Source: Trypanosoma brucei
Lineage: Eukaryota
DNA: 64,000 nucleotides
Assembly (NCBI GenBank): GCA_000002445.1
Contig: CM000208.1
Coordinates: 2,048,001 to 2,112,000, forward strand
Reading direction: 5' to 3'
Part shown: piece by piece, positions 1 through 64,000 of the stretch
How the letters are laid out: the number at the start of each line of letters is the position of its first letter
Position numbering within the stretch: the first letter of the stretch is position 1
Position numbers and translations under genes: made by a program
Notes under the pieces: generated by a model
Told to the model about the DNA's origin: nothing
What the model saw: only the letters and a program-made list of their open reading frames with translations
Database searches by the model: none

Positions 1-98
1 GCAGTAGGAAGAGACTGGGGGTGCAATTCTGCTTTATTAAAAATCTTTTCTCAAAAACTTTCACAGTCGTCTCCTCTGTTTCTTTCAAAAAAAAAAAG

Positions 99-3000
99 AT
101 GGAAGAAGATTTAGGCGACTGGGGGCTTCTTAGCATCTCAGATATATTAGACACGGACATTCCTCGTAAAAATGAGGTTTCACCAAGCTCTGCAATTTCA
201 CTTACTGAAGTTGAAATTTCTTTACTGTCTTGTGTTCCAATTTATGCTATACGGTACGTTCAATCACTTATAAAGAATTCCAAAAGTGCTGTTGATCAGC
301 GGATCAATGGTCTTGAAGAGCTGGATACCACTCGCTCCATCAAGCTCAGGCGCTCGCTCGCCACATCAGAGTTCATCCGTGAAAAAATGTTGGGAGCTGT
401 GGAATCGTTTGTGTTGATGACCGGAGAGGAAACGAACAAACCCGGGTTTCTGCGGTCTATTGCCCTACTAGGCCCTATTGTTTGCCCTGATATAAGGTTA
501 TTTTTTAATGCTTTTGTCGAGGGCGTGGAGGCTATGATTTTTAGGATGGATTACACCCAATCCGATATTTCTCAATGTGTTGAGGTTATTCAGTCATTCC
601 AGTCTGGTGCTAACGTGGACGTGCTTACGGCGGAGCAACGACGTCGTCTCTGTTCTGCAGAGTTTTCATTGGCATTGCGCTGCGGGAAACTTAGTGCTGT
701 TGTAAACTGCCTTTTGCATGTGCCAAAGAGCAAGGAGGTTGAGAAATGCTACCGCACTCCCCCGATGCAGTATAGTATTGGTTGTGTTCGAACAGAAATG
801 GATTGCTTCTTAACCCGAGTGTGCGACTTACCTTGCTCTGTCCACCCAGTGCCAGTGTATTGCTTCCCCAATGATGAGAAACTTTTTCTTTGTAGTAGGT
901 CCCGTGGTTGGGTTCTTGACCAGTTGGGCATGATGGGGACCCGCTTCAAGGTTCGACAACAGTTTGACATTTCGTCGCGGAAAGGCGCGCGCATCATTCA
1001 CTGCAATGAGAAAAAGTTTTTGGCGGTTTATCAGTCTTCATCTGCTACGGGGGGCCTTCGATACGTTATGGAGAGGTGGGATCGTGAGCCAGGCAAACAG
1101 CCAGAGACGTCGGAGATATCATTTTGTTTTGATGACAATTCAGCCGCCGCGCGCGATGTTGTGTTTGATGTTTACGGTAGTACTCTGACATGCCTTGTGT
1201 GTAGCAAAGCATCGAGGCTGTCGAACAGCAAATGCTATTTGGTTAGTGGTGATGTTGACGTAGTCTTGTCTAAGAGCCGGAGTGAGTTTCAGGTGGGTTC
1301 GCAACATGCGTTGAGGCGAGGCCCTTGTTCATGGCCCTTAAGGAACAAGTGCTATTATTTTACCAAGACAAACTGCATATCAGTTGGAAGAGTAACGTTG
1401 AAGGAAAATTTTCATCCATTTAGCATTGAGTTGTGGGTCTATCCATGTAACTGCTCCGATAATCAGGCGATTTTATCCATTGGTGATAAGAATGCAGATG
1501 AGATTTTGATCGAGATCGAACCCACTTCAGATGGTGTGCTATTGCGGGGCGGGACGAGGACTCCACACCTTGGGGTATCCTTTGTTTCTTACCATATTCC
1601 GGGGAAGCCAACATTTTGTTATCGATGGTGGCACCTGGGTCTTCTTTTTAAGGGTAACTCCTGGGAGTTATGGGTCAATGACTCGGTTGTTGCACAGGCG
1701 CCTGCGCTTGTGTGGCCAGAAGCGATAAGTGATGCAGTGTGCTGCCTTGGGAAGTCATTTGTCGGCTTTTTGGTTGAGGTGCGCATTTGGAACTGCTATC
1801 GACCCGCCCCGCAACTTTACAGGGATGGCAGGCGATCTTTAACAGGGGCAGAGGCGACTCTTGTGGGTTATTATCCCCTTGACGAGGGGGAGGGTGATAT
1901 TATAGCAGATCATGCCCCTGGGGGTAGTCATACTATTTTGCACCACGGGCAAGCCAACTGGTCCAGTGTCGACACTTTTCCTGTTGAGCCACCCCGGGCG
2001 ATGAGGTACATTGATGAGTTCGCACCGATTACGTGGCGCGAGTCGTCTGGCAGTATATATTTTTCTAGCTCGCCAGGATATGTTGCTCTAGCTGTGCTTG
2101 CTGACGGGCCGTGCCTTATGATTTGCGAGTATGCGGTGCACAATTTGCTTCTGATGTTCCAGGTACGGGTCGACCTGCCAAGCCGGACGGCGCTTAAGGA
2201 CCTTGCGTATAACGGTCTGCGCCACTCTTTGGTGTGTTATGCGTCATCTGCTGACCATCCCAGGCGCCTGCTAGTGTGGGAGTTACACAAGCAACACCAT
2301 CTCTTTCTGAAAGAAACGTACAAGAGCATTTGGGACTGCGAGAGGGACTTATTGACACAGTGTTCGGCTTACGCTGGCCGGGTTGTAAGTTCCGAGCGGT
2401 GCCTCATTGATCAACTCGCGTGCTTCGTGCAGCTTCCCACACTTGTCGTAGATGCGTCGGAGGGACTTTTGGGAGGTTTACTCAAACTTATACGAGTTGT
2501 GTTGCTGGAGCAAAAGGAGCGAGATCACGCTGCGCAGTTGTGTTCTTTGCTTCACGCGAACCTGCTCTATAGGGTAGAGAGAGACCCTGAGGTCCTTAAA
2601 AGGGAAATTGGAGCCCCCTTCCCCGATGCACAAAGTTTAATAAATGTCGCACAGTGCTGTGGTGAGGCGACCGACCCGCGGAATGCGTTGCTGCGCCTTT
2701 CTTTCCAGGAGTCTTTCTTCGATACCGGTCTCCTTTCTATGACGTGTCGGTGCCTGCTTTCAGGAGGGTCCCGCCTTGCTTTTATTAAGGGGCAGGCAGG
2801 GCGACCGAGGCTAACAGAGAAGGAGGATATGCTCTTTCGGTCGTTGCTCGAGTATTATGAGTCGGTGCAGGCATCAAGCTCTCTGATCACGAATGCAGAG
2901 AGTGCCCAACTCTTTTGCACGTCTTTAATGGCGGAGGAGATTTTTCAGGTGGAGCGATGGATCTCTCGTCGTGGTAAAGCCGTGGACGCTGTGAAGAGTG

Positions 3001-6000
3001 TAAGTCGATGTCTTGAAGTCTTCCAAGAGATTCTGCTCGCGAAAACTGTGGAGGAACGCGGGGGCGATTGTGGTGGTTACGTCGCGTCGTATGCGAAGCT
3101 TCTTTTGAAGACGAGCGAGAAAATAATTGAATCTTTTCTTAAGGCCATTCACACTAAGCCCGAAAACTGTTGGTCTGGATTGGTCACATGCATGGAGTAT
3201 AGTACTGTTGGCTCGCTTCTACCGTCCTTCAGCGTCGCCTTTTCGCTTCTACCCACCAGTGTGCAGGCGAACTGCGTACCCTACTTGAAGGGGTGCCGTG
3301 AGGCTTTATTTTCCCTTACTGAGGCTCTCCCAGGGAGCGAGCGGCTCCCTTACGACCTTGGGGTAGCACTTACCTCGGCGCTGTGTCGCATTGGCTGCTC
3401 GCTACTGGTTTCTTCGGATATGGTAACTGTCAAGGTGGATCCTAAGTACCTTCAGCTGATGTCCTGCGGAATCCGTAAGATTGGATCGGAGAGAGATGCA
3501 ATCATCAAAAATTTGCAGCAAGGAGTGGGATCTATTTCAAAGGTGGTTGAAGAGTTGCGCCGTGAGGACCCTGGAGCGCTGCTTGTTCTTCGTGATAGCC
3601 GCTTGATGAAGCTCGAATGCTTACTTATGGCATCATTTTGTGCGTTACTAATGCCAACAGAATCTTTGAGACGTGCAACAAAGCAAAACTTGTCCCCAAT
3701 GTTTCGGCATGTGCACAACATGAGGCCACTGATTCTTTCTATACGTCAAGAGGACCCTGAGTATCTTGAGGTTATTGGGCAAAGGGCTCTTTTTTTGGCC
3801 CGATTTGAGCCCATATGTGGGTCAAGGACCGAAGGGACGCCTCGTGTTAGACGTTACGCGAAAGATGTGAACCCCCAGAAGAAATGGAGGCGTTTTTTTC
3901 AGATTTGGAAAGCGCTGCGCTCTTTGAAGACGAAATTGCCTCAGCAACGGGACGCCGACGTTGGGGATATGAGCGCAATCATTGTGCAATTTCTTCATGA
4001 CAAGAAAATGGGTCGTGACAGCGTTGATCGTCTTGTTGCACAGCAAACTCAGCGTGCACAATACCGCCTCTCCGGTATGCTTTTGCTTCGACAGCTTATG
4101 GAAGAGGCAAGGGTGAGCGAGCCACTGGCAAAAATTGTTCTTCCTGTTTTAGCCAAAACGTTCACGGGATGGCATTATGCAGACAGCGTCCAGTGTTGCT
4201 CAAAGGAGGATTTTCTTCGACTCCATGGTGCTTTCTTTCAGCTTTTGGAACTGGTTGTCGGCGCCGTAGGTAGCGAGGAGCGCAATCTTTGGGCCGACAC
4301 CCTATTGGCATTGTTAACTTCGGAGCTTAGAGTAACAGATTTTCAGAGAATGAGAGGCGATGTGGCTACGAAGCTCCGGACACTGTGGCGGTTTGAGAAC
4401 CGCAGGACGGCCGGTTGTTCGGTTCTCAACGGGAACATACCCGAGGTTATTCGCTCCACACTGCTTTCTCCTGGTGGAACCGCGCCTTCACTGGTTGTTG
4501 GGCGCTCTGGTTGTACTTTGAAGGGCCTAGGGTGCAGGGGGACGTCTGTGGCCCCATGTGAGTGGTCGCTGGGTCGCAAGAGTGTCTCATACTTTTTTGA
4601 GGTACAAATCGTGGACTTGTGTCCGGGTGCAAATTGTTGTATCGGTGTCGGCCCCGCCGAGTATAACGTGTCGCGACTCCCTGGCTGGGACGGCGATTCG
4701 TATGCTCTGCACAGCAGTGAAGGAGTACTTTACGAAGGTAACACCTTGGGTCGTCCTGTGGGATGCACGTTCGGCATCGGAGACGTCGTAGGTTGCGGCT
4801 GGAACACTGAAGCAAGGGAGCTTTACTGGACCAAAAATGGAAGATACGTTGTTGCCACAGCACACGTGTTGCAACAACAATTGCACCCGTTGATTGGAAT
4901 TTCTGGGAGAGGACTCGTCAAAGTAAATTTCGGTCGGGACCGGTTTGTTTTTGACAAGCTAAAGGTGTCTCGGCCCCCAAGGCGAAATATTGGGGAACGT
5001 GCATGGGATGTATTTCGCATGTTTTCGCTTCGCGCTGCTCTTTGTGCCGTTGAGCTCCGTAATGACTCGTCGTCTTCACCCGACAGTGCAGTTGAAGACA
5101 TCCGGGCCCGTCTTGAACAATGTTTTGGATGTATATGTGCGGAGATCGATCGTGCGATTTCGCTCCCTTTGTCTGAGCCTTTCATTACATCTCTGTGCTC
5201 CCATTTGACTGTCTTGGCCAAGGTGCTCACCCCTGCACAAGGTGAGATCCTCACGCCATGTGTTCAATGTGTGGTGACAGTTCTGCAAAAAGGAACCAAT
5301 TATGCCCTCACAGACCGCACCTGTAGCTCGAGGCTGCGTTGTTCCCTCATCACAGCGTGGTGTAGTTTCATGAACTTGGCCCCACCACAGGCGATTGTGG
5401 AAGATGACCAGTATCCAAGGTTTCTTGAGACGTTGCTTTCGCTGGCTCGGGAACTTGAGTGGGGTGCCGTTCGGAAGTTGGGAAGCGTGGGTGAGGTCTT
5501 TGCTCCCATTGAAGCTTGGACGGCCTTGGCGCTACTACAGCGCATGAATTGTCACAATTCAACTCATTACTGGGGAGAGAAGTTGCATGCATGGATCGTC
5601 CAAAGTGTTGGGGATACATCCGATTATACTAACATATCCCTCGCCCTTCGTATAATCAATGGCGCATCACGGCTCGCTGTCCCGGGGGATCGTATCGTGG
5701 TGTATAAATCGAAGCACACAAAGTTAGTCGCCACGGTGGTGGATTACTCTCTTGAAGATGAAACGTGCGAGGTGATCGAGTGCGAGGAGAAGCGGCAAAC
5801 CGTGTCTTTGCGGCGAGCAGACATTGTCGTTGGGGATGATTCGTCGTTATTTCCTCAGACAGGCAATATGTTTCACCAAATTCAGCTGACTCACGTTTTC
5901 CAGCTAGCCCAGTCGCTCTGTAGTGAGCGGGAAGTGGAAGACGTAACCTTGAAGACATCTCTACATTATAGGGTGCTCGCCATCTTTTGGCAGTGCGCTC

Positions 6001-9000
6001 AGAGAGGTTTTCTTACGACCGCTTCCGGACTTATCCCTCTGTTGAGTAGGGCTTTGGATAATGTGGAAAGTACACCCGACGGATACCAAGTGCTGCTGCA
6101 GGAGAGATTAGTAATTGAGAACTGCTTGCTGGGGAGGGCGGTTAGTGCTACTGATTCTGCTTCCAACGGCAATAGCCATGATAGTAAGCCTCCTGCGATT
6201 CCTGAGGTGGGCGATCCACCTGGTGCTAGTGCCAGGGAACTGCGGGCGCGTCTTGCTCAAGAGCTGTCCATGCGCGGGTACAATATTGACCTTTGTTTTA
6301 TGGCACTAGACGAGACGGGGAATGATCCGCATGCAGCTCTCCAACTACTTGGTGACCATCATGAAGACTTCATGTCTGCCCGACGCCGTACGACACCCTC
6401 TACCACTGACGACGAGGATATTAGCACCGACGAAGCGGAAGAGACTGCTGAGTATGATATGCACGATATCTTTAGTCCTGAAAGTGAAGATGGCATGAAC
6501 GAAAATGTGTCTGTAGATCAGTGCGACTCCCTTACCGATTGCATCCGCTTCCTTGGGGGTTATGTGTCCATTACGTTTGAACACTCGCTGGGGGATCAGT
6601 TTACCGTTGATTTGCAGTTGTACCTTTTTGACGTTACAGCAACACAGGATGTACTCTATCAGTTGGCTGCCCAGGGCGAATGGGAGCTGGTGGCACGCGT
6701 TCAGGATTCTTCTTTCTACTGTGGGTGGATGCGGCGGGGCGATGCCGGACCCTCGCTCTGCAAGGCACCTATCGGATATTCAAGTACGACACGATGGGTG
6801 CAGTTAACGGTGGTGCAGGGGGAGTCCAGGTTTTCCCTCTATAAGTGTGGCGTTCTTCAGTGTGATATGGAGATCCCCTTCAGGGGTCGCTTATTTGAAA
6901 GTGGACTGCATCTTGGTGGGTGTGCAGACGACGAGGAAACCCGACTTAACGGGGGCATAAGGGATGTTAGGTTCTATAGTTGTGCGCTGACGAGTGAGGA
7001 GGTAAGCCGGCTGACAGCAATGCGGTCGGACGGCAGGCTTCCACAGTGCACCCTCAGGTTGGAGTGTACCAGCGAAACGATAAAGGCTGTTACAGCAGAT
7101 CCCAGATTGAATGCCAGTCTTGCTATCACTGGGGCGGTTACATGGTTTGAGCAGATCAGCGGGCATGGTCGCACTGGCGACGTCTGCAACCCCGAGGTTG
7201 ACTTGACAACCCAGAACGGCGAAGGTGGCATTTTCGTCATTGAAACTGTCAATGAGGACAGTAGTGTCTCCGCTGTTTGGTTTAAGCGAAAGGACCAACC
7301 AAGGGAGCAAATTTTTGCCGCCATCCAAAAACTTGATAGGCAACTTATCTGCTACTACGCCGTAGCTATAACAACTCATCTAATGAGTCGGACTCCAGAG
7401 CCGGAGCTGTGTCTCACACCGGAGCAGGTTCGTCGCATGGTTCAGTTTGTAGTGAATTCCAGCGACGCTAATCTGTTCAAGTCGTTTGGCCACGCCCTCC
7501 AGCACATAGCGATGCGCGAAAATATTAGCATAATTAATTATGCGATGCAGGAACTTGTAGATGTGCTTCAGCGGGAGCAGAAGATGCTTGTACTAGAGTC
7601 ATCGCATCCCTTCAAGTCTGCTCTGGAAACAGCCCATGAGGTGCATGTCCCTGGTAGGCGAGAATATGAATTACATTTTGACACGCGTTGCTCGAGTAAC
7701 ATGCTCGTAACCTTTTGTGCAGAGCACACACTTTCTACCGTTATTGCCCACGCTCCAGGATATGCACTGAACTCTCTGTGCATACGCGCATCGCGTTTTT
7801 TCATAGATGTGCGCATCGATATATCTGCTGCGCAATGGGGGTACAAGATCGCCGTTCTGTACGATCTATCGGTAGCACGTTCCGCTGCTCAACTTGTTCG
7901 AACAACTCTCTCCGCAGTAACGGCAAAAGGCATGGAGCGAGTTCCCTTTCTCAGGACGAGGGAGTGTTTTGGTGGCTTAGAAAATGCTGTTAGAGTTAAC
8001 GTCGGTGTTACACGCCGTCTCATACTTTCGTGCCTGACGGACCTGTTCCTTCATGTGTTGGAGTATGCTGAACCAATGCCCCCGGTAACATGCGTGCATG
8101 ATCTTCGGCGGATGTCGGAGCGACTTTTCCGTCAAGCTGTGGGGCCCCAGCATCTCCACAGTCGTTTCGTGCAGGTTGTTTCCGAGTTTTACGTTGCTTT
8201 CAGTGATGCTGAGCAATGTCTTAGTCTCGTTGATGAGGAAAGGAAGAAGGTGTTGGGTAGGGTGTACGATGCCAGTGCGGATGCTGACCGTTTTCAGCGC
8301 AAGAGGCTGGAGCAGCGCAACCTTTACAAACGCCGCGAAGGATTGCGTGTCAATGTGGAAAAGGTCCTCCACGTTGAGAGTCTTCGAGTTGGCGTGAATC
8401 AAAACAAGACAATTTTGGCCTGTAGTGAGCTCTCAGGAAGCTCACTCATTGCAGACGTGCCACTTGGACGTGGGCGTTGGTACTTTGAAGTTCGCATGAT
8501 GTCAACGGGTGATGTATTTATCGGTGTCCTTCCTTCTCGGACACATAGTTGGACGGATTTGCCAACTCTAGAGACTTTCGTGGCGTTTAACGGTAAAACG
8601 GGCACGTACCATGGAGTGAAAAATGTTGCTGTTGCACCCCGTCGTATTTGGAAGGCTAAAGACTATGTAGGTGTGGTGATGGATGGTGCCCAAAAGATTT
8701 GCTCCTTTTTCGTAAACGGTCAGGACACTGGACTGTTTTTCCCGTTTGGTGAGAACGAGGTGGAGGCCACTGCGGCTGCTGGTGCCAGGGCCGCCGGTGA
8801 GCAGGAAGTGATATACCATCCCCTCTTCGTGTTGGATGAGGCAGAAGGGGTTACCATTAACTTTGGTGGGGCGCACTTTGAATACGAGCTGCCCCGTAAT
8901 TGTTTTCCCCTTGATCCAGCGAACCTTACTTTGGGGACATTAATTCCTTACAATCAGGTACGAGCTTTTCACGACCTTGCCGCGTACTTCGCGTCCGGCG

Positions 9001-11264
9001 GAAGAACTACTTTACCTCCCTTTTTCCATGAGGAGGCAAATCCTTTCGAGAATTCAACGGAGCGCTTGGGACCACCGCACGTCTCTCTCCATTCCACGTC
9101 GGGTGTGCAGGTGAGCCTGCTCCACGTGCGAAACACGGGGCTGCTCTTTGCCACTGTGAGGGCAAACTGCCGTGTGACCGGGGGGAAATGGTACTACGAA
9201 GTTATGTTGCGCTCCCAAGGACTCATGCAGATTGGATGGTCGTCGTCGAATGAGTCGCGGGAAGACAGTGTTGGTGATACAGCCGGCTCGTGGTCTGTGG
9301 ATCTTTTTAGGCGTGTAAAGTGGCACGACGGTAAGGCTGAGCCCTTTACCTCGTCAAGAAGGTGGGTCGTTGGTGATGTTATTGGTTGTGCGATCGACCT
9401 GGTTGCGAAAAAAATGATTTTTTCGTGTAATGGTCGTCTTCTTTGCGATACGAATTTGTTTGACTGCACGTTCACGGGCCTTCCGGATGGTCTCAGTTAC
9501 GAACCTGCTGTTTCCATGAGGGCTGGAAACGAGGTGATGTTCAACTTCGGTTCTTCCACTCTAAGGTACAAACCTGAAGGCTTCTGCGCATTAGGTGTCC
9601 CTGACTCTTGGAATGAGCGGATCGACGCGTTTTATTCTACTTTACGTCCATCCACCACACTGCTGCGTCTCCAAGCGCTGCGGAGCATTTGGCTGTCAGC
9701 TGACAAGCTTTTGAGGGATGAGGTTCTAACACCTTATGAAAATGTTGTCGCTGCATTGGAACAATACTGTCGACAGCACGGCAAGAGCATTGTACAAGTT
9801 ACGGAGGATGTCTGCGCTGACTGTTTTCGTGATTCATCTGTTTCGGTGAAGAAGGCTTTGGAGGCCTACAGAGTGCTCGTTGCCTTTTCCCGTGTCGCAC
9901 AGACTGTTATTCCCTTACTTCATCTAGATACGCGGCACCCTAACGTCTCGACCAAACTGTTTCTGATGTGCCGAACCCTCATTTTCACTTCTATTCGTAA
10001 TGAGATGGTGGACGACATCGTGCGGGAAACAAATGTTCGATGTGAGCATTTTCGTGTGTCTATTAATCGAGTGAATGCCCGAGCGAATAAAGCCTCGTGG
10101 ATGTCATCTGTCTTCGGTCAAACCTTTTCGCTTGTAGCAGATCAGAACCCACGTATTTTTTGTACAAACAGGAGATTTTGGAGTGTGGTATTCCTTGGTG
10201 AGGGCGCTGAGGACGTTGGCGGTCCCTTCCGCGAGCATATTAGTGAGATGTGCCGGGAGCTCATGAGCACAGAGCTGCCTCTCTTTGTGCCCACTGCGAA
10301 CAACGTACATAACACTGGGAGTTACCGTGACGCCTTCGTTCCCGCCGCGTCCGCATTGAGTGATACGGAGCTTTCCGCATACGTCTTTGTCGGCCAGTTG
10401 ATGGGAGGTGCTTTAAGAAACAACGAGCCGTTGGGGCTCTTTTTCCCTCCTCTTGTGTGGAAGTTCCTGTGTTTCTACCCCATAACGGAGTCAGATATCG
10501 ATGACATTGATCGGATTTGCCTGCAGTGTATACGGGAGTTCCGCAGCCTCAATGACCGCCTTGGATCAAGCGACATGTATGACGAGGTGTTTGACTCAGA
10601 GACATTCACGACACGATTGAGTGATGGCACTTTGAAAGAACTAATCGCTGGTGGTAGTGGGATGCGGGTGACATTCGATCGTTGTGGGGAGTATGCTGAT
10701 GCACTCTCCGCCGCGCGGATGAGCGAGTTCAATACCCAGCTACAGAAGATACGTGAGGGTCTGCTCAATGTGATACCGGAAACTGTGCTCTGTTTGCTGA
10801 CCCCCTCTGAGTTGGAACAGCGCGTTTGTGGGAAAGCGGACTACACTGTCGAAGAGCTGAGGGGGGGTACTGTGTACGAGGGCCTAACCAGCGATGACCG
10901 TCGTGTGCAGCTACTGTGGCAGGCGCTGGAAGACGCGACGATGCAGCAGCGCCGTTTGTTCCTACGCTTTGTCTCCGGGCGTGACAGGCTTCCAGTAAAA
11001 TTGCGTATCTTGCCGCTCTTAACGTCGGATGATGCGGACAGCACGCTCCCCCGTGCTGCGACATGCTTCTTTGCGCTTGAGCTTCCTGACTACTCTTCTC
11101 TTGAAGTGATGAAGGCCAAGCTGTACTACAGCATCGAAAACTGTGCCGATATTGATGCCGATTTTAATCCGCCGGAAGTGGACGAGGCGGAGGCGCCGCA
11201 GCTTATGATAGGTGTTGAGGACGCGCGACAAGACGAGGCTGAGTCTACCACACCGAGTGATTAG
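99..11264 (+). CDS. Giant HECT-domain E3 ubiquitin-protein ligase with three SPRY/B30.2 domains (~3720 aa from the Met at 99)
   Basis: One uninterrupted ORF from 21 to 11264. The likely initiator is the ATG at 99 (MEEDLGDW), just after a poly-A/T tract. The C-terminus (…TCFFALELPDYSSLEVMKAKLYYSIENCADID) is a typical HECT C-lobe with the catalytic Cys. Three SPRY-like cores are visible: VSYFFEVQIVD…IGVG, GRWYFEVRMMSTGDVFIGV and GGKWYYEVMLRSQGLMQIGW. Confidence 0.8.
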   Translation: MEEDLGDWGLLSISDILDTDIPRKNEVSPSSAISLTEVEISLLSCVPIYAIRYVQSLIKNSKSAVDQRINGLEELDTTRSIKLRRSLATSEFIREKMLGAVESFVLMTGEETNKPGFLRSIALLGPIVCPDIRLFFNAFVEGVEAMIFRMDYTQSDISQCVEVIQSFQSGANVDVLTAEQRRRLCSAEFSLALRCGKLSAVVNCLLHVPKSKEVEKCYRTPPMQYSIGCVRTEMDCFLTRVCDLPCSVHPVPVYCFPNDEKLFLCSRSRGWVLDQLGMMGTRFKVRQQFDISSRKGARIIHCNEKKFLAVYQSSSATGGLRYVMERWDREPGKQPETSEISFCFDDNSAAARDVVFDVYGSTLTCLVCSKASRLSNSKCYLVSGDVDVVLSKSRSEFQVGSQHALRRGPCSWPLRNKCYYFTKTNCISVGRVTLKENFHPFSIELWVYPCNCSDNQAILSIGDKNADEILIEIEPTSDGVLLRGGTRTPHLGVSFVSYHIPGKPTFCYRWWHLGLLFKGNSWELWVNDSVVAQAPALVWPEAISDAVCCLGKSFVGFLVEVRIWNCYRPAPQLYRDGRRSLTGAEATLVGYYPLDEGEGDIIADHAPGGSHTILHHGQANWSSVDTFPVEPPRAMRYIDEFAPITWRESSGSIYFSSSPGYVALAVLADGPCLMICEYAVHNLLLMFQVRVDLPSRTALKDLAYNGLRHSLVCYASSADHPRRLLVWELHKQHHLFLKETYKSIWDCERDLLTQCSAYAGRVVSSERCLIDQLACFVQLPTLVVDASEGLLGGLLKLIRVVLLEQKERDHAAQLCSLLHANLLYRVERDPEVLKREIGAPFPDAQSLINVAQCCGEATDPRNALLRLSFQESFFDTGLLSMTCRCLLSGGSRLAFIKGQAGRPRLTEKEDMLFRSLLEYYESVQASSSLITNAESAQLFCTSLMAEEIFQVERWISRRGKAVDAVKSVSRCLEVFQEILLAKTVEERGGDCGGYVASYAKLLLKTSEKIIESFLKAIHTKPENCWSGLVTCMEYSTVGSLLPSFSVAFSLLPTSVQANCVPYLKGCREALFSLTEALPGSERLPYDLGVALTSALCRIGCSLLVSSDMVTVKVDPKYLQLMSCGIRKIGSERDAIIKNLQQGVGSISKVVEELRREDPGALLVLRDSRLMKLECLLMASFCALLMPTESLRRATKQNLSPMFRHVHNMRPLILSIRQEDPEYLEVIGQRALFLARFEPICGSRTEGTPRVRRYAKDVNPQKKWRRFFQIWKALRSLKTKLPQQRDADVGDMSAIIVQFLHDKKMGRDSVDRLVAQQTQRAQYRLSGMLLLRQLMEEARVSEPLAKIVLPVLAKTFTGWHYADSVQCCSKEDFLRLHGAFFQLLELVVGAVGSEERNLWADTLLALLTSELRVTDFQRMRGDVATKLRTLWRFENRRTAGCSVLNGNIPEVIRSTLLSPGGTAPSLVVGRSGCTLKGLGCRGTSVAPCEWSLGRKSVSYFFEVQIVDLCPGANCCIGVGPAEYNVSRLPGWDGDSYALHSSEGVLYEGNTLGRPVGCTFGIGDVVGCGWNTEARELYWTKNGRYVVATAHVLQQQLHPLIGISGRGLVKVNFGRDRFVFDKLKVSRPPRRNIGERAWDVFRMFSLRAALCAVELRNDSSSSPDSAVEDIRARLEQCFGCICAEIDRAISLPLSEPFITSLCSHLTVLAKVLTPAQGEILTPCVQCVVTVLQKGTNYALTDRTCSSRLRCSLITAWCSFMNLAPPQAIVEDDQYPRFLETLLSLARELEWGAVRKLGSVGEVFAPIEAWTALALLQRMNCHNSTHYWGEKLHAWIVQSVGDTSDYTNISLALRIINGASRLAVPGDRIVVYKSKHTKLVATVVDYSLEDETCEVIECEEKRQTVSLRRADIVVGDDSSLFPQTGNMFHQIQLTHVFQLAQSLCSEREVEDVTLKTSLHYRVLAIFWQCAQRGFLTTASGLIPLLSRALDNVESTPDGYQVLLQERLVIENCLLGRAVSATDSASNGNSHDSKPPAIPEVGDPPGASARELRARLAQELSMRGYNIDLCFMALDETGNDPHAALQLLGDHHEDFMSARRRTTPSTTDDEDISTDEAEETAEYDMHDIFSPESEDGMNENVSVDQCDSLTDCIRFLGGYVSITFEHSLGDQFTVDLQLYLFDVTATQDVLYQLAAQGEWELVARVQDSSFYCGWMRRGDAGPSLCKAPIGYSSTTRWVQLTVVQGESRFSLYKCGVLQCDMEIPFRGRLFESGLHLGGCADDEETRLNGGIRDVRFYSCALTSEEVSRLTAMRSDGRLPQCTLRLECTSETIKAVTADPRLNASLAITGAVTWFEQISGHGRTGDVCNPEVDLTTQNGEGGIFVIETVNEDSSVSAVWFKRKDQPREQIFAAIQKLDRQLICYYAVAITTHLMSRTPEPELCLTPEQVRRMVQFVVNSSDANLFKSFGHALQHIAMRENISIINYAMQELVDVLQREQKMLVLESSHPFKSALETAHEVHVPGRREYELHFDTRCSSNMLVTFCAEHTLSTVIAHAPGYALNSLCIRASRFFIDVRIDISAAQWGYKIAVLYDLSVARSAAQLVRTTLSAVTAKGMERVPFLRTRECFGGLENAVRVNVGVTRRLILSCLTDLFLHVLEYAEPMPPVTCVHDLRRMSERLFRQAVGPQHLHSRFVQVVSEFYVAFSDAEQCLSLVDEERKKVLGRVYDASADADRFQRKRLEQRNLYKRREGLRVNVEKVLHVESLRVGVNQNKTILACSELSGSSLIADVPLGRGRWYFEVRMMSTGDVFIGVLPSRTHSWTDLPTLETFVAFNGKTGTYHGVKNVAVAPRRIWKAKDYVGVVMDGAQKICSFFVNGQDTGLFFPFGENEVEATAAAGARAAGEQEVIYHPLFVLDEAEGVTINFGGAHFEYELPRNCFPLDPANLTLGTLIPYNQVRAFHDLAAYFASGGRTTLPPFFHEEANPFENSTERLGPPHVSLHSTSGVQVSLLHVRNTGLLFATVRANCRVTGGKWYYEVMLRSQGLMQIGWSSSNESREDSVGDTAGSWSVDLFRRVKWHDGKAEPFTSSRRWVVGDVIGCAIDLVAKKMIFSCNGRLLCDTNLFDCTFTGLPDGLSYEPAVSMRAGNEVMFNFGSSTLRYKPEGFCALGVPDSWNERIDAFYSTLRPSTTLLRLQALRSIWLSADKLLRDEVLTPYENVVAALEQYCRQHGKSIVQVTEDVCADCFRDSSVSVKKALEAYRVLVAFSRVAQTVIPLLHLDTRHPNVSTKLFLMCRTLIFTSIRNEMVDDIVRETNVRCEHFRVSINRVNARANKASWMSSVFGQTFSLVADQNPRIFCTNRRFWSVVFLGEGAEDVGGPFREHISEMCRELMSTELPLFVPTANNVHNTGSYRDAFVPAASALSDTELSAYVFVGQLMGGALRNNEPLGLFFPPLVWKFLCFYPITESDIDDIDRICLQCIREFRSLNDRLGSSDMYDEVFDSETFTTRLSDGTLKELIAGGSGMRVTFDRCGEYADALSAARMSEFNTQLQKIREGLLNVIPETVLCLLTPSELEQRVCGKADYTVEELRGGTVYEGLTSDDRRVQLLWQALEDATMQQRRLFLRFVSGRDRLPVKLRILPLLTSDDADSTLPRAATCFFALELPDYSSLEVMKAKLYYSIENCADIDADFNPPEVDEAEAPQLMIGVEDARQDEAESTTPSD

Positions 11265-11676
11265 GCGAGCCTGGCTCTTTGTCTTCTTGCCGGTTCAGCA
11301 TTCCCCTGTCCCCAGGACAGGCGATAAAAGAAACAGGAGCCAATGAGATACAGTTGTGCCACAATTTCCCCTACTTTGTCTTGATTTCGTGTGAAGGGGG
11401 TTTCTGGTTGCGTCGTGTGTGTATGTTCGTTGACAATGTAGTCAGTTGGAAGCAAGGGGAGGTGAGTCGCATCTTTGTATATTTTCTGGTGTTTTCCGCG
11501 TTCTTGTCGTGAACACGTTGATTTTTGGGAAACATTAGCAAAGCGAGTGAGAAAGGCTCTGGAATGTGTCGCCATAGTTCCCATTAATACCGCCACTCGA
11601 TATGGTCAATGCCGCACTGTCGTTCATTATTTTTACCTTCCATCGTTTTTTTGTGCCTCTCTCTGGAGCTGTAGGT

Positions 11677-12561
11677 ATGCCGCCGACCCCATTACGTTTG
11701 ACGCTGTTTTCGCCATTGTTGCTTTTCTTGCTGACAGCTGGAACAGTGTGTGGGACGCCAGGCACGGACTACATACAGGTTCATTCGGTTTTCCCCCCCA
11801 TTTTGCGGAACTTCTGGGAGCATGGCATGCGGTTTTGGTCTTTTGGACTCAACACCGTCGTGACGGATAACTACATTCGTCTGACGGAAGGTAGGCGCAA
11901 CGTCAGTGGCTACATTTGGAATCGGCACTCCAACCGTATGGAGGCTTTTGAACTGAACGCCACACTGCAGGTCCAGAGGCACCATCGTGACTCGCAAACG
12001 ACCGCGTCTGAGGGCAGTGGTATGGCCATCTGGTACACTACGGTTGACCGATTTACTCGCAATGAGACTCAATTTTTTGGCTTCCGGCCGTCCTTTACGG
12101 GCGTTGGAGTCCTGTTGACTCATGCTGATGAAATCTCTTTGGTTGTTAACAACGGTACTACCACCATAGACACCCAGCACCTGACACGTAAACGACACGG
12201 TTACTGCCGCGTGCCACGCCTCGGGTCTGAGCATCTGACTATTACACTTCAGTACACTAACCAAACTTTCCGTGTGCTGTACACAGTGCACTTCACCAAG
12301 AAGGGGCGTGAACAAGATACTTGGGGCGCTCCTCACAGCACTGTCCTCTGTACCACTGGGCCTGCACCTCCGCTGGACAGCAGCTATTATTTTGGTGTCA
12401 CCGCCGCAAACACAGGTTTGAGCCAAGCAGCCCATGAACTCCGCAGCATAATCATGACTCCTCTTTCCAATATAACTCATCATGCGGAGGAGGAGAGCCT
12501 CGCGGCGCAGGCTCGCCTCTTTAAGGAGGACAACAAGGTTACACAGGAGTTAAGTGACTAA
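11677..12561 (+). CDS. L-type (legume-like) lectin domain protein, ERGIC-53/VIP36-like, with an N-terminal signal peptide and no C-terminal TM
   Basis: ORF 11602..12561. A Met at 11677 begins a hydrophobic signal-like N-terminus (MPPTPLRLTLFSPLLLFLLTAGTVCG). The motifs GSGMAIWYT…FFGFRPSFTGVGVLL are characteristic of L-type lectin cargo receptors. The ORF ends at …KVTQELSD with no hydrophobic anchor. Confidence 0.65.
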   Translation: MPPTPLRLTLFSPLLLFLLTAGTVCGTPGTDYIQVHSVFPPILRNFWEHGMRFWSFGLNTVVTDNYIRLTEGRRNVSGYIWNRHSNRMEAFELNATLQVQRHHRDSQTTASEGSGMAIWYTTVDRFTRNETQFFGFRPSFTGVGVLLTHADEISLVVNNGTTTIDTQHLTRKRHGYCRVPRLGSEHLTITLQYTNQTFRVLYTVHFTKKGREQDTWGAPHSTVLCTTGPAPPLDSSYYFGVTAANTGLSQAAHELRSIIMTPLSNITHHAEEESLAAQARLFKEDNKVTQELSD

Positions 12562-12658
12562 GCGATGTCAGGTGTGGGCGTTCAGAAGTATGCAGTGGGT
12601 AGAGTTGTACGGTGTTGAACGTCCATGTTAGTGCAATTTGTGCCATCGTGCAGTCGTT

Positions 12659-12671
12659 GGGGGGGGGGGGG
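12659..12671. repeat. G13 homopolymer, intergenic
   Basis: cgttggggggggggggggactgc. A second G-rich run lies at 47931..47948 (ggggagggggggggggga). Confidence 0.9.
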
Positions 12672-13041
12672 ACTGCTCCTTTTAGCATGCGTACGCCTCC
12701 CTTCCACATATGCATGTACCGGGTGAAGTTTTTAGTTCCTATGTTTTGCGCTCCCCTCTGGTATTTGTTCTGTTTCTTATTCTTGTGAACTCGGCCTCGT
12801 TTGAGGAAGGATGTGCGGCTCAATTGTGCACTACATTTTATATATCCCGATGGAGTACGCATAAACGTGCATGTGGCTTTTCTGCCTACCGCGTTCAACA
12901 GACAAGTTTGCGCGTGCCCCAGCGTGCAGGATTTCTTGGCGTTTTCCCGGTGTTCTTACTTGCACACCTTTCCTCCCTGTGCCTGCGTTGAAATAACCTC
13001 TTCAATCGGTACGTAGTAAGATAAGCAAGCGGACGTTACTA

Positions 13042-13758
13042 ATGGACCGGAGCGAGACATTCAAGGTCTTTTGTGAGCGCGTGGAGGCATTTTTGGGAAA
13101 AGGCGTTGGTATCGACCTAGTGCTGAAGTGTATGCTGGGGTTAACTCGCCTGCGGATGGTTAACGCTTCCGATGAGGCGACGAAAGAGGTTTACGCGGGG
13201 TTTGCCATGGCTGTTATCAATGGTCGTATGCTTGGGAACCACTTCCGTTACCCGTCCTCTTTTAGTCTAGCCCTGAGAACGTTTAAAGCGAAGGAGGGAC
13301 CGCTCTTCCACTGGTTTTTGTTCGGCTTGTCTTTCCTCCTGCGGACGTTTGAGCAAATGACGGGTGACCTCAACTACTACCAGATGATTATAATGAGACA
13401 CTGGAGCCGGTCACGTCTGTCACATACCTATTGGTTCTTCAAGTCGCTTTCGCTTACGTGTCTGCTTCTAGACGAAGTCCTCTTGTTGAGGTTGGAACTG
13501 CGATCCCCTCAATGGAGGGAGAAGACTTCTGAAGAGCGCTCCTCATTTTTGAGAAGAAAGGTCATTTCCGTAATGCGCTGCTTGTTAGACATGTGCATGT
13601 ACTACCAGTGGGTGCCATGGTACAATCCTTACAAGACTCTGCAGTACTGTTGTGTAACAGCTAGTGGGTTTCTCGGTGTGTACTCCGGATGGGGTGATGT
13701 ATGTGACTCCCTTGCGGCGTCCAAGGCACGGCGAGTCGATAGCATTAAAGCAGACTAA
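13042..13758 (+). CDS. Hypothetical small membrane protein; weak, tentative resemblance to the PEX11 family
   Basis: Clean 238-aa ORF on the coding strand of the unit, with hydrophobic segments (FHWFLFGLSFLL…; TCLLLDEVLLLRL). The PEX11-like suggestion rests only on loose pattern similarity in the N-terminal half and is not verified. Confidence 0.45.
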   Translation: MDRSETFKVFCERVEAFLGKGVGIDLVLKCMLGLTRLRMVNASDEATKEVYAGFAMAVINGRMLGNHFRYPSSFSLALRTFKAKEGPLFHWFLFGLSFLLRTFEQMTGDLNYYQMIIMRHWSRSRLSHTYWFFKSLSLTCLLLDEVLLLRLELRSPQWREKTSEERSSFLRRKVISVMRCLLDMCMYYQWVPWYNPYKTLQYCCVTASGFLGVYSGWGDVCDSLAASKARRVDSIKAD

Positions 13759-14871
13759 CAAGGGATGGCATAACTTGTGTTTACCTGTTAACGAATCTTA
13801 GTTCAATCACAGGACGAAATGTATTTACGTCTCCACCCCCCTTTTTTAACTTCTGATAACTCACCTTCTGTTGGTCCACTATGTAGCGTTGATGTTTATT
13901 GGAGGTGTATTATGGCGGCTGATTGTACCGGCTAAGACAGCGGGAAGAATGGTGGAACACATGCACTGGTGCACACGTGCATACCAAATTTACACAACAT
14001 AGGGAGGGGATGATGGGGTTAACTTCATCAAATTGTTCTTACCATGACAGAAGATTTCGTAGATCTTAACGGGCGAGGGAGGGGAAATCAACGTTTAAAT
14101 CACAAAGGGAGGGAGAATGTATACGCAAAGGTGTTTAGTTGTATCGGGCACTGACAACGCAACGCCTTCGTGTAGTCTTCTTCGGTAATATTTCCAGGCA
14201 CTACGGGGGTTCCTGCAATGGTGGCGCTCCCTTTTGCATTGAGAGAGGATGGCACTCTTTGGGGTTACACCGTGCTCGGCACGCTACCACTATTGTCGTT
14301 TGCAGCTGGGTTGTGCTCAGAAGAAATTGGTTGCATGTCCGTGGATTAGTGCGTTCATGCGGCCGATCTCTTTTTTTTCTTTTGTGCCCGACGTTGTCAT
14401 GGGCCCCTGGTAAGGGGGAACGCTTTTCTGACCTCGGTGCGCAATACACCTCCTGAGTTTTCTGGGATGTGATGTGCTCTAGGGACTCGGGGATGAGCGA
14501 AGGAGTGACTGTGCTGGCCTTGGGGAGGGTGTAGGTAGAGGAGGAGGGTGCGGTAGGGCTTTGTGAGTCTACCCATGTTCCTGTTTGTGGCGATGGGATT
14601 CGGCCGCTCACCTGAGATCTCTGTATCTCTTTTTCTTTACTCACCTCCCGTCGCGTGTGATCGTTAGTTTAGCGGAGATTTTGTTTGTTTTACATATTTA
14701 CACCGTACCCCTTTTGGCACTGCTCTCGCTAACTTGTTGTTTTTTCCTTGCTGCTGCTTCCGACACCGTTGTGTATGATTTCGGCTTTTTGATCCCTTAC
14801 ATTTTGAATTTAGATACGGGTCTGTGTTTCGTGTTGGGGGTGGCTTTTCAGAAGATCGGGGGGCCAGTGAC

Positions 14872-17800
14872 ATGGAGGGCTGCGCCCATCCGTTAACAAG
14901 CCAGCTACAGCCCATTTTCAGCGAATTACATTCTGGGAAGTTGGCGACGCTGTCATCTACTATTTCGAAGCTGGAAAACGTTCTTAAGGACCAAGGTGAC
15001 GGCTTCTTCCAAAGTAACTCCGAATGTCAGTCCAGGGAGGCCAACTTGAGACTTTCGGTTTGGATTAGCTCCCAAATAGGACAGCTTTTTAGGAGACCAG
15101 AGACTCAACGTGCCGCGATATTGTGTGTCAAAACGCTCCTAGATGTGGAGTATGAGGCCATCAACAACTTGGACCAGACGTTTCTTAGGCTTCTGGAAGA
15201 CTCTGTGAAGTGTGCTGACATGAGCGTCTCGAGGATGGCTGCAGAGGTGTGGGGACTCTGGCTGAACAATAGTGGCACTTCTACCGAAGGAATTGCACAG
15301 TCCAGACTGAAAATTTGTTTTGCCGATCTTCGGGAATCGGACAAAGTAATGGATAAGGTTGCTGCGTGCCTGTTTCTTGAGGAGCTCCTTAAGCGCACCC
15401 CGTCGACTGTTGCACCGTTGCTCGACGTCGTTGCCGAATGTCTTCATCCGGCAGTTCTTAGTTCCTCGGATCTCGTTCAGGCAAGCGCGGCAACAGCTCT
15501 GCGGTACGTTCTGTTGCTTATGTATACATCGATGAATCCGAGTGGAATCAAAAAGTGGTATGAAACATTTTTAAGTGCTTCGCTTGATGCTCTGAGATCA
15601 GGTGCCCCTGAGCGCCGCACTGGTGCCATTCGTTGCTTCAACGCTGTTATGTCATCCGTCACGAGCAATGTCTCTGCGTGCGACACGGCTGTGACTTTTT
15701 CAGAAACATCGGTTGCTCACGTTCATGAGATATGGGAATATGTCAGTGAGCAAGTGACGCTCACCAGCACGCTGGAGCTGAGGCGGGAGCTTCTACAGTC
15801 GTTAACTATACTTGCACTGTATGACACTGAGGCGTTTAAGAGGATGTCTATTGCAAAAGTTGTGGAAGCGGCTTCTGGTGTCTTCCAGACGCCGACAGAA
15901 AAAGATTTGGAGCCGTTAGTGTTCCAAACCCTGGGAAAGCTCGCAGGAGTTATGCCAGATCAAATAGTCACATTTCTTGGTTGTTCAATGCGTCATATTG
16001 AAGAGGTACTGAAACAAGGGAGGCATGATGCGTGCGGTTTGGGGGCCATTGCGTGTGTTGCTGCGTTCGCAGAAGTGAATCCCAGGGCGGTGCGACCGTA
16101 CCTGCGGCAGATTCTTGCACCCATTCTTTCCGGGTCGCTTACTGTTGACTTTGCGAAGGGCGTTGCCCGCATTTGTGCGGCGTTTCCCGAACTGCGGTCC
16201 ACATGCCTGTCGAAGATATTGGAGGTAGCAAAGAAACAACTGCGAGACGACCGGTGTAACGCAGGCGGCGCGGGTGCTTTGTGCGATGGAGGAGTCAGTC
16301 CCGCAGCACAGATTCTCAGCGCTCTAAGTAATCTCGAGTTTGCTGGGTATCCTACTTTGCCCTTTCTGTGTGACACGGCCGTTGCTTACGTTTCGGTCCC
16401 TAACGGAGAGGTTCGACGTGCCGCAATAAAGCTTTGCTTTAAGCTTGTGTTATCTGGTTGTCTAGGCCCGCAGTCGCCTTGTAGGCAAACTTCTGATGGT
16501 GTTGTCATACATAGCGGCTGTGAGCATACTCAACTTTTCAACAAAGTAATCAAAAAACTGGTGAACGCTGCGGTAGCAGACCCGGAGAGTGACATCAGAC
16601 TTGACACTTTGAGAAACTTTACGGAGGAATTTGACCATACGCTTGCTCTCCGTGATGTTGTGAGGTCTCTGTTTCCTGCCTTGCATGACAAACACCAGAA
16701 CAGATTGGCGGTTGTCCGTCTTCTTGGTCGGGTGTCGCGTAGGAACCCAGCACATGTTTATCCTATGCTAAGGAGAATTATGGTGCAGTGTGTGACCGAA
16801 ATGCAATACTTCGAGCATGCGAAGAAGCAAGAGCAGGCCTTTTCCGTGCTGGGTGCCATAATTGAATCTGCGCCTGGCTTGGGTAAGCCTTATATATCGT
16901 CCTTGCTCAACATGTGTGCAGCAAGACTGAGCGATGGGACGCGGGAAGCGGACGTCTGCGCAGCTTTGCTGTCATGTGTGGGGAAACTCGTCCGTTATGC
17001 TGAAGGTGACGACATTCGCGTTTGTGCTCGAATACGACCCATCGTTGTTCAACACATCTTAGATTCGTCACATTTACCGAAGAAAAGGGAGGCGCTACGT
17101 GCTCTCGGTGATATCGTTCGTACGACAAAGGACGTTAACGTTTACGAGGACCACGCAGAACTCCTTCCTGTGCTCCTTCAAGCATTGCACGGTGGATTTA
17201 AAGAACTGTGGCCTGTCAGGAAAGATGTGCTTCAGTTAATGGGGATAATTGGTGCTGTTGACCCTGTTCGGGTAAAGGAAATCCTCCGGGGGTCTCGTGT
17301 TAACAATAATACGAAATTGGTACCTTTCCTTCCGTTTGAGGGTGAAGATACCATTGCCCAGACGGTTGTGCGGAGCGTCTTGCATATTCTTTCTCTTCCG
17401 TCACTAACAGAGGATCAAAGTGTGGCTGCTGTGCAGGTTATCGTTGGCATTTTTTCACTGGAGGTGCTTTCCCCCGGCTGTCTTGTTTCGTTCTACGGTG
17501 AGGTGATTTCTTCCATCCAAAAGCAAGCTCGAGTACAAGTGCGCAAACGGGAGGAAATTTTGGTGCACCTCATCTCACTTGTTCGCATTCTGAAGGGACA
17601 TCTTCGCCCTCATCTTAAGGAAATCACATCTACTGTTGATTCCTTCATTTCTGCCACCGACCTGTCCGTTCTGAGGCAGGTTTTAGCGTTGCTAAAGGAG
17701 CTGTGCTGCTCTCTTCGTGAGGAGTTTCGACCGTATATGTCGTCTCTCCTCGGTCCAATAATAGTCCTTGTGGAAGAAAATGTGGAGGAAACCAGTGAAA

Positions 17801-20800
17801 TTGTGCTTGACTTCTTCTCGGCTATGGGTTCCCTATTGGAGGACCACCTCCATACCGTCTTGCCGGTCGTGTGCAACATCATTGTAGATACTTCTGTGCC
17901 ATCTAGGTGTCGGATTGTTGCGGTGAAAACACTCATTTGCTTTACGAAGAGGCTACCTGATCTCTGTTTCCACGCCTCCCGCTGCGTGCACTGTCTGTGC
18001 CGTGTGCTAAGGGAATCCGACGGCGGAGATGGGGTGGGCGATGAGGGGAGACTGGGGTTTTCCGCGATGGAGGCCTTGTGCACACTCGCGGGAAGTTTGG
18101 GGAAGAACTTCGAAAACTTTGTCCTGGTCGTTTTACCGGCGGTAGCAGACCGCTACGGGGAGACAAGCGGGGAGTACTGTCGCTTTTGCCATGATATTTA
18201 TGAGGCCATCGATGGAAAGAGGGCCCCTGAAGTTTCATCGAACGGCGTGGGCAAAGCTGGTGGCGGTGGTGCACCTTCGCTTCCTTTCACCGCAGGGACG
18301 AGCGCATCACCGTTAAAGGATCGTGCCGACGCATACGCTTCTCTCCGGTTTCACCTCCGGAAGCGGGACCAGGCTAGTGACGAAGATTGGAACCATTGGC
18401 TACCGCAGCTTGCAGTGAACTTGCTGCGATCAAGCTCGTCTCCTTCACATGGCCGTGCTCTGACTCTTGCCGAACTGCATGAGCCCTTTGCACGACAGAT
18501 GCTGCACTCCGCTTTTGCCGCTTGCTATGCCGACATGGATGAACATACACAACGTGAGGTGGTTGGGTTACTCACTGAGGTTTTGCGCGGGCTGCGGGTA
18601 CCCAGTGAGGTTATGCAAGAGCTACTCAACCTGTCGGAGCATATGGAGCGTCAGGGGATTCGTCTAAGCGCCGGCGGGAAGGCAAGCATAAAGCATTCCT
18701 CTAACTTTTGCCCTTTCGACCGCCAAGTTCTTATGGAGAGTAGTGCAAATTGCAATTTGTACTCCAAGGCACTACATTACGCTGAGATCGAATTTTTTGA
18801 GACGGTTCGCGAGTACGAGCGGAGTATTCTTCGAGGTTGCCCAAAGCCTCTTCCTGTTAAGGATTGGCAGAATCTTATAAAACTCTGTGAGAAAAGTATC
18901 TACTTCTGTAACCTTCTTGGACAGCGAGAGAGCGCAAATGGCATACTTAAATTCATTCGGCAGAATCTACCGTTATTAACAGGGAAAAAAGTGACAGAGC
19001 TGTCCCAAATGATGGATGCGCACCTCTTTGACAAGCTGCGGTGGTGGTCGCAAAGCCTGCAGGCATACGAGCGGCGCTTACAGCAGGAACCAAACAAGGT
19101 TTCCAACATGGTTGGTTTACTAAGGGCACTCGATGCCTTAGGTGAGTACCCGCGCGTGTTGGAAATGTGGAGGCAGTTCTCTAAGCGAGTCAGCAAAAGA
19201 GAAGTCTCCAAATTGGCGTCGATGGGCGCCCACGCGGCTTGGCTCCTGAGACGTTGGGACGATATGGAACACATCACGAGTTTTATGTCTGACGAAGACT
19301 ACACAGGGACAACCGCTCTTTTCTATAAGGCTACGCTAGCAGCGCGTAAAAAAAGGTTCCGTGAGGCGGAGAAGTTGATCGACATGTGCCGCAAGCGCGT
19401 CGACTCCAAGCTGTCCGCTCTTGTTGCGGAGAGCTACGATCGTGCATATGACCTTTTCGTCGGCATTCAACAGTTGAGTGAGCTGGAAGAGCTTGCGATG
19501 GCCACTAGTGATCCACAGAGCGCCATGCATTGGAGGCAACTGTGGGAGCGCCGACTGTCCGTAATGGCTTACGAGGGGTGGCCCGGCACGCTAGCGAATC
19601 ATACCCTTTTGGTGCCTCCATCAAGTGAGATCGATATGTGGTTGCGTTTTGTTAGTTTGAGCCGTGCACATGGTCAAGGGAGTGTCTCCACTGAAGTTTT
19701 ACGCGAGTTACTTGGCAACCAATCTATAGAGTCTGCTATAGAAAACGGAATACCGACTCCCGCTGTTGCAATGGGATCATTTCAACACCTCTATGAAACG
19801 AACCAGAGGGACTCAGCGATTGCAAGACTGCAGCTGTACGTGAGCAAGGTGGAGGGCTCTGGAGCACAGCACGTCAGTAGGGAACGAGAGGATATGGCCG
19901 TTTGTCACGCCAAATTGGCGGAGTGGTTGGTTCATCAAAAGAAGGCACATCGTACGGAGGACGAATTGCAAAAAATTTTTCATCACCTCCGTCGCGCCAC
20001 TGAGTTGGACAAAAGCAACGGCTCGATTTGGCGCACGTTAGCGCGTGTACACCGTGAGGCGGCTACCAAACCCGCTGACGGATCCGACTCCTCGGGTGCA
20101 AGTGGCCACATCATGGAGGCCCTCAGTGCCTATTTGCGGAGTGTGTCCCTCTCCGAGGAACTAGAAGATGCCCTTGGGTTTCTTTCCCTTTGGTTCATGT
20201 ATGGACCTCTTCTGGCTGTGCAGGTGGGCTCGACCCTCAAGGAGGAAATTGAGGAGGTTAACCCGACTGTGTGGCTCAAAGTGATTCCGCAGATCATAGC
20301 GCGTATATCTTCACCCAACGGTACCGTAGCGGATTCTGTTTATAATCTTCTCGTGTTGGTCGCAAGAAGGCATCCGCAAGCCATTCTCTACAGCCTGAAC
20401 GTCGCCCACTCAAGTTATCAGGGGAAGGGTACGGCAGACGGTGTGGAGCCCTTGAAGGGTTCTCATCGAGTACTTGCTCGAATTGCGGAGATTCACCAGA
20501 ACGGTAAGGCGATGGTCGAAGACTCCGCACTTGTTTGCCGTGAGTTGGTTCGCTGCGCTGTGCTCTGGCCCGAGCTGTGGATCAACGAACTAGGGAGAGC
20601 TTTATACCAGTGGGAAAGACAAAGAAGCGCAGAGAATCTCTTGTTGGCGATGGGACCGTTACTGGAACAGCTCAAGAGACCTGAGACAATGGCGGAGGCG
20701 CAGTTTGCTGCGGAGCTCAGGCAACCACTCGAGAATGCATGCTGCCATGTTGAGAGGGCTGTTTCTTCTCGCCATGAACAATTTATGGAGGAGGCACGAC

Positions 20801-22170
20801 GTATTTTTGTTTCTATAGAGAGAAGAATACGTGAACAGATTAGTGGAATGTCATCGTTGGCATTGCAGTTGGTAAGCCCTAAACTGCACCAAAACGGGAG
20901 AAACTTGTCATTGGTTGTGCCAGGTCAGTACAGGGAGGACGGAAACTATCCCCTGATTGCTTCCTTTCAGAATGTTCTGAAGGTGCTTAACTCAAAACAG
21001 CGGCCTCGGCGTATTTACATCAACGGGTCGAATGGCGAGATCTACAAGTTCTTGCTGAAGGGTCATGAGGATCTACGTTTGGATGAAAGGGTTATGCAGT
21101 TACTTGGGTTTGTCAACACTATTCTTGAGAAGCATTCGGTTGCAAAGCGCCATGACTGCCTTATCCAGACGTACTCAGTCACCCCTCTTAGCGATAATGC
21201 TGGACTGGTAGGTTGGGTGGACCACTGCGACACACTGAACAAAATCATTGAGGATTATAGAGTGAATCCCAGGTGTATTAGGATGGAGCTTGACCTTATG
21301 AGAAGTATGTGTGACAATCTGTACTATCTTACCGCCATTCAACGTGTGGAGCCGTTTGAGTTTGCGTTGGAGCGAACTGAGGGAGTGGATCTCGTTCGCT
21401 CCTTCTGGGTGAAAGCTCCCAGCGCGGAGACGTGGCTTGAGAGGAGGACGACATACGTTTGCTCACTCGCCACCATGTCTATGGTGGGGCATATATTAGG
21501 ACTGGGTGACCGTCACCCTTCAAACCTTATGATACACGCATTTAGCGGGAGAGTGGTGCACATTGACTTCGGCGACTGCTTTGAAGTGGCGCAGCAGCGA
21601 AGCATTCACCCTGAAAAGGTACCGTTTCGACTTACTCGTATGTTGGTTAAGGCAATGGAAATGGGGGGAATAGAAGGTCTCTTTCGGCATGGGTGTCACA
21701 CAGTGATGAATGTTTTGCGTGAAGAGGGTGGTAGTCTCTTAGCATTACTTGAGGCATTTGTTCACGACCCCTTGGTGTCTTGGTGGCGTGATGAGGCTGA
21801 GGGTTTTAGTGGGAACGGCCAAGCCGCTTCATCGGTACAAACAATCTCGGTTATAGGCTCCATGACGAACGTTGCTGAGGAGGACAGCGTGGGGAGTCTG
21901 CAGTTGTCACAGTTGTCGGTGCAACGGCGAGCAACCACTCAGCAGCGCGTGAATGCCAACATCGAAAAGGACACTAGTCAGACTCGCAAACCTAAAAGTG
22001 TCGTCAAACGTATTAAAAGGAAGTTAAGGGGTCTGGAGTTTCCTCAATCACAGGAGGGTAAGGGCAGCGATGGTTTTACAGTGGAGGAACAAGTGTCGAG
22101 GTTGATTGAAGAAGCAACTTCTAACGAAAACCTTTGCGTTCACTTCCTCGGGTGGTGCCCTTTCTGGTAG
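14872..22170 (+). CDS. TOR1: TOR (target of rapamycin) PIKK-family serine/threonine kinase; probably TOR1
   Basis: 2432-aa protein from the Met at 14872 (MEGCAHP…) within ORF 14824..22170. The PI3K/PI4K catalytic motif GLGDRHPSNLMIHAFSGRVVHIDFGDCFEVAQQRSIHPEKVPFRLTRMLVKAMEMGGIEGLFRH is nearly identical to the mTOR catalytic loop and DFG region. HEAT/FAT-like helical repeats lie upstream. A FATC tail ends …LCVHFLGWCPFW. Position immediately upstream of RPS12 and the THT array matches my memory of the T. brucei chr10 TOR1 locus. Confidence 0.85.
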   Translation: MEGCAHPLTSQLQPIFSELHSGKLATLSSTISKLENVLKDQGDGFFQSNSECQSREANLRLSVWISSQIGQLFRRPETQRAAILCVKTLLDVEYEAINNLDQTFLRLLEDSVKCADMSVSRMAAEVWGLWLNNSGTSTEGIAQSRLKICFADLRESDKVMDKVAACLFLEELLKRTPSTVAPLLDVVAECLHPAVLSSSDLVQASAATALRYVLLLMYTSMNPSGIKKWYETFLSASLDALRSGAPERRTGAIRCFNAVMSSVTSNVSACDTAVTFSETSVAHVHEIWEYVSEQVTLTSTLELRRELLQSLTILALYDTEAFKRMSIAKVVEAASGVFQTPTEKDLEPLVFQTLGKLAGVMPDQIVTFLGCSMRHIEEVLKQGRHDACGLGAIACVAAFAEVNPRAVRPYLRQILAPILSGSLTVDFAKGVARICAAFPELRSTCLSKILEVAKKQLRDDRCNAGGAGALCDGGVSPAAQILSALSNLEFAGYPTLPFLCDTAVAYVSVPNGEVRRAAIKLCFKLVLSGCLGPQSPCRQTSDGVVIHSGCEHTQLFNKVIKKLVNAAVADPESDIRLDTLRNFTEEFDHTLALRDVVRSLFPALHDKHQNRLAVVRLLGRVSRRNPAHVYPMLRRIMVQCVTEMQYFEHAKKQEQAFSVLGAIIESAPGLGKPYISSLLNMCAARLSDGTREADVCAALLSCVGKLVRYAEGDDIRVCARIRPIVVQHILDSSHLPKKREALRALGDIVRTTKDVNVYEDHAELLPVLLQALHGGFKELWPVRKDVLQLMGIIGAVDPVRVKEILRGSRVNNNTKLVPFLPFEGEDTIAQTVVRSVLHILSLPSLTEDQSVAAVQVIVGIFSLEVLSPGCLVSFYGEVISSIQKQARVQVRKREEILVHLISLVRILKGHLRPHLKEITSTVDSFISATDLSVLRQVLALLKELCCSLREEFRPYMSSLLGPIIVLVEENVEETSEIVLDFFSAMGSLLEDHLHTVLPVVCNIIVDTSVPSRCRIVAVKTLICFTKRLPDLCFHASRCVHCLCRVLRESDGGDGVGDEGRLGFSAMEALCTLAGSLGKNFENFVLVVLPAVADRYGETSGEYCRFCHDIYEAIDGKRAPEVSSNGVGKAGGGGAPSLPFTAGTSASPLKDRADAYASLRFHLRKRDQASDEDWNHWLPQLAVNLLRSSSSPSHGRALTLAELHEPFARQMLHSAFAACYADMDEHTQREVVGLLTEVLRGLRVPSEVMQELLNLSEHMERQGIRLSAGGKASIKHSSNFCPFDRQVLMESSANCNLYSKALHYAEIEFFETVREYERSILRGCPKPLPVKDWQNLIKLCEKSIYFCNLLGQRESANGILKFIRQNLPLLTGKKVTELSQMMDAHLFDKLRWWSQSLQAYERRLQQEPNKVSNMVGLLRALDALGEYPRVLEMWRQFSKRVSKREVSKLASMGAHAAWLLRRWDDMEHITSFMSDEDYTGTTALFYKATLAARKKRFREAEKLIDMCRKRVDSKLSALVAESYDRAYDLFVGIQQLSELEELAMATSDPQSAMHWRQLWERRLSVMAYEGWPGTLANHTLLVPPSSEIDMWLRFVSLSRAHGQGSVSTEVLRELLGNQSIESAIENGIPTPAVAMGSFQHLYETNQRDSAIARLQLYVSKVEGSGAQHVSREREDMAVCHAKLAEWLVHQKKAHRTEDELQKIFHHLRRATELDKSNGSIWRTLARVHREAATKPADGSDSSGASGHIMEALSAYLRSVSLSEELEDALGFLSLWFMYGPLLAVQVGSTLKEEIEEVNPTVWLKVIPQIIARISSPNGTVADSVYNLLVLVARRHPQAILYSLNVAHSSYQGKGTADGVEPLKGSHRVLARIAEIHQNGKAMVEDSALVCRELVRCAVLWPELWINELGRALYQWERQRSAENLLLAMGPLLEQLKRPETMAEAQFAAELRQPLENACCHVERAVSSRHEQFMEEARRIFVSIERRIREQISGMSSLALQLVSPKLHQNGRNLSLVVPGQYREDGNYPLIASFQNVLKVLNSKQRPRRIYINGSNGEIYKFLLKGHEDLRLDERVMQLLGFVNTILEKHSVAKRHDCLIQTYSVTPLSDNAGLVGWVDHCDTLNKIIEDYRVNPRCIRMELDLMRSMCDNLYYLTAIQRVEPFEFALERTEGVDLVRSFWVKAPSAETWLERRTTYVCSLATMSMVGHILGLGDRHPSNLMIHAFSGRVVHIDFGDCFEVAQQRSIHPEKVPFRLTRMLVKAMEMGGIEGLFRHGCHTVMNVLREEGGSLLALLEAFVHDPLVSWWRDEAEGFSGNGQAASSVQTISVIGSMTNVAEEDSVGSLQLSQLSVQRRATTQQRVNANIEKDTSQTRKPKSVVKRIKRKLRGLEFPQSQEGKGSDGFTVEEQVSRLIEEATSNENLCVHFLGWCPFW

Positions 22171-22975
22171 TGTAGCGGCGGGCAGAGGAACTAATGGGTA
22201 CTCATTTGCGCGTACACACACGCGTGCACACATACGTAAGTACTTTACGTTTTGTGCGCTGGCCTGCTTCCGAGGCAAGTAGTTGTTAACCCGTGGAGGG
22301 GGGTCGGCAAGAGGAAGGTGGAGAGAGTCATTTTGGGAAAGGAAGGAGAAAAGCCAAAAAATATATGCGAAAGAGGGAAAGTGCTAGTGAGTGGTAAAAT
22401 GCTGTCGTACCTACCCGGTCACCCGACGTGGGTGCTCTGCTCCCCAGCAGGTTGTTACCATCAAACGCATGGCGCCTCTTTCTGGGGGTTGTGCTCGTCG
22501 AAGCCAAGAATTAGGTGGTGCATCCTCGTTACCGTGTTGTATTCATGCGTTTGGATGTGCAAGTGAATGGGGAATGCTGTGCGATCCCCGTTGTGTGTCT
22601 ATCGCGGCTTCCTATCGAATATCTTCATGGGGGTTCTCATTCTTCGGCTAAAGAGCTTCCTTATTTACCTATTTTTTTTTTAAGTTGGTGGAAGTGTGTA
22701 TGTGGGGAAGAGTAGGGGAATATGCGTTTTCACAAGTTTTCAAAATCTTCTAGTGTTGTGGGGCGCGTGTCCGCGTGGTTACCTCCAAGTAATTGATGGC
22801 AAAGGCAGAGAACTTTCGCGTTGTCCCCTCTTTTTTCCGCTATACCTTGCTATTGGGTTACTTTATGCTTTTCTCTCTTTTCTACCCTCATTTCACTTTC
22901 ATCACACGCCTCTTAACTTGCACGAACACTGTACGCTATCCACCGGGTCTAGTGATATCCAAGTGAGTGCACACC

Positions 22976-23404
22976 ATGGCTGACGAGAATCAGGTTGAAA
23001 AACAGGTGGAACCAACGCCTGTCGTGGAGGTGATTGATGTGGAGCCCGACACACTGCAAGACGCGATTCGCATCGTCATACGTAAGGCGCTCGAGGTAAA
23101 CGGACTTGTCCGCGGCCTTTCTGAGGTTGCTCGGGCGTTGGACCGCCGCACCGCGCACATGTGTATTCTCGCTACGGACTGTGACGATGAAGAGTACAAG
23201 AAGCTGATCAAGGCGCTTGCTCTTCAGGCGAGCATTGACATTATTGAGGTCGATTCTCGAGAGGAGCTGGCCGAGTGGGCGGGGCTGCAGAGGCGTAAAC
23301 AAGATGAAACCGTCAAAACCTTCAAATGCTCATGTGTTGCCATACGCGACTTTGGGGAGCGGACGAAGGCCCTCGATATGCTTTTGAACAAGCTGTCCCA
23401 CTAG
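22976..23404 (+). CDS. RPS12: 40S ribosomal protein S12 (eS12)
   Basis: 142 aa from the ATG at 22976 (MADENQVEK…). It carries the conserved eS12 core …ALEVNGLVRGLSEVARALDRRTAHMCILATDCDDEEYKKLIKALA…WAGL…KCSCVAIRDFGE. Confidence 0.85.
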   Translation: MADENQVEKQVEPTPVVEVIDVEPDTLQDAIRIVIRKALEVNGLVRGLSEVARALDRRTAHMCILATDCDDEEYKKLIKALALQASIDIIEVDSREELAEWAGLQRRKQDETVKTFKCSCVAIRDFGERTKALDMLLNKLSH

Positions 23405-24418
23405 CCAGTGCAGGAGCTCACTCACGATAACACAAGCAGTTGTGGGGTGGTCGTGCGCCCTGTATTCTTTTTTTTTATTTTTTTCTATAAACTTTTCCCC
23501 TGACTTTCAAATAATTTGGATCCACTTCCGCGGGAGCAATAGACGGTGCCCGTCAAGGGGCATCGTTGCCGCTTCGGTGTAGCTACCAACTATGTACTTA
23601 TGCGTTCCCCACTCTTTAGGTGGTGAGCGCACTCTAGACACTTTTCTGTTGCTTCCCGCTAACGTTTTTTCTTCTGCCTTTTTCCCCTTTGCTTTCGTGA
23701 TTCAAAAAAAAAAAGGTACCCACACGCGAGCAACGGATGCAAGCGGGGTAATTTTCACGCTCATGCGCATACCACAAAGCGGGAGCGTTACGTTCAGCAA
23801 ATGTTACGCATGTCACTGATGTGGCATTAGGTAAGAAGAACAGCTCGGTGCGCATATTTCTCACAACACCGCCGGTGTGCACAAGCAAACTGCAAATCAA
23901 ACATGTAATTAACTCACCGAGCGAAAACCCCGAGGCGGCGTACTGGGCCGACCGCGTAGGACACGAGATGACTTAAGCAAAATTGGAAACAAAAAAACAA
24001 TACTGTAAGAGTTTCTGATAAGACAAACGGTAAATGTTAGTCTGTAAGACTAAGCATCTATACGCTTATACACATATCGTATGTTAAGATAACACTGACG
24101 GTTTCCACTGAATTCGCATCTAGACACAGGGGACCATATAACTGTAGGTGAAAAGAGAGGTAGGATAAAGTCGATATAAATAAAAAAAAGTTTTAATAAG
24201 GTCGGTACTGTAAAAAAAAAAAAGCGACACTAATGGTGTGCTGCTTCGGTCAGCTCTCCCTTTGCTTTCACACTGTGTGGAGTCTGTGTATCACTGCTTC
24301 AGCTGCACGATGCCCTTCATCTTCGTGGAATCATATTCTTTCTCCCTCCCATATTGTTTTATTATTGTCAGTTACGCAATCAGGCAAACTCATATAAATT
24401 GTCCAGTGACCCAAAACA

Positions 24419-26002
24419 ATGACTGAGCGTCGTGATAACGTTTCCCACGCACCTGATGCCATCGAGGGCCCAAACGATGGTGCTCACGCCGAGGACACAT
24501 CGCCGGGTTTCTTCTCATTCGAAAATCTTGGTGTGGCGCAGGTACAAGTCGTCGGAGGAACTCTGAACGGATATGTTATTGGGTATGTTGCTGTGTATTT
24601 GCTGCTGTACCTGACGGCAACTGAGTGCAAATTTACTACGGAGGGTGCATGTGGCGGAGCTAAGATATATGGGTGCAAATGGAGCGGCACGACATGCAAA
24701 TTCGAGAATCCCAAATGTAGTGAAGGCTCCGATCCTTCCGATTCTTGCAAAAACGAGGTGGCCTACACGTCTGTTTACAGCGGTATCTTTGCCTGCGCCA
24801 TGATCGTTGGTTCAATGGTTGGGTCGATTATAGCCGGGAAGTGCATCACTACGTTTGGACTGAAGAAATCATTCATCATTGTCTCAGTCACCTGTACTAT
24901 AGCTTGTGTTGTGGTGCAGGTAGCGATTGAGTACAATAATTACTACGCACTGTGCACTGGACGAGTGCTCATAGGTCTCGGCGTTGGTATTTTATGCTCT
25001 GTTTGCCCCATGTATGTGAATGAGAACGCACATCCCAAACTCTGCAAGATGGACGGTGTGTTGTTTCAGGTGTTCACAACACTTGGCATTATGCTTGCCG
25101 CGATGCTGGGTCTGATTTTGGACAAAACAGGAGCTAGTAAAGAAGAGGCAAACATGGCTGGGCGGTTACACGTTTTTTCAGCGGTACCGCTTGGATTGTC
25201 CGTCGCCATGTTCCTAGTGGGCATGTTCCTCCGCGAAAGCACTGCAACATTTTCCCAAGACGATGATGGTAAGGCTGATGGCGGAATGGACCCCAACGAG
25301 TATGGCTGGGGGCAGATGTTGTGGCCACTGTTCATGGGCGCTGTAACCGCTGGTACGCTGCAACTGACTGGGATCAACGCGGTAATGAACTATGCGCCGA
25401 AGATTACAGAGAACCTCGGAATGGATCCATCACTTGGCAACTTTCTGGTTATGGCATGGAATTTTGTGACATCCCTTGCGGCTATTCCACTTGCGTCACG
25501 CTTTACGATGCGTCAAATGTTTATCACCTGTTCCTTTGTTGCGTCATGTATGTGCTTGTTCCTATGTGGAATCCCAGTGTTCCCCGGTGTTGCTGAAGAA
25601 AAGGTGAAGAATGGTGTGGCAACTACTGGTATCGCCCTGTTCATAGCTGCATTTGAGTTTGGTGTTGGGTCGTGCTTCTTCGTGCTTGCACAGGACCTTT
25701 TCCCACCATCATTCCGACCTAAGGGCGGTTCGTTTGTTGTCATGATGCAGTTTATCTTTAACATCCTTATTAACCTATTGTATCCCATTACAACCGAAGC
25801 TATATCTGGTGGGCCAACTGCCAACCAGGACAAGGGACAGGCCGTTGCATTCATACTGTTTGGTTTAATTGGCTTGATTTGTTCGGTTCTGCAGTTCTTT
25901 TACTTGTATCCATATGATGCCAATCAGGACCATGAGAATGACCATGGTGGTGAGCCTGTGGAACAGAAGACATATCCCGTTGAAGCATCTCCGCGGAACT
26001 AA
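24419..26002 (+). CDS. THT1: Hexose (glucose) transporter THT1-type, MFS sugar porter, array copy 1
   Basis: 527 aa. The N-terminus MTERRDNVSHAPDAIEGPNDGAHAEDTSPGFFSFENLGVAQVQVVGGTLNGYVIGYVAVYLLLY and the Cys-rich first exofacial loop match the T. brucei THT1 isoform as I recall it. Twelve hydrophobic TM segments are evident. C-terminus …HGGEPVEQKTYPVEASPRN. Confidence 0.85.
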   Translation: MTERRDNVSHAPDAIEGPNDGAHAEDTSPGFFSFENLGVAQVQVVGGTLNGYVIGYVAVYLLLYLTATECKFTTEGACGGAKIYGCKWSGTTCKFENPKCSEGSDPSDSCKNEVAYTSVYSGIFACAMIVGSMVGSIIAGKCITTFGLKKSFIIVSVTCTIACVVVQVAIEYNNYYALCTGRVLIGLGVGILCSVCPMYVNENAHPKLCKMDGVLFQVFTTLGIMLAAMLGLILDKTGASKEEANMAGRLHVFSAVPLGLSVAMFLVGMFLRESTATFSQDDDGKADGGMDPNEYGWGQMLWPLFMGAVTAGTLQLTGINAVMNYAPKITENLGMDPSLGNFLVMAWNFVTSLAAIPLASRFTMRQMFITCSFVASCMCLFLCGIPVFPGVAEEKVKNGVATTGIALFIAAFEFGVGSCFFVLAQDLFPPSFRPKGGSFVVMMQFIFNILINLLYPITTEAISGGPTANQDKGQAVAFILFGLIGLICSVLQFFYLYPYDANQDHENDHGGEPVEQKTYPVEASPRN

Positions 26003-26464
26003 AGCACTGAAGCTTAATTCATCTGGTGAGGTATTGTTTGTCTCGCCCGCATGACTCATGTGCTGGGGAAGTGTAAAAGGGGGGATGGCGACGAAGTTGT
26101 TTCTTGCATATTTCTCGCGCATCTGATGAATTAAAAAAAAAACGATTATTGCATAACATGATTATCTGACCACAAAACGTTTTGTAGTTTGAAGGAGGTA
26201 ATTGGGTAATGTTTTAGAGGTCGTCAATATTAGTGGCGTTAATGAAAACGGATTTTAAAATTTACTTCTTTTTGCTGTTTTATGTTGTCTATATATACTT
26301 TTGTTTTTCCATCAAGTCGACTGTGCCTATTATTATCTGCTCCGTTTTGTAGCAGCGGATGGACAGATGGATGAAGTGATATATGAGGGCAGTATGCTGT
26401 TAGTGTGTATGTGCACTCTAAAGCTGCTGCTGTGTCGGGATAGTGATTTACGTAGGGCAGTTGA

Positions 26465-26487
26465 TTTTTCTTTTTTCTTTTTTTTTG
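26465..26487 (+). promoter_or_regulatory. Polypyrimidine tract in the inter-THT spacer (candidate trans-splicing/polyadenylation-coupling signal)
   Basis: tttttcttttttctttttttttg about 320 nt upstream of the copy-2 ATG. The same tract recurs at 29025..29048 upstream of copy 3. The functional assignment comes from general kinetoplastid mRNA-processing knowledge. Confidence 0.5.
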
Positions 26488-26807
26488 TAATATTATACAA
26501 TTGAAGACGTTTCTTAATATTTTTTTGAAAAAAAAACATTGTGTTGTTTTTTATTGGTGTACAGGGGACAACTCGTTTTATTAAAACCCTTTGTCGTTGG
26601 GCTGTGCCCCAATTCTGGCGTCACGCGATGTTCTTCTATAATGATCTCTTACTTTACCCGTAACACCACATTAATGGTTTATTTCACTTTTTTGGTTGAT
26701 TTTGTTTGGATTGCTGCCGCCACATTACGTCTCCCTTCCATATTGTTTTATTATTGTCAGTTACGCAATCAGGCAAACTCATATAAATTGTCCAGTGACC
26801 CAAAACA

Positions 26808-28394
26808 ATGACTGAGCGTCGTGATAACGTTTCCCACGCACCTGATGCCATCGAGGGCCCAAACGATGGTGCTCACGCCGAGGACACATCACCGGGTTTC
26901 TTCTCATTCGAGAATCTTGGTGTGGCGCAAGTACAAGTCGTCGGAGGAACTCTGAACGGATATGTTATTGGGTATGTTGCTGTGTATTTGCTGCTGTACC
27001 TGACGGCAACTGAGTGCAAATTTACTACGGAGGTTGCATGTGGCGGAGCTAAGATATATGGGTGCAAATGGAGCGGCACGACATGCAAATTCGAGAATCC
27101 CAAATGTAGTGAAGGCTCCGATCCTTCCGATTCTTGCAAAAACGAGGTGGCCTACACGTCTGTTTACAGCGGTATCTTTGCCTGCGCCATGATCGTTGGT
27201 TCAATGGTTGGGTCGATTATAGCCGGGAAGTGCATCACTACGTTTGGACTGAAGAAATCATTTATCATTGTCTCAATCACTTGTACTATAGCTTGTGTTG
27301 TGGTGCAGGTAGCGATTGAGTACAATAATTACTACGCACTGTGCACTGGACGAGTGCTCATAGGTCTCGGCGTTGGTATTTTATGCTCTGTTTGCCCCAT
27401 GTATGTGAATGAGAACGCACATCCCAAACTCTGCAAGATGGACGGTGTGTTGTTTCAGGTGTTCACAACACTTGGCATTATGCTTGCCGCGATGCTGGGT
27501 CTGATTTTGGACAAAACAGGAGCTAGTAAAGAAGAGGCAAACATGGCTGGGCGGTTACACGTTTTTTCAGCGGTACCGCTTGGATTGTCCGTCGCCATGT
27601 TCCTAGTGGGCATGTTCCTCCGCGAAAGCACTGCAACATTTTCCCAAGACGATGATGGTAAGGCTGATGGCGGAATGGACCCCAACGAGTATGGCTGGGG
27701 GCAGATGTTGTGGCCACTGTTCATGGGCGCTGTAACCGCTGGTACGCTGCAGCTGACTGGGATCAACGCGGTAATGAACTATGCGCCGAAGATTACAGAG
27801 AACCTCGGAATGGATCCATCACTTGGCAACTTTCTGGTTATGGCATGGAATTTTGTGACATCCCTTGTGGCTATTCCACTTGCGTCACGCTTTACGATGC
27901 GTCAAATGTTTATCACCTGTTCCTTTGTTGCGTCATGTATGTGCTTGTTCCTATGTGGAATCCCAGTGTTCCCCGGTGTTGCTGAAGAAAAGGTGAAGAA
28001 TGGTGTGGCAACTACTGGTATCGCCCTGTTCATAGCTGCATTTGAGTTTGGTGTTGGGTCGTGCTTCTTCGTGCTTGCACAGGACCTTTTCCCACCATCA
28101 TTCCGACCTAAGGGCTCTTCGTTTGTTGTCATGATGCAGTTTATCTTTAACATCCTTATTAACCTATTGTATCCCATTACAACCGAAGCTATATCTGGTG
28201 GGCCAACCGGCGACCAGGATAAGGGACAGGCCGTTGTATTCATACTGTTTGGTTTAATTGGCTTGATTTGTTTCGTTCTGCAGTTCTTTTACTTGTATCC
28301 ATATGATGCCAATCAGGACCATGAGAATGACCATGGCACTGAGCCCGTGGAACGTATTGCTTCTCCCGTTGATGTCCCCACGCCGCGGAACTAA
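26808..28394 (+). CDS. THT1: Hexose transporter, chimeric: THT1-type N-terminal and first-loop region, THT2-type C-terminal ~70 aa and THT2-type 3' flank
   Basis: 528 aa. Identical to copy 1 through the THT1-type loop (…LTATECKFTTEVACGGAKIYGCKWSGTTCKFENPKCSEG…) apart from a few substitutions (G→V, V→I, A→V). From …KGSSFVVMMQ… to …HGTEPVERIASPVDVPTPRN it is identical to copy 3 (THT2). The downstream flank follows the copy-3 sequence, not the copy-1 sequence, from 'ggcgacgtaaccg' onward. Confidence 0.8.
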   Translation: MTERRDNVSHAPDAIEGPNDGAHAEDTSPGFFSFENLGVAQVQVVGGTLNGYVIGYVAVYLLLYLTATECKFTTEVACGGAKIYGCKWSGTTCKFENPKCSEGSDPSDSCKNEVAYTSVYSGIFACAMIVGSMVGSIIAGKCITTFGLKKSFIIVSITCTIACVVVQVAIEYNNYYALCTGRVLIGLGVGILCSVCPMYVNENAHPKLCKMDGVLFQVFTTLGIMLAAMLGLILDKTGASKEEANMAGRLHVFSAVPLGLSVAMFLVGMFLRESTATFSQDDDGKADGGMDPNEYGWGQMLWPLFMGAVTAGTLQLTGINAVMNYAPKITENLGMDPSLGNFLVMAWNFVTSLVAIPLASRFTMRQMFITCSFVASCMCLFLCGIPVFPGVAEEKVKNGVATTGIALFIAAFEFGVGSCFFVLAQDLFPPSFRPKGSSFVVMMQFIFNILINLLYPITTEAISGGPTGDQDKGQAVVFILFGLIGLICFVLQFFYLYPYDANQDHENDHGTEPVERIASPVDVPTPRN

Positions 28395-29369
28395 AGCACT
28401 GAAGCTTAATTCATCTGGTGAGGTATTGTTTGTCTCGCCCGCATGACTCATGTGCTGGGGAAGTGTAAAAGGGGGGATGGCGACGTAACCGATATTGTTA
28501 GAGGGCGGGAATTCCCCTCGATGTTTACGTTGTGAGGTAAATAAAACAGGATTTCTGTTGGGCCTTTGGATTTGACATTTTAAGGTTATCTCCCATGTCC
28601 CTATTTTAACGAGGCAGCAATCGCTATAGTGTATCTGATGTACCAATTGATGAGGCTGACCGTTTGTTTTTCCAGACTGTGGTTAGAATTGTAACTTGAT
28701 TCCATATTGTTTTAATGAGCGTACGGATTATGCCTTAGCGGATATTACTGTTATTTTTCTTTTAACTGAGCGAGTTAATTTACTGATTCTATTTCTTTGT
28801 AATTTAAAAGTTCGTTAATACCACGCTCTTTTCGATTATATTATCGATCACTTTGTTCTCTTTCATTTTGTCGACCTATGAATATTCTTGGTTTTCTGTC
28901 TTGTTGCACGGCAATAGATGGACAGATGGATGAAGTGATATATGAGGGCAGTATGCTGTTAGTGTGTATGTGCACTCTAAAGCTGCTGCTGTGTCGGGAT
29001 AGTGATTTACGTAGGGCAGTTGATTTTTCTTTTTTCTTTTTTTTTTTTGTAATATTATACAATTGAAGACGTTTCTTAATAGTTTTTTGAAAAAAAAACA
29101 TTGTGTTGTTTTTTATTGGTGTACAGGGGACAACTTGTTTTATTAAAACCCTTTGTCGTTGGGCTGTGCCCCAATTCTGGCGTCACGCGATGTTCTTCTA
29201 TAATGATCTCTTACTTTACCCGTAACACCACATTAATGGTTTATTTCACTTTTTTGGTTGATTTTGTTTGGATTGCTGCTGCCACATTACGTCTCCCTTC
29301 CATATTGTTTTATTATTGTCAGTTACGCAATCAGGCAAACTCATATAAATTGTCCAGTGACCCAAAACA

Positions 29370-30959
29370 ATGACTGAGCGTCGTGATAACGTTTCCCACG
29401 CACCTGATGCCATCGAGGGCCCAAACGATGGTGCTCACGCCGAGGACACATCACCGGGTTTTTTCTCACTCGAGAATCTTGGTGTGGCGCAGGTACAAGT
29501 CGTCGGAGGAACTCTGAACGGATTTTCCATCGGCTTTGTTGCTGTGTACATCCTTCTCTATGAAGTGGCGACGAATTGTTCATTATTCAAGACTACGGAA
29601 GCGTGCAAGGCCGTGGGTTCTTATGGATGTGAGTGGAAGGATACGGAAGTGTGCTCATGGAAGAAGGAATGTGACTCCGATTCCGATGGTGTCAATCCAT
29701 GCGAAAGCCTTATTGGGTACAGCTCGCTTTACAGCGGTATCTTTGCTTCTGCCATGATCGTTGGTTCAATGGTTGGGTCGATTATAGCCGGGAAGTGCAT
29801 CACTATGTTTGGACTGAAGAAATCATTCATCATTGTTGGCGTCATGAGTGTTGTGGCGTCTGCACTGAACCACATATCCGTGGCAACGAATGAGTTTTGG
29901 GTTCTATGCGCTGGACGAGTGCTCATGGGTATCGGTCTCGGCGTTGTTTGCGTTATTTGCCCCATGTATGTGAATGAGAACGCACATCCCAAACTCTCTA
30001 AGGTGGACGGTGTGTTGTTTCAGGTGTTCATCACGTTTGGGATTATGCTTGCCGCGATGCTGGGTCTGATTTTGGACAAAACGGTTAACTATGATAATGA
30101 CCCCGACATGGCTGGGCGTTTTCACGGTTTTTGTGCAGTGTCATCCGTACTCTCCGTCGCCATGTTCCTAGTGGGCATGTTCCTCCGCGAAAGCACTGCA
30201 ACATTTTCCCAAGACGATGATGGTAAGGCTGATGGCGGAATGGACCCCAACGAGTATGGCTGGGGGCAGATGTTGTGGCCACTGTTCATGGGCGCTGTAA
30301 CCGCTGGTACGCTGCAGCTGACTGGGATCAACGCGGTAATGAACTATGCGCCGAAGATTACAGAGAACCTCGGAATGGACCCATCACTTGGCAACTTTCT
30401 GGTTATGGCATGGAATTTTGTGACATCCCTTGCGGCTATTCCACTTGCGTCACGCTTTACGATGCGTCAAATGTTTATCACCTGTTCCTTTGTTGCGTCA
30501 TGTATGTGCTTGTTCCTATGTGGAATCCCAGTGTTCCCCGGTGTTGCTGAAGAAAAGGTGAAGAATGGTGTGGCAACTACTGGTATCGCCCTGTTCATAG
30601 CTGCATTTGAGTTTGGTGTTGGGTCGTGCTTCTTCGTGCTTGCACAGGACCTTTTCCCACCATCATTCCGACCTAAGGGCTCTTCGTTTGTTGTCATGAT
30701 GCAGTTTATCTTTAACATCCTTATTAACCTATTGTATCCCATTACAACCGAAGCTATATCTGGTGGGCCAACCGGCGACCAGGATAAGGGACAGGCCGTT
30801 GTATTCATACTGTTTGGTTTAATTGGCTTGATTTGTTTCGTTCTGCAGTTCTTTTACTTGTATCCATATGATGCCAATCAGGACCATGAGAATGACCATG
30901 GCACTGAGCCCGTGGAACGTATTGCTTCTCCCGTTGATGTCCCCACGCCGCGGAACTAA
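29370..30959 (+). CDS. THT2: Hexose transporter THT2-type, MFS sugar porter, array copy 3
   Basis: 529 aa. Same leader peptide, then a divergent loop (NGFSIGFVAVYILLYEVATNCSLFKTTEACKAVGSYGCEWKDTEVCSWKKECDSDSDGVNPCES) and a different central loop (NYDNDPD), as in the THT2 isoform. The C-terminal half is identical to copy 2. Confidence 0.85.
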   Translation: MTERRDNVSHAPDAIEGPNDGAHAEDTSPGFFSLENLGVAQVQVVGGTLNGFSIGFVAVYILLYEVATNCSLFKTTEACKAVGSYGCEWKDTEVCSWKKECDSDSDGVNPCESLIGYSSLYSGIFASAMIVGSMVGSIIAGKCITMFGLKKSFIIVGVMSVVASALNHISVATNEFWVLCAGRVLMGIGLGVVCVICPMYVNENAHPKLSKVDGVLFQVFITFGIMLAAMLGLILDKTVNYDNDPDMAGRFHGFCAVSSVLSVAMFLVGMFLRESTATFSQDDDGKADGGMDPNEYGWGQMLWPLFMGAVTAGTLQLTGINAVMNYAPKITENLGMDPSLGNFLVMAWNFVTSLAAIPLASRFTMRQMFITCSFVASCMCLFLCGIPVFPGVAEEKVKNGVATTGIALFIAAFEFGVGSCFFVLAQDLFPPSFRPKGSSFVVMMQFIFNILINLLYPITTEAISGGPTGDQDKGQAVVFILFGLIGLICFVLQFFYLYPYDANQDHENDHGTEPVERIASPVDVPTPRN

Positions 30960-31654
30960 AGCACTGAAGCTTAATTCATCTGGTGAGGTATTGTTTGTCT
31001 CGCCCGCATGACTCATGTGCTGGGGAAGTGTAAAAGGGGGGATGGCGACGTAACCGATATTGTTAGAGGGCGGGAATTCCCCTCGATGTTTACGTTGTGA
31101 GGTAAATAAAACAGGATTTCTGTTGGGCCTTTGGATTTGACATTTTAAGGTTATCTCCCATGTCCCTATTTTAACGAGGCAGCAATCGCTATAGTGTATC
31201 TGATGTACCAATTGATGAGGCTGACCGTTGCAGTAAAATATTCCTTTTTTATTATGTGTTGTGGTGGTCACCGTTTTTTTTAATTTATGACGTGTTATCG
31301 CTTTTTTTTGTTTTCGTTCAAGTGAGTGATGCGGGTTGTTAGTGTTACATATTGTCTTTTCTTGTTTTAATTTTGTAATTTCCTTAATTTTATTATTATT
31401 TTATTATTTTTTCGACCTATGAATATTCTTGGTTTTCTGTCTTGTTGCACGGCAATAGATGGACAGATGGATGAAGTGATATATGAGGGCAGTATGCTGT
31501 TAGTGTGTATGTGCACTCTAAAGCTGCTGCTGTGTCGGGATAGTGATTTACGTAGGGCAGTTGATTATCTCCTTATATATTTGTCTTTTTTTAAAGAAGG
31601 TTATGTAAATCATGAAGCGAAAACGGTTTTGTTTTTTGTTGGAGATGTTTATTT

Positions 31655-31775
31655 TTTAATTTTTTGTTTTTTTTCTCTATTTTGTAACAGTTTTTTATTT
31701 TTATTTTTTTTGGTTTTTGAAGGTGCTTTATTTTCTGTTTTTAAACTTCTTCCTCTTACTTTTTTTTAGTTTTTA
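31655..31775 (+). promoter_or_regulatory. Extended T-rich/polypyrimidine region immediately upstream of the DnaJ start codon (candidate splice-acceptor region)
   Basis: About 120 nt of T-runs (…ttttttattttttttggtttttgaagg…cttcctcttacttttttttagtttttag) ending at the ATG at 31776. Confidence 0.5.
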
Positions 31776-32795
31776 GTGGGATTGATGGGTATTGACTACT
31801 ACAAGGTGCTCGGTGTGTCGAGGGACGCCTCGCCAAGCGATATTAAGAAGGCGTATCATCAACTTGCGTTGAAGTACCATCCAGACAAAGCCAGTGGGAA
31901 TCGGGAGGAGGCGGAGCGGCTGTTCAAAGAAGTGGCTGAGGCGTATGATGTGTTGAGCGACGAAAAGAAGAAAAAAATTTATGACTCTTACGGTGAAGAG
32001 GGTCTTAAGGGCGGGGTGCCCGATGGCAGTAGTGGCGGCCCTGGAGGTGCTGGATTCCATGGCTTTTCCTCTGGTGGTGGGACGTATAACTTTTCGAATA
32101 GGGACGCATTTAAAGTGTTTGAGTCTTTTTTCGGGAGCAATGATCCATTTGCTGGAGGTGACATGTTTGGTGGAGGTCCCGGACTACATCGTGTGTTTCG
32201 CGGATTTGGCGGACCGCACGGCTTTATGTCGGGTTTTGGCTCTCCGGAGATGTCGCCCGCGCACGAGGTTCCGCCGCTTGAGTACACTTTTTCGTGCACG
32301 CTGGAGGAGATTTACTCGGGCTGCACGAAGAAGTTCAACGTTTTGCGACCGCTGCCCACAGGGGAGGAGAAGAAGTTGTTTGAGGTGGCTGTACTTCCAG
32401 GATATAAGAAGGGTACAAAGGTGCGTTTCGTTGGCGAGGGTGGCATTGTTCAGGGCTATCCGCCGAATGTCATGGCAGACTTGGTGTTTGTGCTCGATGA
32501 AAAGCCGCATCCGCGGTTCAAGCGGGATGGCGCGGACGTTCTCACAACTGTCCAGATTAACTTGAAGCAAGCTTTACTGGGAACGACAATCAGTGTGCTC
32601 TGCCTTGATGGGACTACTCAATCGCTTCCGTTGACTGGGGTGAGCAAAAACGGTCGAAAGCTCCGTGTAAGTGGGAAGGGACTCCCCAATCGCAAGACGA
32701 AGCAAAATGGTGACATGTATGTTACCATTGAGGTGGTCATGCCTACGTCACTGAATGAGGCTACGAAGCGATTGGTTGAAAAATGTGAATTTTAG
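31776..32795 (+). CDS. DnaJ/Hsp40 chaperone, type II (J-domain, G/F-rich linker, C-terminal substrate-binding domains, no zinc finger)
   Basis: N-terminal J-domain [33 protein letters not shown] with the HPD motif. A Gly/Phe-rich region follows ([16 protein letters not shown]…FGGGPG). The C-terminal domain is DnaJB/Sis1-like. The start may be the Met at 31776 or at 31785. Confidence 0.85.
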
Positions 32796-33420
32796 GATTA
32801 GTACCATCTAGAGTTTCGTGTGATGAGAGAACCCACGTCAGTTTTAACTTTCCACTTATTTCTGCTCGATACATTTTGATTACCTTCGTGTATCTTGTCG
32901 AGATTCGTGTACAGCTGCTGATACGAATTCCGCTAGGTAAAGGAGGAATGTAGGGGCCTTTCCACCCCACCCCTCCCTTCATCTTATCTCACACCTTCCG
33001 ATCCGTCGTTACGTGGTGCGGTTGCTTTGTTGCTACCCCCATTGTTTTGATAAACGTTATTATTATTATTATTGTTAGCAATTATTATTATTATTTGTAC
33101 TTCCTTTGCTCTCCGCCTGTGCGCGTCGATGATTGGTTGCATTCCTTTATTGCCTGGTGCTCAAAACCGCATTGTGCATGCCGCTTGTGGGGCACCACTG
33201 GAGGGCAAAAGTGGTAACGATGTATCAAATATTGGTAGTCTTCTTTCCCCTCTTCTCTTGTACTCTTGTGCTAGTGCTTATAGGGAAACTTATCTCCACT
33301 CATTTTTTTGTGGGTTGATTGTCGCATTTCCTTTTCACTCCTCTTGGCCATCTGCTTCGTGTGCGGTTTTGAGTCCACACATGCACGTTGGCCTCGCGTA
33401 CAACGGTGTGTTTGACCCTA

Positions 33421-33469
33421 TTTTTTTTTTTTTTTTGCTTTTGAACTCTATTTTCCCTTTTTGTGTGAT
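33421..33469 (+). promoter_or_regulatory. Polypyrimidine tract upstream of the Rab23-like gene
   Basis: A T16 run followed by gcttttgaactctattttcccttttt, about 180 nt before the ATG at 33645. Confidence 0.45.
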
Positions 33470-33644
33470 GTGTGATCGGCTATTTTGCAAAGTGACTGTA
33501 GGTAGCCGGACGTGTCTTCTGTTGTGAAGGGTTTCATAGTAGCTAAACACTGCTCTCGTTGCCGCTTAGCTCATATCCCTGGTACAAACTGTTGTGTGTG
33601 TGGCTCTGCGGAAGAGGAGAGTGTGGCTTGAGGAGTTATTAGCG

Positions 33645-34325
33645 ATGTTGAAGAGAGGTGGGTTAAACGGAGTGAAAGTAATTGTGATTGGTGATGGGAA
33701 TGTTGGGAAATCGTCTTTGCTGCGGCGCTTCGTCACGGGCACATTTAGTAATCAGTACAATAGGACTGTCGGTGTGGAGTATATGGAGAAGAGCGTTTGC
33801 CTCCGTCAACGTAGCACGACAGTGAACCTCTTTCTTTGGGATACGGCTGGGCAAGAAACAGTTAGTTCTGTAAAGGATATCTATTACCTTGATGCCGCGG
33901 TGGCTATCCTGGTTTTCAGCACCGACAGTAGCGAGAGTTTTGCGAGAATAGAGATGTGGAAGAGGTGCGTTGAGCGTGTGTGTGGAAGCATACCAATGGT
34001 TCTGTGCCAGACAAAGTTTGATCTTGCACGGCAGGCCGCTGTAGTGGCTGAAGAGGTGGAGAAACTCGCTGTTAAGTTGCAGTTGCCTTTGTTTCGCGTC
34101 TCTACGAAGGATGGATTTAATGTCACCCAGTTGTTCGAGTACGTGGCAGCAATGTGCGTTAGCGAGGCACCGGGGGGCGAATGTGGACCGAGCGGCAAAT
34201 TAAAGAGTGAGGCGGATGGAAACGGCTCCACAGGTGCGGGGAACGCAGGGAAGTCATCGAAATCTGGTGGAGCGGGGAAGAAGTCGTCCAAAAAGTCAAA
34301 GAAGAAAAAGTGCAGTGTTATGTAG
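33645..34325 (+). CDS. Rab-family small GTPase, Rab23-like, with polybasic tail and C-terminal CaaX (CSVM) prenylation box
   Basis: From the Met at 33645 (MLKRGGLNGVKVIVIGDGNVGKSSLLRRF…): G1 P-loop GDGNVGKS, switch II LWDTAGQE, NKxD-type CQTKFDL. The overall pattern (…TVGVEYMEKS…IPMVLCQTKFDL) resembles Rab23. Ends KKSKKKKCSVM. Confidence 0.7.
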   Translation: MLKRGGLNGVKVIVIGDGNVGKSSLLRRFVTGTFSNQYNRTVGVEYMEKSVCLRQRSTTVNLFLWDTAGQETVSSVKDIYYLDAAVAILVFSTDSSESFARIEMWKRCVERVCGSIPMVLCQTKFDLARQAAVVAEEVEKLAVKLQLPLFRVSTKDGFNVTQLFEYVAAMCVSEAPGGECGPSGKLKSEADGNGSTGAGNAGKSSKSGGAGKKSSKKSKKKKCSVM

Positions 34326-34410
34326 CCGCTGGGTAAAGGAGCTGCCCGTTATTTTCGGCTGTGCTTTTAAATTTTATCTCACATTACTCGGCGCGTGTTT
34401 GTGGAAGTAT

Positions 34411-34428
34411 ACACACACACACACACAC
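34411..34428. repeat. (AC)9 dinucleotide microsatellite, intergenic
   Basis: acacacacacacacacac read directly. Confidence 0.9.
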
Positions 34429-34890
34429 GCATAGTGCATTGTTTTCCAGTGCTCGACACGCGTGCCCGTTGGTACGGTAGACATGAATCGAACGCCGGCC
34501 AGTGGGGGAGGGTGTAGTGGGGGAAAGGTTCCCGTGACCTTTTGTGTGGTGATCATATTCCCTCCCTCTTTTCATTGTACGTTATCTACAAATGTTTTTT
34601 TTTCCACGCGCTTCTCGTTTTACTATCCTCTGTGCGCGGAGACTCTTTTGTGGTTGCATGTGTGTCCCTGTCTGTGCATCTGTGGGTGCAACTCCGCTTT
34701 GCCTCTTGATGAAAATGTGTTCCAGTTTCACTTTCTTTTTTTTCTTCTTTCCCTCATGGGTCGTGAAACAACATCACCACCAAAACGAGATTAGTGCTGA
34801 GGAAGGTCAGCTTGACCAGTAGCAACGACGAAATAACTGGGAAGAAGACAGCATCATTATAAATATTAGCATTACTCGTATAGGCATTGC

Positions 34891-36756
34891 ATGCCACTTT
34901 TTAAACCATCGGAAATACCTGATAATTCGGCGACGGTCCCGCCCGTCACTGGTTGTCGAGACGGTTGTGTGGCGAGCGGCTTTGACAGCTACCCACGCGG
35001 GTTGATCGACCGATGTTCTGTTGGTGGTAGGACGAACATTTGGCCCATACATCCGGATGTACAGCAGGCAATACAGCTGGGCAAACATTTAAACATGAAG
35101 GCTGTCGTCCGTGGTATGAGAGGCACTGGAAAGTCCACAGTTGTCTCGAGGCTCTGCGGTTACGTGCCCGCTACTCGCTATACTCCATCAACAGGGATCA
35201 GCGCTGGGACGTTTTTTTATAGAAGCCGCACTTCAACCAATACTATGGTAGAGTGTGGGGGAGCAAAGGTTGAGTTATGGGATGTTGTCGACGATGCAAC
35301 ACCCTCTGGCACATCCGGCACGGTAGCGGATATGCACACCGTGGATGTTTACCGCGGCTGCCATGTCGCTCTATTTGTCATTGATAGGAGACGGAAAGAG
35401 TCGCTCGAGTACGTTGTGCGTGAAGCGCCCCACGTCCCACCAACCACATGTATCGTAATTGTAATTAACTTCCGCGATGCCCCCAGGGAGTCGCTTGTTG
35501 TGTCGGAGCGTGACGTTAGTGCCGTGTGCAAATCCCTTCGCCGGACGACAACTCCGATGGTTTTGGCGGTGTCTGGCGGTCGACCGCCTCTGGAATGTTA
35601 TTCGACGTCGGCAATATTTGTGAGCATCAGTGCGGTGACAGGTGATGGCATGGAATCCCTATGGGATGCTTTTGAGACGCCATTCCTCCTTGTTAAGGTG
35701 CTGTCGCTTGAAGGGGAGATAAATTCTTGTTTCCAGCACATTGAGCGTCATAGCACCCGGACATTAGACGAGTCAGCAAGGCGCCAGTTGCATGAGAAGG
35801 AGGAACTGCGGAGGTTGCGCAAGGAGAGAGAAATGGGTGAGGCACGCAGTGGACATAATCCCCGCAGAGGCGATTGCGCCCCGCCGACACCGCGAAGAGA
35901 AGTCCTTTCCCTCACGCACGCGACGACGCGCGGTTGCGGAGGCGTGGTGTGTGAGGAAGAGGATGTGGAGGAAAATGGGATAGCGAAGGGCTTCTTTGAT
36001 GACCTTGAAGGTGATGAGACATGTGAAGAATGCTTTGGGGACGTTGGCGGCCATATTGGTGTCCAGAGCAGCGAGGCTGCAGCGGACGACGAGGCGGAGA
36101 CGCTCAGCAGCAGCCATAATGCTAGTTGTGTCCGTCGTTTGCCATCCCCAGTTGTGGCAGCGGCCGCATCACTGTTACGGGGGGACAAAGCAGTAGCAGG
36201 GGATTCATTAACTTCTATTGGCGGTTATACTGATAGTTTCCATGCGAACATGCCCCGAACAAGCAATTTGGAGGGGAGCACGTTTGACGGTCGTGGTGGC
36301 GGTTTTAGTTTAGGGGAGGCGGCGACGTTGGACGATGGTTTCTTTAGTGTCGGGGGAGATGAAGAGGAAGAGGAGTTACGCCTGACAGATGAAGAGTCCC
36401 TTGCAGGAAACGGCAGCGATGCTGATGAGAGTCTACCACCAAGGACTCGGATACAGTTGAAGGAACCCGTGTCGGTGAATTCCCTACCGGGAGCTGAACA
36501 GTCGGCGGTGATGACATCCAGCATGAAGGCAAATATCGATGTTCTTTTACGAGAAATGCAGAGCGTATTGCTAACGTCAACCGGATCTAAACCCAAGTCA
36601 CGGCCAGAGCGCAGTAGCAGGCAAAGAAGCAACCGCGACCGCAAAAATAGGGAGTTAAGACGCCGGAGGGCGCATGGCGCCGCTGAGTGTGGGGAGAAAA
36701 AGGAGATACACTGTGACAAATACGATGATGGAACGTTTGAGGTTATACGAGATTGA
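34891..36756 (+). CDS. RABL6-like (Rab-like protein 6 / C9orf86-type) atypical GTPase with a long acidic C-terminal region
   Basis: The core MKAVVRGMRGTGKSTVVSRLCG…KVELWDVVDDA…VALFVIDRRRKESLEYVVREAPHVPPTTCIVIVINFRD aligns by eye with human RABL6 ([22 protein letters not shown]…KVEVWDVVDKG…VMMFDITKQW…LPKVPTHVPVCVLGNYRD), which I recall from memory. A Glu/Asp-rich disordered tail follows, as in RABL6. Confidence 0.65.
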   Translation: MPLFKPSEIPDNSATVPPVTGCRDGCVASGFDSYPRGLIDRCSVGGRTNIWPIHPDVQQAIQLGKHLNMKAVVRGMRGTGKSTVVSRLCGYVPATRYTPSTGISAGTFFYRSRTSTNTMVECGGAKVELWDVVDDATPSGTSGTVADMHTVDVYRGCHVALFVIDRRRKESLEYVVREAPHVPPTTCIVIVINFRDAPRESLVVSERDVSAVCKSLRRTTTPMVLAVSGGRPPLECYSTSAIFVSISAVTGDGMESLWDAFETPFLLVKVLSLEGEINSCFQHIERHSTRTLDESARRQLHEKEELRRLRKEREMGEARSGHNPRRGDCAPPTPRREVLSLTHATTRGCGGVVCEEEDVEENGIAKGFFDDLEGDETCEECFGDVGGHIGVQSSEAAADDEAETLSSSHNASCVRRLPSPVVAAAASLLRGDKAVAGDSLTSIGGYTDSFHANMPRTSNLEGSTFDGRGGGFSLGEAATLDDGFFSVGGDEEEEELRLTDEESLAGNGSDADESLPPRTRIQLKEPVSVNSLPGAEQSAVMTSSMKANIDVLLREMQSVLLTSTGSKPKSRPERSSRQRSNRDRKNRELRRRRAHGAAECGEKKEIHCDKYDDGTFEVIRD

Positions 36757-37389
36757 CAGACCGTATGGCATTTAACGTTGCTGAATCCGTTACTCTGGCG
36801 ACGACTTTCTCCTTCCTTCTGCTCCCCCCGTTTCCCCCTCCTCTGAATGTTTGCTTTGTAATTATCATCAGCTAATTTTTACACTAGTTTCTTGCTGTTT
36901 CCACGAGTTTATTTATTTTTTACTCTTTTGTGTTGAATTCCGCTCCGGAGGTTGCTTCTCTGCATTTTTTTTTCCAAGGGCGAAGCAAGCAGGGGGAAAA
37001 GGCACGTGGAAAACCTAATTTTTGGTGATGTATTTCTTCATATTCCTCTCTTTTTTTTTAATTCTGCAGAATCTGTCGAAATCAAGTGCTTTCCAACGCT
37101 TATCTTTTGTTGTTGTTTTTTCGCACCGGGTGATATGTTCTTTCAACGCTGGCGCCGCTGTTGCTTCCTGAGTTCCTGCTGGTCCTCGTACCGTAAAAAA
37201 CTTTTCTTTTCACGTTGTTCAATTTTTTTGCATACCTTCCAACCGCTGCGTGAATCGAAACCAAACCAAGACAACGACTGTGAATCAGCACAAATTGATT
37301 GTCAAAAGAACGGTGCTGTTATCGTCATTCTTACTTCGTCTGGCTCTGGGGCCGCAGGTGAAGACGTGCTCCCCCCCAATCCGCCACGC

Positions 37390-37962
37390 ATGGGCCTGTT
37401 GGAGTTCCTTCTCAAGATCCGACCCTTTTCGCGCCGAACGCGTCGGATCCTGATGCTCGGCCTTGACAACGCCGGTAAGACGCGTCTTTTGAGGAGGATA
37501 TGTGAAGAGGAAGTATCCGACACTTTCCCAACGCAGGGGTTTAACATTCAAAACATCACCGCAGATGAGTTGAAATTTGTTGTGTGGGACGTTGGAGGTC
37601 AGAAGTCTCTCCGATCTTACTGGCGGCACTACTTTGACCATACTGATGCGCTCGTGTTCGTTATTGATTCTGCTGATATGGAGAGGATAGAGGAAGCAAG
37701 GACGGAGCTTCACTATATTTTAGAGGAGGAAAAGTTAGTAGGTGTGCCGCTTCTGCTGTTTGCGAACAAGCAAGACATCCCAGAAGCGGCGTCGCAGGAG
37801 GAGGTTATGTCATCACTCAACCTGCGTGACACAATTAATCGCCCATGGCACATCGAGCTCTGCTCGGCTGAGACAGGGGAGGGGTTGAGCTCCGGCTTGT
37901 CGTGGGTGGTAGACACCCTGAAAAAGAGACGCCCATCGTTAAGGCCAGACGGCCAAGTATAA
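37390..37962 (+). CDS. ARL2: ADP-ribosylation factor-like GTPase ARL2
   Basis: From the Met at 37390: [37 protein letters not shown]…[11 protein letters not shown]…[42 protein letters not shown]…[14 protein letters not shown]. This is a near-colinear match to ARL2 ([17 protein letters not shown]…[31 protein letters not shown]…LIFANKQDLPGA). The ORF is open for 146 codons upstream (36952), but these lack homology; the Met at 37390 gives the canonical ~190-aa protein. Confidence 0.85.
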   Translation: [190 protein letters not shown]

Positions 37963-39044
37963 TTGGAAGCTCCACCTCTTCAGGGCTTGCTATTTTTTTA
38001 TTTTATTTTATTTTGCGTGCCTCCCTCACAACTGGCCATGGGGCGGTCTGGAGCGTGTGGATCATAGGGGAACCCCCACGAGCAATTGTCGCAACAGTAA
38101 GGCAAATCTGTGTAAAATGTTCTATTTGTTTATTCTATTTCCCCCCTATCAGCTGTTTCAAAAGGCTTCAGATTTCCTAAAGGAAACACGTTTGCCTAAT
38201 TCGCGTGTGTCGTACTTTCAACCCAGCTCTTTTCTTCCGCTGTGCGCGAGACACACGTTAGGCCCGCTCCATTTCCTACATTTTTTCCGCGTTCTCTTAC
38301 TTTGTTTCATTTAAGGCCCCAAAATGGAATATAGGATTAAAGTGCGGAACGAAATTCTGGTGAGTACGCACAACGGGCCCACGTTTGTTGGCTGTGGTTC
38401 TTTCCAGCCACTTTCTGTGCTCACATCACGTGCCGATGTGGTCTGCGGAAGCAACTCTCGCCTCAGCGCACCACAGTACAGCAATTCGGTTGGTAATTGA
38501 AGGAATTCAACTTGTGGCTGAGAAGGTGATGACAAAATGTTTTCTGCACTGTCCTCGCCGGTTTTGTTTCTGACGGGTTTGACGGCGTGTGCCGTGCTCC
38601 TCCTCCCTTTTGTGCCGATTTCGCTTGCAGGTGGTGAAGTGATTCGATGGGCGAACGCGTGGGGAGTGAATGCGGGGACACCTTGTAGATTTTTTTTTAC
38701 TTCTCTAGCTTCTTTCTACTAATGGAAGTCCGCCTAATTGGGGTTGGATACACGCCTTATGGTGTTGTTTTGATTATTATTCATAGTTGCTACTGGAGGC
38801 CGGTGGTTGCTTTAAAAAAATTTTCCTGCGGTCGGCGCAGCCAACAGTTATTCCGGTCTTAACGACTTGTTCTACACCATCACATGAGTGGAAGCTTTTC
38901 TCATGGTGTTCACGCCTCCTTTGTAGCGTTGTGAGGGAAGTTGACAAACCGGATAACCGAGTGAGGGAATACAATTGCTTACAAAGAGTATTCAATTTAT
39001 TTATGCTGTTTTTTTTTTGTATCTTTGCCTGTTGCTAATCCCAA

Positions 39045-42000
39045 GTGCCCCCTCTTTCGTCTTTGCTATGGGGCCATGCGCACCCATATATAAAGGTGGC
39101 AATCCAAATCCAGAAGTGGGCACTTCCAAGGATGCAAAGTGGTGTGGGTAACATTACAACTCCCACGTCGCCGCAACAACTTGTTGTAGAAGCTCCTGCT
39201 GAACTCCTGGAAACCTGTGGAGTGCAGTATCCTGCGGCGGCTGATGTGAATGAGGGCGAGGTTGTGGATTCCAAAGCCCTTTCTGCAGCCCCCGGGGAAC
39301 GTGACGTCTTGGGATGTGGACCCACACTGCTGTCACTTTTATACAGCACCCAAAAGAAGGACGAAGTAGGGCATCGCGCAGTAACGCCAATGTTGTGGGA
39401 GTGCAACGGAGCTCAAGAAAGATGCCACTCATCGAAACGGGACTTTACAACATGTGTGAAGGCGCGGAAGTCCCCTCCTCCGGGCTCTGCAACGGGGTCT
39501 GGAACTGGGGCCATTAGGGATGTTCTCAGACCGTATAGAGAGTCACACAGTAAACGGTTTCGTGCGAAGGTAGTGGATTGCCGCGCGGCTCTTTCAGTAG
39601 ACGACCAAATCATCACCCTCAAAAACGAGAACGCTAAATATAAGGCTCAGTTACTCACCAAAGATGTGCAGCTGAAGGAGCTTGAGGCAGCACTTCGTGC
39701 GTTTCGAGCGCCGAGGGTTCCGGTTCCCTCGGGCGTGACAGAACCTGCTGAAGTAGGGGGGTGTTATAATGGCACGGACACTGAGGTGGCGCGTCTTACC
39801 AGAGAAAATGGTGAGGTGTGGAGGCGGCTGCAGCAATCACATGCCCAGTTGGCAGTCTGGAAAAGGGATGCACGGGTTTCGAAGTTGCAGGAGTTGAAGA
39901 TGGAGTTGGCTGTTTATCAGGCCGAAGTGGCTCGCCTCGCGGCTGAGGTTCCATCTAGTGGCGGCGCTGGAGGTGCACAAAATCACCCAGCTAGGTCGAA
40001 GTTACAGAGAGAAGCGGAGACTTCACGGGCAAAGGATCTCTTTATCGCTGAGCTAAAGGAAAGAGCGTCTGAGAACGCTACAGCACTGCGAAAATGCATG
40101 GACGACGCTATGCGCACAAAAAGTACCCTTGAGCAGGTCCGGGAGGAGAATGAGTTGATATCTAAGGAGTTGTGCTTGTTCAGAAAAACGGCCTTAGCTC
40201 TGACACGGGTGCAGGAGGAACTGAGGGCCACCCAGTGTGAGCTGGCTGAGGCTCGAGAGCGGCTTCAAGCCTTCGAACAGATGATGCACACGGTGGGAGG
40301 TCCTGAGGAGGTAAAGGCTGTGGTTAAGGAACGTGATGCCCTTTTGACCCTGTTAAAGCAGCATAATGCACGCGAAGCGGCATATCACCAGGAGTTTTTC
40401 ACCCGCCAGCGCGAAATGAAGGAGTCTATGGAGCGGTGCCTTCAGGAAGCTGTTCAACAAGAACGAGCACTGGCTCAGGATAGAGAGATGCAGCTTCGAC
40501 GCTCTTGCTTGATGTGGAAAGAAAGGTGCGAGCGACTGCTTCCAGACAAGTTGTTCGAACAGGGACGTCTTATAGAGGGTGGTGGAACCGTTGTAGAAGA
40601 TGAGGAACAGCAGACCGAGTTACACCAACTACCCAAGAAAATAGTAACCCCTTTCATGGATAATTCACAGAGGCAGCGGTTGCTTACAAAGCATATTGAC
40701 GATGTTCTAATCGTCCGGCAAGTCTCGTCGACGAGCACGCCGGCCAGTTCGTCAACCACTCTCTCCCCCGTGTCGGGTCTCTCGAAATTGTCCATAACCG
40801 ACACTACCCAGAGCCAAAGTAGCTCTCATGGCATGCAAATCAGCCACCCAGGGAACGAAGACGCATCTTCGCCTGTGAAGGGAAATGTAATGTCTTCACA
40901 GAAAGGGAGCTCTGGCGACGCTCCCGTTCCACCCACAGAGAGAACCGATCCCGACGGTGGCGCCGTTAGCTATCCAGCAAGCTCCGCCGTAATATCTGCA
41001 GAGCGGACTTCACTGGTTGAGAACAGCAAGGGCGATATCGTCACGTCGATTTCAACAGAGGAGGGTGCGGTTCAACTGCCTAGAGGACTGATGACCGCTG
41101 GTGTTGATTCTAGTGATGATTCAGGCAGCGAGTTGAGCGACCTTGCTGTGGGAATAGAGGAGGGCAAAACCCCATCATTTCGACTGCATGGCAATAGCGA
41201 TGGGCAATTAATCCCTGAAGTTGTCTCCAGGATGCCCTTAACTCTGCGCACGGTGAGCAGCGATGGCGTAGCTGCAGTTCTTACAGTTGCTTCACCACCT
41301 CCAAGAGTTTCTGTGCCACCGGCACCTGTCCCACGAGAATCTGCAGGATCTATTGCTTCATCTGAGAATAAACTCTCTGATGTGAATGTTGCCGTGCCAC
41401 CTCCAAGAGTTTCTGTGCCACCGGCACCTGTCCCACGAGAATCTGCAGGATCTATTGCTTCATCTGAGAATGAGCTCTCTGATGTGAATGTTGCCGTGCC
41501 ACCTCCGAGAGTTTCTGTGCCACCGGCACCTGTCCCACGAGAATCTGCAGGATCTATTGCTTCATCTGAGAATGAGCTCTCTGATGTGAATGTTGCCGTG
41601 CCACCTCCAAGAGTTTCTGTGCCACCGGCACCTGTCCCACGAGAATCTGCAGGATCTATTGCTTCATCTGAGAATGAGCTCTCTGATGTGAATGTTGCCG
41701 TGCCACCTCCGAGAGTTTCTGTGCCACCGGCACCTGTCCCACGAGAATCTGCAGGATCTATTGCTTCATCTGAGAATAAACTCTCTGATGTGAATGTTGC
41801 CGTGCCACCTCCAAGAGTTTCTGTGCCACCGGCACCTGTCCCACGAGAATCTGCAGGATCTATTGCTTCATCTGAGAATGAGCTCTCTGATGTGAATGTT
41901 GCCGTGCCACCTCCAAGAGTTTCTGTGCCACCGGCACCTGTCCCACGAGAATCTGCAGGATCTATTGCTTCATCTGAGAATAAACTCTCTGATGTGAATG

Positions 42001-42968
42001 TTGCCGTGCCACCTCCAAGAGTTTCTGTGCCACCGGCACCTGTCCCACGAGAATCTGCAGGATCTATTGCTTCATCTGAGAATAAACTCTCTGATGTGAA
42101 TGTTGCCGTGCCACCTCCAAGAGTTTCTGTGCCACCGGCACCTGTCCCACGAGAATCTGCAGGATCTATTGCTTCATCTGAGAATGAGCTCTCTGATGTG
42201 AATGTTGCCGTGCCACCTCCAAGAGTTTCTGTGCCACCGGCACCTGTCCCACGAGAATCTGCAGGATCTATTGCTTCATCTGAGAATGAGCTCTCTGATG
42301 TGAATGTTGCCGTGCCACCTCCGAGAGTTTCTGTGCCACCGGCACCTGTCCCACGAGAATCTGCAGGATCTATTGCTTCATCTGAGAATAAACTCTCTGA
42401 TGTGAATGTTGCCGTGCCACCTCCGAGAGTTTCTGTGCCACCGGCACCTGTCCCACGAGAATCTGCAGGATCTATTGCTTCATCTGAGAATAAACTCTCT
42501 GATGTGAATGTTGCCGTGCCACCTCCGAGAGTTTCTGTGCCACCGGCACCTGTCCCACGAGAATCTGCAGGATCTATTGCTTCATCTGAGAATAAACTCT
42601 CTGATGTGAATGTTGCCGTGCCACCTCCAAGAGTTTCTGTGCCACCGGCACCTGTCCCACGAGAATCTGCAGGATCTATTGCTTCATCTGAGAATGAGCT
42701 CTCTGATGTGAATGTTGCCGTGCCACCTCCAAGAGTTTCTGTGCCACCGGCACCTGTCCCACGAGAATCTGCAGGATCTATTGCTTCATCTGAGAATGAG
42801 CTCTCTGATGTGAATGTTGCCGTGCCACCTCCAAGAGTTTCTGTGCCACCGGCACCTGTCCCACGAGAATCTGCAGGATCTATTGCTTCATCTGAGAATA
42901 AACTCTCTGATGTGAATGTTGCCGTGCCACCTCCGAGAGTTTCTGTGCCACCGGCACCAGTTCCGTGA
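39045..42968 (+). CDS. Large repetitive protein: coiled-coil N-terminal region followed by ~16 tandem 34-aa Pro-rich repeats (consensus VAVPPPRVSVPPAPVPRESAGSIASSEN[K/E]LSDVN)
   Basis: 1307-aa ORF. Residues ~190–470 are heptad-rich (…ENAKYKAQLLTKDVQLKELEAALRAF…). From nt ~41290 the sequence is a 102-bp unit repeated head-to-tail to the stop at 42966, with only two variable sites per unit. The start codon is uncertain. Confidence 0.7.
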   Translation: MPPLSSLLWGHAHPYIKVAIQIQKWALPRMQSGVGNITTPTSPQQLVVEAPAELLETCGVQYPAAADVNEGEVVDSKALSAAPGERDVLGCGPTLLSLLYSTQKKDEVGHRAVTPMLWECNGAQERCHSSKRDFTTCVKARKSPPPGSATGSGTGAIRDVLRPYRESHSKRFRAKVVDCRAALSVDDQIITLKNENAKYKAQLLTKDVQLKELEAALRAFRAPRVPVPSGVTEPAEVGGCYNGTDTEVARLTRENGEVWRRLQQSHAQLAVWKRDARVSKLQELKMELAVYQAEVARLAAEVPSSGGAGGAQNHPARSKLQREAETSRAKDLFIAELKERASENATALRKCMDDAMRTKSTLEQVREENELISKELCLFRKTALALTRVQEELRATQCELAEARERLQAFEQMMHTVGGPEEVKAVVKERDALLTLLKQHNAREAAYHQEFFTRQREMKESMERCLQEAVQQERALAQDREMQLRRSCLMWKERCERLLPDKLFEQGRLIEGGGTVVEDEEQQTELHQLPKKIVTPFMDNSQRQRLLTKHIDDVLIVRQVSSTSTPASSSTTLSPVSGLSKLSITDTTQSQSSSHGMQISHPGNEDASSPVKGNVMSSQKGSSGDAPVPPTERTDPDGGAVSYPASSAVISAERTSLVENSKGDIVTSISTEEGAVQLPRGLMTAGVDSSDDSGSELSDLAVGIEEGKTPSFRLHGNSDGQLIPEVVSRMPLTLRTVSSDGVAAVLTVASPPPRVSVPPAPVPRESAGSIASSENKLSDVNVAVPPPRVSVPPAPVPRESAGSIASSENELSDVNVAVPPPRVSVPPAPVPRESAGSIASSENELSDVNVAVPPPRVSVPPAPVPRESAGSIASSENELSDVNVAVPPPRVSVPPAPVPRESAGSIASSENKLSDVNVAVPPPRVSVPPAPVPRESAGSIASSENELSDVNVAVPPPRVSVPPAPVPRESAGSIASSENKLSDVNVAVPPPRVSVPPAPVPRESAGSIASSENKLSDVNVAVPPPRVSVPPAPVPRESAGSIASSENELSDVNVAVPPPRVSVPPAPVPRESAGSIASSENELSDVNVAVPPPRVSVPPAPVPRESAGSIASSENKLSDVNVAVPPPRVSVPPAPVPRESAGSIASSENKLSDVNVAVPPPRVSVPPAPVPRESAGSIASSENKLSDVNVAVPPPRVSVPPAPVPRESAGSIASSENELSDVNVAVPPPRVSVPPAPVPRESAGSIASSENELSDVNVAVPPPRVSVPPAPVPRESAGSIASSENKLSDVNVAVPPPRVSVPPAPVP
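41290..42965 (+). repeat. 102-bp tandem repeat array (~16.4 units), in frame within the CDS above
   Basis: The unit 'ccacctccaagagtttctgtgccaccggcacctgtcccacgagaatctgcaggatctattgcttcatctgagaat[aaa/gag]ctctctgatgtgaatgttgccgtg' recurs exactly every 102 nt. Only aaa/gag and cca-aga/ccg-aga vary between units. Confidence 0.95.
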
Positions 42969-44488
42969 GAAGTACACCAGGTGACGATTTTGTTGTGTGT
43001 GTGTGTGGTTGCGTAGCGGTTGTGCATGGGCATTTCGCTATCGTTAAGGTTACTACGGCTTCTATTGAGTGAGTGCACACTTTTTTCATGCTTTTGGTAC
43101 GGCAAACATTTAGACTGTGAGGAAGGTTGCCATTAGTACTTGGTTCTTTGACGGTGCTGTGTTTCTACTCGTGGTGTATGGTGGAAGGTACCTGCTGCTT
43201 ACTTTTTCTTTGATGGGAAACAATCGCCACTGTAGGCGTCTTCCACTTTCAGTTTCCACATTGAATCGAACGGAATTAGTTTACTTCGCGATTCTTTTCG
43301 TTTGTAGAGTTATTTGTTTGACTTCTACTGTTATCCGTCCCCTGTGACTATCTCTAAATTTATGCACCTCCTTTTTGTCTTTTTTTTTTGCGGTCGCACA
43401 TGCGCTTTTCTTTGACACGTACGCGTATTGCCACCGCAGATGGGCACGTCAAGATGAGGTATGTGGTGTTCATATTCATAGAGTTCTTTGTGGTTGAGCG
43501 CCGCTATCGGTTGCAGTGTAAAGGATGCACAGTGGTGTCTGCTTTTATGCTTTGGATTTGTCCTGTCACTCGGCAATGAGTTTGTGCTTGTTTTTTTTCC
43601 TTCCGTCCATCTGGTACGTCGTTTATTTCTGCGCCATTCGTCATTATTATTCTTTAAAGTGCTGTGTGTGCACTTCGATATAATGGAGTACGGTATGCGA
43701 CGAAAGGGGGGGGTGGCGAGAGGAATCAATCCGGGGATACAGTTTTTAAAGTCATTTTTACCTATCGATTATTGATCATGTGTTACTCTGAAACACGTTG
43801 ACGCTCTGTTGCCTCATTTCCCGTTTGATTTTTTTCCCGCCATATTTATCGCAGCCGATAGTGGACACAATGTCGGCATGATTCACGTGTTTCTGCCGCA
43901 CTCTGATAAGCTAGTCGTGAACGTCGGTGTATGAGGCGTTTAAGTGTATGAGCAGGGGTCGGGAGGCGGTTCCGCTCCCGTTTTTCCAGTGTGTAGTTGC
44001 CTATATTGCTCTCCTCTACGGTATGGTGAAGCGCTTCCTTTGCTTGGAGGTCGGAGTGTGCGGTGTTTTGCCCCCCGTCTTGTTTGCGGTGCTGGCAGAG
44101 AAGCCGTTGATCTCCGCAAGGTGCCGTCGCACTCTGATGGTGGCAGTGGTGTAACCCAACCGAAGAAAAATTACCTGAAGTGCTGCATCTGCCGTTTTGA
44201 GCTGCAGCTTCGCCTTAGTTTACGGCATTCAGGAGTTACGGTGAGCTGATCGGGAAAGACAATGATGTGCTGGTACAGATTTTGCCACATTTGTGCATAC
44301 TTCCCCCTTGTGATGATATGCTTCTTGCTTGTACCCCTGCTTTTCCTTTTTTCATGTGGGACCACATCGCCTGGGAGATGATGCGTTAACCAACTTTCAC
44401 TTTCTTGTCTTAAAATTGAACCGCTACGTGACTTACTGTAAAGAGGATCAAGAGGTTGTGAAGGAGGATACAGTCACGAATAGCAGTT

Positions 44489-45781
44489 ATGTCAACAGGT
44501 CACCCCGTGGACTGTGTACCACTCCACCAGGCAGCCGAATCCTGCGACCCGGTTGCTAAGCTTTGCGCCTTCCTGATGGCAAAACGCGGATGGAGTCACC
44601 ACCGACTGGCGCAGGCGCTTGGGGTCCCCCCGCTTGTCCTGGAGGAATGCATTCGTAACGGCGTATCCTCAGGGGCGTTGCACGGGCGTTTAGCGCGATG
44701 GATCGCGGAGGGCGGCGGCGCCTCTTTGCCGCAAAGCCTGGTGCAGGCTGTTGTTCAGGCTCCGGCGGGAATTCTGTCGGGTAGCGACACACCGGAGAGC
44801 CAGTTGGATGGTGACCCACTTGCTGACCTGGACCCTGTCACCCGGGCGTATTTTGTGGAACTTGGGTCTAGCATTGGACAAAGCTTCATTTCTATTTTAA
44901 ACGATCCACGTCAAGCAAGGGACAATTTTAGGTGGGGCTCTTGGTTCGTTGGGATTGTGTCCAATGCTTTGGATCACAAGACCTACATGAAGCGGGCAGG
45001 GACTGTTACTAACGAGCAACCGTCGTCAGATACGTTGATGGCCAGGTATAATCAAAACTGGGACTACATGCCATATCTGCAACTTGTGTCAGGGACATTA
45101 AGTGAAAACAACAAAGGGGTGGAACCCTTGGCGAATGTTCCCGCGGCTACGCCACAACTCGGTTCCGTTCTGTCGTGCGCACTAAATGAAAACCTACCGT
45201 GGCCCCAGGGTGTGCCAGAGGAATTCTTTGACACATCGTACGATGCGGCCAACGAGCTCCGCCTTCTGGAGCGGGTAATTGAAGAACGAGGAGGAAGTAA
45301 GATAGATGAAGATGGAGTTCCGATCACCGCTACAACGTTCTCAGATGATTTTGAGGAGATTGAAAAGCGCATGAAGAAATTACGCGAGTGGGAAGGCGCG
45401 GTGGAGAGCTGCTTATTGCGTCATGTGCAGAGCCGTGCGGACCAGTTTTTCATCGTGTCGCAGGATTTCACGGATCGTGCTGGGGAGGCGCGCAGGGCTC
45501 TTGACGACCTTCAGCAAACAAGGGCGGATGTCGATGCCTATGGGACGGGTTTTGTCAGGGAGATGATGACGATCGCACAGAACTACCGCATTCGACATGG
45601 TTTGACTGCTTCCCGGGACTTGGCCGTGGGGATGATGGAGACACTCTCAGCGCTGTCAGTCAATGAAAACTGGATATCGCTTCCGGAGAGAGACATGACT
45701 GAGCTCCCAGCCGTGGTTGAAAACTATTGTGCCTTGTACAAAGCTTTATGGTGCGGGGCCGCCGCAGGGGCAGGTGAGGCC

Positions 45782-45819
<38 letters not shown>

Positions 45820-47758
45820 CTTCTCTGAGACTGGAAACTTCACGCGGGTGAGGGTGTTAAGGGATGTTCCCGAGCGGATGTTGCTGGCGAAAGAGAGTCT
45901 TCATAAAATGATCATGAGAGAAATTGAGCTCACTTTCAACCCGTTGCCAGGATCAGATGTGGAGGAAGGCCGCTTGTTGAGAGCGGTGAGAGCAGCGGGA
46001 GAAATGAATCTATTGCCAACCATCATTCACCAAAACCGGGAGCGACTGCCTGATATTATGTGGACGAACGCTCGAAGCGTGTTTGTGACGGGCATGATGG
46101 ACAGTGGTGCTGTGGGTGAGAAAGGAGCAAATTCTCTTCTGGAAGTCGCCGTGGCTGGTGACAGCTCACGTGAAGAGAAGTTATCACTCATTGGCCTGTC
46201 CGACTCGTGCCGCTTCCCCGCTTTTATGCGGATTTTTAGTGCGATCGCCGTTCAAATATCCCAGGCAGTGAGGCAGGCCTCTCGTTGTTGGGCTCTTCTC
46301 GTCGTTGGGGCTAGTGTGCGTTCCAGTTTCCGCGACGTTGGTGCTCATGATGGTGAGGAAAGTTTGTGGGATATGAGCAGGAGGAACTTAGTTGCGTTGT
46401 TCGCCGCGGCAGAGGGGACGGTTGCGCTGTTTTTGGAAGCGCGGTCACGGCCTTCGTGCGTCCCTACCAATGTGCACGATCTCGAGACACTTGTGAAGTC
46501 CGGGTACGATTTCATGCAGGGCATGGTCGCAGTATTTCACGACGTTGCGGCGATGGTTGGTGATTTAGGTGACCCCTGGAGCTGCCTTTCGGGTAAGCAG
46601 CTTAAAGCCGCTGTGGTGCGGCTCGGAAAGGAACACGTTCGGTCACGTCACGCGGCAAATATCGAAAGGATACGCCTGACGCTAGAGGGAGAGAAGTGGG
46701 TTCCGTGTGACTCAGATGCGGATTTTCAGTCCCGTGTTTCCGTAATATTTAATGGTGGTGACGAAGCCGTCAGCGCGCTGCGGGCGCTCATTGTTTTCAC
46801 CGATTTTAAGGACTCGCGCGAAACTCACCCCAGTTCGCCGAAGACGTGTCAGGAGATGGCAGTGGCTCCATCGAAGAAGCCAGATGCGGTACCGGATCTC
46901 AATTTTACGGCAGTCGGTGAGGGTAAGGTAAATAAGCCGTTTATATTACCTTCGTTGGGTGGACAATTCGATGGACGAGTGGTGAGTGTATCCCTGCAAA
47001 TACTTCTCGAGATGTTGCATGATTATGATGGCTACCTGGGTCGGTTCCCATTTCTTGCTTTTGACATCATGGGAAAGGTGTACGATCTCTTGAGGCTATA
47101 CAATTCACAGTGCGCTGCTCTCCTGCTAGGTGCGATGGCTGTGGAGACCGGTACCCTTGAATCTATCACCGTTCCACACATGGCTGTAGCTTCCCAGAAT
47201 CTTGCGCTGCTCTACGACGGTATTCCGCTCATGCAAAGGCGCTGGGAGAGGGTGGTTGATGGTGATAATTTGCCTTCCTCCATCTCAGAGGACCTAGAGC
47301 GTGTTCGCCAGGGTTGCCAGATGTGTCGTTTGGAACTACTGGGAAAAATAGCAGCACTTGTAAAGGAGAAGGTAGGGGTGCTTGCTGACACTGCTAGAAG
47401 AGAGTGGCAAGACGCCGGAAGCCCGTGGGTCATGACAACGCTACGAGAAACAGCCCGAGTCATGCACCTCCTAAACCCTCTTGTGCCCGTTAGCGACTGC
47501 CGTGGTGTTGTTGTGCCAATGTTAGGTACTTTTGCCCGTATGATGCGGACTGTGATGATGTCGCCTGATATTGACGAGGTGGAGCTTGGAGTCATGAGGT
47601 CGGATGTGCTTGTGTTTAAGGCCAATGTGGAGAGGTTCGGCTTTGATGTTATGCGTTGTATGGAGTTATGCGCGTCACCAACTGACGCCATGAAAGAATC
47701 AAAGGAGCCCTGCGCAACGGATGAAGCTGTCTTGGCATGGTTCTTTGGTCAGGCGTAG
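44489..47758 (+). CDS. Large conserved hypothetical protein (1089 aa) with an internal poly-Asn tract; possibly a helical tethering-complex-like subunit (speculative)
   Basis: Long clean ORF on the coding strand of the unit. An N13 run is encoded by (AAC)13 at 45782..45820. Amphipathic helical segments (…DDFEEIEKRMKKLREWEGAVESCLLRHVQSRADQFFIVSQDF…) are seen but no diagnostic catalytic motif. Confidence 0.6.
45782..45820 (+). repeat. (AAC)13 coding microsatellite giving poly-Asn
   Basis: Direct read: aacaacaac… ×13 inside ORF 44489..47758. Confidence 0.95.
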
Positions 47759-48176
47759 ACGTCGCAGCGGTGCCAAATATCATTATCGTCTCCTCTACCT
47801 CCATTCACTTGCTTCTACACATCTATATATAATTCCCCTTTTGCTACTTACTGTTGTTATTTCCCCTTACCCCCGTTGGTTCTCCCCATTGACAACCACA
47901 AATTATCACCTGAATTCCCTTTGGTTGCTTGGGGAGGGGGGGGGGGAGAGGTTTGGCATTGTCGTCTAAAGCAGGCTCACCTGGTGGAAGGGGGTGCGTA
48001 TGTTGCTTTGAACAGACGGTTGCCTTATTGTCATCCCTACACACTCACCCTTTTCCTTTTCCTTTCGTCTCTGTGTTTCGTGGTACGCGTGTTTAGTTCT
48101 ATCGTTGTTTACATCCCAAAAAGGCGTGCCCTTTTTTTTTGTGGGGTGAGAGAGGACAACGGGGGGCAGAACAAAA

Positions 48177-50843
48177 GTGGCGACGATGCGCCGTTGCCTC
48201 TTCGTTGTACGGCATCCGAAAGCCTATGCTGCCATTCATATCGCACAGCACCAACTAGTTTCCGCTTCAACGACTTCTTGCTCCCTTGAGAGAACTCCCT
48301 TGCTCTGCGTTGAAAGTGGAAACGTTTCTGTTGAGCCCGCGAGGGTTCAGTTTGATGGGCTGATCAAAGAAATAAATGAATTTCAGGTGAGGCGGAAGCG
48401 TTCTGAGCGCCGTCTTAACGTTCCCGCTTCAAATATACCTACAACAAAAACAAAACCGGCACAAGTGGAGCGAAATGTAGCACGGGTTCCACAACCATCG
48501 GGTCCAACCAGCTCGGTGGTAACAGACCCTTTATTATCATCAGTGCCATTTGTGTTGCGTGATCCGCCGGTGTTAACTGATGTCGCCTGCACTCTGCACG
48601 AGTTGGAGAGTGCACTTTTCCAAATCTCAGAGGATGAGGGGGCGTTACTCGACGAGAAGGTGAACGTCGTACCGGACGCGACCGCCGCAAATAACGACGA
48701 CGGCTACGTTGGTGCATCCAGTGAATTGGAAGGGAGTTGTGTTGATGGGGGCCAAAGTGCTGCCACTGAGGACCGTCAAGCGGCAGCGGATGCTGGGGAG
48801 CTTTTGAGTGCTCAGCCAGATTCCCAAAACTCTGGACTGCGTTGCTGGCTTGATGATACCGTTGTTCCCACTTCGAGAATTTGCAGCGACACCAGTCTCA
48901 ATACAACTTCACTGCATGTGGAATGGCTGTCGGAGCGCACCGTCGCATTGGAGTTACGTGAAAACCCAGCCTCCGTTGTGGATCTTGTCGCGGGACTCAA
49001 CAGCGCACTTTCCACTCTGGAGGCGGTGAAGGAATGGTCGCATGGTCTCGTTGTAGTGCTCCGCACGGCTCGCGATATTCCCTTTTATACCCCGAAACAC
49101 TCAGAGTTGGAGTTGACCCCTATAAATCGCCTCGAGGTCATGCGCGCGAAGTCTCGACTGTTTCGCCGAATGGGAGAGGCGTCAAGGTGTGGAGTGGTAT
49201 TTGTAGGGGAGATTGGTGTGTCCGCCCTAGACTTCGGCGCTGAGTTGCTCTTCACGTGTGCCAGGGTTGAATTTCCAATCTCCTGTGCAGATGAAGTGCG
49301 CGTTGGATTCCCCTCCCTTCAATTCGGCGTGTGGCCCTCGCCAGATGTGCTCAAGAGATTAAGTGGGGTTGTTGGGTACGGTGAAGGGGTGACTGACGTC
49401 GTCCCAGCATTTCATACTTTGCCCTGGGGAGAGTGGAGAAAACTATACCCGCAGCTTTCGTTGCTCTCTGACATGGAATGTCAGTCATGGAGTAGAGTGT
49501 GGTTGCCAGAGATCATGCGCGGATGGTGGCAATGGCGTTTGTGGTTTTACCAGAAAATGTGTGGCGCATTCAGGCAAGATTTAACTCCTTTTTGTGACGC
49601 CGTGCCTCACAACACTCCGGGGGGTCTGTGGAACTCTTATTGTGCCCTAGTGACCGGCACCGAAACCGACGGTGGTGCCGATGTTCTTGACAAGAGCATC
49701 AACATGTATGCGGAGCTCATGGCAAACCGCGACATATACAATTCCGCGTGTGTGGTGGCGAAACTGGACCGTGTGCATAATCGCGTTTTAAATCCTCTTC
49801 CCTGCGATGATCGGTTTGTGGTGTCACCGGGCTGCTCTGCAGGTTCCTTGACGTCGTCTGCACCCTTTTTGATATTCGCTGAGGACGCGCTTGGTGGTGC
49901 CGCTAAATTGATTGCTCAGCACCGCAGTTCCTTTGATTTGAATTCCCCACGTTACGCATTATTGATCGGAGAGTCTGACGCGGTGAAGGATGTGGCAGCA
50001 TTGTTAGACTGCGCTGTGGTTGCCACGCCCGTTTGTGCACCAAAGGTGGCTCCATTGGGCGGAAAACCTATGGTGGAGGTCCAAGTCCTCCCTGCTGTAC
50101 ACGTGGCCGACAACGAGTCCAAGGTGGCTCTCTCCAGTGCGTTGGCGTATTTTCAGTCAACCGAGGTCCCGTACATTGTTACAAGGGGAGGTGACGTGTC
50201 TAAACGGCTTCTGGCAGCTCTTTCCCTCGAGTTATGCCAGCTGGCCTCAGAGACAGAGTGCTGGCGTGTAGAGGGCGTTGCCCGACGTCGGCTTGGATTC
50301 TCCACTTGCCCATTTGAACTCATGGATCGGTACGGTGCGGCTTTTATATCTGCCGTTATAGACCGGTACGAGCATATGAAAAATTTCGTAAGACAAGTGC
50401 CACCCGCATCCAGGCTGTTGTTGGCGGCCGCGGGTACCGGAGGCTTTTACGACAAAACGGGGCGGATAGCCGGTTCGGTTGCGCAACGTTTGAGGTCTGA
50501 GGAACCTACTGATGGTGAAATTTTTGTGAGGCTCTTAGGTACCGTGCTTAACGAGAGTTGCTCTTTACTGTTAGATGGCACGGTAGAATCAACAGATGAT
50601 ATCAATCTTGCCTCTGTGTTTTGTTTCGGTCTCAAGCCGTCGGTCGGAGGTATTCTGTCGTGTATGGACGACAACATGTCGCTTTCCACCCTCGTCAGAG
50701 AAATGTTGTACATGTCCAGGGGTTGCAGTGGGGTCTCCACTGTTCCCTCCCCGCTGTTACGTGCCATGGACGACGCGAGTGAATCATTCCGTACACTTTC
50801 TGCAGATACCATCCGCCGGGCGAGGGGGAACATGTTGAAATGA
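48177..50843 (+). CDS. Hypothetical protein, 888 aa
   Basis: Long uninterrupted same-strand ORF. I recognise no motifs. The first Met in the ORF was used as the start. Confidence 0.55.
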   Translation: MATMRRCLFVVRHPKAYAAIHIAQHQLVSASTTSCSLERTPLLCVESGNVSVEPARVQFDGLIKEINEFQVRRKRSERRLNVPASNIPTTKTKPAQVERNVARVPQPSGPTSSVVTDPLLSSVPFVLRDPPVLTDVACTLHELESALFQISEDEGALLDEKVNVVPDATAANNDDGYVGASSELEGSCVDGGQSAATEDRQAAADAGELLSAQPDSQNSGLRCWLDDTVVPTSRICSDTSLNTTSLHVEWLSERTVALELRENPASVVDLVAGLNSALSTLEAVKEWSHGLVVVLRTARDIPFYTPKHSELELTPINRLEVMRAKSRLFRRMGEASRCGVVFVGEIGVSALDFGAELLFTCARVEFPISCADEVRVGFPSLQFGVWPSPDVLKRLSGVVGYGEGVTDVVPAFHTLPWGEWRKLYPQLSLLSDMECQSWSRVWLPEIMRGWWQWRLWFYQKMCGAFRQDLTPFCDAVPHNTPGGLWNSYCALVTGTETDGGADVLDKSINMYAELMANRDIYNSACVVAKLDRVHNRVLNPLPCDDRFVVSPGCSAGSLTSSAPFLIFAEDALGGAAKLIAQHRSSFDLNSPRYALLIGESDAVKDVAALLDCAVVATPVCAPKVAPLGGKPMVEVQVLPAVHVADNESKVALSSALAYFQSTEVPYIVTRGGDVSKRLLAALSLELCQLASETECWRVEGVARRRLGFSTCPFELMDRYGAAFISAVIDRYEHMKNFVRQVPPASRLLLAAAGTGGFYDKTGRIAGSVAQRLRSEEPTDGEIFVRLLGTVLNESCSLLLDGTVESTDDINLASVFCFGLKPSVGGILSCMDDNMSLSTLVREMLYMSRGCSGVSTVPSPLLRAMDDASESFRTLSADTIRRARGNMLK

Positions 50844-51083
50844 TACAGAGAGGCTTCATTGTGAATCAGTTCGGTGGGATTGTGGTGTGGTAGCGTTTCC
50901 GATGTTTCGCCGCCGCCACCCAGCGCGGTGGTTGTCTCAGGGACTGTGGTACACAAGAATGGGGTTGTGCATGTGCTACAAATGGGTCACAGATCTGGTG
51001 GCATCGCCGCTGCAGTTGCTGAGCACACTTTCTGAAGGACGTGTAAAAAAAAAAGAGAGAAGTACGAGCCCAACAGCATCAAT

Positions 51084-51773
51084 TTGTGTTGTGAAATATC
51101 CCTATGCAGCAAACACCCCTCTTTTTGGCATCATTTGATATTCTCTGTTTGTACCCCTATTGCTTATCTCTTGCTTGTAGTATCGGGTGAAAGGACCCTT
51201 TGGCATAATTATTCTGAGGGGATGGTATTGCACAAGTGGGCTGTGGTGAGTAGGAGCGCCCCACCACCACGGGGACTTCGGCCCATCGCCCGCACAATAC
51301 CCACCCATCCGCGTCTGCGTCCGGTAGACTACAAAATACCTTATGTGCTACGCACTTTTATCAAAGATCGACACACAAGTGAAGTGCAACATTTAGAGAA
51401 CCGGGGAATGTTTGCAGAGGAGCTTAGTATCGAGCGCTCGAGGTTCCCGCGTTTTCATTCCACTTTCACTATCCAAACTGACGGTTCACTCAACGAGAGG
51501 GAGTTCGAGTTTGCTGTTCCTCCGATAGTAACATTGTTCCACGACCGGCTTTCGGCCCATCGGGAGCGTCAACTGGAGCTGGCCAAGATTGGGAAGCTGA
51601 GGAAGGAAAGGAATTGGGAGACGGAGCAGAAGGGCGAAGAATCCGTTAGCATGGCATGCAACGCCTTGGCTTTTCCATACTGTATACCGAAGAACATGTT
51701 GAAGAGGTCGAGAGTAGTTGATCCACTAAATAGCAAATCATCTACTCAGGGAGTAACCTCGGGGGGAGGGTAG
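51084..51773 (+). CDS. Hypothetical protein (229 aa ORF; start uncertain, a later Met is possible)
   Basis: Same-strand ORF between two better-supported genes. No recognisable domains. Confidence 0.35.
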   Translation: MCCEISLCSKHPSFWHHLIFSVCTPIAYLLLVVSGERTLWHNYSEGMVLHKWAVVSRSAPPPRGLRPIARTIPTHPRLRPVDYKIPYVLRTFIKDRHTSEVQHLENRGMFAEELSIERSRFPRFHSTFTIQTDGSLNEREFEFAVPPIVTLFHDRLSAHRERQLELAKIGKLRKERNWETEQKGEESVSMACNALAFPYCIPKNMLKRSRVVDPLNSKSSTQGVTSGGG

Positions 51774-52022
51774 TTGATACGGTGTGAGATTGTTATTATT
51801 GTTGATAGCGCTTGAGCATCGTCTTGTTTTGTGTTCATTTGTGCTTATCGTTGAACGAGAGTTTGACTAATTTTTCTGCCTCGTCGTTTGTATCAGTGGC
51901 TGCATGTTGCCCTTCCTTGCGTATAGATGAAGGGGTTAGCTTGTCGTTGTCTTTCGCACAATATAAAGTATTCTCACCTGTGCACTCACTTGTTTTTACA
52001 GCTGCGAAGAGAATCGGTCTCC

Positions 52023-52790
52023 ATGATGAATTCACATAACGCGATCGTCCAGCGTCTCTCAAGGGAGGCTCTGGCTGATATTGAGGGACTTGATGCATTG
52101 AAACACGGCTTTGAAAGGGAGGAATGCTGTGGTCCAGTTCCGGCAAAACTGCCTGGGAGCATGACGCTCACTGAGCACCTTTTTCTTTCATCGGATGTTG
52201 GTGCAAAGGACTGGGAATCGAATTTGAGGAATGTCGCGGGTTATGATGCCCTTAACTCGAAGGTCAAAGAATTGGAGAATGTTCAGCTGACGGTGTTTCA
52301 TCGACCAGGTCCAGACGAGTGCCTCTTGCGATTTTTGTACGACGAGAAACTGCAATCAGTAATTATAACGCAGTACAGTTGCATAACATCGGGTGAGTTC
52401 CCGTGGGAAAGCAAAGGGTCGGTCCCCTGTGACCGCTCAAATGACGCATTTGTCTTCGTCTGCTCACATCATCAGCGTGATGGTCGCTGTGGTTATTGTG
52501 GTACTGTTTTGCTGGAGCTCCTGAGGAATGCCATAAAGGAAAAGAAGGGCGGTGACGCATGTATTTACGTGTATCCGTGCTCCCATGTTGGTGGTCACAT
52601 GTATGCTGGAAATGTTTTAGTATACACGAAAAGGGGTGGAATCTGCTTCGGTTGCATCAAGCCATCTGATGTCGACAGCCTTGCAGACCTTCTAGTGAGA
52701 GGGGATGGAGCTATACCGGACTCACTTGAGTCGCGGATAAGGGGGAAGATTGGGTTTACCCAGGGGGGCCTCAATTGCAGTGTGATGTAG
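52023..52790 (+). CDS. Sucrase/ferredoxin-like (Suc_Fer-like) thioredoxin-fold [2Fe-2S] protein, Apd1/Aim32-type
   Basis: The motif CSHHQRDGRCGYCGTVL…YVYPCSHVGGHMYAGNVLVY matches the Suc_Fer-like signature (C-x-H-x2-RD-x-RCG … SH-x-GGH-x-AGNV). The start is taken at MMNSHNAIVQ (52023) within ORF 51927..52790. Confidence 0.7.
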   Translation: MMNSHNAIVQRLSREALADIEGLDALKHGFEREECCGPVPAKLPGSMTLTEHLFLSSDVGAKDWESNLRNVAGYDALNSKVKELENVQLTVFHRPGPDECLLRFLYDEKLQSVIITQYSCITSGEFPWESKGSVPCDRSNDAFVFVCSHHQRDGRCGYCGTVLLELLRNAIKEKKGGDACIYVYPCSHVGGHMYAGNVLVYTKRGGICFGCIKPSDVDSLADLLVRGDGAIPDSLESRIRGKIGFTQGGLNCSVM

Positions 52791-53173
52791 AGGGGGTTCA
52801 GGGGAGACTAAACGAATGACGAAAGAATGTCTAATAAGTATTTTCTAGTTTAAAGGTCAAGTTCTGCTGGACTGAGTGAAGTGAATGGAGTAAAATAAAT
52901 GTTTCATTCTTTTTTGGGTACTAGGAGGTCCTCTTTAGTTGTTTTATTGCCGATTTCGGTGCTTCTGCCCTTTGCACAGTTGTTGAACATGGTATCATGG
53001 TCTCTGACGCGTACTGTTTTCGGTTATGCTTAGGAACACTTTTCAACGCGGACGACGGGTGTGCAACCTGCGAACCGGCTTTGTTATTACTACCACCGTC
53101 TTGTGGTCCCATGCCTCTTTCCCTTTATTCTTTTTACCCGTAAATCCTATAGAGCTGCTCTGCGAGGCAAGCG

Positions 53174-54274
53174 ATGTCGACCGAGGTTGTTCACAGGAAG
53201 CTTAATAAGTACGAGTGGGTGGAAGCCGCTCCGGGGAAGGGCGCAAGTCCCAGACAAAACGGCATGATCAAGGAACTTTTGGGTTCCGCTGCTGCGTGCA
53301 CTGAGAAAAAATTCTACCTTTGTGGGGGTTTTGACCTTAAGGCCAGACGAAGTGTTTCGCAGGTTGTTGAGATGGATGTCGCTACAAAGCAGTGGTCTTG
53401 TGGCGTTCCTTTACCCGAAAGGGTGCGTGACGCAGCGGCCGTTGCGTTTGGGGACTGTTGTCTTGTTTTTGGTGGATGGAATGACGAAACATATACTGAC
53501 AACCTGTGGTTTTTTGCACCCAAACCTTCAGATCCTGCGGTAACCCCTCCTCCGGGGAGCAAGGAGCCGGTTAGTTGTGCTTGGTCGTTAATACCTCCTG
53601 TCGGTGCAGCTCCTTCGGCACGCACTTCACATAACATGGTGTTGGGTATGCTTAGTGGAAGTGACGATGCTGCACCCACCTCCGTTGTTTATTTGTTTGG
53701 GGGTTTTGATGGCGCAAAGCGACTAAATGATGTTTGGCGGCTGCGGATTGGCCCACTGATGGAAAAGAATGAGGCGGAATGGGAAATAGTGGAGACCAAG
53801 GTTGGAGTGCCACCGGTACCACGTGATGCTGCCGCGGTCGCTTTCGATGCAGCCGGTGAGCGTTTGATTGTGTTTGGTGGATTCGCTTCATTCCTGCAGA
53901 ACGATTTGTATATTTTTACTCTGCGGGGAGGTGTAAATACATGGACCTCCCAAGCGTGCCTATCTGTCCCAACGCGGCGCCAGGGCTGTGTGGCTGCGGT
54001 GTCAGGTGGATATTTCGTCGTGTGCCTTGGGGGAGATGAGCGTGGCCCGCTTCCACAGGTTCTTCAGTTGTCGCTGGCCGATTTCAGGTGGGCGCAACTG
54101 TCGCTAGAGCGTGAGGATCTCTCTGGCCGTGGTGGCGCAGTGGGGTGTGTAAGTGAGAAGGGGCGGCGCATTATGCTCTTTGGTGGCGGCATTCCACCGA
54201 AGTTGAACACATCGCTTCTGGAGCTGGAGCTTGAAAAGCCGGATGCGGGGGGTTCCCGAAAGAAAGGTGGATAG
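53174..54274 (+). CDS. Kelch-repeat (galactose oxidase/kelch beta-propeller) protein
   Basis: Repeated blades with a hydrophobic run + GG + W pattern: FYLCGGFD…WSCGVPLPERVRDAAAVAFGDCCLVFGGWN…VYLFGGFDGAKRLNDVWRL…ERLIVFGGFAS…GYFVVCLGGDE…RIMLFGGG. Confidence 0.7.
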   Translation: MSTEVVHRKLNKYEWVEAAPGKGASPRQNGMIKELLGSAAACTEKKFYLCGGFDLKARRSVSQVVEMDVATKQWSCGVPLPERVRDAAAVAFGDCCLVFGGWNDETYTDNLWFFAPKPSDPAVTPPPGSKEPVSCAWSLIPPVGAAPSARTSHNMVLGMLSGSDDAAPTSVVYLFGGFDGAKRLNDVWRLRIGPLMEKNEAEWEIVETKVGVPPVPRDAAAVAFDAAGERLIVFGGFASFLQNDLYIFTLRGGVNTWTSQACLSVPTRRQGCVAAVSGGYFVVCLGGDERGPLPQVLQLSLADFRWAQLSLEREDLSGRGGAVGCVSEKGRRIMLFGGGIPPKLNTSLLELELEKPDAGGSRKKGG

Positions 54275-54716
54275 CGCAGATGAACAGGTTTCGTGGAGCG
54301 CTGCTCTTGTTGTAGAGTTGTGCTGATGACAATAAAGTTTTTGTTTTTTTTTTCGAATGTAGCTGTGCGCACCCTCACGCTTCCCCTCAGGGAATTCCTC
54401 AGTGCTTTCCGCCACTGCTGTGGCCCTATGTACCATTCATGGCGAATAATGATAGTAAAAGTTATTGTGTAGTGATGAGCAGCGGCGTTTGCTTGAGCTT
54501 TTCCCTAAGGTGGAGCATGCTGGTCCTGTTCTGCACCGAGGATGCGCCGTTTGACCGATGGGTGCTCCTTTTTTTTTTTTTTTGGGAGCCACCACCTTTT
54601 AACGCTAATTACAACACCTCTTTTTCTCTACTCCCCCTTTCTTTTTTCTTATGTTGTAATGTGTTTGAGCAGCCGCAATCATCGTCCTGTGGTTTAAGAG
54701 CGACACCTGTTAGCGA

Positions 54717-55730
54717 ATGTCGGACCGCCTTAGAGGTGACAGAAAGAGGGGTGTTGCCTCCGATGATGAGGATGTCGGTGACAAACCCGCCTTTGCTGAC
54801 GCTGAGACAATGGCCCAACGTCGAATCGTGCGTGTTGTTCGGACCACACCTGCGGGACCCCCGCCGTCACTGGGTGGGATATTCAAATCACTTCCCAGCG
54901 CACTACCGACAGGTACCCCACCGTTGGTGACGAAGTTTGGGTCTGTAGCGAGTGGTAGCGCCAGCAGCAGCGGGATATCACCACCGCCACTCAACGGTGC
55001 GTTTCCGTTCATTCCAAAGCCCACGGAGGGGGCAGCACCGGCGTTTGCAATGCCGAAGGTGAACGCAATGACTGCAACTGACTTTTCTTCTACCGCAGCC
55101 GGTACGATAACAAATACCGGCGACGGGAATAAGACTGATACAAAGCCCGAAGTTGGTGGTGGGTTAGCGGGGACTGGGTCACTCTTTGGAGGAGCACACA
55201 GCTTTGGCAACGCAGTCAATTCATTTGTTGCTGCAAAGGAAAGGTTAGCCAAGGCTGCGGAGGAGACTGACGATAAGGGAGCCACCGTTGATTCCCCTGT
55301 TTCCCCAACTCCGGGGGATGCACTCGCCAACGCTGACCCCGTTTCAGTCGCGACGGGTGAAGTTGTCGCCACTATCCCTTCGAAGCTCTACTTGTTCAAA
55401 TCGGATACAAAAAGTTGGTCGGATTGCGGCGTCGGGGAGGCGAAGATTAAGAAGCATGAGTCTAACGGTGGTGAGGACAAATCGGGTGGCTCACCAAAGT
55501 ATTTCTATCGACTTATTGTTCGCGATGGATATGCTTTGAATACACCGCTCTCAAAAAATTTCATTCTCACGAAATCAGAAGACACACACGCCACGTTTTC
55601 GTTCCCTGTAGGTACCAAGGTGGTAACCTATTTATTAAAATACACGGGAGCGAATGCTGCCGAATGTGGCCCAGCATTTTCTAAAGCCCTTAAAGAAACA
55701 CTGAAACTCGCACAGGAGCAGTCTAAGTGA
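54717..55730 (+). CDS. FG-repeat protein with a C-terminal Ran-binding domain (Nup50/Nup2/RanBP-like)
   Basis: Basic N-terminus (MSDRLRGDRKRGVASDDED). The central region is low-complexity and Ser/Gly/Pro/Ala-rich with FG or F-x motifs (SLFGGAHSFGNAVNSF, GAFPFIP, PAFAMP). The C-terminal ~120 aa (…TIPSKLYLFKSDTKSWSDCGVGEAKIKKHESNG…YFYRLIVRDGYALNTPLSKNFILTKSED…TF) fits the RanBD fold pattern. Confidence 0.6.
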   Translation: MSDRLRGDRKRGVASDDEDVGDKPAFADAETMAQRRIVRVVRTTPAGPPPSLGGIFKSLPSALPTGTPPLVTKFGSVASGSASSSGISPPPLNGAFPFIPKPTEGAAPAFAMPKVNAMTATDFSSTAAGTITNTGDGNKTDTKPEVGGGLAGTGSLFGGAHSFGNAVNSFVAAKERLAKAAEETDDKGATVDSPVSPTPGDALANADPVSVATGEVVATIPSKLYLFKSDTKSWSDCGVGEAKIKKHESNGGEDKSGGSPKYFYRLIVRDGYALNTPLSKNFILTKSEDTHATFSFPVGTKVVTYLLKYTGANAAECGPAFSKALKETLKLAQEQSK

Positions 55731-56393
55731 TTAGTGTGTAAGCAATTGGGGTTGTTCCAACGCGGATGCAAACAAGAGCGTGCACAACAGAATGAATCAG
55801 GAGGCATATGTGGCTTTTTGGTTGAAGGGGAATCGTGAATGTACGTTTTTTGTGATCGTGTATTGAATGCTAATGCGAACCTCGTCCAGTTTCGGTAATG
55901 TGCATTGAATTATACAGCTGAGAGTGGCACCAACCGCACCTTTTCCTCCCTTTTGTGTCTTCTGCCACCACCGCTACTACTGTTGGTGCTCTCTGCAACG
56001 GCTGGAAATTGGTTATGTGGTGCTACGTCACCTGCAACCCCAGTAGCATTTTATTGTTCTTGTTTTTAAAGCTCATTCACCTTTAAAAAAAAAAATTACC
56101 ATCTTTTTCTTTCATATCTTCTTGCGATAGGACTTGTAGACCTACTGTCCTCCGAAGGTAAAACCGTTGCAGCACGACAGTGGAAGAGCTGCGCGTGGGC
56201 GTGCGAAAGGAAAGGAGGTCACCGCTGTTCATTTTAATTTTTGCGCTTATTTTTGTGGCAAGTTGAGAGACAAGGTGGAAATAGTATTTGAAGAAAGACA
56301 TTCGTATAGAGTGTTCAGGTCAGGCCCCGCCTTCCACAAGTTTTTCGCAAGGTAGCAGGCAAAAGCTGTAAGGTGATTTGATAAGGACCCCCA

Positions 56394-57125
56394 GTGGAGA
56401 TGGATAGGGCCTCGGAACTTATGGATGAGTTCTTCAAAAAGGACCCTGATATACGGCGGATGCTTTCACCTTGTTTGGACGAGCTACACGGACTCGATGA
56501 TGCTATTCGACGGGTCGGCCATAAGCACAGTCTCGACCCAAACAACCAAGATGTCACCTTTGAATATGCAACCGTTCTGATATCCCATACACGGAACTCT
56601 TACGTGGAATCGGGTGTCCGGCTCATGGAGTCGCTTGCTTTTGCTCTATGGCAGAGGCGATGGGGAGGGCCAACCCACGCGCAACTCCAGCAAGCATGCA
56701 AAATTGAAGAACCATTACCAGCTGACGGCAGTGCTGCCCCTGCTTCTCCGAATTTGCAACAGCTTGTTTCTTCGGAGGAGGGGAGGGAAGGGCAGCAAAT
56801 GAACGGAGATGTGGTTTCACGGAACGGTAAATACGGTCAGAGAGGGTGCGAGAACCCCACCCGATGCTCGAAGGATACCTTAGAAAGCGATCTTGTGATT
56901 TTTCACTACTATTTAGCAGTGGGGTGGATCAAACTGAAGAAATATGATAATGCTTTGTCGTCTTTGAATCGGATGTTAGAGCTGAAGCCAGGCCACCCTC
57001 AAGGAATCGCGCTCAAGCAATACGTTGAAGCAGTCTCACGGCAGACGATAACAGTTGCCGGGCTAGCAGGTATTGCTGCCATTTCTGTTGCAGCAACGGT
57101 CCTCATGGCTTTCCGACGGTCGTAA
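56394..57125 (+). CDS. FIS1: Mitochondrial fission protein Fis1 (TPR-like, tail-anchored)
   Basis: …FEYATVLISHTRNSYVESGVRLME…LVIFHYYLAVGWIKLKKYDNALSSLNRMLELKPGHPQGIALKQYVE…, followed by a single C-terminal TM (TITVAGLAGIAAISVAATVLMAF) and a short basic tail (RRS). The characteristic Fis1 'YYLAVG.YKL..Y..AL' signature is present. Confidence 0.75.
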   Translation: MEMDRASELMDEFFKKDPDIRRMLSPCLDELHGLDDAIRRVGHKHSLDPNNQDVTFEYATVLISHTRNSYVESGVRLMESLAFALWQRRWGGPTHAQLQQACKIEEPLPADGSAAPASPNLQQLVSSEEGREGQQMNGDVVSRNGKYGQRGCENPTRCSKDTLESDLVIFHYYLAVGWIKLKKYDNALSSLNRMLELKPGHPQGIALKQYVEAVSRQTITVAGLAGIAAISVAATVLMAFRRS

Positions 57126-57746
57126 TAGTTCAGTTCGTTAACAATTCTTTCGAGAGTTAAAGTGCCTAGGTTGGCCGTATTTCGTAGTTAAATTTTCGGA
57201 AGTTACAATAGCGGTAATGCAAATGCATGGGGAATAGTTTTATGCTGAAGTCTTTCCTGATTGTATATATATGTATTTATGTGCGCGCATACGTGTCGAG
57301 TACTTAGTTTCGTTTCTGCTATACACACGGGATCGTGGTACAGTGTTTTCCTTTGTTGTTTGTAAGAGTGATTCTTCCCATTCATCAGACTCCAAGAACT
57401 CGAGAAGGCTGCGGAAAATGACGTTTTTAGAAGGCTACTGATAGGTTTTTTTTGTTCATATGGTAAATTACAGTGGCAGGCCCCGACTTTGTGGGCGGGG
57501 GTGGGTGGGGAGGGGGTTTGATGCATTTTGTTCCACTGTGTGTCTCCCTTCATTTGCGTTTGCTATAACCTTCAAGAACCAGGCTGTGGGCAACCGTGCA
57601 CTCACCAGTGGTGGGTAGCGGGGTGACGTGTTCAGGCAGTAGAGACTTACCGAAAGACGGTAACGCTGCCTCGCTCTGTTTTATTTTCTCTCTTGAACAC
57701 GTGCCCGTGGCACCCCCAGACTCTATAGTGAGAAATATTTTGATAT

Positions 57747-58172
57747 TTGCGCTCCATGCTGCGCCTCATTGCATCGGTGCGGGCTTCCTGGTTCTTGCCT
57801 CAGATGGCTCTTCTTGGTGCTGTGCGGTGGGGAGGAGGGAAGGCCCTTAGGCCGCCGGTCCGGAGGGCCAGGGAGGGTGCGCCAACGGCAACCCGCAAGG
57901 CAGCGCTTCCTTCGGGATTAAAAGGCGTTTCAACTGCTATGTCCGTCCATCGGGCGACTAGAAGTAGACCCAGGACTCCAGTCGTTGTAAATGAGGAAAA
58001 CAAGAGGAAGAAAGGGGGGCGGCCCACCGCCCATGTGCGTAGCAGTTCGAAGGATAGTGAAAAGCGTGTAGTGACACGAAAAGGGCCAACACACACTCAT
58101 GCAATGCAAAAGATTAAATACAACAAACGTGTAGCGGCGATAGCGAAGCTTTGGCGTTTGCAGAAAAGGTGA
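57747..58172 (+). CDS. Possible small basic protein with an AT-hook-like motif (KRKKGGRPT); weakly supported ORF
   Basis: 141-aa same-strand ORF in an otherwise 1.8-kb gap. It is very Arg/Lys-rich and contains a GRP core flanked by basic residues. It could be non-coding. Confidence 0.25.
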   Translation: MRSMLRLIASVRASWFLPQMALLGAVRWGGGKALRPPVRRAREGAPTATRKAALPSGLKGVSTAMSVHRATRSRPRTPVVVNEENKRKKGGRPTAHVRSSSKDSEKRVVTRKGPTHTHAMQKIKYNKRVAAIAKLWRLQKR

Positions 58173-58928
58173 CTTCCTGGGTCTTTCGCGAGGAAGTTCG
58201 TTACACAGCCTGGTGGGTAGGGACTCGACGTAAGTGCGAAGGGAAATACCTCCCTCATCCAAATAAATGACTGCGAAGGTGATGAAGCGGTGGGAACCTA
58301 GTGCGTAACGGCGGGTGCTGTCGTTTTTACCCTCGTATTGTTTGGTGCTCTTCACATGCTTTCAACAAATTGGCAGCCGTTAATGGCTGATGTGTCACAA
58401 CAGCATTCACCGTAGCCCCGTTCTGTGAGGCTGTCGCTACCGGCCTGAGTTTAGGAGGCTCAACATTCGTGATGTAAATGTCATTCATTTTCTTAATTAA
58501 ACCATACTTTGCCATTTTCATATCATGGAGCTGAAGGTCTGCTTGATCCCGGACGAGGGATTTATGTGGTTTCATATTGTTGTACGTGTGGCTCTTCTAT
58601 GGTTTTATTACAGTGTCAGTGTCATCGTTTTGTTGTATGTCTTCGATGTTTCACGCTTGTTTTTTTTTGAATTGTTGTGGTGTTCTTCTTCATCCGACCG
58701 AGGAACGGTTAGTTACCCCACCTGCAGGTATTTTTTGTTTTCCCCTTCTCTGGTATGATTCATCTTCTTTGTCTTACTGTTCTCATTCTTCTCGCTTTTT
58801 CGTGTATGACAATACACATTTGTACATTCGAGGTGACTACCCCTGGGACCCGCGAAAAGTATTTGAACGGACAAAGGCACGCTTAATTTCAGGTTGATAG
58901 GTGCAGAAAAATATTTGCTGGTTAATGT

Positions 58929-60269
58929 ATGACTTTTGAGCAATGCTCTGGATCGCGGTGCGGGTCTTCGGATTTTTTTTACGTTTGCAAAAGTGAGGCA
59001 GAGAACCGCCTCCGGGACTTTCTTAGCCAACTAGTGGAGGGCGTTCGCAGTGAGGAAGCCCTTTTTCGGGCGACGTGCGGCCCTCGTGTGGCGTGGAACC
59101 CGTACAGACCCGCGCGTGGTGAACATATTCGCCAAGGTGTACTGAACAGTGAGATTTATGAATGGCGCTCAAGGGTGCCAGAAGATTCTCTCGCCTTGGT
59201 GGGAAACCCGCTAGTGATGAAGGAATCATTTAATCATAGTTTAGCCACCGGGTGCCAGCGGACGGGCGGTTTGGAACGAGTTACAGAGATTTGTGAAAGT
59301 TTGGTATGCGAACCCTCTGAAACTAATGTAGAGGCTAGGACTAAGGCGCACACTAGTCTTACTTCGTTTGAAGATGACGGTGTCACGAGAGAGTTTACAA
59401 TTAGTGATAGTTGTCCGGTGATTTATAATGAGGACGTGCTCAGACGAGTTGTGGCTGGAGTTTTCGATGTGCTATGGCGGACGGTTGCGGTACCGTGGAT
59501 TAATGAGCAGTACGATGGACAATCATCCCCTTTTCATGAGAAGGCGCCGGTGGCTCAACACACGGCGCCATTTACCCCGGTGCGGGCTCGTAATGAAGAA
59601 CATAGCAAACATATACTTCAGGGTGGACAAGAGCTGCAACCGCAGCATCCCCGTAGATGGCAGCATCGCCAGATCACTTCTGACACCACCCGCAAACCCC
59701 CACCACCACAACAGGGATTGACAATAGTTCCTGGTGTTACTCCCTTGCGTGGGTTGCCAGCGCTTTCGGTGCAGCGTGATGTGCATTCTGTCAGTCCAGG
59801 CGATTATCGTCGCGCCGTCACGCATCTTGAGGTTCACACGGGGGAGAGGCACGACCAGTTGGGGTTGGCTGGTAAATCGGATGCTTACTTAGCCAAAGAT
59901 CCTGGTGGTACAAAGCAACATCGAGGGTCTTCCTGCGTGTTGAAGTTGCGCCGGGAGGATTCAAAAGGTAAGATAGAGATGGTCCATCCTGCCTCTGGGA
60001 ATCCTGTTTGTCCAAAGCAGTCACCTTCGTCTAGGCAGCTGTCTCCCCAGGATATTCGGTATTCTTTCGACGATATTACCTCTGCCCAGAGACTAACCTC
60101 GAGGTTAACGCAAACACTGTGTGGTGATAGAGTCGGCACTGGTGTTCGTGGTGACATCTCGTCCCGTCTGGGGCGTTGTCATCGGCTTGCTCCGGTACTC
60201 ATCGGTGTGAAGCAACCACCGCAACCCAATCATTTTCCTTCCCCAAGGCGGTTGCAGCGGCAACCGTAA
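58929..60269 (+). CDS. Hypothetical protein, 446 aa (Pro/Gln/Arg-rich C-terminal half)
   Basis: Long same-strand ORF with no recognised domain. Confidence 0.4.
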   Translation: MTFEQCSGSRCGSSDFFYVCKSEAENRLRDFLSQLVEGVRSEEALFRATCGPRVAWNPYRPARGEHIRQGVLNSEIYEWRSRVPEDSLALVGNPLVMKESFNHSLATGCQRTGGLERVTEICESLVCEPSETNVEARTKAHTSLTSFEDDGVTREFTISDSCPVIYNEDVLRRVVAGVFDVLWRTVAVPWINEQYDGQSSPFHEKAPVAQHTAPFTPVRARNEEHSKHILQGGQELQPQHPRRWQHRQITSDTTRKPPPPQQGLTIVPGVTPLRGLPALSVQRDVHSVSPGDYRRAVTHLEVHTGERHDQLGLAGKSDAYLAKDPGGTKQHRGSSCVLKLRREDSKGKIEMVHPASGNPVCPKQSPSSRQLSPQDIRYSFDDITSAQRLTSRLTQTLCGDRVGTGVRGDISSRLGRCHRLAPVLIGVKQPPQPNHFPSPRRLQRQP

Positions 60270-61896
60270 AAATTCTCTGGATGTGTGTGTGTGTTTGGTA
60301 ATAGGGGGGGTTGAAGTTGGTCGCCTTAACTCAAGTTTTCGGTTTTCTTATATTTACGTCCCCCGCAGTGTGACGTTTCGCCTTACCACATGATAGGTTT
60401 TTCTGAGAGGGACATTTGTATAATGTTGCGGTGACGGGAATGCTTTTTTTTTTTTACTATCATTGCAGTACTCGTGTTTTTGCGTAGGTGGTGTAGAGCT
60501 CTACTACTTCTGAGTGGCGGCCCTTTTTTTTTTGTGGAGCGGAGGTGCCATGGAGTGCTGCGATCGCTCCGTCTCGAATCATAGAAAGCTTTATGCAGAC
60601 GCGGCTCTGATTACTTTGTTTAATATATGATGGGAGTCCTTCCGTGCCATTGCCGTTGGAGTTATGAACAAGTTTTCGCTTTTTCGTGCTTGTAGTAACG
60701 GCGGAGCGTATTGACAGCTATTGGGTGAGTCAGACGAACTCTCGGACTTCACTGGGGTCTTCATAGGCCGCCATTCTCATTTAGGTGCCCGTTTGTTGAA
60801 ATTAACGGTACATGGGATACGGGCTGTAACCACACTTTATAAAGCTACATTGGGTTGCTTGTGTGTTACGGTTGAAGGTTCAGGGTTTATTCACCGTTTG
60901 ACCACGACTCTCTGTCGGTTCTTTTTGATCGTTTTTTTTATATTTATTTATTTCCCTCCTCTGATATGGGGTTGTGAGGGCTACATGTTTCATATTCGTC
61001 TGCCTGTTTCAACTTCACAGCACACTGGTGTCATCCAGTTGTATACGATGCTTGTAGTCTCGAAGGGGTGCGTGTGTGCGTGTTTATGTATGTGTGCGGG
61101 GCATGCTATTTTACTGTTTGTGATAGACTGAAGTGTGTAGTTGTGGAGTGGCAGCCAATTTGGTCAGCTGTTTGCGGCCCGTTGAGAAGTGATGTCCAAC
61201 GTAACGAACTCTCGGCGCTGTTGGTAAAGACAAAAGAGGCGCAAGTGACACAATTCGTTGTTATTGTTTCCCCCCTTCTTCACTGCTGACCAGCATGTGG
61301 AGTGGTCTCACGCCAAGCGGTCTTTAATCTCCTTTTGGTTGTTATCGTAGAAAGAAAACCGCAGTTTGATGTTACTGTCTTTGGCCGTGGTGTTAAACAT
61401 ATGACCATTCGGACCTCCTTTAACGATGAGATTCATTCAATTGTTTATGGGAAATGGGTGTATGTACATAAACCCTGCGTGTCGTACCCTCAGCAGCTCG
61501 TTTTGCCGTGAAGTAGAATGTGCCGAAGGGTCGTGCCTGTTGCACAACGGATTCCTCTTTTTTCTTCTTCATTTTCCGCGTTTGCTACGTGGATTGTGCT
61601 TCATTCCCGTGGATTTTTATCCTGCGGCCTTTTACTGTTTGTGGCTGCAACAATACTGACCGGACTGTGTCATTCGTTATTTGCATCACCCTTGTGTAAC
61701 GAACCAATCTTATGGCAGGGTATTTTTGCCCCCTTACGTGCAATTAATCACTCTTTTCTAATGTATATTTTGCCATTGGGACAATTCCACATGTGCGCAC
61801 ATGTTCCTCTGCCTCTTTTACTTATGGAGCAGAAACAAGGGAAGGGCGTGGCGGGCGTTAGGTGTCGAGTGGACTTGAAAAAAAAAACAACTCTTT

Positions 61897-62907
61897 ATGC
61901 CGCCACAGAGGCAATGCAGCCACTGTGAAAAGGAGAAGGCCGTATTGAAAAGGCCTAGAAATGGGAAGCTGTTGTGCCAGCGCTGTTTTTTCAACTTATT
62001 TGAGGCTGAGGTACACGAAACAATAATGAAGGAGAAATTGTTTAAGCCCGGGGACATTGTTGCGTGTGGTGCGAGTGGTGGGAAGGACAGCACCGTGCTT
62101 ATTCACCTAATGAAACTCCTGAATGAGCAGCACGAGTATGGGATTCAGCTGTTATTACTGAGCATCGACGAGGGAATTGCCGGCTACCGTGACGATAGCC
62201 TCAAAACTGTTCATCGCAATGCAGAGGTGTACAATCTCCCACTACGTGTGTTATCGTACAAGGAGCTGTACGGCTGGACGATGGATGAGGTGGTGAAGGT
62301 TACGGGTTTACGTAGCAGTTGTACGTATTGTGGTGTGTTTCGCCGTCAAGCACTTGACCGGGGCGCAGCAATGCTGGGGGCGACAAAGGTGGTGACTGGC
62401 CACAACGCTGACGACTTGGCTGAGACGATTTTGATGAACATTTTACGTGGGGATCTTCCACGTTTGTCGCGGTGCACGAGTGCTATCACCTCGGGGGAAA
62501 GTCTTCTCCCACGCGTGAAACCGCTTAAGTACGCTTATGAAAAGGAGATTGTACTGTACGCACACTTCAAGAAGTTGGACTACTTCACCACTGAGTGCAC
62601 GTACAGTAAGGAGGCCTTCCGCAGTGAGGCGCGTACGCTTCTGAAGAATATCGAAATTCTACAACCGCGTTGCATTTTGGACACCATTCGCACCGGAGAA
62701 CAACTTCGTGTGAAGGAGCAAGAGTGTGCCACAGAGAATCCACCGAGTGCCTGTACAAGATGCGGGTATGTCACGAGCCAGTCGCTGTGTCGTGCTTGCG
62801 TGTTACTGCAAGGACTAAATATGAATGGGCCAGCGGTGTGCGTACGCGAGCAACCGCAACCGCAGCAACAACAACAACAGCAAAATGTGGAGGTAGAGGG
62901 ACAATAA
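61897..62907 (+). CDS. CTU1: Cytoplasmic tRNA 2-thiolation protein 1 (CTU1/NCS6/ATPBD3), PP-loop ATP pyrophosphatase, with a C-terminal poly-Gln tail
   Basis: PP-loop SGGKDS in [19 protein letters not shown]-terminal Cys cluster [25 protein letters not shown] (cf. CTU1 C-x2-C…C-x2-CF). Also [15 protein letters not shown] and C-terminal C-x2-C…C-x2-C ([16 protein letters not shown]). Ends [18 protein letters not shown]. Confidence 0.85.
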
Positions 62908-63822
62908 CGGGCCAAGCGGAGATGAAGTCTTTAGGTCCGGAGGGATCATACGAATCGAGCCGCTTTCCCACGCTAACGGAACCGTGTGATGTTAGCATAA
63001 CCCGTTGTTTTCTTTATTTTCTGTTTATACAGCGTGCTGACTGGAAGTTGAACTACTGTTGGTAATGAAGGAAGGGAGGGTGAAGGAGATATGTGGCTCA
63101 GTGACCTTCGTTTGTCCACCTTGGCGGAATGTTTTCAACTGCAATGATGGGCGAATTGTTGCGTGCGTGTGGAGTGGTCTGCGAGAGGTTGTGAAGGGGT
63201 TTCCACGCCATTTCTATTTTGCGCCCTTTTCTTCTACGCCGTGCCCTACCCTAAGACATCGGAAGGAGTAGATGACATGTCAGTTCTACATCTCGCTTTA
63301 ACCGGGTTTAACACTTAGTTGCATTTGCTGCGTCAGGCTCCGTATCAAGGTGATTCTTATGTGTGTTGTGTCTCGAGTGGAAAGAGACTAACCCTTCCGG
63401 GCAAGTGCGCAGTTGAGTAGGGGGTGACATGAGAGGTGGCCCGTTGGAAACCTGCGTTGGGGGTTAAGTTGCTTCCACTTATTTGTTTCACTTTGTTTAA
63501 TAGCTTCTTAACCTATTCAACCCTTTTCCACCGGATGATAAGTTGCCACGGTGATGAGGCGGTTTCCCATCACTGTTTGATTTGTGGTGGTGTGTCGTTT
63601 ATCGATCATGGATTTCATCCTTTTTTTTTGCGTTTCTTTTCGGTTATATTGTCTGCTGCTGTAGTTACCCTCAATCTTCTTTTTCATTTTTCTTTCTCTC
63701 TCCTTGCCGTTGGCATTGCCTCTGCGAAGGAGACTAGGGAAAACAAGGGAGGGGCAATTTTTTTGGTCTGGGGAGGGCCAACTTTCCCTACCTTACCGTT
63801 ACCAGTCACCAAAGCGTGCTCC

Positions 63823-63868
63823 TGTGTGTGTGTGTGTTTGTGTTTGTGTTTGTGTTTGTGTTTGTTTA
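63823..63868. repeat. Compound (TG)n/(TGTT)n microsatellite
   Basis: tgtgtgtgtgtgtgtgtttgtgtttgtgtttgtgtttgtgtttgttt read directly. Confidence 0.9.
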
Positions 63869-64000
63869 AAAAACATAGCCGCCGCTGCAGCCTTAGTTGG
63901 AGCGGGAAACCGCGTGGAGAAACGGCTGCATTTGGTGTAAACGATGGTGTACATTGAGAACGGCAGAATTGTGGAGCAACGGGGCTTCAGCCTTGTTGAT

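What the first reader, a model, noticed from the sequence alone, without database searches (positions are those of the whole stretch)
26808..28700. Chimeric hexose-transporter copy at the THT1/THT2 sub-array junction: THT1 body joined to a THT2 C-terminus and THT2-type 3' flank
Copy 2 (26808..28394) carries the THT1-type leader and Cys-rich first loop (…YVIGYVAVYLLLYLTATECKFTTE…). From …KGSSFVVMMQ… to the stop it is residue-for-residue identical to copy 3 (THT2: …GPTGDQDKGQAVVFILFGLIGLICFVLQ…HGTEPVERIASPVDVPTPRN). Copy 1 differs there (…GPTANQDKGQAVAFILFGLIGLICSVLQ…HGGEPVEQKTYPVEASPRN). The downstream flank also switches. After copy 1 the flank reads …ggatggcgacgaagttgtttcttgcatatttctcgcg… After copies 2 and 3 it reads …ggatggcgacgtaaccgatattgttagagggcgggaattcccctcg… In T. 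brucei the THT1 and THT2 3'UTRs are thought to drive opposite life-cycle stage expression (bloodstream vs procyclic). A THT1-type coding region under a THT2-type 3'UTR would therefore be a regulatory hybrid. This could be a genuine gene-conversion product marking the sub-array boundary, or an assembly join between collapsed repeats.
Basis: partly seen in the sequence, partly recalled or inferred. Interest (0 to 1): 0.65.

Follow-up and report, generated by a model that had tools for sequence, protein, structure and literature searches.

The report
Known recombinant glucose transporter gene THT1E
The middle of three tandem glucose-transporter genes really is a THT1 front half joined to a THT2 back half and THT2 downstream flank, but it is the already named and annotated gene THT1E of Trypanosoma brucei, so the finding is correct but not new.

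Summary
The window is T. brucei brucei TREU927 chromosome 10 in its GenBank form. Its three copies are EAN78250/51/52, old IDs Tb10.6k15.2040/2030/2020, named glucose transporter 1B, 1E and 2A. Copy 2 (26808-28394) is THT1-type up to 27587. It is THT2-type from 27983 at the latest, through the stop codon and the whole 975-bp downstream spacer. There is one switch, inside a conserved block (27588-27982). An assembly artefact is unlikely. UniProt Q09037, "Glucose transporter 1E", was cloned independently and has the same architecture built from its own strain's THT1 and THT2 alleles. Recombination in this array is already published: Jackson 2007 cites Bringaud & Baltz 1994 for possible conversion, and Jackson 2010 reports PHI p<0.001 with one T. 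b. brucei-specific isoform. The claim that the copy marks the sub-array boundary is not secure. The three-copy array probably under-represents the locus, since the current reference is described as 5+5 copies. A roughly 370-bp junction-spacer segment that gambiense and T. equiperdum carry between the last THT1 and first THT2 is absent from the window. The regulatory-hybrid idea is plausible but untested. Verdict: real, already known, low interest.

The parts
24419..26002 (+). Copy 1: THT1-type hexose transporter (527 aa; EAN78250/XP_823078; glucose transporter 1B, Tb10.6k15.2040). It carries a 4-site THT2-type patch (AEEK instead of AGKE) at about 25594-25601.
26003..26807 (+). THT1-to-THT1 type spacer (IG1, 805 bp). 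26003-26093 is common to all copies. About 26094-26371 is the THT1-specific 3' flank. 26372-26807 is the 5' block shared with the region upstream of copy 3.
   Evidence: 97-99% identical to the THT1-THT1 spacers of gambiense and T. equiperdum; block limits
26808..27587 (+). Copy 2 (THT1E), THT1-type segment: leader and Cys-rich first loop through the first half of the protein.
   Evidence: 194 of 194 informative sites that are fixed between THT1 and THT2 in the other genomes are THT1-type across 26962-27587. One further site, 27034, matches neither type. Seven differences from copy 1 in this segment show it is a separate THT1 unit.
27588..27982 (+). Crossover interval in copy 2. This is a conserved block where THT1 and THT2 are nearly identical. 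With the window's own copies alone, the interval is 27588-28115.
   Evidence: The EATRO THT1E protein places its switch between alignment columns 280 and 394, equivalent to about 27645-27987.
27983..28394 (+). Copy 2 (THT1E), THT2-type coding end: TM12 region and the C-terminal tail ...HGTEPVERIASPVDVPTPRN.
   Evidence: All 31 fixed sites from 27983 to 28490 are THT2-type. 100% identical to copy 3 from 27869 onward. Protein alignment.
28395..29369 (+). THT2-to-THT2 type spacer (IG2, 975 bp) downstream of copy 2. 28395-28485 is common to all copies. 28486 to about 28930 is the THT2-specific 3' flank (inferred 3'UTR). A polypyrimidine tract lies at about 29020-29050. 28931-29369 is the shared 5' block.
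   Evidence: 99-100% identical to the spacers after the THT2-body units Tequi_4, 6 and 7 of T. equiperdum, and only 74% to IG1. Sequence. UTR limits are inferred, not measured.
29370..30959 (+). Copy 3: THT2-type transporter (529 aa; EAN78252/XP_823080; glucose transporter 2A, Tb10.6k15.2020).
30960..31572 (+). Terminal flank of the array. 30960-31228 is the THT2-type 3' flank, identical to 28395-28663. A terminal-type segment follows. 31435-31572 is a remnant of the shared spacer block, and unique sequence then leads to the DnaJ gene at 31776.

Best explanation
Copy 2 is a real gene, the known THT1E (glucose transporter 1E). Homologous recombination between a THT1 unit and a THT2 unit produced it, with a single switch inside the roughly 400-bp block of the coding region where the two isoforms are nearly identical (27588-27982). 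The result is a THT1-type transporter body, including the extracellular Cys-rich loop and the first half of the protein. It carries the last ~135 residues of THT2 (about 14 amino-acid differences from THT1) and the complete THT2-type downstream spacer. Shown here: the architecture, the breakpoint interval, and the same architecture in an independently cloned gene. Inferred: the event type (unequal crossover or long conversion tract), and that the mRNA carries a THT2-type 3'UTR and is therefore regulated like THT2, meaning low in bloodstream forms and up in procyclic forms.
For: Single sharp switch in site patterns, 199/2 before versus 1/143 after, p = 8e-95. Against sites fixed between clean THT1 and THT2 units of gambiense and T. 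equiperdum, copy 2 is THT1-type at 194 sites and then THT2-type at 31 sites. Its downstream spacer is 99-100% identical to the spacers after THT2-body units of T. equiperdum. UniProt Q09037 / CAA48837, 'Glucose transporter 1E', 528 aa, is identical to that source's THT2A from alignment column 281 to the end. It differs from that source's THT1B only at 394-396 and 438-526, plus two N-terminal sites. It carries its own strain's alleles in both halves (R82, F197, A280; A467, L519), so it is not the same clone or assembly. The three genes were annotated 1B, 1E and 2A. Recombination is pervasive in this array. Copy 1 has a 4-site THT2 patch. T. equiperdum has THT2 bodies with THT1-type ends. Jackson 2010 reports PHI p<0.001 and one brucei-specific isoform. 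Jackson 2007 cites Bringaud & Baltz 1994 for possible gene conversion between the isoforms. 3'UTR-dependent stage regulation of THT1 and THT2 is reported in the literature.
Against: Physical linkage in TREU927 itself rests on the original assembly, which probably under-represents the array. The THT2-type part is 100% identical to copy 3 over about 795 bp, which a mis-join would also produce. No THT1E-type copy is present in the gambiense DAL972 or T. equiperdum assemblies. Microarray data list Tb10.6k15.2030 as bloodstream-up. Those probes were not checked here, and cross-hybridisation with other THT1 copies is assumed rather than shown. This does not support THT2-like regulation. The nucleotide sequence and 3' flank of the EATRO clone could not be read here.
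Confidence: 0.85

Rival explanations
1. Assembly chimera: reads from THT1 and THT2 units were joined across the identical mid-gene block when a longer array was collapsed to three copies, and no such molecule exists.
For: Arrays in this genome can be collapsed to pairs or triplets. The current reference is described as 5 THT1 + 5 THT2 against 3 copies here. The shared block of 395-528 bp is long enough to mislead short Sanger reads. The 3' part is identical to copy 3. The junction spacer found in two other genomes is missing.
Against: An independently cloned THT1E with the same architecture, carrying its own strain's alleles in both halves. Copy 2's THT1 part has seven differences from copy 1, so it is a distinct unit. 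The gene has been kept as glucose transporter 1E in later annotation.
Confidence: 0.08
2. Lepore-type fusion at the true boundary: one unequal crossover between the last THT1 and the first THT2 deleted the junction spacer, so the chimera really is the sub-array junction in TREU927. It is a sub-case of the best explanation, not exclusive of it.
For: The window shows what such an event predicts: a 5' THT1 / 3' THT2 fusion followed by an IG2 spacer and then THT2, with no junction spacer. The copy 2 to copy 3 spacing of 2562 bp equals the THT2 unit length of 2561 bp.
Against: The current reference is said to place THT1 genes at Tb927.10.8440-8480, which puts 8450 (1E) inside the THT1 group. In the original naming a THT1F also exists besides 1E, though whether the letters give gene order is my assumption. 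T. equiperdum shows patchy conversion rather than clean crossovers.
Confidence: 0.3
3. Functionally neutral by-product: the recombinant is real, but its 3'UTR swap has no biological role. It is one transient state of a constantly shuffling array. This is about function, not origin, so it is compatible with the best explanation.
For: The chimera is absent from the gambiense and T. equiperdum assemblies, and other strains carry different mosaics. Copy number is reported as variable between strains. Jackson 2010 finds recombinant mosaics in 31 of 35 arrays.
Against: The same architecture is found in two independent T. b. brucei sources.
Confidence: 0.55

Closest known systems
THT1E / glucose transporter 1E (UniProt Q09037, CAA48837; TREU927 gene Tb10.6k15.2030 = Tb927.10.8450)
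   Same: 528 aa. THT1-type body with a THT2-type end from residue 394 at the latest. Seven amino-acid differences from window copy 2. Window copy 2 is the protein deposited as EAN78251/XP_823079.
   Different: Nothing in kind. The two differ only by strain polymorphisms. The 3' flank of the original clone could not be compared here.
PGK-A/B/C array of T. brucei, where the middle gene is described as a chimaera of its neighbours made by gene conversion (Le Blancq et al. 1988, as cited in Jackson 2007)
   Same: A tandem array of stage-regulated glycolysis-related paralogues in which one copy is a recombinant of the other two types.
   Different: A different gene family. There the variation underlies glycosomal versus cytosolic isoforms. 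Here the swap moves a C-terminal tail and a 3'UTR.
Haemoglobin Lepore-type fusion genes (unequal crossover between adjacent paralogues; from my own knowledge)
   Same: The 5' part comes from the upstream paralogue and the 3' part plus flank from the downstream one. There is a single breakpoint in a conserved block, and the intervening spacer is missing in this assembly.
   Different: Whether the intervening DNA is really deleted in the organism is unknown, because the array is probably under-represented. Patchy conversion is equally possible.
Reciprocal mosaics in T. equiperdum IVM-t1 (L001 7442-9027 and 10001-11587; RHW68827)
   Same: Recombination between THT1 and THT2 units in the same 3' half of the gene.
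   Different: Opposite polarity, with a THT2 body and a THT1-type end. These copies sit inside the THT2 group. One of them has several switches.

Membership tests
Sugar_tr / MFS hexose transporters (Pfam PF00083, PF07690) | Full-length match to the Sugar_tr profile above the curated cut-off | tested here: met
   Copy 2: 363.8 bits against a cut-off of 22.3, profile positions 1-450 of 452. MFS_1: 85.8 bits.
THT1E (glucose transporter 1E) | THT1-type N-terminal body, including the Cys-rich first loop | tested here: met
   194 of 194 informative fixed nucleotide sites are THT1-type.
THT1E (glucose transporter 1E) | THT2-type C-terminal region (S438, D470, V478, F490, tail TEPVERI-SPVDVPTPRN; 528 aa) | tested here: met
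   Copy 2 and Q09037 share every one of these states. Only 7 differences exist overall.
THT1E (glucose transporter 1E) | Annotated under that name at this position in TREU927 | tested here: met
   Exact sequence equals EAN78251/XP_823079, lying between EAN78250 and EAN78252. Tb10.6k15.2040/2030/2020 are named 1B/1E/2A. Tb927.10.8450 is named glucose transporter 1E. The link from EAN78251 to Tb10.6k15.2030 is inferred from gene order and architecture.
THT1E (glucose transporter 1E) | THT2-type 3' flank in the original clone as well | not testable with these tools
   The nucleotide record and Bringaud & Baltz 1993 are not held.
Unequal-crossover (Lepore-type) fusion | Single breakpoint, with the upstream paralogue's 5' part joined to the downstream paralogue's 3' part and flank | tested here: met
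Unequal-crossover (Lepore-type) fusion | Loss of the DNA between the two parental genes in the real chromosome | tested here: inconclusive
   The junction-spacer segment is absent from the window, but the assembly probably under-represents the array.
Gene-conversion tract | Donor-type patch flanked on both sides by recipient-type sequence | tested here: inconclusive
   For copy 2 the THT2-type tract runs into the shared 5' block, so no return to THT1-type can be seen. For copy 1 the feature is met by the 4-site patch at c2-equivalent 27983-27990.
Assembly chimera | The architecture is not seen in any independent source | tested here: not met
   The independent THT1E record has the same architecture.

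The most novel reading that the evidence does not exclude
THT1E is a strain-variable third isoform, not just a recombination by-product. It would be a THT1-type transporter body placed under THT2-type 3'UTR control, so some T. b. brucei strains make a THT1-like carrier in procyclic or insect stages. This could also explain why Tb927.10.8450 shows procyclic-up protein but bloodstream-up mRNA in published tables.
Probability: 0.2. Interest if true: 0.35.

Novelty: already known. Interest (0 to 1): 0.12.

Why it matters
The main value is practical. Gene-ID-based analyses treat Tb927.10.8450 as THT1, yet in this sequence its 3' flank is THT2-type and its C-terminal peptides are shared with THT2. 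That can mislead 3'UTR motif searches. One study included the Tb927.10.8450 3'UTR among bloodstream-specific examples. It can also mislead proteomics. Urbaniak 2012 lists 8450 among genes with negative protein/mRNA correlation on the basis of one peptide. The locus is also a clean small example of mosaic evolution in trypanosome tandem arrays, but that principle is already published.

Tried and rejected
1. Bringaud & Baltz 1993 (PMC358999) is not held, so gene order A-F and the 3' flank of the original THT1E clone could not be checked.
2. I looked for more independent sightings of the chimera. The exact look-up and the homology search found only two T. brucei-group clusters (15 sequences), with no further THT1E-type protein and none from read-based assemblies. 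The single Logan contig (L003) is an ordinary THT2.
3. I searched the two 3' flanks for the U-rich motif UAUUUUUU, which I recall as a mark of procyclic-specific mRNAs. There are no full matches in the copy 1 or copy 2 flanks and one after copy 3, so this is not informative.
4. Painting the spacers against copy 3 as the THT2 reference was misleading, because copy 3 is the terminal unit. Pairwise spacer identities replaced it.
5. I rejected the idea that THT1 copies normally carry this end. Copy 1, two gambiense, three T. equiperdum and EATRO 1B/C/D/F all have the THT1-type end.

Full report
**Identity of the window.** The three 527-529-aa ORFs at 24419-26002, 26808-28394 and 29370-30959 are exact matches to EAN78250/XP_823078, EAN78251/XP_823079 and EAN78252/XP_823080. 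These are proteins of Trypanosoma brucei brucei TREU927, on a 4,054,025-bp record. All three are full-length Sugar_tr/MFS proteins. They lie between a TOR-like kinase gene (14824-22170) and a DnaJ gene (31776-32795), the same neighbours as in T. b. gambiense. Older literature names the three genes Tb10.6k15.2040, 2030 and 2020. Their products are glucose transporter 1B, 1E and 2A. Later papers call Tb927.10.8450 "glucose transporter 1E (THT1E)".

**The observation.** It is correct in every detail.
- Protein level: copy 2 follows copy 1 through the THT1-type body and is identical to copy 3 from ...KGSSFVV... to the stop codon.
- Nucleotide level: between the ATG and 28663 there are 199 sites grouping copies 1+2 against 3, and 2 sites grouping 2+3 against 1, all up to 27587. 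After 27587 the counts are 1 and 143 (Fisher p = 8e-95).
- Copy 2 differs from copy 3 at only two positions (27815, 27868) across 27588-28663.
- Flank: the quoted divergence after GGATGGCGACG is present at 26083, 28475 and 31040.

**Where the switch lies.** I brought in the whole array from two other genomes. T. b. gambiense DAL972 (L002) has four copies. T. equiperdum IVM-t1 (L001) has eight copies, and its first copy carries the unique upstream flank, so the array is complete there. There are 225 sites fixed between clean THT1 and clean THT2 units in those genomes. Copy 2 is THT1-type at 194 of them (26962-27587) and THT2-type at all 31 from 27983 to 28490. One site, 27034, matches neither type. 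The switch therefore lies in 27588-27982, a block where the isoforms are almost identical.

**The spacers.** Pairwise comparison sorts them into clear types.
- THT1-to-THT1 (about 800 bp): includes window 26003-26807.
- THT2-to-THT2 (about 972 bp): window 28395-29369 is 99-100% identical to three T. equiperdum spacers of this type.
- Junction type (about 975 bp): lies between the last THT1 and first THT2 in both gambiense and T. equiperdum.
- Terminal type: follows the last copy in each genome.

So copy 2 carries the complete THT2-type downstream region, not just a short patch. The copy 2 to copy 3 spacing (2562 bp) equals the THT2 unit length.

**Real gene or assembly join.** The protein collection holds UniProt Q09037 / CAA48837, "Glucose transporter 1E", 528 aa, deposited separately from the genome project. 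It is identical to the same source's THT2A (Q06222) from alignment column 281 to the end. It differs from the same source's THT1B (Q06221) only at 394-396 and 438-526, plus two N-terminal sites. That places its switch between columns 280 and 394, equivalent to about 27645-27987, which overlaps the interval found here. It carries that strain's own alleles in both halves, so it is an independent observation of the same architecture. Copy 2's THT1 part also differs from copy 1 at seven positions, so it is a distinct THT1 unit. I therefore rate the assembly-chimera reading at under 0.1.

**Is it the sub-array boundary?** This is not secure, for four reasons.
- Jackson 2007 warns that long arrays in this genome may be collapsed to pairs or triplets.
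- Kovarova et al. 2018 describe five THT1 (Tb927.10.8440-8480) and five THT2 (8490-8530) in the current reference. That would put 8450 inside the THT1 group.
- The junction spacer of gambiense and T. equiperdum contains a segment of about 370 bp with no counterpart anywhere in the window.
- The arrangement seen here is what a single unequal crossover would give, namely a fusion followed by a THT2 spacer with no junction spacer. An under-represented array in which only part of the locus was kept would look the same.

**Recombination is pervasive here.** Copy 1 itself has a four-site THT2-type patch (AEEK instead of AGKE). T. equiperdum has one THT2 body with a multiply switched 3' end and one THT2 body with a THT1-type end and a hybrid spacer, which is the reciprocal polarity. 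No THT1E-type copy is present in the gambiense or T. equiperdum assemblies.

**What is already published.**
- Jackson 2007 cites Bringaud & Baltz 1994 for possible gene conversion between the two hexose-transporter isoforms. It also gives the PGK array as a parallel case with a chimaeric middle gene.
- Jackson et al. 2010, Table 2, lists the hexose transporter array with 3 annotated copies in T. b. brucei and 4 in gambiense. It reports two shared isoforms, one unique isoform in each subspecies, and significant recombination (PHI p<0.001).

**Likely consequence (inferred).** The polypyrimidine tract at about 29020-29050 suggests that the copy 2 mRNA ends within the THT2-specific flank, so it would carry a THT2-type 3'UTR. 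3'UTRs are reported to contribute to the opposite stage regulation of THT1 and THT2. THT1E would then be a THT1-type body under THT2-like control. No data here test that.
- Microarrays list Tb10.6k15.2030 as bloodstream-up. I did not check the probes, so cross-hybridisation with other THT1 copies is an assumption.
- A SILAC study lists Tb927.10.8450 as procyclic-up on one peptide, among genes with negative protein/mRNA correlation.
- Either THT2-like regulation, or a shared THT2-type C-terminal peptide assigned to 8450, would explain the SILAC result.

**Verdict.** The assembly artefact is unlikely, the boundary claim is uncertain, and the regulatory idea is untested. The gene is already named, annotated and discussed as a recombinant, so novelty is "already known" and interest is low.

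Noticed in passing
window 25594-25601 (copy 1; equivalent to 27983-27990 in copy 2): Copy 1, otherwise THT1-type, carries a four-site THT2-type patch. It reads AEEK where THT1 copies of gambiense, T. equiperdum and EATRO read AGKE. It looks like a short gene-conversion tract.
   Followed up: partly
L002 11585-12561 and L001 6468-7441, compared with the window: The spacer between the last THT1 and first THT2 in gambiense and T. equiperdum is 100% identical between the two. It contains a segment of about 370 bp (positions 412-782) with no counterpart in the 64-kb window. This suggests the TREU927 three-copy array lacks part of the locus, or has truly lost it.
   Followed up: partly
L001 7442-9027 and 10001-11587 (T. 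equiperdum IVM-t1, CM010681.1): These are reciprocal-polarity mosaics. One is a THT2 body with a multiply switched 3' end. The other is a THT2 body with a THT1-type C-terminus and a hybrid 840-bp spacer (protein RHW68827).
   Followed up: partly
L001 2503-4136, 7442-9027, 12428-14016, 17550-19138: Every second copy in the T. equiperdum array is split into two ORFs at about residue 308, and only four of eight copies were called as genes. The strict alternation looks like an assembly or polishing artefact rather than real pseudogenes.
   Followed up: no
window 41295-42958 (+), inside ORF 39045-42968: A 102-bp unit repeated 16.3 times at 98% identity, which is in frame (34 aa per unit). The 677-aa antisense ORF at 41072-43105 is probably a by-product of this repeat.
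   Followed up: no
window 31435-31572: A 138-bp remnant of the shared inter-copy spacer block lies after the last copy and marks the right end of the array. On the left, the shared sequence upstream of copy 1 starts only at about 24341.
   Followed up: partly
literature on Tb927.10.8450 (window copy 2, 26808-28930): One study included the Tb927.10.8450 3'UTR among bloodstream-specific THT1 examples. A SILAC study lists 8450 as having opposite protein and mRNA regulation on one peptide. Both may be side effects of the chimeric structure.
   Followed up: partly
UniProt Q06221 (protein P0007): The entry name 'Glucose transporter 1B/1C/1D/1F/2B' places a gene called THT2B with the THT1-type sequence. 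That could mean a THT2-position gene with THT1-type sequence in the original strain, or it could be a curation merge. This remains unexplained.
   Followed up: no

What the first reader, a model, noticed from the sequence alone, without database searches (positions are those of the whole stretch)
39045..42968. Protein ending in ~16 near-perfect 34-aa Pro-rich tandem repeats, with the stop codon immediately after the array
From about nt 41290 to the stop, a 102-bp unit (VAVPPPRVSVPPAPVPRESAGSIASSEN[K/E]LSDVN) is repeated head-to-tail. Only two nucleotide-level variable positions are found per unit (aaa/gag giving K/E, and a silent cca/ccg), arranged in a mosaic. Such nucleotide-level identity implies ongoing homogenisation by unequal crossing-over or gene conversion. 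This architecture (unique N-terminal coiled coil, then a large array of short identical repeats) is typical of trypanosomatid immunodominant repetitive antigens and cytoskeleton-associated repeat proteins. The ORF terminates inside the last repeat (…VSVPPAPVP*), so the true repeat number and C-terminus are probably under-represented. The repeats also create a 677-aa antisense ORF (41072..43105), which is an artefact.
Basis: partly seen in the sequence, partly recalled or inferred. Interest (0 to 1): 0.55.

Follow-up and report, generated by a model that had tools for sequence, protein, structure and literature searches.

The report
Known trypanosome flagellar repeat protein FTZC
The repeat-ending gene is FTZC, a Trypanosoma brucei flagellum-base protein first described in 2000 and used routinely as an antibody marker, so the repeat array is real but the finding is ordinary.

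Summary
A 102-bp (34-aa) unit is repeated head to tail: 16 full copies plus a 54-nt partial copy (41286-42971). Copies vary only at a silent CCA/CCG and at GAG/AAA (E/K). The gene is already known. [quoted passage not shown] Published FTZC qPCR primers match the unit 16 times each. FTZC is a standard antibody marker of the transition zone that survives detergent and salt extraction. The stop codon is not a truncation artefact: TGA replaces the unit's Arg17 codon (CGA) in a diverged last copy. The same ending occurs in T. b. gambiense DAL972 (7 units) and in the original clone AAF60169.1 (3 units). Copy number therefore differs between records, and I could not verify it. Orthologues exist only in the genus Trypanosoma. 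They share a central helical domain and carry one or two copies of a related Pro-rich motif, but none has the array. The antisense ORF is a by-product of the repeat. Immunodominance was not tested. Novelty: already known. Interest: low.

The parts
39132..42968 (+). FTZC coding sequence (Tb927.10.8590), 1278 aa plus TGA stop
   Evidence: The translation is identical to XP_823085.1/EAN78257.1 of T. b. brucei TREU927. It is 98% identical to the DAL972 protein over the unique part. The gene id comes from PMC4162612.
39045..39131 (+). In-frame stretch upstream of the real start; not coding (no ATG, opens with GTG after the stop at 39036)
   Evidence: All annotated T. brucei FTZC proteins begin MQSGVGN, which is the ATG at 39132.
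39537..40712 (+). Central helical, coiled-coil-like domain (aa 136-527); the part conserved across Trypanosoma orthologues
   Evidence: AlphaFold2 predicts helices at 136-153, 156-192, 217-271, 287-385, 391-481 and, with lower confidence, 490-527. 10-residue block pLDDT is 74-90 for most of aa 161-470, with low-confidence breaks near 190-215, 271-290 and 381-390, and every other region scores below 50. Most invariant alignment columns fall in this region.
40713..41285 (+). Ser/Thr-rich unique linker, predicted disordered, poorly conserved
41286..42917 (+). 16 full 102-bp / 34-aa units (VAVPPPRVSVPPAPVPRESAGSIASSEN[E/K]LSDVN)
   Evidence: The published FTZC qPCR primers AE400 and AE401 each match 16 times.
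42918..42971 (+). Diverged terminal partial unit. It holds the stop TGA (42966-42968) at the position of the unit's Arg17 codon CGA
   Evidence: The same junction is present in DAL972, and AAF60169.1 ends with the same residues.
42969..44488 (+). 3' UTR / intergenic region up to the Vps54 gene, T-rich, with no repeat remnant
41072..43105 (-). 677-aa antisense ORF, a by-product of the repeat and not a gene
   Evidence: The unit has no stop codon in exactly one antisense frame. Seventeen of the 19 ORFs of at least 250 aa in the window lie on the + strand.

Best explanation
This is the FTZC gene (flagellum transition zone component, Tb927.10.8590) of Trypanosoma brucei brucei TREU927, chromosome 10. 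It lies in the + strand polycistronic unit downstream of the sugar-transporter cluster and upstream of Vps54.

The protein has three parts: a disordered N-terminus, a conserved central alpha-helical (coiled-coil-like) domain of about 390 aa, and a disordered Ser-rich linker followed by a C-terminal array of 34-aa Pro/Val/Ser-rich units.

Shown by sequence here: identity with the annotated FTZC protein; conservation of the helical domain in eight Trypanosoma species and nowhere else; and the presence of the large array only in T. brucei.

Inferred: the helical domain provides oligomerisation and docking to the transition zone. The array is a flexible, extended appendage. It arose in the T. brucei lineage by amplification of an ancestral Pro-rich motif (V.VPPP...VP.PP) that is present in one or two copies in other species. 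Unequal crossing-over or gene conversion keeps it homogeneous, so copy number drifts between strains. The stop codon is a C->T change of the unit's Arg codon in the decayed last copy, so the protein truly ends ...VSVPPAPVP.
For: - Exact identity: the 1278-aa product equals XP_823085.1 'flagellum transition zone component [T. b. brucei TREU927]', on a contig of 4,054,025 bp.
- Related records: DAL972 is 98% identical over the unique part. The original clone AAF60169.1 has the same architecture.
- Gene id and primers: Tb927.10.8590 is named FTZC in PMC4162612. Its FTZC primers lie inside the unit and match 16 times each in the window.
- Synteny with DAL972: Roc-like, Arf-like, FTZC, Vps54.
- Localisation and biochemistry from papers: transition-zone marker; signal kept on NaCl-extracted flagella; puncta around transition-zone microtubules in expansion microscopy.
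- Distribution: an exhaustive HMMER search gave 8 proteins below 1e-30. Seven full-length orthologue representatives were named in T. brucei, T. rangeli, T. theileri, T. cruzi, T. grayi, T. congolense and T. vivax (T. conorhini came); the eighth is a T. cruzi fragment, and a ninth hit at 1.5e-10 was not identified. The following hits are weak (2.7e-9 and weaker), match only the helical region, and the one looked up is an unnamed JGI metagenome protein.
- Structure: confident helices only within aa 136-527; the repeats score pLDDT below 50.
- Origin of the unit: its best match in every orthologue lies in the same Pro-rich C-terminal region. The match beats all 500 composition-preserving shuffles in T. 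grayi (z 6.5), T. conorhini (z 5.0) and T. vivax (z 4.1). T. grayi has two tandem 41-aa copies that are 31/41 identical.
- Homogenisation: all four combinations of the two variable sites occur. A variant private to DAL972 has spread to 3 of its 7 units.
- Genuine C-terminus.
Against: - I could not read the founding paper (Bringaud et al. 2000, PMID 11163437). The published repeat number, protein size and knock-down phenotype are therefore unverified here.
- The roles assigned to the helical domain (targeting) and to the array (flexible appendage) are inference. No deletion analysis was found.
- Similarity of the unit to the orthologues' Pro-rich motif is only marginal in T. cruzi, T. rangeli and T. 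congolense, and absent in the partial T. theileri protein.
- A protein search with four repeat units returned nothing, not even the protein's own cluster, so it says nothing about other proteins carrying the unit.
Confidence: 0.95

Rival explanations
1. The array is mis-assembled. The real TREU927 gene has a different (probably larger) number of units, because near-identical 102-bp repeats collapse in shotgun assemblies.
For: Three records of the same gene give 16, 7 and 3 units. Units differ at only 3 nucleotides, so a 1.7-kb array offers few anchors.
Against: The irregular mosaic of four unit types does supply some anchors, and the window has no gap or N. Differences between subspecies could be real polymorphism. 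Both array junctions are the same in the two genome assemblies, and the C-terminus also matches the original clone, so only the count is in doubt, not the architecture or the C-terminus.
Confidence: 0.35
2. The array functions mainly as an immunodominant B-cell antigen or immune decoy, like other trypanosomatid tandem-repeat antigens.
For: The architecture matches that class: many identical short hydrophilic units. [quoted passage not shown] Rabbit antisera to FTZC work well.
Against: None of the held papers found with the term FTZC reports recognition by infection sera. The protein is intracellular, at the flagellum base. The array is absent from all other Trypanosoma orthologues, including other pathogens.
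Confidence: 0.15
3. The stop codon is a recent nonsense mutation or a sequencing error, and it truncates a protein that should continue into a conserved C-terminal tail.
For: T. cruzi, T. rangeli, T. conorhini, T. grayi and T. vivax orthologues all end in ...EDESFTVHHV(EL), which T. brucei lacks. The stop is one C->T step from the unit's CGA. The post-stop frame reads EVHQV, which faintly resembles TVHHV.
Against: The same TGA and downstream sequence occur in DAL972, and AAF60169.1 ends at the same residue. Alignments of the orthologue tails to all six frames of 42900-44480 score only 20-33 in every frame, with no in-frame match after the stop. The T. congolense orthologue also lacks the tail. 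The post-stop frame closes again after 15 codons.
Confidence: 0.03
4. The antisense 677-aa ORF (41072-43105) is the real gene.
For: It is long.
Against: It exists only because one antisense frame of the 34-codon unit has no stop. Roughly one 34-codon frame in five would be stop-free by chance (my estimate, (61/64)^34). Nearly all long ORFs in the window are on the + strand. The sense product is an exact match to a protein against which a working antiserum exists.
Confidence: 0.01

Closest known systems
FTZC, flagellum transition zone component of Trypanosoma brucei (Tb927.10.8590; XP_823085.1; original clone AAF60169.1; Bringaud et al. 2000, Mol Biochem Parasitol 111:283)
   Same: Identical protein sequence, same locus, same repeat unit and same C-terminus.
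   Different: Nothing differs: this is that gene. Only the number of units differs between records (16 in TREU927, 7 in DAL972, 3 in AAF60169.1).
FTZC orthologues in T. cruzi, T. rangeli, T. conorhini, T. grayi, T. theileri, T. vivax and T. congolense
   Same: A conserved central helical domain (29-33% overall identity for the three aligned, with many invariant columns) and a Pro-rich V.VPPP motif near the C-terminus.
   Different: None has a large array (one or two motif copies; two 41-aa copies in T. grayi). Five of the seven end in ...ESFTVHHV(EL), which T. brucei and T. congolense lack; the T. theileri record is partial.
Trypanosomatid cytoskeletal tandem-repeat antigens (for example GM6 of the flagellum attachment zone, MARP, T. 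cruzi FRA/CRA, Leishmania K39), named from my own knowledge
   Same: A unique domain joined to a long array of near-identical short units, with cytoskeleton or flagellum association.
   Different: The unit sequence is unrelated and was not compared here. Those proteins are documented serodiagnostic antigens, whereas no serology for FTZC was found.

Membership tests
FTZC (Trypanosoma flagellum transition zone component) | Sequence identity or orthology with the named T. brucei FTZC protein | tested here: met
   The exact sequence equals XP_823085.1/EAN78257.1. It clusters with DAL972 CBH15947.1 and AAF60169.1.
FTZC (Trypanosoma flagellum transition zone component) | Conserved central helical domain shared with the orthologues | tested here: met
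   Alignment A1 has many invariant columns between aa 134 and 500. Profile search E-values run from 0 to 1e-75 for Trypanosoma proteins. Helices are predicted at aa 136-527.
FTZC (Trypanosoma flagellum transition zone component) | Same chromosomal context as the annotated gene | tested here: met
   The order Roc-like, Arf-like, FTZC, Vps54 is found both in the window and in DAL972 locus L001.
FTZC (Trypanosoma flagellum transition zone component) | Published FTZC reagents match the sequence | tested here: met
   qPCR primers AE400 and AE401 from PMC4162612 Table S2 each match 16 times inside the array.
FTZC (Trypanosoma flagellum transition zone component) | Localisation to the flagellar transition zone, resistant to cytoskeleton extraction | not testable with these tools
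   Literature only.
Trypanosomatid immunodominant tandem-repeat antigens | Long array of near-identical short peptide units | tested here: met
   16 units of 34 aa, 98% nucleotide identity.
Trypanosomatid immunodominant tandem-repeat antigens | Recognition of the repeat by sera from infected hosts | not testable with these tools
   No paper reporting FTZC serology was found.

The most novel reading that the evidence does not exclude
The large array is a T. brucei-lineage innovation. An ancestral Pro-rich motif present in one or two copies was amplified to at least 16 units after the conserved C-terminal ...ESFTVHHV tail was lost. The resulting strain-variable length of a disordered, proline-rich appendage might tune transition-zone architecture, for example as a spacer or tether around the doublets. 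It might also explain why FTZC mRNA is the top coding target of the RNA-binding protein RBP33. The evolutionary part is reasonably supported here. The functional part is speculation.
Probability: 0.1. Interest if true: 0.35.

Novelty: already known. Interest (0 to 1): 0.08.

Why it matters
It matters little for discovery. FTZC has been a named, antibody-validated transition-zone marker since 2000, and its repetitive nature is in the title of the founding paper.

The useful outputs are corrections. The start codon is 39132. The C-terminus is genuine. The copy number in database records (16, 7, 3) should not be trusted without long reads.

There is also a modest evolutionary note. The array is specific to T. 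brucei. It appears to derive from a short Pro-rich motif conserved across the genus, while the conserved C-terminal tail of the other species is missing.

Tried and rejected
1. Remnant of the orthologues' conserved tail (...EDESFTVHHV) after the T. brucei stop. The post-stop frame reads EVHQVTILL, which looked suggestive. Alignment of four orthologue tails to all six frames of 42900-44480 gave only low scores (20-33) in every frame and no in-frame match after the stop. Rejected.

2. Decayed repeat units flanking the array at the DNA level. Local alignment of 200 nt on each side to the unit scored at the shuffle mean. None found.

3. The T. congolense C-terminus as a single-copy homologue of the unit. 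Not significant: 118-153 of 1000 shuffles scored as high.

4. Positive selection on the unique domain. pN/pS between TREU927 and DAL972 is 1.27, from only 12 nonsynonymous and 3 synonymous changes. Neighbouring genes give 0.57-1.18. Not distinctive.

5. Protein search with four repeat units. It gave zero hits, not even the protein's own cluster, so the negative is uninformative.

6. Pfam scan of the whole protein found no family.

7. The founding paper (PMID 11163437) and a review (PMC3821760) are not held. A paper search for an RNAi phenotype was unproductive.

8. One line ('3prime flank mismatches 0') came from a script bug, a comparison against an empty string, and is not used. One search is the correct comparison.
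Full report
**Observation**

Tandem Repeats Finder reports a single large array at 41295-42958: period 102, 16.3 copies, 98% matches, no indels. It lies inside a + strand ORF, 39045-42968.

Parsed in frame, the array has 16 complete 34-codon units (41286-42917) and a 17th partial unit. Units 2-16 vary only at unit position 18 (A/G, silent Pro codon) and at positions 85 and 87 (GAG or AAA, E or K). Unit 1 additionally reads VAS for VAV.

Three details need correcting:
- **Start codon.** 39045 is only the first codon after the upstream stop (39036) and is GTG. The first ATG is at 39132, and all annotated versions of the protein start there.
- **Stop codon.** The stop lies inside a diverged final copy. 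The unit reads GCA CCT GTC CCA CGA GAA, and the last copy reads GCA CCA GTT CCG TGA GAA. Similarity to the unit stops after that GAA.
- **Helical region.** It spans aa 136-527, not the extreme N-terminus.

**Identity**

A search with the unique part found T. b. gambiense DAL972 "flagellum transition zone component" at 98% identity, plus orthologues in T. rangeli, T. conorhini and T. theileri at 37-40%.

An exact-sequence look-up showed that the 1278-aa product from ATG 39132 is identical to XP_823085.1/EAN78257.1, [quoted passage not shown]. That record sits on a contig of 4,054,025 bp. The same 90% cluster holds AAF60169.1, the originally deposited FTZC.

PMC4162612 gives the gene id as Tb927.10.8590. 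Its FTZC qPCR primers, AE400 and AE401, lie inside the repeat unit and each match the window 16 times.

The neighbourhood fits a T. brucei polycistronic unit and matches the DAL972 locus. In order it contains:
- a HECT/SPRY ligase and a TOR kinase;
- three sugar transporters, a DnaJ protein, a Roc-like protein and an Arf-like GTPase;
- FTZC;
- Vps54.

Seventeen of the 19 ORFs of at least 250 aa are on the + strand.

**What is known about FTZC**

The papers I could read use the rabbit anti-FTZC serum of Bringaud et al. (2000) as the "well-established" marker of the flagellar transition zone. The signal persists on cytoskeletons extracted with detergent and on flagella extracted with 1 M NaCl. 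In expansion microscopy it resolves into puncta around the transition-zone microtubules. [quoted passage not shown]

The founding paper, whose title already calls it a "repetitive flagellum protein", is not held. I therefore could not check the published repeat number, the protein size or the knock-down phenotype.

**Anatomy and evolution**

AlphaFold2, run with the four-sequence alignment, predicts long helices at aa 136-527. Confidence is high (10-residue block pLDDT 74-90) for most of aa 161-470, with low-confidence breaks between the helices. Everything else, including the repeats, scores below 50, consistent with disorder. The array is 21% Pro, 18% Val and 18% Ser, with pI 4.8. The whole protein is predicted at 134.5 kDa, with about 3.4 kDa per unit.

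An exhaustive profile search of 1.84 billion representatives found only 8 proteins below 1e-30. Those I looked up are all from Trypanosoma: T. cruzi, T. grayi, T. congolense and T. vivax, in addition to the species found. One of the eight is a T. cruzi fragment, and a ninth hit at 1.5e-10 was not looked up. The next hits are weak (2.7e-9 and weaker) and match only the helical region; the one I looked up is an unnamed JGI metagenome protein. The family therefore appears restricted to the genus.

None of the orthologues has the array. The T. brucei unit nevertheless finds its best match at the same place in each of them, a Pro-rich V.VPPP...VP.PP motif in the C-terminal region. Against composition-preserving shuffles the matches are:
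- significant in T. grayi (z 6.5), T. conorhini (z 5.0) and T. vivax (z 4.1);
- marginal in T. cruzi, T. rangeli and T. congolense;
- absent in the partial T. theileri protein.

T. grayi carries two tandem 41-aa copies of the motif, 31/41 identical. I infer that the T. brucei array is a lineage-specific amplification of an ancestral motif.

Five orthologues end in ...EDESFTVHHV(EL). T. brucei and T. congolense lack this tail.

**Is the C-terminus real?**

DAL972 (7 units) and AAF60169.1 (3 units) both end ...VSVPPAPVP. At the DNA level, DAL972 and the window differ at only 4 of the first 472 nt counted from the start of the terminal unit. Both have the same TGA and the same downstream sequence.

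No remnant of the orthologue tail is detectable downstream in any frame, and no decayed units flank the array.

The copy number remains open. The three records disagree, and near-identical 102-bp units are prone to collapse in assembly.

**Homogenisation**

All four combinations of the two variable sites occur in the window, in an irregular order. DAL972 shares both variants but arranges them differently. It also carries a private CGA->CAA (R->Q) change in 3 of its 7 units. A new variant that has spread within one lineage's array, together with copy-number change, is the expected signature of unequal exchange or gene conversion.

**Antisense ORF**

The unit is free of stop codons in the sense frame and in exactly one antisense frame. 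Repeating the unit 16 times produces the 677-aa ORF.

**Mechanism**

Shown: the gene's identity, the conservation pattern, and the predicted helical-plus-disordered architecture.

From the literature: transition-zone localisation and resistance to extraction.

Inferred: the conserved helical domain oligomerises and docks the protein at the transition zone, and the array is a flexible proline-rich appendage whose length drifts by recombination. An antigenic or decoy role is possible but unsupported by any data I could find.

**Verdict**

This is a correct observation of an already known, well-used gene. Novelty: already known. Interest: low.

Noticed in passing
window 24419-26002, 26808-28394, 29370-30959 (+): Three tandem sugar-transporter genes (527-529 aa; Pfam Sugar_tr E 1e-106 to 1e-116). 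From my own knowledge this is presumably the end of the T. brucei THT glucose-transporter cluster. GC content drops to 0.43-0.47 across this stretch.
   Followed up: partly
window 45781-45820 (+), inside the Vps54 ORF 44489-47758: A perfect (CAA)13 microsatellite. In the ORF's frame it encodes a run of 13 Asn in the Vps54-like protein.
   Followed up: no
window 21-11264 and 14824-22170 (+): Two very large ORFs. One is a HECT/SPRY/Laminin_G_3 ubiquitin ligase of 3747 aa that opens near the window edge. The other is a TOR-type PI3K-related kinase of 2448 aa with FAT, FRB, kinase and FATC domains.
   Followed up: partly
FTZC mRNA (window 39132-42968): In PMC4162612 Table S1, FTZC is the most enriched bona fide coding mRNA bound by the RNA-binding protein RBP33 (log2FC 3.7), and it ranks low for translational efficiency (6270 and 6454 of 7782). 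The validating qPCR primers sit inside the repeat unit, so the array itself might be the bound or over-counted element.
   Followed up: partly
window 39132-41285 versus L001 5001-7154: The unique part of FTZC differs between TREU927 and DAL972 at 15 nt, 12 of them nonsynonymous (pN/pS about 1.27). The neighbouring Roc-like gene gives 1.18, and Arf-like and Vps54 give about 0.6. Counts are too small to call selection.
   Followed up: yes
orthologues P0002, P0003, P0007, P0008, P0010 (C-termini): A strongly conserved C-terminal motif...(E/D)EDESFTVHHV(EL), is shared by T. cruzi, T. rangeli, T. conorhini, T. grayi and T. vivax FTZC. It is missing in T. brucei and T. congolense. Its function is unknown.
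   Followed up: partly
window 11692-12483 (-): A second long antisense ORF (263 aa) lies opposite the legume-lectin-like gene at 11602-12561. It is the only other ORF of at least 250 aa on the - strand.
   Followed up: no
window 63823-63865: A (TGTTTG)7 microsatellite lies near the window end. A short (TG)n run at about 42994-43008 lies just after the FTZC stop.
   Followed up: no
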